Positions 1-64,000 of a stretch of DNA of 64,000 nucleotides are shown here, piece by piece. This DNA is from the human T2T-CHM13v2.0 reference genome, Homo sapiens. Made by a program: the position numbers and the translations under genes. The notes beneath the pieces were generated by a model. The model was given only the letters and a program-made list of their open reading frames with translations, ran no database searches and was not told the DNA's origin. The stretch covers positions 1,568,001-1,632,000 of the forward strand of contig CP068257.2 in assembly GCA_009914755.4 (NCBI GenBank). The letters are read 5' to 3'. The first letter of the stretch is position 1. Every line of letters starts with the position of its first letter.

Positions 1-3000
1 TATATATTATATACTGTACATAAAATATCAAAGTACCCAAGGTATATATTCTATACTGTACAAAAAATATCAAAGTACCCAAAGCATGTATTATATACTG
101 TACATAAAATATGAAAGTACGTCAAATATATATTTTATACTGTACATAAAATGTCAAAGTACACCAGATATATATTCTATAGTGTACATAATATATCAAA
201 GTACCCAAACTATACATTATATACTGTACATAAAATATGAAATTACATCAAATATATATTATATTAGGTACATAAAATATGAAAGTACATCAAATATAGA
301 TTATATACTGTACATAAAATATCAAATTACCCCAAATATATATTATATACTCTACATGAAATATCAAAGTTCACAAACTATATATTATATACTGTACATA
401 AAATATCCAGGTACCCAAGGTATATGTTCTATACTGTACAAAAAATATCATCGTACCCAAAGCATGTATTATATACTGTATATAAAATATGAAAGTACAT
501 CACATATATATTTTATTCTGTACATAAAATATCAAAGTACACCAGATATATATTCTATAGTGTACATAAAATAACAAAGTACAAAAACTATAAATTTTAT
601 GCTGTACATAAAATATGAAATTACATCAAATATATATTAGTTACATAAAATATGAAACTACATCAAATATAGATTATATACTGTACATAAAATATCAATG
701 TACCCCAAATATATATTTTATACTCTACATGAAATATGAAAGTTCACAAACCATATATTATATACTGTACATAAAATATCAAAGTACCCAAGGTATATAT
801 TCTATACTGTACAAAAAATATCAAAGTACCCAAAGCGTGTATCATATACTGTACATAAAATATGAAACTACATCAAATATATATTTTATTCTGTACATAA
901 AATATCAAAGTACACCAGATATATATTCTATAGTGTACATAAAATATCAACGTACCCAAACTATACATTATATACTGTACATAAAATATGAAATTACATC
1001 AAATATATATTATATTAGGTACATAAAATATGAAAGCACATCAAATATAGATTATATACTGTACTTTAAATACCAAAATACCCCAAATATATATTTTATA
1101 CTGTACATCAAATATCAAAGTTCACAAACTATATATTATATACTGTACATAAAATATCAAAGTACCCATGGTATATATTCTATACTGTACAAAAAATATC
1201 AAAGTACCCAAAGCATGTATTATATACTGTACATAAAATATGAAAGTACACCAAATATATATTTTATTCTGTACATAAAATATCAAAGTACACCAGATAT
1301 ATATTCTATAGTGTACATAAAATAACAAAGTACACAAACTGTAAATTATATACTGTACATAAAATATGAAATTACATCAAATATATATTAGGTACATAAA
1401 ATATGAAAGTACATCAAATATAGATTATATACTGTACATATAATATCAATGTACCCCAAATATATATTTTATACTCTACATGAAATATCAAAGTTCACAA
1501 ACCATCCATTATATACTGTACATAAAATATCAAAGTACCCAAGGTATATATTCTATACTGTACAAAAAATATCAAAGTATCCAAAGCATGTATTTTATAC
1601 TGTACATAAAATATGAAAGTACATCAAATATATATTTTATTCTGTTCATAAAATATCAAAGTACACCAGATATATATTCTATAGTGTACATAAAATATCA
1701 AAGTACCCAAACTATACATTATATACTGTACATAAAATATGAAATTACATCAAATATATATTAGGTACATAAAATATGAAAGTACATCAAATATAGATTA
1801 TATACTGTACATAAAATATCAAAGTACCCCAAATATATACTCTACATGAAATATCAAAGTTCACAAACTATATGTTATATACTGTACATAAAATATCAAA
1901 GTACCCAAGGTATATATTCTATACTGTACAAAAAATATCAAAGTACCCAAAGCATGTATTATATACTGTACATAAAATATGAAAGTACATCAAATATATA
2001 TTTTATTCTGTACATAAAATATCAAAGTACACCAGATATATATTCTATAGTGTACATAAAATAACAAAGTACACAAACTATAAATTATATACTGTACACA
2101 AAATATGAAATTACATCAAATATATATTAGGTACATAAAATATGAAAGTACATCAAATATAGATTATATACTGTACATAAAATATCAATGTACCCCAAAT
2201 ATATATTTTATACTCTACATGAAATATCAAAGTTCACAAACCATATATTGTATAATGTACATAAAATATCAAAGTACCCAAGGTATATATTCTATACTGT
2301 ACAAAAAATATCAAATTACCCAAAGCATGTATTATATACTGTACATAAAATATGAAAGTACATCAAATATATATTTTATTCTGTACATAAAATATCAAAG
2401 TACACCAGATATATATTCTATAGTGTACATAAAATATCAAAGTACCCAAACTATGCATTATACACTGTACATAAAATATGAAATTACATCAAATATATAT
2501 TATGTTAGGTACATAAAATATGAAAGTACATCAAATATAGATTATATACTGTACATAAAATATCAAATTACCCCAAATATATATTATATACTCTACATGA
2601 AATATCAAAGTTCACAAACTATATATTATATACTGTACATAAAATATCAAAGTACCCAAGGTATATATTCTATACTGTACAAAAAATATCAAATTATCCA
2701 AACATGTATTATATACTGTATATAAAATATGAAAATACCTTAAATATATATTTTATTCTGTACATAAAATATCAAAGTACACCAGATATATATTCTATAG
2801 TGTACATAAAATAACAAAGTACGCAAACTATAAATTATATACTGTACATAAAATATGAAATTACATCAAATATATATTAGGTACATAAAATATGAAAGTA
2901 CATCAAATATAGATTATATACTGTACATATAATATCAATGTACCCCAAATATATATTTTATACTCTACATGAAATATCAAAGTTCACAAACCATACATTA

Positions 3001-4390
3001 TATACTGTACATAAAATATCAAAGTACCCAAGGTATATATTCTATACTGTACAAAAAATATCAAAGTACCCAAAGCATGTATTATATACTGTACATAAAA
3101 TATGAAAGTACATCAAATATATATTTTATTCTGTACATAAAATATCAAAGTACACCAGATATATATTCTATAGTGTACATAAAATAACAAAGTACACAAA
3201 CTATAAATTATATACTGTACATAAAATATGAAATTACATCAAATATATATTAGGTACATGAAATATGATAGTACATCATATATAGATTATATACTGTACA
3301 TAAAATATCAATGTACCCCAAATATATATTTTATACTCTACATGAAATATCAAAGTTGACAAACCATATATTATATAATGTACATAAAATATCAAAGTAC
3401 CCAAGGTATATATTCTATACTGTACAAAAAATATCAAATTACCCAAAGCATTTATTATATACTGTACATAAAATATGAAAGTACATCAAATATATATTTT
3501 ATTCTGTACATAAAATATCAAAGTACACCAGATATATATTCTATAGTGTACATAAAATATCAAAGTACCCAAACTATACATTATATACTGTACATAAAAT
3601 TTGAAATTACATCAAATATATATTATATTAGGTACATAAAATATGAAAGTACATCAAATATAGATTATATACTGTACATAAAATATCAAAGTGCCCCAAA
3701 TATATATTATATACTCTACATGAAATATCAAAGTTCACAAACTATATATTATATACTGTACATAAAATATCAAAGTACCCAAGGTATATATTCTATACTG
3801 TACAAAAAATATCAAAGTATCCAAAGCATGTATTATATACTGTATATAAAATATGAAAGTACATTAAATATATATTTTATTCTGTACATAAAATATCAAA
3901 GTACACCAGATATATATTCTATAGTGTACATAAAATAACAAAGTACACAAACTATAAATTATATACTGTACATAAAATATGAAATTACATCAAATATATA
4001 TTAGGTACATAAAATATGAAAGTACATCAAATATAGATTATATACTGTACATATAATATCAAACTACCCCAAATATATATTTTATACTCTACATGAAATA
4101 TCAAAGTTCACAAACCATACATTATATACTGTACATAAAATATCAAAGTACCCAAGGTATATATTCTATACTGTACAAAAAATATCAAAGTACCCAAAGC
4201 ATGTATTTTATACTGTATTTAAAATATGAAAGTACATGAAATATATATTTTATACTGTACATAAAATATCAAAGTACACCAGATATGTATTCTATAGTGT
4301 ACATAAAATATCAAAGTTCCCAAAGTATACATTATATACTGTACATAAAATATGAAATTACATCAAATATATATTAGGTACATAAAATAT

Positions 4391-4768
4391 GAAAGTACAT
4401 CAAATATAGATTATATACTGTACATTAAATACCAAAGAACCCCAAATATATATTATATACTCTACATGAAATATCAAAGTTCACAAACTATATATTATAT
4501 ACTGTACATAAATTATCAAAGTACCCAAGGTATATATTCTATACTGTACAAAAAATATCAAAGTACCCAAAGCATGTATTATATACTGTACATAAAATAT
4601 GAAAGTACATCAAATATATATTTTATTCTGTACATAAAATATCAAAGTACACCAGATATATATTCTATAGTGTACATAAAATATCAAAGTACCCAAACTA
4701 TACATTATATACTGTACATAAAATATGAAATTACATCAAATATATATTATATTAGGTACATAAAATAT
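4391..4768 (+). repeat. Example of one complete 378-bp (type A) HOR unit of nine 42-bp monomers a to i.
   Basis: Monomer boundaries read from the sequence are a 4391-4432, b 4433-4474, c 4475-4516, d 4517-4558, e 4559-4600, f 4601-4642, g 4643-4684, h 4685-4726 and i 4727-4768. The next monomer a starts at 4769 (gaaagtacatcaaatataga…). In the open frame this is 9 x 14 aa = 126 aa per HOR (ESTSNIDYILYIKY / QSTPNIYYILYMKY / QSSQTIYYILYIKY / QSTQGIYSILYKKY / QSTQSMYYILYIKY / ESTSNIYFILYIKY / QSTPDIYSIVYIKY / QSTQTIHYILYIKY / EITSNIYYIRYIKY). Confidence 0.9.
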
Positions 4769-5482
4769 GAAAGTACATCAAATATAGATTATATACTGTA
4801 CATAAAATATCAAAGTACCCCAAATATATATTATATACTCTACATGAAATATCAAAGTTCACAAACTATATATTATATACTGTACATAAAATATCAAAGT
4901 ACCCAAGGTATATATTCTATAATGTACAAAAAATATCAAAGTACCCAAAGCGTGTATTATATACTGTATATAAAATATGAAATTACATCAAATATACATT
5001 TTATTCTGTACATAAAATATCAAAGTACACCAGATATATATTCTATAGTGTACATAAAATATCAAAGTACCCAAACTATACATTATATACTGTACATAAA
5101 ATATGAAATTACATCAAATATATATTATATTAGGTACATAAAATATGAAAGTACATCAAATATAGATTATATACTGTACATTAAATACCAAATTACCCCA
5201 AATATATATTTTATACTGTACATGAAATATCAAAGTTCACAAACTATATATTATATACTGTACATAAAATATCAAAGTACCCAAGGTATATATTCTATAC
5301 TGTACAAAAAATATCAAAGTACCCAAAGCATGTATTATATACTGTACCTAAAATATGAAAGTACTTCAAATATATATTTTATTCTGTACATAAAATATCA
5401 AAGTACACCAGATATATATTCTATAGTGTACATAAAATATCAAAGTACCCAAACTATACATTATATACTGTACATAAAATAT

Positions 5483-5608
5483 GAAATTACATCAAATATA
5501 TATTTTATTCTGTACATAAAATATCAAAGTACACCAGATATATATTCTATAGTGTACATAAAATATCAAAGTACCCAAACTATACATTATATACTGTACA
5601 TAAAATAT
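5483..5608 (+). repeat. Local 126-bp (three-monomer g-h-i) duplication whose junction is a chimeric i/f monomer (gaaattacatcaaatatatattttattctgtacataaaatat).
   Basis: The monomer order read at 5441-5650 is h, i/f-chimera, g, h, i instead of h, i, a. In the 4352..5935 ORF this appears as '…QSTQTIHYILYIKYEITSNIYFILYIKYQSTPDIYSIVYIKYQSTQTIHYILYIKYEITSNIYYIRY…'. Confidence 0.8.
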
Positions 5609-5930
5609 GAAATTACATCAAATATATATTATATTAGGTACATAAAATATGAAAGTACATCAAATATAGATTATATACTGTACATTAAATACCAAAGTAC
5701 CCCAAATATATATTTTATACTGTACATGAAATATCAAAGTTCACAAACTATATATTATATACTGTACATAAATTATCAAAGTACCCAATGTATATATTCT
5801 ATACTGTACAAAAAATATCAAAGTACCCAAAGCATGTATTATATACTGTACCTAAAATATGAAAGTACATCAAATATATATTTTATTCTGTACATAAAAT
5901 ATCAAAGTACACCAGATATATATTCTATAG

Positions 5931-8190
5931 TGTAAATAAAATATCACAGTACCCAAACTATACATTAAATACTGTAAATATATTATGAAATTACATCAAA
6001 TATATTTTATATTTGCTACATAAAATATGAAACTACATCAAATATAGATTATATAGTGTACATTAAATACCAAAGTACCCCAAATATATATTTTATACTG
6101 TACATGAAATATCAAAGTTCACAAACTATATATTATATACTGTACATAAATTATCAAAGTACCCAAGGTATATATTCTATACTGTACAAAAAATATCAAA
6201 TTACCCAAAGCTTGTATTATATACTGTACATAAAATATGAAAGTATATCAAATATATATTTTATTGTGTACATAAAATATCAAAGTACACCAGATATATA
6301 TTCTATAGTGTACATAAAATAACAAAGTACACAAACTATACATTATATACTGTACATAAAATATGAAATTACATCAAATATATATTAGGTACATAAAATA
6401 TGAAAGTACATCAAATATAGATTATATACTGTACATAAAATATCAATGTACCCCAAATATATATTTTATACTATACATGAAATATCAAAGTTCACAAACT
6501 ATATATTATATACTGTACATAAAATATCAAAGTACCCAAGGTATATATTCTATACTGTACAAAAAATATCAAAGTAACCAAAGCATGTATTATATACTGT
6601 ATATAAAATATGAAAGTACATCAAATATATATTTTATTCTGTACATAAAATATCAAAGTACACCAGATATATATTCTATAGTGTACATAAAATATCAAAG
6701 TACCCAAAATATACATTATATACTGTACATAAAATATGAAATTACATCAAATATATATTATATTAGGTACATAAAATATGAAAGTACATCAAATATAGAT
6801 TATATACTGTACATTAAATACCAAAGTACCCCAAATATATATTTTATACTGTACATGAAATATCAAAGTTCACAAACTATATATTATATACTGTACATAA
6901 ATTATCAAAGTACCCAATGTATATATTCTATACTGTACAAAAAATATCAAAGTACCCAAAGCATGTATTATATACTGTACCTAAAATATGAAAGTACATC
7001 AAATATATATTTTATTCTGTACATAAAATATCAAAGTACACCAGATATATATTCTATAGTGTAAATAAAATATCACAGTACCCAAACTATACATTAAATA
7101 CTGTAAATATATTATGAAATTACATCAAATATATTTTATATTTGCTACATAAAATATGAAAGTACATCAAATATAGATTATATAGTGTACATTAAATACC
7201 AAAGTACCCCAAATATATATTTTATACTGTACATGAAATATCAAAGTTCACAAACTATATATTATATACTGTACATAAATTATCAAAGTACCCAAGGTAT
7301 ATATTCTATACTGTACAAAAAATATCAAATTACCCAAAGCTTGTATTATATACTGTACATAAAATATGAAAGTATATCAAATATATATTTTATTGTGTAC
7401 ATAAAATATCAAAGTACACCAGATATATATTCTATAGTGTACATAAAATAACAAAGTACACAAACTATACATTATATACTGTACATAAAATATGAAATTA
7501 CATCAAATATATATTAGGTACATAAAATATGAAAGTACATCAAATATAGATTATATACTGTACATAAAATATCAATGTACCCCAAATATATATTTTATAG
7601 TATACATGAAATATCAAAGTTCACAAACCATATATTGTATACTGTACATAAAATATCAAAGTACCCAAGGTATATGTTCTATACTGTACAAAAAATATCA
7701 AAGTACCCAAAGCATGTATTATATACTGTACATAAAATATGAAAGTACATCAAATATATATTTTATTCTGTACATAAAATATCAAAGTACACCAGATATA
7801 TATTCTATAGTGTACATAAAATAACAAAGTACACAAACTATAAATTATATACTGTACATAAAATATGAAATTACATCAAATATATATTAGGTACATAAAA
7901 TATGAAAGTACATCAAATATAGATTATATACTGTACATAAAATATCAATGTACCCCAAATATATATTTTATACTCTACATGAAATACCAAAGTTCAGAAA
8001 CCATATATTATATACTGTACATAAAATATCAAAGTACCCAAGGTATATATTCTATACTGTACAAAAAATATCAAAGTACCCAAAGCATGTATTATATACT
8101 GTACATAAAATATGAAAGTACATCAAATATATATTTTATTCTGTACATAAAATATCAAAGTACACCAGATATATATTCTATAGTGTACAT
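5931..8190. repeat. Tandem duplication of a three-HOR block of about 1129 to 1130 bp (copies at about 5931-7060 and 7061-8190).
   Basis: Identical 88-aa artefact ORFs lie at 6056..6322 and 7185..7451 (offset 1129). The MKLHQ starts at 6363 and 7492 have the same offset. A distinctive degenerate monomer pair 'tgtaaataaaatatcacagtacccaaactatacattaaatactgtaaatatattatgaaattacatcaaatatattttatatttgctac' starts at about 5931 and about 7061. Confidence 0.8.
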
Positions 8191-11100
8191 AAAATATAAA
8201 AGTACCCAAACTATACATTATATACTGTACATAAAATATGAAATTACATCAAATATATATTATATTAGGTACATAAAATATGAAAGTACATCAAATATAG
8301 ATTATATATTGTACATAAAATATCAAAGTACCCCAAATATATATTATATACTCTACATGAAATATCAAAGTTGACAAACTATATATTATATACTGTACAT
8401 AAAATATCAAAGTACCCAAGGTATATATTCTATAATGTACAAAAAATATCAAAGTACCCAAAGCGTGTATTATATACTGTATATAAAATATGAAATTACA
8501 TCAAATATATATTTTATTCTGTACATAAAATATCAAAGTACACCAGATATATATTCTATAGTGTACATAAAATATCAAAGTACCCAAACTATACATTATA
8601 TACTGTACATAAAATATGAAATTACATCAAATATATATTATATTAGGTACATAAAATATGAAAGTACATCAAATATAGATTATATACTGTATATTAAATA
8701 CCAAAGTACCCCAAATATATATTTTATACTGTACATGAAATATCAAAGTTCACAAACTATATATTATATACTGTACATAAAATATCAAAGTACCCAAGGT
8801 ATATATTCTATACTGTACAAAAAATATCAAAGTACCCAAAGCATGTATTATATACTGTACCTAAAATATGAAAGTGCATCAAATATATATTTTATTCTAT
8901 ACATAAAATATCAAAGTACACCAGATATATATTCTATAGTGTACATAAAATATCAAAGTACCCAAACTATACATTATATACTGTACATAAAATATGAAAT
9001 TACATCAAATATATATTATATTAGGTACATAAAATATGAAAGTACATCAAATATAGATTATACACTGTACATAAAATATCAAAGTACCCCAAATATATAT
9101 TATATACTCTACATGAAATATCAAACTTCACAAACAATATATTATATACTGTACATAAAATAAAGTCCCCAAGGTATATATTCTATACTGTAGAAAAAAT
9201 ATCAAAGTACCCAAAGCATGTATTATATACTGTATATAAAATATGAAAGTACATCAAATATATATTTTATTCTGTACATAATATATCAAAGTACACCAGA
9301 TATATATTCTATAGTGTACATAAAATAACAAAGTACAAAAACTATAAATTATATACTGTACATAAAATATGAAATTACATCAAATATATATTAGGTACAT
9401 AAAATATGAAAGTACATCAAATATAGATTATATACTGTACATAAAATTTCAATGTACCCCAAATATATATTTTATACTCTACATGAAATATCAAAGTTCA
9501 CAAACCATATATTATATACTGTACATATAATATCAAAGTACCCAAGGTATATATTCTATACTATACAAAAAATATCAAAGTACCCAAAGCATGTATTATA
9601 TACTGTACCTAAAATATGAAAGTACATCAAATATATATTTTATTCTGTACATAAAATATCAAAGTACACCAGATATATATTCTATAGTGTACACAAAATA
9701 TCAAAGTACCCAAACTATACATTATATACTGTACATAAAATATGAAATTACATCAAATATATTTTATAATAGATACATAAAATATGAAAGTACATCAAAT
9801 ATAGATTATACACTGTACATTAAATACCAAAGTACCCCAAATATATATTTTATACTGTACATGAAATATCAAACTTCACAAATTATATATTATATAGTGT
9901 ACATATAATATCAAAGTACCCAAGGTATATATTCTATACTGTACAAAAAATAACAAAGTACCAAAAGCATGTATAATATACTGTACATAAAATATGAAAG
10001 TACATCAAATATATATTTTATTATGTACATAAAATATCAAAGTACACCAGATATATATTCTATAGTGTACATAAAATATCAAAGTACCCAAACTATACAT
10101 TATATACTGTAAATAAAATATGAAATTACAACAAATATATTTTACATTAGGTACATAAATTATGAAAGTACATCAAATATAGATTATATACTGTACATTA
10201 AATACCAAAGTACCCCAAATATATATTTTATACTGTACATGAAATATCAAAGTTCACAAACCATATATTATATACTGTACATAAATTATCAAAGTACCCA
10301 AGGTATATATTCTATACAGTACAAAAAATATCAAAGTACCCAAAGCATGTATTTTATACTGTACTTAAATATGAAAGTACATCAAATATATATTTTATTC
10401 TGTACATAAAATATCAAAGTACACCAGATATATATTCTATAGTGTAAATAAAATATCACAGTACCCAAACTATACATTAAATACTGTAAATATATTATGA
10501 AATTACATCAAATATATTTTATATTTGGTACATAAAATATGAAAGTACATCAAATATAGATTATATACTGTACATTAAATACCAAAGTACCCCAAATATA
10601 TATTTTATACTGTACATGAAATATGAAAGTTCACAAACTATATATTATATGCTGTACATAAATTATCAAAGTACCCAAGGTATATATTCTATACTGTACA
10701 AAAAATATCAAATTACCCAAAGCTTGTATTATATACTGTACATAAAATATGAAAGTATATCAAATATATATTTTATTGTGTACATAAAATATCAAAGTAT
10801 ACCAGATATATATTCTATAGTGTACATAAAATAACAAAGTACACAAACTATACATTATATACTGTACATAAAATATGAAATTACATCAAATATATATTAG
10901 GTACATAAAATATGAAAGTACATCAAATATAGGTTATATACTGTACATAAAATATCAATGTACCCCAAATATATATTTTATACTATACATGAAATATCAA
11001 AGTTCACAAACCATATATTGTATACTGTACATAAAATATCAAAGTACCCAAGGTATATGTTCTATACTGTACAAAAAATATCAAAGTACCCAAAGCATGT

Positions 11101-14100
11101 ATTATATACTGTACATAAAATATGAAAGTACATCAAATATATATTTTATTCTGTACATAAAATATCAAAGTACACCAGATATATATTCTATAGTGTACAT
11201 AAAATAACAAAGTACACAAACTATAAATTATATACTGTACATAAAATATGAAATTACATCAAATATATATTAGGTACATAAAATATGAAAGTACATCAAA
11301 TATAGATTATATACTGTACATAAAATATCAATGTACCCCAAATATATATTTTATACTCTACATGAAATACCAAAGTTCAGAAACCATATATTATATACTG
11401 TACATAAAATATCAAAGTACCCAAGGTATATATTCTATACTGTACAAAAAATATCAAAGTACCCAAAGCATGTATTATATACTGTACATAAAATATGAAA
11501 GTACATCAAATATATATTTTATTCTGTACATAAAATATCAAAGTACACCAGATATATATTCTATAGTGTACATAAAATATCAAAGTACCCAAACTATACA
11601 TTATATACTGTACATAAAATATGAAATTACATCAAATATATATTATATTAGGTACATAAAATATGAAAGTACATCAAATATAGATTATATACTGTACATA
11701 AAATATCAAAGTACCCCAAATATATATTATATACTCTACATGAAATATCAAAGTTCACAAACTATATATTATATACTGTACATAAAATATCAAAGTACCC
11801 AAGGTATATATTCTATAATGTACAAAAAATATCAAAGTACCCAAAGCGTGTATTATATACTGTATATAAAATATGAAATTACATCAAATATATATTTTAT
11901 TCTGTACATAAAATATCAAAGTACACCAGATATATATTCTATAGTGTACATAAAATATCAAAGTACCCAAACTCTACATTATATACTGTACATAAAATAT
12001 GAAATTACATCAAATATATATTATATTAGGTACATAAAATATGAAAGTACATCAAATATAGATTATATACTGTACATTAAATACCAAAGTACCCCAAATA
12101 TATATTTTATACTGTACATGAAATATCAAAGTTCACAAACTATATATTATATACTGTACATAAAATATCAAAGTACCCAAGGTATATATTCTATACTGTA
12201 CAAAAAATATCAAAGTACCCAAAGCATGTATTATATACTGTATGTAAAATATGAAAGTACATCAAATATATATTTTATTGTGTACATAAAATATCAAAGT
12301 ACACCAGATATGTATTCTATAGTGTACATAAAATATCAAATTACCCAAACTATACATTATATACTGTACAGAAAATATGAAATTACAGCAAATATATATT
12401 ATATTAGGTACATAAAATATGAAAGTACATCAAATATAGATTATATACTGTACATTAAATACAAAAGTACCCCAAATATATATTTTATACTGTACATGAA
12501 ATATCAAAGTTCACAAACTATATATTATATACTGTACATAAAATATCAAAGTACACAAGGTATATATTCTATACTGTACAAAAAATATCAAAGTACCCAA
12601 AGCATGTATTATAAACTGTACATAAAATATGAAAGTACATCAAATATATATTTTATTCTGTACATAATATATCAAAGTACACCAGATATATATTCTATAG
12701 TGTACATAAAATAACAAAGTACAAAAACTATAAATTATATACTGTACATAAAATATGAAATTACATCAAATATATATTAGGTACATAAAATATGAAAGTA
12801 CATCAAATATAGATTATATACTGTACATAAAATTTCAATGTACCCCAAATATATATTTTATACTCTACATGAAATATCAAAGTTCTCAAACCATATATTA
12901 TATACTGTACATATAATATCAAAGTACCCAAGGTATATATTCTATACTATACAAAAAATATCAAAGTACCCAAAGCATGTATTATATACTGTACCTAAAA
13001 TATGAAAGTACATCAAATATATATTTTATTCTGTACATAAAATATCAAAGTACACCAGATATATATTCTATAGTGTACACAAAATATCAAAGTACCCAAA
13101 CTATACATTATATACAGTACATAAAATATGAAATTACATCAAATATATTTTATATTAGGTACATAAAATATGAAAGTACATCAAATATAGATTATACACT
13201 GTACATTAAATACCAAAGTACCCCAAATATATATTTTATACTGTACATGAAATATCAAACTTCACAAATTATATATTATATAGTGTACATATAATATCAA
13301 AGTACCCAAGGTATATATTCTATACTGTACAAAAAATAACAAAGTACCAAAAGCATCTATAATATACTGTACATAAAATATGAAAGTACATCAAATATAT
13401 ATTTTATTGTGTACATAAAATATCAAAGTACACCAGATATATATTCTATAGTGTACATAAAATATCAAAGTACCCAAACTATACATTATATACTGTAAAT
13501 AAAATATGAAATTACAACAAATATATTTTACATTAGGTACATAAATTATGAAAGTACATCAAATATAGATTATATACTGTACATTAAATACCAAAGTACC
13601 CCAAATATATATTTTATACTGTACATGAAATATCAAAGTTCACAAACCATATATTATATACTGTACATAAATTATCAAAGTACCCAAGGTATATATTCTA
13701 TACTGTACAAAAAATATCAAAGTACCCAAAGCATGTATTATATACTGTACTTAAATATGAAAGTACATCAAATATATATTTTATTCTGTACATAAAATAT
13801 CAAAGTACACAAGATATATATTCTATAGTGTAAATAAAATATCACAGTACCCAAACTATACATTAAATACTGTAAATATATTATGAAATTACATCAAATA
13901 TATTTTATATTTGGAACATAAAATATGAAAGTACATCAAATATAGATTATATACTGTACATTAAATACCAAAGTACCCCAAATATATATTTTATACTGTA
14001 CATGAAATATGAAAGTTCACAAACTATATATTATATGCTGTACATAAATTATCAAAGTACCCAAGGTATATATTCTATACTGTACAAAAAATATCAAATT

Positions 14101-17000
14101 ACCCAAAGCTTGTATTATATACTGTACATAAAATATGAAAGTATATCAAATATATATTTTATTGTGTACATAAAATATCAAAGTACACCAGATATATATT
14201 CTATAGTGTACATAAAATAACAAAGTACACAAACTATACATTATATACTGTACATAAAATATGAAATTACATCAAATATATATTAGGTACATAAAATATG
14301 AAAGTACATCAAATATAGGTTATATACTGTACATAAAATATCAATGTACCCCAAATATATATTTTATACTATACATGAAATATCAAAGTTCACAAACCAT
14401 ATATTGTATACTGTACATAAAATATCAAAGTACCCAAGGTATATGTTCTATACTGTACAAAAAATATCAAAGTACCCAAAGCATGTATTATATACTGTAC
14501 ATAAAATATGAAAGTACATCAAATATATATTTTATTCTGTACATAAAATATCAAAGTACACCAGATATATATTCTATAGTGTACATAAAATAACAAAGTA
14601 CACAAACTATAAATTATATACTGTACATAAAATATGAAATTACATCAAATATATATTAGGTACATAAAATATGAAAGTACATCAAATATAGATTATATAC
14701 TGTACATAAAATATCAATGTACCCCAAATATATATTTTATACTCTACATGAAATACCAAAGTTCAGAAACCATATATTATATACTGTACATAAAATATCA
14801 AAGTACCCAAGGTATATATTCTATACTGTACAAAAAATATCAAAGTACCCAAAGCATGTATTATATACTGTACATAAAATATGAAAGTACATCAAATATA
14901 TATTTTATTCTGTACATAAAATATCAAAGTACACCAGATATATATTCTATAGTGTACATAAAATATCAAAGTACCCAAACTATACATTATATACTGTACA
15001 TAAAATATGAAATTACATCAAATATATATTATATTAGGTACATAAAATATGAAAGTACATCAAATATAGATTATATACTGTACATAAAATATCAAAGTAC
15101 CCCAAATATATATTATATACTCTACATGAAATATCAAAGTTCACAAACTATATATTATATACTGTACATAAAATATCAAAGTACCCAAGGTATATATTCT
15201 ATAATGTACAAAAAATATCAAAGTACCCAAAGCGTGTATTATATACTGTATATAAAATATGAAATTACATCAAATATATATTTTATTCTGTACATAAAAT
15301 ATCAAAGTACACCAGATATATATTCTATAGTGTACATAAAATATCAAAGTACCCAAACTCTACATTATATACTGTACATAAAATATGAAATTACATCAAA
15401 TATATATTATATTAGGTACATAAAATATGAAAGTACATCAAATATAGATTATATACTGTACATTAAATACCAAAGTACCCCAAATATATATTTTATACTG
15501 TACATGAAATATCAAAGTTCACAAACTATATATTATATACTGTACATAAAATATCAAAGTACCCAAGGTATATATTCTATACTGTACAAAAAATATCAAA
15601 GTACCCAAAGCATGTATTATATACTGTACCAAAAATATGAAAGTACATCAAATATATATTTTATTCTATACATAAAATATCAAAGTACACCAGATATATA
15701 TTCTATAGTGTACATAAAATATCAAAGTACCCAAAGTATACATTATATACTGTACATAAAATATGAAATTACATCAAATATATATTATATTAGGTACATA
15801 AAATATGAAAGTACATCAAATATAGATTATACACTGTACATAAAATATCAAAGTACCCCAAATATATATTATATACTCTACATGAAATATCAAACTTCAC
15901 AAACAATATATTATATACTGTACATAAAATAAAGTCCCCAAGGTATATATTCTATACTGTAGAAAAAATATCAAAGTACCCAAAGCATGTATTATATACT
16001 GTATATAAAATATGAAAGTACATCAAATATATATTTTATTCTGTACATAATATATCAAAGTACACCAGATATATATTCTATAGTGTACATAAAATAACAA
16101 AGTACAAAAACTATAAATTATATACTGTAGATAAAATATGAAATTACATCAAATATATATTAGGTACATAAAATATGAAAGTACATCAAATATAGATTAT
16201 ATACTGTACATAAAATTTCAATGTACCCCAAAAATATATTTTATACTCTACATGAAATATCAAAGTTCTCAAACCATATATTATATACTGTACATATAAT
16301 ATCAAAGTACCCAAGGTATATATTCTATACTATACAAAAAATATCAAAGTACCCAAAGCATGTATTATATACTGTACCTAAAATATGAAAGTACATCAAA
16401 TATATATTTTATTCTGTACATAAAATATCAAAGTACACCAGATATATATTCTATAGTGTACACAAAATATCAAAGTACCCAAACTATACATTATATACAG
16501 TACATAAAATATGAAATTACATCAAATATATTTTATATTAGGTACATAAAATATGAAAGTACATCAAATATAGATTATACACTGTACATTAAATACCAAA
16601 GTACCCCAAATATATATTTTATACTGTACATGAAATATCAAACTTCACAAATTATATATTATATAGTGTACATATAATATCAAAGTACCCAAGGTATATA
16701 TTCTATACTATACAAAAAATAACAAAGTACCAAAAGCATCTATAATATACTGTACATAAAATATGAAAGGACATCAAATATATATTTTATTGTGTACATA
16801 AAATATCAAAGTACACCAGATATATATTCTATAGTGTACATAAAATATCAAAGTACCCAAACTATACATTATATACTGTAAATAAAATATGAAATTACAT
16901 CAAATATATTTTATATTAGGTACATAAAATATGAAAGTACATCAAATATAGATTATATACTGTACATTAAATACCAAAGTACCCCAAATATATATTTTAT
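7061..17000. repeat. Super-repeat of about 3.39 kb (nine HORs) present in three tandem copies (about 7.06-10.44, 10.44-13.83 and 13.83-17.0 kb, the last diverging toward its end).
   Basis: Near-identical artefact ORFs recur at 3383 to 3386-bp offsets: 7492→10875→14261, 7865→11248→14634, 9591→12977→16360 and 10616→14002. Rare variants are shared only at these offsets ('SNIGYILY', 'MKYESSQTIYYMLYINY', 'IVYTKYQ…NIFY'). The 'tgtaaataaaatatcacag…' marker lies at about 7061, 10444 and 13832. Confidence 0.82.
7494..7866 (+). repeat. Example of the 373-bp (type B) HOR variant. Monomer i is 37 bp because of a 5-bp deletion (…atatatattaggtac… instead of …atatatattatattaggtac…). The preceding monomer h is usually the variant …aaaataacaaagtacacaaactataaatta…, which contains TAA.
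   Basis: The ORF starts at 7492 and 7865 (both MKLHQIYIRYIKY…) are exactly 373 bp apart. The same 373-bp spacing occurs at 10875/11248, 14261/14634, 33024/33397, 35654/36027, 46227/46600/46973/47346, 49979/50352 and 53369/53742. Confidence 0.88.
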
Positions 17001-20000
17001 ACTGTACATGAAATATCAAAGTTCACAAACCATATATTATATACTGTACATAAATTATCAAAGTACCCAAGGTATATATTCTATACTGTACAAAAAATAT
17101 CAAAGTACCCAAAGCATGTATTATATACAGTACATAAAATATGAAAGTACATCAAATATATATTTTATTCTGTACATAAAATATCAAAGAACACCAGATA
17201 TATATTCTATAGTGTACATAAAATAACAAAGTACACAAACTATAAATTATATACTGTACATAAAATATGAAATTACATCAAATATATATTAGGTACATAA
17301 AATATGAAAGTACATCAAATATAGATTATATACTGTACATAAAATATCAATGTACCCCAAATATATATTTTATACTCTACATGAAATACCAAAGTTCACA
17401 AACCATATATCATATACTGTACATAAAATATCAAAGTACCCAAGGTATATATTCTATACTGTACAAAAAATATCAAAGTACCCAAAGCATGTATTATATA
17501 CTGTACCTAAAATATGAAAGTACATCAAATATATATTTTATTCTGTACATAAAATATCAAAGTAAACCAGATATATATTCTATAGTGTACATAAAATATC
17601 AAAGTACCCAAACTATACATTATATACTGTACATAAAATATGAGATTACATCAAATATATATTATATTAGGTACATAAAATATGAAAGTACATCAAATAT
17701 AGATTATACACTGTACATAAAATATCAAAGTACCCCAAATATATATTATATACTCTACATGAAATATCAAAGTTCACAAACTATATATTATATACTGTAC
17801 ATAAAATAAAGTCCCCAAGGTAAATATTCTATACTGTAGAAAAAATATCAAAATACCCAAAGCATGTATTATATACTGTATATAAAATATGAAAGTACAT
17901 CAAATGTATATTTTATTCTGTACATAATATATCAAAGTACACCAGATATATATTCTATAGTGTACATAAAATAACAAAGTACAAAAACTATAAATTATAT
18001 ACTGTACATAAAATATGAAATTACATCAAATATATATTAGGTACATAAAATATGAAAGTACATCAAATATAGATTATATACTGTACATAAAATTTCAATG
18101 TACCCCAAATATATATTTTATACTCTACATGAAATATCAAAGTTCACAAACCATATATTATATACTGTACATAAAATATCAAAGTACCCAAGGTATATAT
18201 TCTATACTATACAAAAAATATCAAAGTACCCAAAGCATGTATTATATACTGTACCTAAAATATGAAAGTACATCAAATATATATTTTATTCTGTACATAA
18301 AATATCAAAGTACACCAGATATATATTCTATAGTGTACATAAAATATCAAAGTACCCAAACTATACATTATATACTGTACATAAAATATGAAATTACATC
18401 CAATATATTTTATATTAGGTACATAAAATATGAAAGTACATCAAATATAGATTATATACTGTACATTAAATACCAAAGTACCCCAAATATATATTTTATA
18501 CTGTACATGAAATATCAAAGTTCACAAACTATATATTATATACTGTACATATAATATCAAAGTACCCAAGGTATATATTCTATACTGTACAAAAAATAAC
18601 AAAGTACCAAAAGCATGTATAATATACTGTACATAAAATATGAAAGTACATCAAATATATATTTTATTCTGTACATAAAATATCAAAGTACAACAGATAT
18701 ATATTCTATACTGTACATAAAATATCAAAGTACCCAAACTATACATTATATACTGTAAATAAAATATGAAATTACATCAAATATATTTTATATTAGGTAC
18801 ATAAAATATGAAAGTACATCAAATATAGATTATATACTGTACATTAAATACCAAAGTACCCCAAATATATATTTTATACTGTACATGAAATATCAAAGTT
18901 CACAAACTATATATTATATACTGTACATAAATTATCAAAGTACCCAAGGTGTATATTCTATACTGTACAAAAAATATCAAAGTACCCAAAGCATGTATTA
19001 TATACTGTACATAAAATATGAAAGTACATCAAATATATATTTTATTCTGTACATAATATATCAAAGTACACCAGATATATATTCTATAGTGTACATAAAA
19101 TAACAAAGTACACAAACTATACATTATATACTGTACATAAAATATGAAATTACATCAAATATATATTAGATACATAAAATATGAAAGTACATCAAATATA
19201 GATTATATACTGTACATAAAATATCAATGTACCCCAAATATATATTTTATACTATACATGAAATATCAAAGTTCACAAACCATATATTGTGTACTGTACA
19301 TAAAATATCAAAGTACCCAAGGTATATGTTCTATACTGTACAAAAAATATCAAAGTACCCAAAGCATGTATTATATACTGTACATAAAATATGAAGGTAC
19401 ATCAAATATATATTTTATTCCGTTCATAAAATATCAAAGTACACCAGATATATATTCTATAGTGTACATAAAATATCAAAGTACACAAACTATACATTAT
19501 ATACTCTACATAAAATATGAAATTACATCAAATATATATTATATTAGGTACATAAAATATGAAAGTACATCAAATATAGATTATATACTGTACATTAAAT
19601 ACCAAAGTACCCCAAATATATATTTTATACTGTACATGAAATATCAAAGTTCACAAACTATATATTACATACTGTACATAAAATATCAAAGTACCCAAGG
19701 TATATATTCTATACTGTACAAAAAATATCAAAGTACCCAAAGCATGTATTATATACTGTACATAAAATATGAAATTACATCAAATATATATTTTATTCTG
19801 TACATAAAATATCAAAGTACACCAGATATATATTCTATAGTGTACATAAAATATCAAAGTACCCAAACTATACATTATATACTGTACATAAAATATGAAA
19901 TTACATCAAATATTTATTATATTAGGTACATAAAATATGAAAGTACATCAAAGATAGATTATATACTGTACATTAAATACCAAAGTACCCCAAATATATA

Positions 20001-23000
20001 TTTTATACTGTACATGAAATATCAAAGTTCACAAACTATATATTATATACTGTACATAAAATATCAAAGTACCCAAGGTATATATTCTATACTGTACAAA
20101 AAATATCAAAGTACCCAAAGTATGTATTATATACTGTACCTAAAATATGAAAGTACATCAAATATATATTTTATTCTGTACATAAAATATCAAAGTACAC
20201 CAGATATATATTCTATAGTGTACATAAAATATCAAAGTACCCAAACTATACATTATATACTGTACATAAAATATGAAATTACATCAAATATATATTATAT
20301 TAGGTACATAAAATATGAAAGTACATCAAGTATAGATTATACACTGTACATAAAATATCAAAGTACCCCAAATATATATTATATACTCTACATGAAATAT
20401 CAAAGTTCACAAACTATATATTATCTACTGTACATAAAATATCAAAGTACCCAAGGTATATATTCTATACTGTAGAAAAAATATCAAAGTACCCAAAGAA
20501 TGTATTATATACTGTACATAAAATATGAAATTACATCAAATATATATTTTATTCTGTACATAAAATATCAAAGTACACCAGATATATATTCTATAGTGTA
20601 CATAAAATATCAAAGTACCCAAACTATACATTATATACTGTACATAAAATATGAAATTACATCAAATATTTATTATATTAGGTACATAAAATATGAAAGT
20701 ACATCAAATATAGATTATATACTGTACATTAAATACCAAAGTACCCCAAATATATATTTTATACTGTACATGAAATATCAAAGTTCACAAACTATATATT
20801 ATATACTGTACATAAAATATCAAAGTACCCAAGGTATATATTCTATACTGTACAAAAAATATCAAAGTACCCAAAGCATGTATTATATACTGTACCTAAA
20901 ATATGAAAGTACATCAAATATATATTTTATTCTGTACATAAAATATCAAAGTACACCAGATATATATTCTATAGTGTACATAAAATATCAATGTACCCAA
21001 ACAATACATTATATACTGTACATAAAATATGAAATTACATCAAATATATTTTATATTAGGTACATAAAATATGAAAGTACATCAAATATAGATTATACAC
21101 TGTACATAAAATATCAAAGTACCCCAAATATATATTATATACTCTACATGAAATATCAAAGTTCACAAACTATATATTATATACTGTACATAAAATAAAG
21201 TCCCCAAGGTATATATTCTATACTGTAGAAAAAATATCAAAGTACCCAAAGCATGTATTATATACTGTATATAAAATATGAAAGTACATCAAATATATAT
21301 TTTATTCTGTACATAATATATCAAAGTACACCAGATATATATTCTATAGTGTACATAAAATATCAAAGTACCCAAACTATACATTATATACTGTACATAA
21401 AATATGAAATTACATCAAATATATATTATATTAGGTACATAAAATATGAAAGTACATCAAATATAGATTATATACTGTACATTAAATACCAAAGTACCCC
21501 AAATATATACTTTATACTGTACATGAAATATCAAAGTTCACAAACTATATATTATATACTGTACATAAAATATCAAAGTACCCAAGGTATATATTCTATA
21601 CTGTACAAAAAATATCAAAGTACCCAAAGCATGTATTATATACTGTACCTAAAATATGAAAGTACATCAAATATATATTTTATTCTGTACATAAAATATC
21701 AAAGTACACCAGATATATATTCTATAGTGTACATAAAATATCAAAGTACCCAAACTATACATTATATACTGTACATAAAATATGAAATTACATCAAATAT
21801 ATATTATATTAGGTACATAAAATATGAAAGTACATCAAATATAGATTATACACTGTACATAAAATATCAAAGTACCCCAAATATATATTATATACTCTAC
21901 ATGAAATATCAAAGTTCACAAACTATATATTATATACTGTACATAAAATAAAGTCCCCAAGGTATATATTCTATACTGTAGAAAAAATATCAAAGTACCC
22001 AAAGCATGTATTATATACTGTATATAAAATATGAAAGTACATCAAATATATATTTTATTCTGTACATAATATATCAAAGTACACCAGATATATATTCTAT
22101 AGTGTACATAAAATAACAAAGTACAAAAACTATAAATTTTATACTGTACATAAAATATGAAATTACATCAAATATATATTAGGTACATAAAATATGAAAG
22201 TACATCAAATATAGATTATATACTGTACATAAAATTTCAATGTACCCCAAATATATATTTTATACTCGACATGAAATATCAAAGTTCACAAACCATATAA
22301 TATATACTGTACATAAAATATCAAAGTACCCAAGGTATATATTCTATAATGTACAAAAAATATCAAAGTACCCAAAGCATGTATTATATACTGTACATAA
22401 AATATGAAATTACATCAAATATATATTTTATTCTGTACATAAAATATCAAAGTACACCAGATATATATTCTATAGTGTACATAAAATATCAAAGTACCCA
22501 AACTATACATTATATACTGTACATAAAATATGAAATTACATCAAATATTTATTATATTAGGTACATAAAATATGAAAGTACATCAAATATAGATTATATA
22601 CTGTACATTAAATACCAAAGTAACCCAAATATATATTTTATACTGTACATGAAATATCAAAGTTCACAAACTATATATTATATACTGTACATAAAATATC
22701 AAAGTACCCAAGGTATATATTCTATACTGTACAAAAAATATCAAAGTACCCAAAGCATGTATTATATACTGTACCTAAAATATGAAAGTACATCAAATAT
22801 ATATTTTATTCTGTATATAAAATATCAAAGTACACCAGATATATATTCTATAGTGTACATAAAATATCAAAGTACCCAAACTATACATTATATACTGTAC
22901 ATAAAATATGAAATTACATCAAATATATATTATATTAGGTACATAAAATATGAAAGTACATCAAATATAGATTATACACTGTACATAAAATATCAAAGTA

Positions 23001-26000
23001 CCCCAAATATATATTATATACTATACATGAAATATCAAAGTTCACAAACTATATATTATATACTGTACATAAAATATCAAAGTACCCAAGGTATATATTC
23101 TATACTGTAGAAAAAATATCAAAGTACCCAAAGCATGTATTATATACTGTACATAAAATATGAAATTACATCAAATATATATATTATTCTGTACATAAAA
23201 TATCAAAGTACACCAGATATATATTCTATAGTGTACATAAAATAACAAAGTACAAAAACTATAAATTATATACTGTACATAAAATATGAAATTACATCAA
23301 ATATATATTAGGTACATAAAATATGAAAGTACATCAAATATAGATTATATACTATACATAAAATTTCAATGTACCCCAAATATATATTTTATACTCTACA
23401 TGAAATATCAAAGTTCACAAACCATATATTATATACTGTACATAAAATATCAAAATACCCAAGGTATATATTCTATAATGTACAAAAAATATCAAAGTAC
23501 CCAAAGCGTGTATTATATACTGTATATAAAATATGAAATTACATCAAATATATATTTTATTCTGTACATAAAATATCAAAGTACACCAGATATATATTCT
23601 ATAGTGTACATAAAATATCAAAGTACCCAAACTATACATTATATACTGTACATAAAATATGAAATTACATCAAATATTTATTATATTAGGTACATAAAAT
23701 ATGAAAGTACATCAAATATAGATTATATACTGTACATTAAATACCAAAGTACCCCAAATATATATTTTATACTGTACATGAAATATCAAAGTTCACAAAC
23801 TATATATTATATACTGTACATAAAATATCAAAGTACCCAAGGTATATATTCTATACTGTACAAAAAATATCAAAGTACCCAAAGCATGTATTATATACTG
23901 TACCTAAAATATGAAAGTACATCAAATATATATTTTATTCTGTACATAAAATATCAAAGTACACCAGATATATATTCTATAGTGTACATAAAATATCAAT
24001 GTACCCAAACTATACATTATATACTGTACATAAAATATGAAATTACATCAAATATATTTTATATTAGGTACATAAAATATGAAAGTACATCAAATATAGA
24101 TTATATACTGTACATTAAATACCAAAGTACCCCAAATATATATTTTATACTGTACATGAAATATCAAAGTTCACAAACTATATATTATATACTGTACATA
24201 TAATATCAAAGTACCCAAGGTATATATTCTATACTGTACAAAAAATAACAAAGTACCAAAAGCATGTATAATATACTGTACATAAAATATGAAAGTACAT
24301 CAAATATATATTTTATTCTGTACATAAAATATCAAAGTACACCAGATATATATTCTATAGTGTACATAAAATATCAAAGTACCCAAACTATACATTATAT
24401 ACTGTACATAAAATATGAAATTACATCAAATATATATTATATTATGTACATAAAATATGAAAGTACATCAAATATAGATTATATACTGTACATTAAATAC
24501 CAAAGTACCCCAAATATATATTTTATACTGTACATGAAATATCAAAGTTCACAAACTATATATTATATACTCTACATAAATTATCAAAGTACCCAAAGTA
24601 TATATTCTATACTGTACAAAAAATATCAAAGTACCCAAAGCATGTATTATATACTGTACATAAAATATGAAAGTACATCAAATATATATTTTATTCTGTA
24701 CATAATATATCAAAGTACACCAGATATATATTCTATAGTGTACATAAAATAACAAAGTACACAAACTACACATTATATACTGTACATAAAATATGAAATT
24801 ACATCAAATATATATTAGGTACATAAAATATGAAAGTACATCAAATATAGATTATATACTGTACATAAAATATCAATGTACCCCAAATATATATTTTATA
24901 CTATACATGAAATATCAAAGTTCACAAACCATATATTGTATACTGTACATAAAATATCAAAGTACCCAAGGTATATGTTCTATACTGTACAAAAAATATC
25001 AAAGTACCCAAAGCATGTATTATATACTGTACATAAAATATGAAAGTACATCAAATATATATTTTATTCCGTACATAAAATAGGAAAGTACACCAGATAT
25101 ATATTCTATAGAGTACATAAAATATCAAAGTACACAAACTATACATTATATACTGTACATAAAATATGAAATTACATCAAATATATATTATATAAGGTAC
25201 ATAAAATATGAAAGAATATCAAATATAGATTATATACAGTACATTAAATACCAAAGAAACCCAAATATATATTATATACTCTACATGAAATATCAAAGTT
25301 CACAAACTATATATTATATACTGTACATAAAATATCAAAGTACCCAAGGTATATATTCTATACTGTACAGAAAATATCAAAGTACCCAAAGCATGAATTA
25401 TATACTGTATATAAAATATGAAAGTACATCAAATATATATTTTATTCTGTACATAAAATATCAAAGTACACCAGATATATATTCTATAGTGTACATAAAA
25501 TAACAAAGTACAAAAACTATAAATTATATACTGTACATAAAATATGAAATTACATCAAATATATATTAGGTACATAAAATATGAAAGTACATCAAATATA
25601 GATTATATACTGTACATAAAATATCAATGTACCCCAAATATATATTTTATACTCGACATGAAATATCAAAGTTCACAAACCATATAATATATACTGTACA
25701 TAAAATATCAAAGTACCCAAGGTATATATTCTATAGTGTACAAAAAATATCAAAGTACCCAAAGCATGTATTATATACTGTACATAAAATATGAAAGTAC
25801 ATCAAATATATATTTTATTCTGTACATAAAATATCAAAGTACACCAGATATATATTCTATAGTGTACATAAAATATCAAAGTACCCAAACTATACATTAT
25901 ATACTATACATAAAATATGAAATTACATCAAATATATATTATATTAGGTACAAAAAATATGAAAGTACATCAAATATAGATTATATACTGTACATTAAAT

Positions 26001-29000
26001 ACCAAAGTACCCCAAATATATATTTCATACTGTACAAGAAATATCAAAGTTCACAAACTATATATTATATACTGTACATAAAATATCAAAGTACCTAAGG
26101 TATATATTCTATACTGTACAAAAAATATCAAAGTACCCAAAGCAAGTATTATATACTGTACCTAAAGTATGAAAGTACATCAAATATATATTTTATTCTG
26201 TACATAAAATATCAAAGTACACCAGATATATATTCTATAGTGTACATAAAATATCAAAGTACCCAAACTATACATTATATACTGTACATAAAATATGAAA
26301 TTACATCAAATATATATTATATTAGGTACATAAAATATGAAAGTTCATCAAATATAGATTATACACTGTACATAAAACATCAAAGTACCCCAAATATATA
26401 TTATATACTCTACATGAAATATCAAAGTTCACAAACTATATATTATATACTGTACATAAAATAAAGTCCCCAAGGTATATATTCTATACTGTAGAAAAAA
26501 TATCAAAGTACCCAAAGCATGTATTATATACTGTATATAAAATATGAAAGTACATCAAATATATATTTTATTCTGTACATAATATATCAAAGTACACCAG
26601 ATATATATTCTATAGTGTACATAAAATAACAAAGTACAAAAACTATAAATTAATATACTCTACATAAAATATGAAAGTACATCAAATATAGATTATATAC
26701 TGTACATAAAATTTCAATGTACCCCAAATATATATTTTATACTCTACATGAAATATCAAAGTTCACAAACCATATATTATATACTGTACATAAAATATCA
26801 AAGTACCCAAGGTATATATTCTATACTATACAAAAAATATCAAAGTACCCAAAGCATGTATTATATACTGTACCTAAAATATGAAAGTACATCAAATATA
26901 TATTTTATTCTGTACATAAAATATCAAAGTACACCAGATATATATTCTACAGTGTACATAAAATATCAAAGTACCCAAACTATACATTATATACTGTAAA
27001 TAAAATATGAAATTACATCAAATATATTTTATATTAGGTACATAAAATATGAAAGTACATCAAATATAGATTATATACTGTACATTAAATACCAAAGTAC
27101 CCCAAATATATATTTTATACTGTACATGAAATATCAAAGTTCACAAACTATATATTATATACTGTACATAAATTATCAAAGTACCCAAGGTATATATTCT
27201 ATACTGTACAAAAAATATCAAAGTACCCAAAGCATGTATTATATACTGTACATAAAATATGAAAGTACATCAAATATATATTTTATTCTGTACATAATAT
27301 ATCAAAGTACACCAGATATATATTCTACAGTGTACATAAAATAACAAAGTACACAAACTATACATTATATACTGTACATAAAATATGAAATTACATCAAA
27401 TATATATTAGGTACATAAAATATGAAAGTACATCAAATATAGATTATATACTGTACATAAAATATCAATGTACCCCAAATATATATTTTATACTATACAT
27501 GAAATATCAAAGTTCACAAACCATATATTGTGTACTGTACATAAAATATCAAAGTACCCAAGGTATATGTTCTATACTGTACAAAAAATATCAAAGTACC
27601 CAAAGCATGTATTATATACTGTACATAAAATATGAAAGTACATCAAATATATATTTTATTCCGTACATAAAATATCAAAGTACACCAGATATATATTCTA
27701 TAGTGTACATAAAATATCAAAGTACACAAACTATACATTATATACTCTACATAAAATATGAAATTACATCAAATATATATTATATTAGGTACATAAAATA
27801 TGAAAGTACATCAAATATAGATTATATACTGTACATTAAATACCAAAGTACCCCAAATATATATTTTATACTGTACATGAAATATCAAAGTTCACAAACT
27901 ATATATTACATACTGTACATAAAATATCAAAGTACCCAAGGTATATATTCTATACTGTACAAAAAATATCAAAGTACCCAAAGCATGTATTATATACTGT
28001 ACCTAAAATATGAAAGTACATCAAATATATATTTTATTCTGTACATAAAATATGAAAGTACACCAGATATATATTTTATAGTGTACATAAAATATCAAAG
28101 TACCCAAACTATACATTATATACTGTACATAAAATATGAAATTACATCAAATATATATTATATTAGGTACATAAAATATGAAAGTACATCAAATATAGAT
28201 TATACACTGTACATAAAATATCAAAGTACCCCAAATATATATTATATACTCTACATGAAATATCAAAGTTCACAAACTATATATTATATACTGTACATAA
28301 AATAAAGTCCCCAAGGTATATATTCTATACTGTAGAAAAAATATCAAAGTACCCAAAGCATGTATTATATACTGTATATAAAATATGAAAGTACATCAAA
28401 TATATATTTTATTCTGTACATAATATATCAAAGTACACCAGATATATATTCTATAGTGTACATAAAATAACAAAGTACAAAAACTATAAATTATATACTG
28501 TACATAAAATATGAAATTACATCAAATATATATTAGGTACATAAAATATGAAAGTACATCAAATATAGATTATATACTGTACATAAAATTTCAATGTACC
28601 CCAAATATATATTTTATACTCGACATGAAATATCAAAGTTCACAAACCATATAATATATACTGTACATAAAATATCAAAGTACCCAAGGTATATATTCTA
28701 TAATGTACAAAAAATATCAAAGTACCCAAAGCATGTATTATATACTGTACATAAAATATGAAATTACATCAAATATATATTTTATTCTGTACATAAAATA
28801 TCAAAGTACACCAGATATATATTCTATAGTGTACATAAAATATCAAAGTACCCAAACTATACATTATATACTGTACATAAAATATGAAATTACATCAAAT
28901 ATTTATTATATTAGGTACATAAAATATGAAAGTACATCAAATATAGATTATATACTGTACATTAAATACCAATGTACCCCAAATATATATTTTATACTGT

Positions 29001-32000
29001 ACATGAAATATCAAAGTTCACAAACTATATATTATATACTGTACATAAAATATCAAAGTACCCAAGGTATATATTCTATACTGTACAAAAAATATCAAAG
29101 TACCCAAAGCATGTATTATATACTGTACCTAAAATATGAAAGTACATCAAATATATATTTTATTCTGTACATAAAATATCAAAGTACACCATATATATAT
29201 TCTATAGTGTACATAAAATATCAAAGTACCCAAACTATACATTATATACTGTACATAAAATATGAAATTACATCAAATATATATTATATTAGGTACATAA
29301 AATATGAAAGTACATCAAATATAGATTATACACTGTACATAAAATATCAAAGTACCCCAAATATATATTATATACTCTACATGAAATATCAAAGTTCACA
29401 AACTATATATTATATACTGTACATAAAATATCAAAGTACCCAAGGTATATATTCTATACTGTAGAAAAAATATCAAAGTACCCAAAGCATGTATTATATA
29501 CTGTACATAAAATATGAAATTACATCAAATATATATTTTATTCTGTACATAAAATATCAAAGTACACCAGATATATATTCTATAGTGTACATAAAATAAC
29601 AAAGTACACAAACTATAAATTATATACTGTACATAAAATATGAAATTACATCAAATATATATTAGGTACATAAAATATGAAAGTACATCAAATATAGATT
29701 ATATACTGTACATTAAATATCAATGTACCCCAAATATATATTTTATACTCGACATGAAATACCAAAGTTCACAAACCATATAATATATACTGTACATTAA
29801 ATATCAAAGTACGCAAGGTATATATTCTATACTGTACAAAAAATATCAAAGTACCCAAAGCATGTATTATATACTGTACATAAAATATGAAAGTACATCA
29901 AATATATATTTTATTCTGTACATAAAATATCAAAGTACACCAGATATATATTCTATAGTGTACATAAAATATCAAAGTACCCAAACTATACATTATATAC
30001 TGTACATAAAATATGAAATTACATCAAATATATATTATATTAGGTACATAAAATATGAAAGTACATCAAATATAGATTATATACTGTACATTAAATACCA
30101 AAGTACCCCAAATATATATTTTATACTGTACATGAAATATCAAAGTTCACAAACTATATATTATATACTGTACATAAAATATCAAAGTACCCAAGGTATA
30201 TATTCTATACTGTACAAAAAATATCAAAGTACCCAAAGCGTGTATTATATACTGTATATAAAATATGAAATTACATCAAATATATATTTTATTCTGTACA
30301 TACAATATCAAAGTACACCAGATATATATTCTATAGTGTACATAAAATATCAAAGTACCCAAACTATACATTATATACTGTACATAAAATATGAAAGTAC
30401 ATCAAATATATATTATATTAGGTACATAAAATATGAAAGTACATCAAATATAGATTATATACTGTACATTAAATACCAAAGTACCCCAAATATACATTTT
30501 ATACTGTACATGAAATATCAAAGTTCACAAACTATATATTATATACTGTACATAAAATATCAAAGTACCTAAGGTATATATTCTATACTGTACAAAAAAT
30601 ATCAAAGTACCCAAAGCACGTATTATATACTGTACCTAAAATATGAAAGTACATCAAATATATATTTTATTCAGTACATAAAATATCAAAGTACACCAGA
30701 TATATATTCTATAGTGTACATAAAATATCAAAGTACCCAAACTATACATTATATACTGTACATAAAATATGAAATTACATCAAATATATATTATATTAGG
30801 TACATAAAATATGAAAGTACATCAAATATAGATTATACACTGTACATAAAATATGAAAGTACCCCAAATATATATTATATACTCTACATGAAATATCAAA
30901 GTTCACAAACTATATATTATATACTGTACATAAAATAAAGTCCCCAAGGTATATATTCTATACTGTAGAAAAAATATCAAAGTACCCAAAGCATGTATTA
31001 TATACTGTATATAAAATATGAAAGTACATCAAATATATATTTTATTCTGTACATAATATATCAAAGTAGACCAGATATATATTCTATAGTGTACATAAAA
31101 TAACAAAGTACAAAAACTATAAATTATATACTGTACATAAAATATGAAATTACATCAAATATATATTAGGTACATAAAATATGAAAGTACATCAAATATA
31201 GATTATATACTGTACATAAAATTTCAATGTACCCCAAATATATATTTTATACTCTACATGAAATATCAAAGTTCACAAACCATATATTATATACTGTACA
31301 TAAAATATCAAAGTTCCCAAGGTATATATTCTATACTATACAAAAAATATCAAAGTACCCAAAGCATGTATTATATACTGTACCTAAAATATGAAAGTAC
31401 ATCAAATATATATTTTATTCTGTACATAAAATATCAAAGTACACCAGATATATATTCTATAGTGTACATAAAATATCAAAGTACCCAAACTATACATTAT
31501 ATACTGTACATAAAATATGAAATTACATCAAATATATTTTATATTAGGTACATGAAATATGAAAGTACATCAAATATAGATTATATACTGTACATTAAAT
31601 ACCAAAGTACCCCAAATATATATTTTATACTGTACATGTAATATCAAAGTTCACAAACTATATATTATATACTGTACATATAATATCAAAGTACCCAAGG
31701 TATATATTCTATACTGTACAAAAAATAACAAAGTACCAAAAGCATGTATAATATACTGTACATAAAATATGAAAGTACATCAAATATATATTTTATTCTG
31801 TACATAAAATATCAAAGTACACCAGATATATATTCTATAATGTACATAAAATATCAAAGTACCCAAACTATACATTATATACTGTACATAAAATATGAAA
31901 TTACATCAAATATATATTATATAAGGTACATAAAATATGAAAGTACAGCAAATATAGATTATATACTGTACATTATATACCAAAGAACCCCAAATATATA

Positions 32001-33899
32001 TTATATACTCTGCATGAAATATCAAAGTTCACAAACTATATATTATATACTGTACATAAAATATCAAAGTACCCAAGGTATATATTCTATACTGTACAAA
32101 AAATATCAAAGTACCCAAAGCATGTATTATATACTGTATATAAAATATGAAAGTACATCAAATATATATTTTATTCTGTACATAAAATATCAAAGTACAC
32201 CAGATATATATTCTATAGTGTACATAAAATAACAAGGTACAAAAACTATAAATTATATAATGTACATAAAATATGAAATTACATCAAATATATATTAGGT
32301 ACATAAAATATGAAAGTACATCAAATATAGATTATATACTGTACATAAAATATCAATGTACCCCAAATATATATTTTATACTCGACATGAAATACCAAAG
32401 TTCACAAACCATATAATATATACTGTACATAAAATATCAAAGTACCCAAGGTATGTATTCTATACTGTACAAAAAATATCAAAGTACCCAAAGCATGTAT
32501 TATATACTGTACATAAAATATGAAAGTACATCAAATATATATTTTATTCTGTACATAAAATATGAAAGTACACCAGATATATATTCTATAGTGTACATAA
32601 AATATCAAAGTACCCAAACTATACATTATATCCTGTACATAAAATATGAAATTACATCAAATATATATTATATTAGGTACATAAAATATGAAAGTACATC
32701 AAATATAGATTATATACTGTACATTAAATACCAAAGTAACCCAAATATATATTTTATACTGTACATGAAATTTCAAAGTTCACAAACTATATATTATATA
32801 CTGTACATAAAATATCAAAGTACCCAAGGTATATATTCTATACTGTGCAAAAAATATCAAAGTACCCAAAGCATGTATTATATACTGTACATAAAATATG
32901 AAAGTACATCAAATATATATTTTATTCTGTACATAAAATATCAAAGTACACCAGATATATATTCTATAGTGTACATAAAATAACAAAGTACACAAAGTAT
33001 AAATTTTATACTGTACATAAAATATGAAATTACATCAAATATATATTAGGTACATAAAATATGAAAGTAGATCAAATATAGATTATATACTGTACATAAA
33101 ATATCAAAGTACCCCAAATATATATTATATACTCTACATGAAATATCAAAGTTCACAAACTATATATTATATACTGTACATAAAATATCAAAGTACCCAA
33201 GGTATATATTCTATACTGTACAAAAAATATCAAAGTACCCAAAGGATGTATTGTATACTGTACATAAAATATGAAAGTACATCAAATATATATTTTATTC
33301 TGTACATAAAATATCAAAGTACACCAGATATATATTCTATAGTGTACATAAAGTAACAAAGTTCACAAACTATACATTATATACTGTACATAAAATATGA
33401 AATTACATCAAATATGTATTAGGTTCATAAAATATGAAAGTACATCAAATATAGATTATATACTGTACATAAAATATCAATGTACCCCAAATATATATTT
33501 TATACTCTACATGAAATATCAAAGTTCACAAACCATATATTATATACTGTACATAAAATATCAAAGTACCCAAAGTATATATTCTATACTATACAAAAAA
33601 TATCAAACTACCCAAAGCATGTATTATATACTGTACATAAAATATGAAAGTACATCAAATATATATTTTATTCTGTACATAAAATATCAAAGTACACCAG
33701 ATATATATTCTATAGTGTACATAAAATATCAAAATACCCAAACTATACATTATATACTGTACATAAAATATGAGATTACATCAAATATATATTATATTAG
33801 GTACATAAAATATGAAAGTACATCAAATATAGATTATATACTGTACATAAAATATCAAAGTACCCCAAATATATATTATATACTGTACATGAAATATCA

Positions 33900-36800
33900 A
33901 AGTTCACAACTATATATTACATACTGTACATAAAATATCAAAGTACCCAATTTATATATTCTATACTGTACAAAAAATATCAAAGTACCCAAAGCATGTA
34001 TTATATACTGTACATAAAATATGAAAGTACATCAGATATATATTTTATTCTGTACATAAAATATCAAAGTACAGAAGATATATATTCTATAGTGTATATA
34101 AAATATCAAAGTACCCAAACTATACATTATATACTGTACATAAAATATGAAATTACATCAAATATGTATTATATTAGGTACATAAAATATGAAAGTACAT
34201 GAAATATAGATTATATACTGTACATAAAATATCAAAGTACCCCAAATTTATATTACATACTATACATGAAATATCAAAGTTCACAAACTATATATTATAT
34301 ACTGTACATAAAATATCAAAGTACCCAAGGTATATATTCTATAGTGTACAAAAAATATCAAAGTACCCAAAGCATGTATTATATACTGTACATAAAATAT
34401 AAAATTACATCAAATATATATTTTATTCTGTACATAAAATATCAAAGTACACCAGATATATATACTATAGTGTACATAAAATATCAAAGTACACAAACTA
34501 TACATTATACACTGTACATAAAATATGAAATTACATCAAATATATATTAGGTACATAAAATATGAAAGTACATCAAATATAGATTATATACTGTACATAT
34601 AATATCAATGTACCCCAAATATATATTTTATACTCTACATGAAATATCAAAGTTCACAAACCATATATTATATACTGTACATAAAATATCAAAGTACCCA
34701 AGGTATATATTCTATACTGTACAAAAAATATCAAAGTACCAAAAGCATGTATTATATACTGTACATAAAATATGAAAGTACATCAAATATATATTTTATT
34801 CTGTACATAAAATATCAAAGTACACCAGATATATATTCTATAGTGTACATAAAATATCAAAGTACCCAAACTATACATTATATACTGTAAATAAAATATG
34901 AAATTACATCAAATATACTTTATATTAGGTACATAAAATATGAAAGTACATCAAATATAGATTATATACTGTGCATGAAATACCAAAGTACCCCAAATAT
35001 ATATTTTATACTGTACATGAAATATCAAAGTTCACAAACTATATATTATATACTGTACATAAAATATCAAAGTACCCAAGGTATATATTCTATACTGTAC
35101 AAAAAATATCAAAGTACCCAAAGCATGTATTATATACTGTACCTAAAATATGAAAGTACATCAAATATATATTTTATTCTGTACATAAAATATCAAAGTA
35201 CACCAGATATATATTCTATAGTGTACATAAAATATCAAAGTACCCAAACTATACATTATATACTGTACATAAAATATGAAATTACATCAAATATATATTA
35301 TATTAGGTACATAAAATATGAAAGTACATCAAATATAGATTATATACTGTACATAAAATATCAATGTACCCCAAATATATATTTTATACTATACATGAAA
35401 TATCAAAGTTCACAAACCATATATTGTATACTGTACATAAAATATCAAAGTACCCAAGGTATATATTCTATACTGTAGAAAAAATATCAAAGTACCCAAA
35501 GCACGTATTATATACTGTACATAAAATATGAAAGTACATCAAATATATATTTTATTCTGTACATAATATATCAAAGTACACCAGATATATATTCTATAGT
35601 GTACATAAAATATCAAAGTACCCAAACTATACATTATATACTGTACATAAAATATGAAATTACATGAAATCTATATTAGGTACATAAAATATGAAAGAAC
35701 ATCAAATATAGATTATATACTGTACATAAAATATCAAAGTACCCAAAATATATATTATATACTGTACATGAAATATCAAAGTTCACAAACTATATATTAT
35801 ATACTGTACATAAAATATCAAAGTACCCAAGGTATATATTCTATACTGTGCAAAAAATATCAAAGTACCCAAAGCATGTATTATATACTGTATATAAAAT
35901 ATGAAAGTACATCAAATATATATTTTATTCTGTACATAAAATATCAAAGTACACCAGATATATATTCTATAGTGTACATAAAATAACAAAGTACAAAAAC
36001 TATAAATTTTATACTGTACATAAAATATGAAATTACATCAAATATATATTAAGTACATAAAATATGAAAGTACATCAAATATAGATTTTATACTGTACAT
36101 AAAATATCAATGTACCCCAAATATATATTTTATACTCTACATGAAATATCAAAGTTCACAAAGCATATATTATATACTGTACATAAAATATCAAAGTACC
36201 CAAGGTATATATTCTATACTACACAAAAAATATCAAAGTACCCAAAGCATGTATTATATACTGTACATAAAATATGAAAGTACATCAAATATATATTTTA
36301 TTCTGTACATAAAATATCAAAGTACACCAGATATATATTCTATAGTGTACATAATATATCAAAGTACCCAAACTATACATTATATACTATACATAAAATA
36401 TGAGATTACATCAAATATATATTATATTAGGTACATAAAATATGAAAGTACATCAAATATAGATTATATACTGTACATAAAATATCAAAGTACCCCAAAT
36501 ATATATTATATACTCTACATGAAATATCAAAGTTCACAAACTATGTATTATATACTGTACATAAAATATCAAAGTACCCAAGGTATATATTCTATACTGT
36601 ACAACAAATATCAAAGTACCCAAAGCATGTATTATATACTGTATATAAAATATGAAAGTACATTAAATATATATTTTATTCTGTACATAAAATACCAAAG
36701 TACACCAGATATATATTCTATAGTGTACATAAAATAAAAAAGTACAGAAACTATAAATTATATACTGTACATAAAATATGAAATTACATCAAATATATAT

Positions 36801-39800
36801 TAGGTACATAAAATATGAAAGTACATCAAATATAGATTATATACTGTACATATAATATCAATGTACCCCAAATATATATTTTATACTCTACATGAAATAT
36901 CAAAGTTCACAAACCATACATTATATACTGTACATAAAATATCAAAGTACCCAAGGTATATATTCTATAGTGTACAAAAAATATCAAAGTACCCAAAGCA
37001 TGTATTATATACTGTACATAAAATATGAAAGTACATCAAATATATATTTTATTCTGTACATAAAATATCAAAGTACACCAGATATATATTCTATAGTGTA
37101 CATAAAATATCAAAGTACCCAAACTATACATTATATACTGTACATAAAATATGAGATTACATCAAATATATATTATATTAGGTACATAAAATATGAAAGT
37201 ACATCAAATATAGATTATATACTGTACATAAAATATCAAAGTACCCCAAATATATATTATATACTGTACATGAAATATCAAAGTTCACAACTATATATTA
37301 CATACTGTACATAAAATATCAAAGTACCCAATTTATATATTCTATACTGTACAAAAAATATCAAAGTACCCAAAGCATGTATTATATACTGTACATAAAA
37401 TATGAAAGTACATCAAATATATATTTTATTCTGTACATAAAATATCAAAGTACAGAAGATATATATTGTATAGTGTATATAAAATATCAAAGTACCCAAA
37501 CTATACATTATATACTGTACATAAAATATGAAATTACATCAAATATGTATTATATTAGGTACATAAAATATGAAAGTACATGAAATATAGATTATATACT
37601 GTACATAAAATATCAAAGTACCCCAAATTTATATTATATACTATACATGAAATATCAAAGTTCACAAACTATATATTATATACTGTACATAAAATATCAA
37701 AGTACCCAAGGTATATATTCTATAGTTTACAAAAAATATCAAAGTACCCAAAGCATGTATTATATACTGTACATAAAATATAAAATTACATCAAATATAT
37801 ATTTTATTCTGTACATAAAATATCAAAGTACACCAGATATATATACTATAGTGTACATAAAATATCAAAGTACCCAAACTATACATTATACACTGTACAT
37901 AAAATATGAAATTACATCAAATATATATTAGGTACATAAAATATGAAAGTACATCAAATATAGATTATATACTGTACATATAATATCAATGTACCCCAAA
38001 TATATATTTTATACTCTACATGAAATATCAAAGTTCACAAACCATATATTATATACTGTACATAAAATATCAAAGTACCCAAGGTATATATTCTATACTG
38101 TACAAAACATATCAAAGTACCCAAAGCATTTATTATATACTGTACATAAAATATGAAACTACATCAAATATATATTTTATTCTGTACATAAAATATCAAA
38201 GTACACCAGATATATATTCTATAGTGTACATAAAATATCAAAGTACCCAAACTATACATTATATACTGTACATAAAATATGAAATTACATCAAATATATT
38301 TTATATTAGGTACATAAAATATGAAAGTACATCAAATATAGATTATATACTGTACATTAAATACCAAAGTACCCCAAATATATATTTTATACTGTACATG
38401 AAATATCAAAGTTCACACACTATATATTATATACTGTACATAAAATATCAAAGTACCCAAGGTATATATTCTATACTGTACAAAAAATATCAAAGTACCC
38501 AAAGCATGTATTATATACTGTACATAAAATATGAAAGTACATCAAATATATATTTTATTCTGTACATAAAATATCAAAGTACACCAGATATATATTCTAT
38601 AGTGTACACAAAATAACAAAGTACACAAACTATAAATTATATACTGTACATAAAATATGAAATTACATCAAATATATATTAGGTACATAAAATATGAAAG
38701 TACATCACATATAGATTATATACTGAACACATAATATCAATGTACCCCAAATATATATTTTATACTCTACATGAAATATCAAAGTTCAGAAACCATACAT
38801 TATATACTGTACATAAAATATCAAAGTACCCAAGGTATATATTCTATACTGTACAAAAAATATCAAAGTACCCAAAGCATGTATTATATACTGTACATAA
38901 AATATGAAAGTACATCAAATATATATTTTATTCTGTACATAAAATATCAAAGTACACCAGATATATATTCTATAGTGTACATAAAATATCAAAGTACCCA
39001 AACTATACATTATATACTGTACATAAAATATGAAATTACATCAAATATATATTAGGTACATAAAATATGAAAGTACATCAAATATAGATTATATACTGTA
39101 CATAAAATATCAAAGTACCCCAAATATATATTATATACTCTACATGAAATATCAAAGTTCACAAACTATATATTATATACTGTACATAAAATATCAAAGT
39201 ACCCAAGGTATATATTCTATACTGTGCGAAAAATATCAAAGTACCCAAAGCATGTATTATATACTGTATATAAAATATGAAAATACATCAAATATATATT
39301 TTATTCTGTACATAAAATATCAAAGTACACCAGATATATATTCTATAGTGTACATAAAATAACAAAGTACACAAACTATAAATTATATACTGTACATAAA
39401 ATATGAAATTACATCAAATATATATTAGGTACATAAAATATGAAAGTACATCAAATATAGATTATATACTGTACATATAATATCAATGTACCCCAAAAAT
39501 ATATTTTATACTCTACATGAAATATCAAAGTTCACAAACCGTACATTATATACTGTACATAAAATATCAAAGTACCCAAGGTATATATTCTATACTGTAC
39601 AAAAAATATCAAAGTACCCAAAGCATGTATTATATACTGTACATAAAATATGAAAGTACATCAAATATATATTTTATTCTGTACATAAAATATCAAAGTA
39701 CACCAGATATATATTCTATAGTGTACATAAAGTAACAAAGTACACAAACTATACATTATATACTGTACATAAAATATGAAATTACATCAAATATATATTA

Positions 39801-42800
39801 GGTACATAAAATATGAAAGTACATCAAATATAGATTATATACTGTACATAAAATATCAATGTACCCCAAATATATATTTTATACTCTACATGAAATATGA
39901 AAGTTCACAAACCATATATTATATACTGTACATAAAATATCAAAGTACCCAATGTATATATTCTATACTATACAAAAAATATCAAAGTACCCAAAGCATA
40001 TATTATATACTGTACATAAAATGTGAAAGTACATCAAATATATATCTTATTCTGTACATAAAATATCAAAGTACCCAAACTATACATTATATACTGTACA
40101 TAAAATATGAAATTACATCAAATATATATTAGGTACATAAAATATGAAAGTACATCAAATATAGATTATATACTGTACATAAAATATCAAAGTACCCCAA
40201 ATATATATTATATACTCTACATGAAATATCAAAGTTCACAAACTATATATTATATACTGTACATATAATATGAAAGTACCCAAAGTATATATTCTATACT
40301 GTACAAAAAATATCAAAGTACCAAAAGCATGTATTATATACTGTATATAAAATATGAAAGTATATTAAATATATATTTTATTCTGTACATAAAATATCAA
40401 AGTACACCAGATATATATTCTATAGTGTACAGAAAATAACAAAGTACACAAACTATAAATTATATACTGTACATAAAATATGAAATTACATCAAATATAT
40501 ATTAGATACATAAAATATGAAAGTACATCAAATATAGATTATATACTGTACATATAATATCAATGTACCCCAAATATATATTTTATACTCTACATGAAAT
40601 ATCAAAGTTCACAAACCATACATTATATACTGTACATAAAATATCAAAGTACCCAAGGTATATATTCTATAGTGTACAAAAAATATCAAAGTACCCAAAG
40701 CATGTATTATATACTGTACATAAAATATGAAAGTACATCAAATATATATTTTATTCTGTACATAAAATATCAAAGTACACCAGATATATATTCTATAGTG
40801 TACATAAAATATCAAAGTACCCAAACTATACATTATATACTGTACATAAAATATGAAATTACATCAAATATATATTATATTAGGTACATAAAATATGAAA
40901 GTACATCAAATATAGATTATATACTGTACATAAAATATCAAAGTACCCCAAATATATATTATATACTGTACATGAAATATCAAAGTTCACAACTATATAT
41001 TATATACTGTACATAAAATATCAAAGTACCCAAGGTATATATTCTATACTGTACAAAAAATATCAAAGTACCCCAAGCATGTATTATATACTGTACATAA
41101 AATATGAAATTACATCAAATATATATTATATTGGGTACATAAAATATGAAAGTACATCAAAAATAGATTATATACTGTACATAAAATATCAAAGTACCCC
41201 AAATATATATTATATACTGTATATGAAATATCAAAGTTCACAACTATATATTACATACTGTACATAAAATATCAAAGTACCCAATTTATATATTCTATAC
41301 TGTACAAAAAATATCAAAGTACCCAAAGCATGTATTATATACTGTACATAAAATATGAAAGTACATCAAATATATATTTTATTCTGTACATAAAATATCA
41401 AAGTACAGAAGATATATATTCTATAGTGTATATAAAATATCAAAGTACCCAAACTATACATTATATACTGTACATAAAATATGAAATTACATCAAATATG
41501 TATTATATTAGGTACATAAAATATGAAAGTACATGAAATATAGATTATATACTGTACATAAAATATCAAAGTACCCCAAATTTATATTATATACTATACA
41601 TGAAATATCAAAGTTCACAAACTATATATTATATACTGTACATAAAATATCAAAGTACCCAAGGTATATATTCTATAATGTACAAAAAATATCAAAGTAC
41701 CCAAAGCATGTATTATATACTGTACATAAAATATAAAATTACATCAAATATATATTTTATTCTGTACATAAAATATCAAAGTACACCAGATATATATACT
41801 ATAGTGTACATAAAATATCAAAGTACCCAAACTATACATTATACACTGTACATATAATATGAAATTACATCAAATATATATTAGGTACATAAAATATGAA
41901 AGTACATCAAATATAGATTATATACTGTACATATAATATCAATGTACCCCAAATATATATTTTATACTCTACATGAAATATCAAAGTTCACAAACCATAT
42001 ATTATGTAATGTACATAAAATATCAAAGTACCCAAGGTATATATTCTATACTGTACAAAACATATCAAAGTACCCAAACCATTTATTATATACTGTACAT
42101 AAAATATGAAACTACATCAAATATATATTTTATTCTGTACATAAAATATCAAAGTACACCAGATATATATTCTATAGTGTACATAAAATATCAAAGTACC
42201 CAAACTATACATTATATACTGTACATAAAATATGAAATTACATCAAATATATTTTATATTAGGTACATAAAATATGAAAGTACATCAAATATATTTTATA
42301 TTAGGTACATAAAATATGAAAGTACATCAAATATAGATTATATACTGTACATTAAATACCAAAGTACCCCAAATATATATTTTATACTGTACATGAAATA
42401 TCAAAGTTCACACACTATATATTATATACTGTACATAAAATATCAAAGTACCCAAGGTATATATTCTATACTGTACAAAAAATATCAAAGTACCCAAAGC
42501 ATGTATTATATACTGTACATAAAATATGAAAGTACATCAAATATATATTTTATTCTGTACATAAAATATCAAAGTACACCAGATATATATTCTATAGTGT
42601 ACATAAAATAACAAAGTACACAAACTATACATTATATACTGTACATAAAATATGAAATTACATCAAATATATATTAGGTACATAAAATATGAAAGTACAT
42701 CAAATATAGATTATATACTGTACATAAAATATCAATGTACCCCAAATATATATTTTATACTCTACATGAAATATCAAAGTTCACAAACCATATATTATAT

Positions 42801-45500
42801 ACTGTACATAAAATATCAAAGTACCCAAGGTATATATTCTATACTATACAAAAAATATCAAAGTACCCAAAGCATGTGTTATATACTGTACATAAAATAT
42901 GAAAGTACATCAAATATATATTTTATTCTGTATATAAAATATCAAAGTACACCAGATATATATTCTATAGTGTACATAAAATATCAAAATACCCAAACTA
43001 TACATTATATACTGTACATAAAATATGAGATTACATCAAATATATATTATATTAGGTACATAAAATATGAAAGTACATCAAATATAGATTATATACTGTA
43101 CATAAAATATCAAAGTACCCCAAATATACATTATATACTCTACATGAAATATCAAAGTTCACAAACTATATATTATATACTGTACATAAAATATCAAAGT
43201 ACCCAAGGTATATATTCTATACTGTACAAAAAATATCAAAGTACCCAAAGCATGTATTATATACTGTATATAAAATAAGAAAGTACATTAAATATATATT
43301 TTATTCTGTACATAAAATATCAAAGTACACCAGATATATATTCTATAGTGTACATAAAATAACAAAGTACACAAACTATAAATTATATACTGTACATAAA
43401 ATATGAAATTACATCAAATATATATTAGGTACATAAAATATGAAACTACATCAAATATATATTATATACTGTACATATAATATCAATGTACCCCAAATAT
43501 ATATTTTATACTCTACATGAAATATCAAAGTTCACAAACCATACATTATATACTATACATAAAATATCAAAGTACCCAAGGTATATATTCTATACTGTAC
43601 AAAAAATATCAAAGTACCCAAAGCATGTATTATATACTCTACATAAAATATGAAAGTACATCAAATATATATTTTATTCTGTACATAAAATATCAAAGTA
43701 CACCAGATATATATTCTATAGTGTACATAAAGTAACAAAGTACACAAACTATACATTATATACTGTACATAAAATATGAAATTACATCAAATATATATTA
43801 GGTACATAAAATATGAAAGTACATCAAATATAGATTATATACTGTACATAAAATATCAATGTACCCCAAATATATATTTTATACTCTACATGAAATATGA
43901 AAGTTCACAAACCATATATTATATACTGTACATAAAATATCAAAGTACCCAATGTATATATTCTATACTATACAAAAAATATCAAAGTACCCAAAGCATG
44001 TATTATATACTGTACATAAAATATGAAAGTACATCAAATATATGTCTTATTCTGTACATAAAATATCAAAGTACCCAAACTATACATTATATACTGTACA
44101 TAAAATATGAAATTACATCAAATATATATTAGGTACATAAAATATGAAAGTACATCAAATATAGATTATATACTGTACATAAAATATCAAAGTACCCCAA
44201 ATATATATTATATACTCTACATGAAATATCAAAGTTCACAAACTATATATTATATACTGTACATATAATATGAAAGTACCCAAGGTATATATTCTATACT
44301 GTACAAAAAATATCAAAGTACCAAAAGCATGTATTATATACTGTATACAGAATATGAAAGTACATTAAATATATATTTTATTCTGTACATAAAATATCAA
44401 AGTACACCAGATATATATTCTATAGTGTACATAAAATAACAAAGTACACAAACTATAAATTATATACTGTACATAAAATATGAAATTACATCAAATATAT
44501 ATTAGGTACATAAAATATGAAAGTACATCAAATATAGATTATATACTGTACATATAATATCAATGTACCCCAAATATATATTTTATACTCTACATGAAAT
44601 ATCAAAGTTCACAAACCATACATTATATACTGTACATAAAATATCAAAGTACCCAAGGTATATATTCTATAGTGTACAAAAAATATGAAAGTACCCAAAG
44701 CATGTATTATATACTGTACATAAAATATGAAACTACATCAAATATATATTTTATTCTGTACATAAAATATCAAAGTACACCAGATATATATTCTATAGTG
44801 TACATAAAATATCAAATTACCCAAACTATACATTATATACTGTACATAAAATATGAAATTACATCAAATATATATTATATTAGGTACATAAAATATGAAA
44901 GTACATCAAATATAGATTATATACTGTACATAAAATATCAAAGTACCCCAAATATATATTATATAGTGTACATGAAATATCAAAGTTCACAACTATATAT
45001 TATATACTGTACATAAAATATCAAAGTCCCCAAGGTATATATTCTATACTGTACAAAAAATATCAAAGTACCCAAAGCATGTATTATATACTGTACATAA
45101 AATATGAAATTACATCAAATATATATTATATTAGGTACATAAAATATGAAAGTACATCAAATATAGATTATATACTGTACATAAAATATCAAAGTACCCC
45201 AAATATATATTATATACTGTACATGAAATATCAAAGTTCACAACTATATATTACATACTGTACATAAAATATCAAAGTACCCAATTTATATATTCTATAC
45301 TGTACAAAAAATATCAAAGTAACCAAAGCATGTATTATATACTGTACATAAAATATGAAAGTACATCAAATATATATTTTATTCTGTACATAAAATATCA
45401 AAGTACAGAAGATATATATTCTATAGTGTACATAAAATATCAAAGTACCCAAACTATACATTTTATACTGTACATAAAATATGAAATTACATCAAATATA
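33900..45500. repeat. Super-repeat of about 3.4 to 4.0 kb in three or more tandem copies, with offsets of 3381, then 3953, then 4000 bp. It is marked by a monomer c carrying a 1-bp deletion (caaagttcacaactatatattacatactg…caatttatat).
   Basis: The marker '…QSSQLYITYCT' ORF ends are at 33933, 37314, 41016, 41267, 45016 and 45267. ORF sets repeat at 33996/37377/41330, 34199/37580/41533, 34266/37647/41600 and 34639/38020/41973. ORFs 39517→43517, 39776→43776, 40594→44594 and 41079→45079 repeat at exactly 4000 bp. Confidence 0.8.
42250..42333 (+). repeat. Single-monomer (42-bp) tandem duplication of an i/a-type monomer.
   Basis: The sequence 'catcaaatatattttatattaggtacataaaatatgaaagta' occurs twice in a row at 42241-42330. 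In ORF 41973..42611 this reads as 'ESTSNIFYIRYIKYESTSNIFYIRYIKYESTSNIDY'. It accounts for the +42 bp in copy 38020→41973 relative to 34639→38020. Confidence 0.8.
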
Positions 45501-48500
45501 TATTAGGTACATAAAATATGAAAGTACATCAAATATAGATTATATACTGTACATTAAATATCAAAGTACCCGAAATATATATTATATACTGTACATGAAA
45601 TATCAAAGTTCACAAACTATATATTATATACTGTACATAAAATATCAAAGTACCTAAGGTATATATTCTATACTGTACAAAAAATATCAAAGTACCCAAA
45701 GCATGTATTATATACTGTATATAAAATATGAAAGTACATCAAATATATATTTTATTCTGTACAGAAAATATCAAAGTACACCAGATATATATTCTATAGT
45801 GTACATAAAATAACAAAGTACACAAACTATAAATTATATACTGTACATAAAATATGAAATTACATCAAATATATATTAGGTACATAAAATATGAAAGTAC
45901 ATCAAATATAGATTCTATACTGTACATATAATATCAATGTACCCCAAATATATATTTTATACTCTACATGAAATATCAAAGTTCACAAACCATATATTAT
46001 ATACTGTACATAAAATGTCAAATTACCCAAGGTATATATTCTATACTGTACAAATAATATCAAAGTACCAAAAGCATGTATTATATACTGTACATAAAAT
46101 ATGAAAGTACATCAAATATATATTTTATTCTGTACATAAAATATCAAAGTACACCAGATATATAATCTATAGTGTACATAAAATATCAAAGTTCCCAAAC
46201 TATACATTATATAATGTACATAAAATATGAAATTACATCAAATATATATTAGGTACATAAAATATGAAAGTACATCAAATATAGATTATATACTGTACAT
46301 AAAATATCAAAGTACCCCAAATATATTTTATATACTGTACATGAAATATCAAATTTCACAAACTATATATTATATACTGTACATAAAATATCAAAGTACC
46401 CAAGGTATATATTCTATACTGTACAAAAAATATCAAAGTACCCAAAGCATGTATTATATACTGTACATAAAATATGAAAGTACATCAAATATGTATTTTA
46501 TTCTGTACATAGAATATCAAAGTACACCAGATATATATTCTATAGTGTACATAATATAACAAAGTATAAAAACTATACATTATATACTGTACATAAAATA
46601 TGAAATTACATCAAATATATATTAGGTACATAAAATATGAAAGTACATCAAATATAGATTATATACTGTACATAAAATATCAAAGTACCCCAAATATATA
46701 TTATATAATGTACATGAAATATCAAAGTTCACAAACCATATATTATATACTGTACATAAAATATCAAAGTACCCAAGGTATATATTCTATACTGTACAAA
46801 AAATATCAAAGTACCCAAAGCATGTATTATATACTGTACATAAAATATGAAATTACATCATATATATATTTTATTCTGTACATAAAATATCAAAGTACAC
46901 CAGATATATATTCTATAGTGTACATAAAATATCAAAGTACCCAATCTATACATTATATACTGTACATAAAATATGAAATTACATCAAATATATATTAGGT
47001 ACATAAAATATGAATGTACATCAAATATAGATTATAAACTGTACATAAAATATCAAAGTACCCTAAATATATATTATATACTCTACAAGAAATATCAAAG
47101 TTCACACACTATATATTATATACTGTACATAAAATATCAAAGTACCCAAGGTATATATTCTATACTGTACAAAAAATATCAAAGAACCCAAACCATGTAT
47201 TATATACTGTACATAAAATATGAAAGTACATCAAATATATATTTTATTCTGTACATAAAATATCAAAGTACACCAGATATATATTCTATAGTGTACATAA
47301 AATAACAATGTACGCAAACTATACATTATATACTGTACATAAAATATGAAATTACATCAAATATATATTAGGAACATAAAATATGAAAGTACATCAAATA
47401 TAGATTATATACTGTACATAAAATATCAATGTACCCCAAATATATATTTTATACTCTACATGAAATACCAAAGTTCACAAACCATATATTATATACTGTA
47501 CATAAAATATCAAAGTACCCAAGGTATATATTCTATACTGTACAAAAAATATCAAAGTACCCAAAGCATGTATTATATACTGTACATAAAATATGAAAGT
47601 ACATCAAATATATATTTTATTCTGTACATAAAATATCAAAGTACACCGGATATATATTCTATAGTGTACATAAAATATCAAAGTACCCAAACTATACATT
47701 ATATACTGTACATAAAATAAGAAATTACATCAAATATATATTATATTAGGTACATAAAATATGAAAGTACATCAAATATAGATTATACACTGTACATAAA
47801 ATATCAATGTACCCCAAATATATATTTTATACTCTACATGAAATACCAAAGTTCACAAACCATATATTATATACTGTACATAAAATATCAAAGTACCCAA
47901 GGTATATATTCTATACTGTACAAAAAATATCAAATTACCCAAACCATGTATTATATACTGTACATAAAATATGAAAGTACATCAAATATATATTTTATTC
48001 TGTACATAAAATATCAAAGTACACCAGATATATATTCTATAGTGTACATAAAATATCAAAGTACCCAAACTATACATTATATACTGTACATAAAATATGA
48101 AATTACATCAAATATATATTATATTAGGTACATAAAATATGAAAGTACATCAAATATAGATTATATACTGTACATAAAATATCAAAGTACCCCAAATATA
48201 TATTATATACTCTACATGAAATATCAAAGTTCACAAACTATATATTATATACTGTACATAAAATATCAAAGTACCCAAGGTATATATTCTATAATGTACA
48301 AAAAATATCAAAGTACCCAAAGCGTGTATTATATACTGTATATAAAATATGAAATTACATCAAATATATATTTTATTCTGTACATAAAATATCAAAGTAC
48401 ACCAGATATATATTCTATAGTGTACATAAAATATCAAAGTACCCAAACTATACATTATATACTGTACATAAAATATGAAATTACATCAAATATATATTAT

Positions 48501-50351
48501 ATTAGGTACATAAAATATGAAAGTACATCAAATATAGATTATATACTGTACATTAAATACCAAAGTACCCCAAATATATATTTTATACTGTACATGAAAT
48601 ATCAAAGTTCACAAACTATATATTATATACTGTATATAAAATATCAAAGTACCCAAGGTATATATTCTATACTGTACAAAAAATATCAAAGTACCCAAAG
48701 CATGTATTATATACTGTACCTAAAATATGAAAGTACATCAAATATATATTTTATTCTGTACATAAAATATCAAAGTACACCAGATATATATTCTATAGTG
48801 TACATAAAATATCAAAGTACCCAAACTATACATTATATACTGTACATAAAATATGAAATTACATCAAATATATATTATATTAGGTACATAAAATATGAAA
48901 GTACATCAAATATAGATTATACACTGTACATAAAATATCAAAGTACCCCAAATATATATTATATACTCTACATGAAATATCAAAGTTCACAAACTATATA
49001 TTATATACTGTACATAAAATAAAGTCCCCAAGGTATATATTCTATACTGTAGAAAAAATATCAAAGTACCCAAATCATGTATTATATACTGTATATAAAA
49101 TATGAAAGTACATCAAATATATATTTTATTCTGTACATAATATATCAAAGTACACCAGATATATATTCTATAGTGTACATAAAATAACAAAGTACAAAAA
49201 CTATAAATTATATACTGTACATAAAATATGAAATTACATCAAATATATATTAGGTACATAAAATATGAAAGTACATCAAATATAGATTATATACTGTACA
49301 TAAAATTTCAATGTACCCCAAATATATATTTTATACTCTACATGAAATATCAAAGTTCACAAACCATATATTATATACTGTACATAAAATATCAAAGTAC
49401 CCAAGGTATATATTCTATACTATACAAAAAATATCAAAGTACCCAAAGCATGTATTATATACTGTACCTAAAATATGAAAGTACATCAAATATATATTTT
49501 ATTCTGTACATAAAATATCAAAGTACACCAGATATATATTCTATAGTGTACATAAAATATCAAAGTACCCAAACTATACATTATATACTGTACATAAAAT
49601 ATGAAATTACATCAAATATATTTTATATTAGGTACATAAAATATGAAAGTACATCAAATATAGATTATATACTGTACATTAAATACCAAAGTACCCCAAA
49701 TATATATTTTATGCTGTACATGAAATATCAAAGTTCACAAACTATATATTATATACTGTACATAAAATATCAAAGTACCCAAGGTATATATTCTATACTG
49801 TACAAAAAATATCAAAGTACCCAAAGCATGTATTATATACTGTACATAAAATATGAAAGTACACCAAATATATATTTTATTCTTTACATAAAATACCAAA
49901 GTACACCAGATATATATTCTATAGTGTACATAAAATAACAAAGTACACAAACTATAAATTATATACTGTACATAAAATATGAAATTACATCAAATATATA
50001 TTAGGTACATAAAATATGAAAGTACATCAAATATAGATTATATACTGTACATAAAATATCAATGTACCCCAAATATATATTTTATACTCTACATGAAATA
50101 TCAAAGTTCACAAACCATATATTATATACTGTACATAAAATATCAAAGTACCCAAGGTATATATTCTATACTGTACAAAAAATATCAAAGTACCCAAAGC
50201 ATGTATTATATACTGTACATAAAATATGAAAGTACACCAAATATATATTTTATTCTGTACATAAAATATCAAAGTACACCAGATATATATTCTATAGTGT
50301 ACATAAAATATCAAAGTACCCAAACTATACATTATATACTGTACATAAAAT

Positions 50352-53300
50352 ATGAAATTACATCAAATATATATTAGGTACATAAAATATGAAAGTACAT
50401 CAAATATAGATTATATACTGTACATAAAATATCAATGTACAACTAATATATATTTTATACTCTACATGAAATATCAAAGTTCACAAACTATATATTATAT
50501 AATGTACATAAAATATCAAAGTACCCAAGGTATATATTCTATACTGTACAAAAAATATCAAAGTACCCAAAGCATGTATTATATACTGTACATAAAACAT
50601 GAAAGTACATCAAATATATATTTTATTCTGTACATAAAATATCAAAGTACACCAGATATATATTCTATAGTGTACATAAAATATCAAAGTACCCAAACTA
50701 TACATTATATACTGTACATAAAATATGAAATTACATCAAATATATATTATATTAGGTACATAAAATATGAAAGTACATCAAATATAGATTATATACTGTA
50801 CATAAAATATCAAAGTACCCCAAATATATATTATATACTCTACATGAAATATCAAAGTTCACAAACTATATATTATATACTGTACATAAAATATCAAAGT
50901 ACCCAAGGTATATATTCTATAATGTACAAAAAATATCAAAGTACCCAAAGCGTGTATTATATACTGTATATAAAATATGAAATTACATCAAATATATATT
51001 TTATTCTGTACATAAAATATCAAAGTACACCAGATATATATTCTATAGTGTACATAAAATATCAAAGTACCCAAACTATACATTATATACTGTACATAAA
51101 ATATGAAATTACATCAAATATATATTATATTAGGTACATAAAATATGAAAGTACATCAAATATAGATTATATACTGTACATTAAATACCAAAGTACCCCA
51201 AATATATATTTTATACTGTACATGAAATATCAAAGTTCACAAACTATATATTATATACTGTACATAAAATATCAAAGTACCCAAGGTATATATTCTATAC
51301 TGTACAAAAAATATCAAAGTACCCAAAGCATGTATTATAAACTGTACATAAAATATGAAAGTACATCAAATATATATTTTATTCTGTACATAAAATATCA
51401 AAGTACACCAGATATATATTCTATAGTGTACATAATATATCAAAGTACCCAAACTATACATTATATACTGTACATAAAATATGAAATTACATCAAATATA
51501 TATTATATTAGGTACATAAAATATGAAAGTACATCAAATATAGATTATATACTGTACATAAAATATCAAAGTACCCAAATATATATTATATACTCTACAG
51601 GAAATATCAAAGTTCACACACTATATATTATATACTGTACATAAAATATCAAAGTACCCAAGGTATATATTCTATACTGTACAAAAAATATCAAAGTACC
51701 CAAAGCATGTATTATATACTGTATGTAAAATATGAAAGTACATCAAATATATATTTTATTGTGTACATAAAATATCAAAGTACACCAGATATGTATTCTA
51801 TAGTGTACATAAAATATCAAATTACCCAAACTATACATTATATACTGTACAGAAAATATGAAATTACAGCAAATATATATTATATTAGGTACATAAAATA
51901 TGAAAGTACATCAAATATAGATTATATACTGTACATTAAATACAAAAGTACCCCAAATATATATTTTATACTGTACATGAAATATCAAAGTTCACAAACT
52001 ATATATTATATACTGTACATAAAATATCAAAGTACACAAGGTATATATTCTATACTGTACAAAAAATATCAAAGTACCCAAAGCATGTATTATAAACTGT
52101 ACATAAAATATGAAAGTACATCAAATATATATTTTATTCTGTACATAAAATATCAAAGTACACCAGATATATATTCCATAGTGTACATAAAATATCAAAA
52201 TACCCAAACTATACATTATATACTGTACATAAAATATGAAATTACATCAAATATATATTATATTAGGTACATAAAATATGAAAGTACATCAAATATAGAT
52301 TATATACTGTACATTAAATACCAAAGTACCCCAAATATATATTTTATACTGTAAATGAAATATCAAAGTTCACAAACTATATATTATATACTGTACATAA
52401 AATATCAAAGTACCCAAGGTATATATTCTATACTGTAGAAAAAATATCAAAGTACCCAAAGCATGTATTATATACTGTACATAAAATATGAAAGTACATC
52501 AAATATATATTTTATTCTGTACATAAAATATCAAAGTACACCAGATATATATTCTATAGTGTACATAAAATATCAAAGTACCCAAACTATACATTATATA
52601 CTGTACATAAAATATGAAATTACATCAAATATATATTATATTAGGTACATAAAATATGAAAGTACATCAAATATAGATTATATACTGTACATAAAATATC
52701 AAAGTACCCAAATATATATTACATACTCTACATGAAATATCAAAGTTCACAAACTATATATTATATACTCTACATAAAATATCAAAGTACCCAAGGTATA
52801 TATTCTATACTGTACAAAAAATATCAAAGTACCCAAAGCATGTATTATAAACTGTACATAAAATATGAAAGTACGTGAAATATATATTTTATTCTGTACA
52901 TAAAATATCAAAGTACACCAGATATATATTCTATAGTGTACCTAAAATATCAAAGTACCCAAACTATACATTACATACTTTACATAAAATATGAAATTTC
53001 ATCAAATATATATTATATTAGGTACATAAAATATGAAAGTACATCAAATATAGATTATATACTGTACATTAAATACCAAAGTACCCCAAATATATATTAT
53101 ATACTCTACATGAAATATCAAAGTTCTCACAATATATATTATATACTGTACATAAAATATCAAAGTACCCAAGGTGTATATTCTATACTGTACAAAAAAT
53201 ATCAAAGTACCCAAAGCATGTATTATATACTGTATATAAAATATGAAAGTACATCAAATATATATTTTATTCTGTACATAAAATATCAAAGAACACCAGA

Positions 53301-56300
53301 TATATATTCTATAGTGTACATAAAATAACAAAGTACACAAACTATAAATTATATACTGTACATAAAATATGAAATTACATCAAATATATATTAGGTACCT
53401 AAAATATGAAAGTACATCAAATATAGATTATATACTGTACATAAAATATCAATGTACCCCAAATATATATTTTATACTCGACATGAAATATCAAAGTTCA
53501 CAAACCATATATTATATACTGTACATAAAATATCAAAGTACACAAGGTATATATTCTATACTGTACAAAAAATATCAAAGTACCCAAAGCATGTATTATA
53601 TACTGTACATAAAATATGAAAGTACATCAAATATATATTTTATTCTGTACATAAAATATCAAAGTACACCAGATATATATTCTATAGTGTACATAAAATA
53701 TCAAAGTACCCAAACTATACATTATATACTGTACATAAAATATGAAATTACATCAAATATATATTAGGTACATAAAATATGAAAGTACATCAAATATAGA
53801 TTATATACTGTACATAAAATATCAATGTACAACAAATATATATTTTATACTCTACATGAAATATCAAAGTTCACAAACTATATATTATATAATGTACATA
53901 AAATATCAAAGTACCCAAGGTATATATTCTATACTGTACAAAAAATATCAAAGTACCGAAAGCATGTATTATATACTGTACATAAAATATGAAAGTACAT
54001 CAAATATATATTTTATTCTGTACATAAAATATCAAAGTACACCAGATATATATTCTATAGTGGACATAAAATATCAAAGTACCCAAACTATACATTATAT
54101 ACTGTACATAAAATATGAAATTACATCAAATATATATTATATTAGGTACATAAAACATGAAAGTACATCAAATATAGATTATATACTGTACATTAAATAC
54201 CAAAGTACCCCAAATATATATTTTATACTGTACATGAAATATCAAAGTTCACAAACTATATATTATATACTGTACATAAAATATCAAAGTACCCAAGGTA
54301 TATATTCTATACTGTACAAAAAATATCAAAGTACCCAAAGCATGTGTTATAAACTGTACATAAAATATGAAAGTACATCAAATATATATTTTATTCTGTA
54401 CATAAAATATCAAAGTACACCAGATATATATTCTATAGTGTACCTAAAATATCAAAGTACCCAAAGTATACATTATATACTGTACATAAAATATGAAATT
54501 ACATCAAATATATATTATATTAGGTACATAAAATATGAAAGTACATCAAATATAGATTATATACTGTACATTAAATACCAAAGTACCCCAAATATATATT
54601 TTATACTGTACATGAAATATCAAAGTTCACACACTATATATTATATACTGTACATAAAATATCAAAGTACCCAAGTTATATATTCTATACTGTACAAAAA
54701 ATATCAAAGTACCCAAAACATGTATTATAAACTGTACATAAAATATGAAAGTACATCAAATATATATTTTATTCTGTACATAAAATATCAAAGTACACCA
54801 GATATATATTCTATAGTGTACATAAAATATCAAAGTACCCAAACTATACATTATATACTGTACATAAAATATGAAATTACATCAAATATATATTATATTA
54901 GGTACATAAAATATGAAAGTACATCAAATATAGATTATATACTGTACATTAAATACCAAAGTACCCCAAATATATATTTTATACTGTACATGAAATATCA
55001 AAGTTCACAAACTATATATTATATACTGTACATAAAATATCAAAGTACCCAAGGTATATATTCTATACTGTACAAAAAATATCAAAGTACCCAAAGCATG
55101 TATTATAAACTGTACATAAAATATGAAAGTACATCAAATATATATTTTATTCTGTACATAAAATATCAAAGTACACCAGATATATATTCTATAGTGTACA
55201 TAAAATATCAAAGTACCCAAACTATACATTATATACTGTACCTAAAATATGAAATTACATAAAATATATATTATATTAGGTACATAAAATATGAAAGTAC
55301 ATCAAATATAGATTATATACTGTACATAAAATATCAAAGTACCCAAATATATATTATATACTCTACAGGAAATATCAAAGTTCACACACTATATATTATA
55401 TACTGTACATAAAATATCAAAGTACCCAAGGTATATATTCTATACTGTACAAAAAATATCAAAGTACCCAAAGCATGTATTATATACTGTATGTAAAATA
55501 TGAAAGAACATCAAATATATATTTTATTCTGTACATAAAATATCAAAGTACACCAGATATATATTCTATAGTGTACATAAAATATCAAAGTACCCAAAGC
55601 ATGTATTATAAACTGTACATAAAATATGAAAGTACATCAAATATATATTTTATTCTGTACATAAAATATCAAAGTACACCAGATATATATTCTATAGTGT
55701 ACATAAAATAACAAAGTACACAAACTATAAATTACATACTGTATATAAAATATGAAATTACATCAAAAATATATTAGGTACATAAAATATGAAAGTACAT
55801 CAAATATAGATTATATACTGTACATAAAATATCAATGTACCCCAAATATATATTTTATACTGTACATGAAATATCAAAGTTCACAAACTATATATTATGT
55901 ACTGTACAAAAAATATCAAAATACCCAAGGTATATATTCTATACTGTACAAAAAATATCAAAGTACCCAAAGCATGTATTATATACTGTACATAAAATAT
56001 GAAAGTACATCAAATATATATTTTATTGTGTACATAAAATATCAAAGTACACCAGATATATATTCTATAGTGTACATAAAATATAAAAGTACCCAAACTA
56101 TACATTATATACTGTACAGAAAATATGAAATTACAGCAAATATATATTATATTAGGTACATAAAATATGAAAGTACATCAAATATAGATTATATACTGTA
56201 CATTAAATACCAAAGTACCCCAAATATATATTTTATACTGTATATGAAATATCAAAGTTCACAAACTATATATTATATACTGTACATAAAATATCAAAGT

Positions 56301-59300
56301 ACACAAGGTATATATTCTATACTGTACAAAAAATATCAATGTACCCAAAGCATGTATTATAAACTGTACATAAAATATGAAAGTACATCAAATATATATT
56401 TTATTCGGTACATAAAATATCAAAGTACACCAGATATATATTCTATAGTGTACATAAAATATCAAAGTACCCAAACTATACATTATATACTGTACATAAA
56501 ATATGAAATTACATCAAATATATATTATATTAGGTACATAAAATATGAAAGTACATCAAATATAGATTATATACTGTACATAAAATATCAAAGTACCCCA
56601 AATATATATTATATACTCTACATGAAATATCAAAGTTCACAAACTATATATTATATACTGTACATAAAATATCAAAGTACCCAAGGTATATGTTCTATAC
56701 TGCACAAAAAATATCAAAGTACCCAAAGCATGTATTATATATTGTATATAAAATATGAAAGTACATCAAATATATATTTTATTCTGTACATAAAATATCA
56801 AAGTACACCAGATATATATTCTATAGTGTACATAAAATAACAAAGTACACAAACTATAAATTATATACTGTATATAAAATATGAAATTACATCAAAAATA
56901 TATTAGGTACATAAAATATGAAAGTACATCAAATATAGATTATATACTGTACATAAAATATCAATGTACCCCAAATATATATTTTATACTCTACATGAAA
57001 TATCAAAGTTCACAAACTATATATTATGTACTTTACATAAAATACCAAAATACCCAAGGTATATATTCTATACTGTACAAAAAATATCAAAGTACCCAAA
57101 GCATGTATTATATACTGTACATAAAATATGAAAGTACATCAAATATATATTTTATTCTGTACATAAAATATCAAAGTGCACCAGATATATATTCTATAGT
57201 GTACATAAAATATCAAAGTACCCAAACTATACATTATATACTGTACAGAAAATATGAAATTACAGCAAATATATATTATATTAGGTACATAAAATATGAA
57301 AGTACATCAAATATAGATTATATACTGTACATTAAATACCAAAGTACCCCAAATATATATTTTATACTGTACATGAAATATCAAAGTTCACAAACTATAT
57401 ATTATATACTGTACATAAAATATCAAAGTACACAAGGTATATATTCTATACTGTACAAAAAATATCAAAGTACCCAAAGCATGTATTATATACTGTACAT
57501 AAAATATGAAAGTACATCAAATATATATTTTATTCTATACATAAAATATCAAAGTACACCAGATATATCTTCTATAGTGTACATAAAATAACAAAGTACA
57601 CAAACTATAAATTATATACTGTACATAAAATATGAAATTACATCAAATATATATTAGGTACATAAAATATGAAAGTACATCAAATATAGATTATATACTG
57701 TACATAAAATATCAATGTACCCCAAATATATATTTTATACTGTACAGGAAATATCAAAGTTCACAAACCATATATTATATACTGTACATAAAATATCAAA
57801 GTACCCAAGGTATATATTCTATACTGTACAAAAAATATCAAAGTACCCAAAGCATGTATTATATACTGTACATAAAATATGAAAGTACATCAAATATATA
57901 TTTTATTCTGTACATAAAATATCAAAGTACACCAGATATATATTCTATAGTGTACATAAAATATCAAAGTACCCAAACTATACATTATATACTGTACATA
58001 AAATATGAAATTACATCAAATATATATTATATTAGGTACATAAAATATGAAAGTACATCAAATATAGATTATATACTGTACATAAAATATCAAAGTACCC
58101 AAATATATATTACATACTCCACATGAAATATCAAAGTTCACAAACTATATATTATATAATGTACATAAAATATCAAAGTACCCAAGGTATATATTCTATA
58201 CTGTACAAAAAATATCAAAGTACCGAAAGCATGTATTATATACTGTACATAAAATATGAAAGTACATCAAATATATATTTTATTCTGTACATAAAATATC
58301 AAAGTACACCAGATATATATTCTATAGTGGACATAAAATATCAAAGTACCCAAACTATACATTATATACTGTACATAAAATATGAAATTACATCAAATAT
58401 ATATTATATTAGGTACATAAAACATGAAAGTACATCAAATATAGATTATATACTGTACATTAAATACCAAAGTACCCCAAATATATATTTTATACTGTAC
58501 ATGAAATATCAAAGTTCACAAACTATATATTATATACTGTACATAAAATATCAAAGTACCCAAGGTATATATTCTATACTGTACAAAAAATATCAAAGTA
58601 CCCAAAGCATGTGTTATAAACTGTACATAAAATATGAAAGTACATCAAATATATATTTTATTCTGTACATAAAATATCAAAGTACACCAGATATATATTC
58701 TATAGTGTACATAAAATATCAAAGTACCCAAAGTATACATTATATACTGTACATAAAATATGAAATTACATCAAATATATATTATATTAGGTACATAAAA
58801 TATGAAAGTACATCAAATATAGATTATATACTGTACATTAAATACCAAAGTACCCCAAATATATATTTTATACTGTACATGAAATATCAAAGTTCACACA
58901 CTATATATTATATACTGTACATAAAATATCAAAGTACCCAAGTTATATATTCTATACTGTACAAAAAATATCAAAGTACCCAAAACATGTATTATAAACT
59001 GTACATAAAATATGAAAGTACATCAAATATATATTTTATTCTGTACATAAAATATCAAAGTACACCAGATATATATTCTATAGTGTACATAAAATATCAA
59101 AGTACCCAAACTATACATTATATACTGTACATAAAATATGAAATTACATCAAATATATATTATATTAGGTACATAAAATATGAAAGTACATCAAATATCG
59201 ATTATATACTGTACATTAAATACCAAAGTACCCCAAATATATATTTTATACTGTACATGAAATATCAAAGTTCACAAACTATATATTATATACTGTACAT

Positions 59301-60700
59301 AAAATATCAAAGTACCCAAGGTATATATTCTATACTGTACAAAAAATATCAAAGTACCCAAAGCATGTATTATAAACTGTACATAAAATATGAAAGTACA
59401 TCAAATATATATTTTATTCTGTACATAAAATATCAAAGTACACCAGATATATATTCTATAGTGTACATAAAATATCAAAGTACCCAAACTATACATTATA
59501 TACTGTACCTAAAATATGAAATTACATAAAATATATATTATATTAGGTACATAAAATATGAAAGTACATCAAATATAGATTATATACTGTACATAAAATA
59601 TCAAAGTACCCAAATATATATTATATACTCTACAGGAAATATCAAAGTTCACACACTATATATTATATACTGTACATAAAATATCAAAGTACCCAAGGTA
59701 TATATTCTATACTGTACAAAAAATATCAAAGTACCCAAAGCATGTATTATATACTGTATGTAAAATATGAAAGAACATCAAATATATATTTTATTCTGTA
59801 CATAAAATATCAAAGTACACCAGATATATATTCTATAGTGTACATAAAATATCAAAGTACCCAAACTATACATTATATACTGTACAGAAAATATGAAATT
59901 ACAGCAAATATATATTATATTAGGTACATAAAATATGAAAGTACATCAAATATAGATTATATACTGTACATTAAATACCAAAGTACCCCAAATATATATT
60001 TTATACTGTATATGAAATATCAAAGTTCACAAACTATATATTATATACTGTACATAAAATATCAAAGTACACAAGGTATATATTCTATACTGTACAAAAA
60101 ATATCAATGTACCCAAAGCATGTATTATAAACTGTACATAAAATATGAAAGTACATCAAATATATATTTTATTCTGTACATAAAATATCAAAGTACACCA
60201 GATATATATTCTATAGCGTACATAAAATATCAAAGTTCCCAAACTATACATTATATACTGTACATAAAATATGAAATTACATCAAATATATATTATATTA
60301 GGTACATAAAATATGAAAGTACATCAAATATAGATTATATACTGTACATAAAATATCAAAGTACCCCAAATATATATTATATACTCTACATGAAATATCA
60401 AAGTTCACAAACTATATATTATATACTGTACATAAAATATCAAAGTACCCAAGGTATATGTTCTATACTGCACAAAAAATATCAAAGTACCCAAAGCATG
60501 TATTATATATTGTATATAAAATATGAAAGTACATCAAATATATATTTTATTCTGTACATAAAATATCAAAGTACACCAGATATATATTCTATAGTGTACA
60601 TAAAATAACAAAGTACACAAACTATAAATTATATACTGTATATAAAATATGAAATTACATCAAAAATATATTAGGTACATAAAATATGAAAGTACATCAA
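50352..60700. repeat. Super-repeat family with offsets of 3390 bp (50352→53742) and 4267 bp (53856→58123, 55475→59742). It includes a 1129-bp internal repeat (55752→56881) and a 3768-bp offset (56881→60649).
   Basis: The ORFs at 50352, 53742 and 58123 share the rare variants 'QCTTNIYFILYMKYQSSQTIYYIMYIKY', 'QSTESMYY', 'IVDIKY' and 'IKHESTS'. The marker 'tgtatataaaatatgaaattacatcaaaaatatattaggtac' lies at about 55730, 56860 and 60625. Confidence 0.75.
55459..55710 (+). repeat. Tandem duplication of the e-f-g monomer triplet (2 x 126 bp). The same structure occurs again at about 60858-61109.
   Basis: The monomer order is e,f,g,e,f,g then h. At 55585 the sequence 'caaagtacccaaagcatgtattataaactg' (e) follows g directly. 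ORFs 55475..55711 and 60649..61134 read '…QSTPDIYSIVYIKYQSTQSMYY[K/I]LYIKYESTSNIYFILYIKYQSTPDIYSIVYIK'. Confidence 0.75.
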
Positions 60701-63700
60701 ATATAGATTATATACTGTACATAAAATATCAATGTACCCCAAATATATATTTTATACTCTACATGAAATATCAAAGTTCACAAACTATATATTATGTACT
60801 GTACATAAAATACCAAAATACCCAAGGTATATATTCTATACTGTACAAAAAATATCAAAGTACCCAAAGCATGTATTATATACTGTACATAAAATATGAG
60901 ACTACATCAAATATATATTTTATTCTGGACAAAAAATATCAAAGTACACCAGACATATTTTCTATAGTGTACATAAAATATCAAAGTACCCAAAGCATGT
61001 ATTATATACTGTACATAAAATATGAAAGTACATCAAATATATATTTTATTCTGTACATAAAATATCAAAGTACACCAGATATATATTCTATAGTGTACAT
61101 AAAATATCAAAAGTACCCAAACTATACATTATAAACTGTACATAAAATATGAACTTACATCAAATATATATTATATTAGGTACATAAAATATGAAAGTAC
61201 ATCAAATATAGATTATATACTGTACATTAAATACCAAAGTACCCCAAATATATATTTTATACTCTACATGTAATATCAAAGTTCACACACTATATATTAT
61301 ATACTGTACATAAAATATCAAAGTACCCAAGGTATATATTCTATACTGTACAAAAAACATCAAAGTACCCAAAGCATGTATTATATACTGTACATAAAAT
61401 ATGAAAGTACATCAAATATATATTTTATTCTGTACATAAAATATCAAAGTACACCAGATATATATTCTATAGTGTATATAAAATATCAAAGTACCTAAAC
61501 TATACATTATATACTGTACATAAAATATGAAATTACATCAAATATATATTATATTAGGTACATAAAATATGAAAGTACATCAAATATAGATTATATACTG
61601 TACATAAAATATCAAAGTACCCCAAAGATATATTATATACTCTACATGAAATATCAAAGTTCACAAACTATATATTATATACTGTACATAAAATATCAAA
61701 GTACCCAAGGTATATATTCTATACTGTACAAAAAATATCAAAGTACCCAAAGCATGTATTATATACTGTATATAAAATATGAAAGTACATCAAATATATA
61801 TTTTATTCTGTACATAAAATATCAAAGTACACCAGATATATATTCTATAGTGTACATAAAATAACAAAGTACACAAACTATAAATTATATACTGTACATA
61901 AAATATGAAATTACATCAAATATATATTAGGTACATAAAATATGAAAGTACATCAAATATAGATTATATACTGTACATATAATATCAATGTACCCCAAAT
62001 ATATATTTTATACTCTACATGAAATATCAAAGTTCACAAACCATATATTATATACTGTACATAAAATATCAAAGTACCCAAGGTATATATTCTATACTAT
62101 ACAAAAAATATCAAAGTACCCAAAGCATGTATTATATACTGTACATAAAATATGAAAGTACATCAAATATATATTTTATTCTTTACATAATATATCAAAG
62201 TACACCAGATATATATTCTATAGTGTACATAAAATATCAAAGTACCCAAACTATACATTATATACTGTACATAAAATATGAGATTACATCAAATATATAT
62301 TATATTAGGTACATAAAATATGAAAGTACATCAGATATAGATTATATACTGTACATAAAATATCAAAGTACCCCAAATATATATTATATACTCTACATGA
62401 AATATCAAAGTTCACAAACTATATATTATATAATGTACATAAAATATCAAAGTACACAAGGTATATATTCTATACTGTACAAAAAATATCAAAGTACCCA
62501 AAGCATGTATTATATACTGTACATAAAATATGAAAGCACATCAAATATATATTTTATTCTGTACATAAAACATCAAAGTACACCAGATATATATTCTATA
62601 CTGTACAAAAAATATCAAAGTACCCAAAGCATGTATTATATACTGTACATAAAATATGAAATTACATCAAATATATATTATATTAGGTACATAAAATATG
62701 AAAGCACATCAAATATAGATTATATACTGTACATTAAATACCAAAGTAACACAAATATATATTTTATACTGTACATCAAATATCAAAGTTCACAAACTAT
62801 ATATTATATACTGTACATAAAATATCAAAGTACCCAAGGTATATATTCTATACTGTACAAAAAATATCAAAGTACCCAAAGCATGTATTATATACTTTAC
62901 ATAAAATATGAAAGTACATCAAATATATATTTTATTCTGTCCATAAAATATCAAAGTACACCAGATATATATTCTATAGTGTACATAAAATATCAAAGTA
63001 CCCAAACTATACATTACATACTGTACATAAAATATGAGATTACATCAAATATATATAATATTAGCTACATAAAATATGAAAGTACTTGAGATATAGATTA
63101 TATACTGTACATAAAATATCAAAGTACCCCAAATATATATTATATTCTCTACATGAAATATCAAAGTTCACAAACTATATATTATATACTGTACATAAAA
63201 TATCAAATTACCCATGGTATATATTCTATACTGTACAAAAAATATCAAAGTACCCAAAGCATGTATTATATACTGTATACAAAATATGAAACTACATTAA
63301 ATATATATTTTATTCTGTACATAAAATATCAAAGTACACCAGATATATATTCTATAGTGTACATAAAATAACAAAGTACACAAACTATAAATTATATACT
63401 GTACATAAAATATGAAATTTCATCAAATATATATTAGGTACATAAAATATGAAAGTACATCAAATATAGATTATATACTGTACATAAAATATCAATGTAC
63501 CCCAAATATATATTTTATACTCTACATGAAATATCAAAGTTCACAAACCATATATTATATACTGTACATAAAATATCAAAGTACCCAAGGTATATATTCT
63601 ATACTATACAAAAAATATCAAAGTACCCAAAGCATGTATTATATACTGTACATAAAATATGAAAGTACATCAAATATATATTTTATTCTGTACACAAAAT

Positions 63701-64000
63701 ATCAAAGTACACCAGATATATATTCTATAGTGTACATAAAATATCAAAGTACCCAAACTATACATTATACACTGTACATAAAATATGAGATTACATCAAA
63801 TATATATTATATTAGGTACATAAAATATGAAAGTACATCTGATATAGATTATATACCGTACATAAAATATCAAAGTACGCCAAATATATATTATATACTC
63901 TACATGAAATATCAAAGTTCACAAACTATATATTATATACTGTACATAAAATATCAAAGTACCCAAGGTATATATTCTATACTGTACAAAAAATATCAAA

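What the first reader, a model, noticed from the sequence alone, without database searches (positions are those of the whole stretch)
5931..17000. Nested amplification: a 1.13-kb three-HOR block duplicated, then incorporated into a 3.39-kb nine-HOR super-repeat present in three copies
The rare double-degenerate monomer 'tgtaaataaaatatcacagtacccaaactatacattaaatactgtaaatatattatgaaattacatcaaatatattttatatttg[c/g]tac' occurs at about 5931, 7061, 10444 and 13832, with spacing of 1130, 3383 and 3388 bp. The artefact ORFs between these sites are near-identical at the same offsets. This is a third periodicity layer above the HOR and points to very recent unequal sister-chromatid exchange or segmental amplification. 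Differences between super-repeat copies could date the events.
Basis: seen in the sequence. Interest (0 to 1): 0.5.

Follow-up and report, generated by a model that had tools for sequence, protein, structure and literature searches.

The report
Local nine-HOR super-repeat in HSat1A satellite
Inside a long array of the AT-rich 42-bp satellite that matches human satellite 1A, a 3.4-kb block of nine higher-order repeat units was copied in tandem to give three near-identical copies; this is real, but it is the ordinary way satellite arrays grow by out-of-register recombination.

Summary
The 85-base marker occurs exactly four times, at 5931, 7060, 10443 and 13829, giving spacings of 1129, 3383 and 3386 bp. 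HOR units nine apart in 6854-17006 differ by 4.8 bases on average (98.7% identity). Every other lag differs by 18-29 bases (about 94-95%). None of 20000 permutations reached the observed value.

The window is one uninterrupted 42-bp satellite array with a 378-bp nine-monomer HOR. It matches the published description of human HSat1A (SAR).

The "nested" interpretation is only partly right. Each 3.39-kb copy carries one marker, and identity at lag 3 inside the super-repeat is at background level. The 1.13-kb repeat is therefore a separate two-copy event at the left edge: 5488-6470 equals 6617-7599 with 2 mismatches in 983 bp. It is younger than the split of copy 1 from copies 2 and 3, not older.

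Shared derived sites give the order ((c2,c3),c1), which means two sequential steps. One HOR-long patch in copy 2 (12243-12621) was replaced by a variant identical to 51620-52148.

Similar blocks at 99% identity or more, spanning several HORs, occur at many other spacings in the window.

Verdict: real, ordinary and of a known kind, so low interest.

The parts
1..64000 (+). Uninterrupted 42-bp satellite array in one orientation, about 78% A+T, organised in nine-monomer HORs of 378 bp. Length variants: 373 bp (5-bp deletion in monomer 7), 370 bp (an extra 3-bp deletion in monomer 2) and 377 bp.
   Evidence: TRF finds one array of period 42 with 1532.8 copies, plus sub-periods of 17 and 25 bp. Composition and skews are constant across the window. 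HOR spacing counts are 378 x80 and 373 x53.
5931..6015 (+). Marker copy 0: variant of monomers 6-7 that differs from the usual HOR sequence at 8 or more of 85 positions.
   Evidence: Exact 85-mer. It lies 206 bp into the HOR.
5488..6470 (+). Upstream partner (c0) of the 1129-bp two-copy repeat.
   Evidence: It matches 6617-7599 with 2 mismatches in 983 bp, at 5580 and 6033.
6617..7599 (+). Downstream partner of the 1129-bp repeat. It forms the left end of super-repeat copy 1.
   Evidence: It differs from its counterparts in c2 and c3 at 17-18 sites, the same number as c0 does.
7060..10442 (+). Super-repeat copy 1 in marker phase: 3383 bp, nine HORs. The high-identity tract begins about 180-280 bp further left, at about 6780-6880.
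   Evidence: Three-way alignment. HOR units 18-26 match units 27-35 and 36-43 with 0-8 differences, apart from the c2 patch units 31-32 (10-16 differences).
10443..13828 (+). Super-repeat copy 2: 3386 bp.
   Evidence: Only 1 difference from c3 in 10530-12242. Only 1 private site outside the patch.
12243..12621 (+). HOR-long replacement patch in copy 2. It shows 22-23 substitutions plus a 3-bp indel against the same stretch of c1 and c3, which differ from each other at only 3 sites there.
   Evidence: All 21 scored patch alleles exist elsewhere in the window. 12139-12667 is identical to 51620-52148 over 529 bp.
13829..17128 (+). Super-repeat copy 3, about 3300 bp. It ends before the place where a fourth marker would fall (about 17212).
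   Evidence: Differences between c2 and c3 are sparse up to c3 17128 and dense from 17129 onward.
47945..49666 (+). Distant partial relative of the super-repeat, four to five HORs long, about 40 kb downstream.
   Evidence: 8086-9807 matches 47945-49666 with 14 mismatches in 1722 bp (99.2%). c3 14659-15876 matches 47749-48966 with 9 mismatches.
51620..52148 (+). Sequence identical to the copy 2 patch and its margins. It is a candidate donor, or a sibling of the donor, of the patch.
   Evidence: 529-bp exact identity.

Best explanation
The window is an HSat1A-type (SAR) satellite array: a 42-bp monomer and a nine-monomer HOR of 378 bp, with HOR copies about 95% alike.

Between about 6.8 and 17.1 kb, an ordered string of nine distinguishable HOR variants (3.39 kb) was amplified in tandem. 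The cause was homologous recombination between copies of the array misaligned by nine HORs, that is, unequal sister-chromatid or inter-homologue exchange. It happened in two sequential steps. The first produced c1 and the ancestor of c2 and c3. The second duplicated that ancestor after about 7 further substitutions.

Three later events followed:
- About one HOR of c2 (12243-12621) was overwritten by a pre-existing HOR variant. This looks like non-allelic gene conversion; the same sequence lies at 51.6-52.1 kb.
- A short 30-bp tract near the right end of c3 was changed.
- About 1 kb at the left end of c1 and a stretch three HORs upstream became nearly identical. This was either a 3-HOR-register duplication or a conversion tract of about 1 kb, and it produced the 1129-bp marker spacing.

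Shown here: the anatomy, the identities, the shared-derived sites and the mosaic patch. Inferred: the recombination mechanism, the direction of transfer and all timing. The structure has no coding function. It is a by-product of array turnover.
For: Satellite identity:
- TRF gives period 42 with 17- and 25-bp sub-periods and the HOR spacing is 378 bp.
- The published description of HSat1A is a 42-bp unit made of a 17-bp A and a 25-bp B subunit, with a 378-bp 9-mer (PMC9909926; bioRxiv 10.1101/2021.07.12.452052).
- The core of the published HSat1A primer F1 matches 561 sites at 2 mismatches or fewer, with 0 expected by chance.
- A 24-mer from the array hits more than 120 metagenome contigs. Some are labelled human gut or human oral, with best identities of 95-97.6% to the window.

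Super-repeat:
- Differences per HOR are 4.8 at lag 9 and 3.7 at lag 18, against 18-29 at other lags; 0 of 20000 permutations reached this.
- The longest ungapped blocks at 99% or more in the window lie here: 2604 bp at offset 6769 and 2520 bp at offset 3386.

Two steps:
- Outside the patch, c2-c3 differ at 11, c1-c2 at 20 and c1-c3 at 29 of 3005 sites.
- At 7 sites spread over 7242-9971, c2 and c3 share an allele seen nowhere else while c1 has the common allele.

Conversion patch.

The 1.13-kb event is the youngest and is confined to the edge.

The process is general in this array. About 60% of the window lies in exact repeats of 200 bp or more, at many offsets. There are 26 blocks of 900 bp or more at about 99% identity or higher, at spacings of 3 to about 122 HORs.
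Against: - No reads or second haplotype are available, so assembly error cannot be excluded directly.
- The mechanism (unequal crossover, replication-based template switching or rolling circle) leaves no unique signature in one sequence.
- Private changes are unequal: c1 19, c2 1, c3 10 (binomial p = 0.012 for c2 against c3). A simple clock-like two-step model does not predict this.
- The near-identical tract of the 1129-bp repeat is 983 bp, shorter than the period. The next 146 bp differ at 6 sites. A clean tandem duplication would not give this.
- Human origin is inferred from contaminant contigs and from the published description. It was not tested by alignment to a human assembly.
Confidence: 0.75

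Rival explanations
1. A three-HOR block of 1.13 kb duplicated first, and the product was then built into a 3.39-kb unit that was amplified to three copies. The periodicities are truly nested.
For: The markers at 5931 and 7060 are 1129 bp apart, and the second marker heads the first 3.39-kb copy.
Against: - There is one marker per 3.39-kb copy.
- Lag-3 identity inside the super-repeat is at background, 22.1 differences per HOR.
- c0 and c1 differ at 2 of 983 sites, while c1 differs from c2 and c3 at 17-18 of 983. The 1.13-kb pair is therefore younger than the c1|(c2,c3) split.
Confidence: 0.08
2. Single-burst amplification. All three copies arose at once, for example by rolling-circle replication of an excised 3.39-kb circle followed by reinsertion, or by replication slippage or template switching.
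For: There are three head-to-tail copies with a total length very close to 3.0 periods. c2 sits at the centre of the differences with only 1 private site, which resembles a star phylogeny.
Against: Seven dispersed sites carry an allele unique to c2 and c3. Pairwise distances are graded: 11, 20 and 29 of 3005 sites. Both point to two successive events.
Confidence: 0.1
3. Assembly artefact. A false tandem expansion or a mis-join was created when a highly repetitive satellite was assembled.
For: Satellite arrays are the regions most prone to mis-assembly (general knowledge). No read support can be checked here.
Against: - The copies are not identical. They differ by 0.4-1.0%, with phylogenetically consistent shared sites and a mosaic patch.
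- The whole structure is about 10 kb, short enough to be spanned by single long reads (general knowledge).
- Similar blocks occur throughout the window.
Confidence: 0.05
4. Homogenisation by gene conversion alone. An older, diverged nine-HOR periodicity was already present, and repeated long conversion tracts made the three copies alike without any change in copy number.
For: Conversion-like tracts do exist here: the 379-bp patch in c2, the 30-bp cluster in c3, and the 983-bp c0/c1 tract, which is shorter than its 1129-bp period. Nine-HOR spacing recurs at 33.6-38.2 kb with other HOR variants.
Against: - Ungapped near-identity runs for 2.5-2.6 kb, much longer than the conversion tracts seen here.
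- The right flank shows no remnant of the nine-HOR order: it is 96.5% identical to c3, against 97.4% to an unrelated control stretch.
- Lag 9 is not generally favoured outside the region.
Confidence: 0.1

Closest known systems
Human satellite 1A (HSat1A, formerly SAR; classical satellite I) with its 9-mer, 378-bp higher-order repeat
   Same: - A 42-bp monomer with 17-bp and 25-bp sub-periods.
- Extreme A+T content, about 78%.
- A dominant 378-bp nine-monomer period, as reported by NTRprism for CHM13 and GM12878 (PMC9909926; 10.1101/2021.07.12.452052).
- The published primer core matches 561 sites.
   Different: Nothing found here contradicts membership. The chromosome and array, and even the species (human or a close ape), were not determined. 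No direct alignment to the Dfam SAR consensus or to pTRI-6 was possible with these tools.
superHORs, macro-repeats and local expansions in alpha-satellite arrays (CentromereArchitect superHOR; 'zones of recent duplication' and 'NTRs expanding hyper-locally' in the T2T centromere study)
   Same: An ordered string of distinguishable HOR variants is repeated in tandem. Identity at the super-period is higher than between adjacent HORs, and the structure is confined to part of the array. This matches the superHOR concept (PMC8336445) and the local variation in periodicity described in 10.1101/2021.07.12.452052.
   Different: The satellite family is different: a pericentromeric 42-bp HSat1A, not the 171-bp alpha satellite. 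Here the HOR variants differ by point changes and small indels, not by monomer gain or loss. There is no link to kinetochore position.
Classical unequal-crossover model of tandem-array evolution (Smith 1976; cited from my own knowledge, not read here)
   Same: The model predicts spontaneous emergence of longer periodicities, copy-number change in whole-unit steps and a mosaic of recently duplicated blocks. All of these are seen in the window.
   Different: The pure model has no gene conversion. Here at least one HOR-long patch and one 30-bp tract look like conversion.
Local-nested HORs (LN-HORs) as defined for HiCAT
   Same: Hierarchical tandem structure within a satellite array (PMC10053651).
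   Different: LN-HORs are amplifications of a sub-unit inside a HOR. Here the amplified unit is larger than the HOR, and the proposed nesting of 1.13 kb inside 3.39 kb is not found.

Membership tests
HSat1A (SAR) satellite | 42-bp repeat unit composed of alternating 17-bp (A) and 25-bp (B) subunits | tested here: met
   TRF gives a period of 42 over 1-64000, with many local arrays of period 17 and period 25. The definition is taken from PMC9909926.
HSat1A (SAR) satellite | Among the most A+T-rich sequences of the genome | tested here: met
   G+C is 0.21-0.22 in every 2-kb window.
HSat1A (SAR) satellite | Predominant 9-mer (378-bp) higher-order period | tested here: met
   HOR anchor spacings are 378 x80, 373 x53 and 370/377 x14. 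There are nine monomer types, 71-93% alike. This was reported for HSat1A.
HSat1A (SAR) satellite | Sequence similarity to reference HSat1A (Dfam DF0001062, pTRI-6 L01057.1, CHM13 arrays) | tested here: inconclusive
   Only indirect evidence. The published primer core GGTACATAAGATATCAAAG matches 561 sites at 2 mismatches or fewer. Contaminant contigs from human gut and oral metagenomes match at up to 97.6%. No reference sequence was available for alignment.
HSat1A (SAR) satellite | Pericentromeric location on human chromosomes 3, 4 and the acrocentrics | not testable with these tools
   The window holds no non-satellite flank, and no human assembly can be searched.
superHOR / multi-HOR tandem super-repeat | An ordered string of distinguishable HOR variants repeated head to tail at least twice | tested here: met
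   The HOR-variant strings are HCJBADKLQ, HCJBM.KLQ and HCJBADKL. The HOR length pattern 373,373,378,378,378,370/373,378,378,377 repeats.
superHOR / multi-HOR tandem super-repeat | Identity at the super-period exceeds identity between adjacent HORs and at other HOR multiples | tested here: met
   4.8 differences per HOR at lag 9 against 17.8-29 at other lags; 0 of 20000 permutations reached this.
   There is one marker per copy. The lag-3 mean is 22.1 differences per HOR, which is background.
   In the same 983-bp tract, c0-c1 differ at 2 sites, c2-c3 at 6 and c1 against c2 or c3 at 17-18.

The most novel reading that the evidence does not exclude
The three copies do not diverge like a clock. 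The middle copy has 1 private change outside its patch, against 19 and 10 in the outer copies, and the outer copies' changes crowd towards the two edges of the super-repeat. If this is real and general, it would be a direct single-molecule picture of position-dependent homogenisation in a pericentromeric satellite that is not a centromere: interior units kept alike, edge units eroded by exchange with diverged flanks. It could be used to measure conversion tract lengths (about 30 bp, 380-530 bp and about 1 kb here) and their reach (at least 39 kb).
Probability: 0.15. Interest if true: 0.35.

Novelty: already known. Interest (0 to 1): 0.12.

Why it matters
It matters little on its own. It is a clean worked example of how a satellite array builds periodicities above the HOR, and of how conversion patches spoil simple dating. 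It shows that pericentromeric HSat1A behaves like alpha satellite in this respect.

Practical value:
- The marker at 5931, 7060, 10443 and 13829 and the c2+c3-specific variants are unique k-mers. They could tag this part of the array in read mapping or in comparisons between haplotypes.
- Copy number of the 3.39-kb unit is a plausible polymorphism for tracing array haplotypes.

Tried and rejected
- Ungapped autocorrelation understated the 3.39-kb signal, because 3- and 5-bp indels shift the register. I replaced it with gapped comparison of HOR units.
- A regex fuzzy search timed out.
- Megablast with an identity filter returned only the self-hit, because HSPs extend through the whole 95%-identical array. 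I replaced it with a seeded Hamming scan along diagonals.
- I considered that a degenerate fourth copy continues to the right of 17128. This is rejected: 16900-19700 aligns to c3 at 96.5%, worse than to an unrelated control stretch at 97.4%.
- I considered that the left flank (4300-6500) is an older super-repeat copy with internal deletions of 751 bp and 252 bp. It aligns at 98.3% against 96.1% for a control. However, the J-B HOR pair it relies on also recurs at 47.9 kb and 50.5 kb at 99%. I keep this only as a suggestion.
- I considered that the middle copy is a simple crossover chimera, c3-like on the left and c1-like on the right. This is rejected, because in the right part c1-private and c3-private sites interleave, 8 and 8.
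- A literature search for the monomer sequence as text and for '42-bp satellite' found nothing. A viral-contig scan found nothing.
- An independent 35-kb stretch (of a 42-kb contig) from a metagenome, BNJS01002444.1, was examined for the same kind of structure. Its periods of 382, 1143 and similar values point to length noise from indels, so it is not a usable comparison. The marker is absent from all 120 fetched loci, 350 kb in total.
Full report
**What the window is**

Tandem Repeats Finder reports one array of period 42 covering 1-64000 (1532.8 copies, 79% matches). Many local rows have periods of 17 and 25 bp. G+C is 0.21-0.22, and GC and AT skews are constant in every 2-kb window, so the array is uninterrupted and in one orientation.

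I anchored on one monomer type (CATGAAATATCAAAGTTCAC...). This gives 166 anchors spaced 378 bp (80 times), 373 bp (53 times) and 370 or 377 bp (7 times each). The consensus 378-bp unit splits into nine 42-bp monomers that are 71-93% alike (mean 83%). The 373-bp form has a 5-bp deletion in monomer 7, and the 370-bp form has a further 3-bp deletion in monomer 2. HOR copies are about 95% alike: the median is 18 differences per unit over all 11476 pairs.

**Which satellite it is**

A 24-mer from the array hits more than 120 metagenome contigs. Several are explicitly labelled human gut or human oral metagenome, which is best explained as host DNA. The best of these match the window at 95-97.6%.

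The anatomy matches the published description of human satellite 1A (HSat1A, formerly SAR): a 42-bp unit made of a 17-bp A and a 25-bp B subunit, the most A+T-rich fraction of the genome, and a predominant 378-bp 9-mer found by NTRprism in CHM13 and GM12878 (PMC9909926; bioRxiv 10.1101/2021.07.12.452052). The core of a published HSat1A primer matches 561 sites at 2 mismatches or fewer, with none expected by chance.

I could not align the window to a reference HSat1A sequence or to a human assembly. The family assignment is therefore strong but indirect, and the chromosome is unknown.

**Checking the observation**

The 85-base marker occurs exactly at 5931, 7060, 10443 and 13829 and nowhere else. 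The next-closest sites have 6 or more mismatches. The spacings are 1129, 3383 and 3386 bp. The marker is a variant of monomers 6-7.

I cut the window into HOR units and aligned all pairs with gaps. In units 17-43 (6854-17006) the mean differences per HOR are:

| Lag (HOR units) | Mean differences per HOR |
|---|---|
| 9 | 4.8 |
| 18 | 3.7 |
| all others from 1 to 26 | 17.8-29 |
| 3 | 22.1 |

Random draws of HOR units never reached the lag-9 value in 20000 trials (mean 17.8, sd 1.55, minimum 11.8).

The near-identical tract begins at about 6780-6880 and ends at 17128, about three periods. The two longest ungapped blocks at 99% or more in the whole window lie here:
- 7162-9765 matches 13931-16534 (2604 bp, 17 mismatches).
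- 9745-12264 matches 13131-15650 (2520 bp, 12 mismatches).

ORFs recur at the same offsets in each copy. They exist only because 42 bp equals 14 codons.

**Relations among the three copies**

The common span is c1 6984-10364, c2 10367-13750 and c3 13753-17133. Outside one patch (3005 columns), the pairwise differences are as follows:

| Pair | Differences | Percent |
|---|---|---|
| c2-c3 | 11 | 0.37 |
| c1-c2 | 20 | 0.67 |
| c1-c3 | 29 | 0.97 |

Between 10530 and 12242, c2 and c3 differ once.

To polarise the changes, I asked whether each allele, in its 31-base context, occurs anywhere else in the window. At seven sites spread over 7242-9971, c2 and c3 share an allele found nowhere else, while c1 has the common allele. 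This supports the order ((c2,c3),c1) and hence two successive duplications, not one burst. Three conflicting sites lie within 30 bp (c3 16900-16929) and look like one short conversion tract.

**The patch in copy 2**

Over c2 12243-12621, almost exactly one HOR length, c2 differs from both c1 and c3 by 22-23 substitutions and a 3-bp indel. c1 and c3 differ from each other at only 3 sites there. All 21 scored c2 alleles in the patch exist elsewhere in the array. In addition, c2 12139-12667 is identical, base for base, to 51620-52148 (529 bp). This is not mutation. It is replacement by a pre-existing HOR variant, most simply non-allelic gene conversion over about 39 kb or from a homologue. The direction is inferred from the tree: c1 and c3 agree, so c2 changed.

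**The 1.13-kb repeat**

At offset 1129, 5488-6470 matches 6617-7599 with two mismatches in 983 bp. The next 146 bp differ at six sites, and further on an indel breaks the register.

In this tract c0-c1 differ at 2 sites, c2-c3 at 6, and either c0 or c1 differs from c2 or c3 at 17-18. Three conclusions follow:
- The 1.13-kb pair is the youngest relationship.
- It involves only the left end of copy 1.
- It is not repeated inside copies 2 and 3: there is one marker per copy, and lag-3 identity is at background.

The nested reading and the proposed order of events are therefore not supported.

Because the identical tract is shorter than its period, a conversion tract of about 1 kb between HORs three units apart fits at least as well as a clean three-HOR tandem duplication. 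The left kilobase of c1 is also more diverged from c2 and c3 than the rest of c1 (10 of 720 against 13 of 2385 sites, Fisher p = 0.04). This is what transfer from the upstream sequence into c1 would give, but the evidence is weak.

**Flanks and the rest of the window**

The right flank shows no remnant of the nine-HOR order. 16900-19700 aligns to c3 at 96.5%, worse than to an arbitrary control stretch at 97.4%.

The left flank (4300-6500) can be aligned to c2/c3 at 98.3% if gaps of 751 bp and 252 bp are allowed, against 96.1% for a control. However, the HOR pair it depends on recurs elsewhere at 99%, so an older, internally deleted copy on the left is only a suggestion.

The phenomenon is not special to this place. 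About 60% of the window lies in exact repeats of 200 bp or more, at many offsets. There are 26 blocks of 900 bp or more at about 99% identity or higher, at spacings from 3 to about 122 HORs. They include a partial relative of the super-repeat at 47.9-49.7 kb. The 3.39-kb super-repeat is the longest and most regular of these. No single super-period holds across the array (lag profile outside the region).

**Mechanism**

The best explanation is stepwise out-of-register homologous exchange, at a register of nine HORs, with gene conversion superimposed. This is the classical way tandem arrays turn over (the unequal-crossover model, from my own knowledge). It is what the T2T centromere work describes as local, recent expansions and periodicities that vary along an array. 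For alpha satellite it has been formalised as superHORs (PMC8336445).

Rivals:
- A single-burst amplification is disfavoured by the shared-derived sites.
- An assembly artefact is disfavoured by the structured, non-identical copies, but cannot be excluded without reads.
- Homogenisation by conversion alone is disfavoured by the 2.5-kb ungapped tracts.

**Timing**

At a point-mutation rate of 1.2e-8 per base per generation (general knowledge; assumes a human source), differences of 0.2-1.0% correspond to roughly 0.8-4 x 10^5 generations. Times shrink proportionally if satellites mutate faster.

The estimate is unreliable for three reasons:
- Conversion clearly contributes.
- Private changes are unequal: c1 19, c2 1, c3 10 (p = 0.012 for c2 against c3).
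- The private changes cluster towards the two edges of the super-repeat.

That asymmetry is the one thing I cannot fully explain.

**Verdict**

It is wrong about nesting, about the order of events, and about how cleanly the events can be dated. The structure is an ordinary instance of a known process in a known satellite family, so interest is low.

Noticed in passing
window 21400-23352 and 27754-29706: A block of about five HORs repeated at a spacing of 6354 bp (about 17 HORs) with 12 mismatches in 1953 bp (99.4%). It is the third-longest near-identical pair in the window.
   Followed up: partly
window 53845-55608 and 58112-59875; also 56008-57162 and 59776-60930: Another local super-repeat near the right end of the window, at spacings of 4267 bp (about 11.3 HORs, 99.5%) and 3768 bp (10 HORs, 99.2%). 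The HOR-variant strings 'acIdE#efg' and 'bcIdEMfg' repeat at lag 11.
   Followed up: partly
window 33510-45593: A zone of structurally aberrant HORs. Anchor spacings are 755, 1006, 1001, 331 and 420 bp, and extra 25-bp-period rows appear in TRF. These aberrant units themselves recur at 3381, 3953 and 4000 bp; for example 33580-34776 matches 36961-38157 at 99.0%. This is a second nine-HOR spacing built from different HOR variants.
   Followed up: partly
window 8086-9807 and 47945-49666; 4495-5502 and 47867-48874: Long-range near-identity (99.2-99.3%) between multi-HOR blocks 40-43 kb apart. The same ordered HOR variants (J-B-A-D) therefore recur far outside the super-repeat.
   Followed up: partly
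window 5221-5724: One HOR unit is 504 bp, which is 378 + 126 bp, or three extra monomers. In a long-gap alignment it behaves as a composite of parts of three different super-repeat HORs: 5221-5302, 5303-5462 and 5463-5724.
   Followed up: partly
window c1 6984-10364, c2 10367-13750, c3 13753-17133: Private differences are very uneven: c1 19, c2 1, c3 10 outside the patch. In the outer copies they crowd towards the outer edges of the super-repeat. The pattern is not clock-like, and I have no tested explanation for it.
   Followed up: partly
window, whole: Long open reading frames of up to 527 aa (for example 4352-5935) with a 14-residue periodic motif (...YILYIKYQSTQ...). They arise because the 42-bp monomer is a multiple of three and one frame lacks stop codons. 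They are broken wherever the 5-bp deletion of monomer 7 occurs.
   Followed up: yes
loci L012, L013, L079 (metagenome contigs of 6.9-13.7 kb): These contigs carry the satellite 24-mer only at one end. They may be junctions between HSat1A-like sequence and other DNA, or chimeric assemblies. They were not examined.
   Followed up: no
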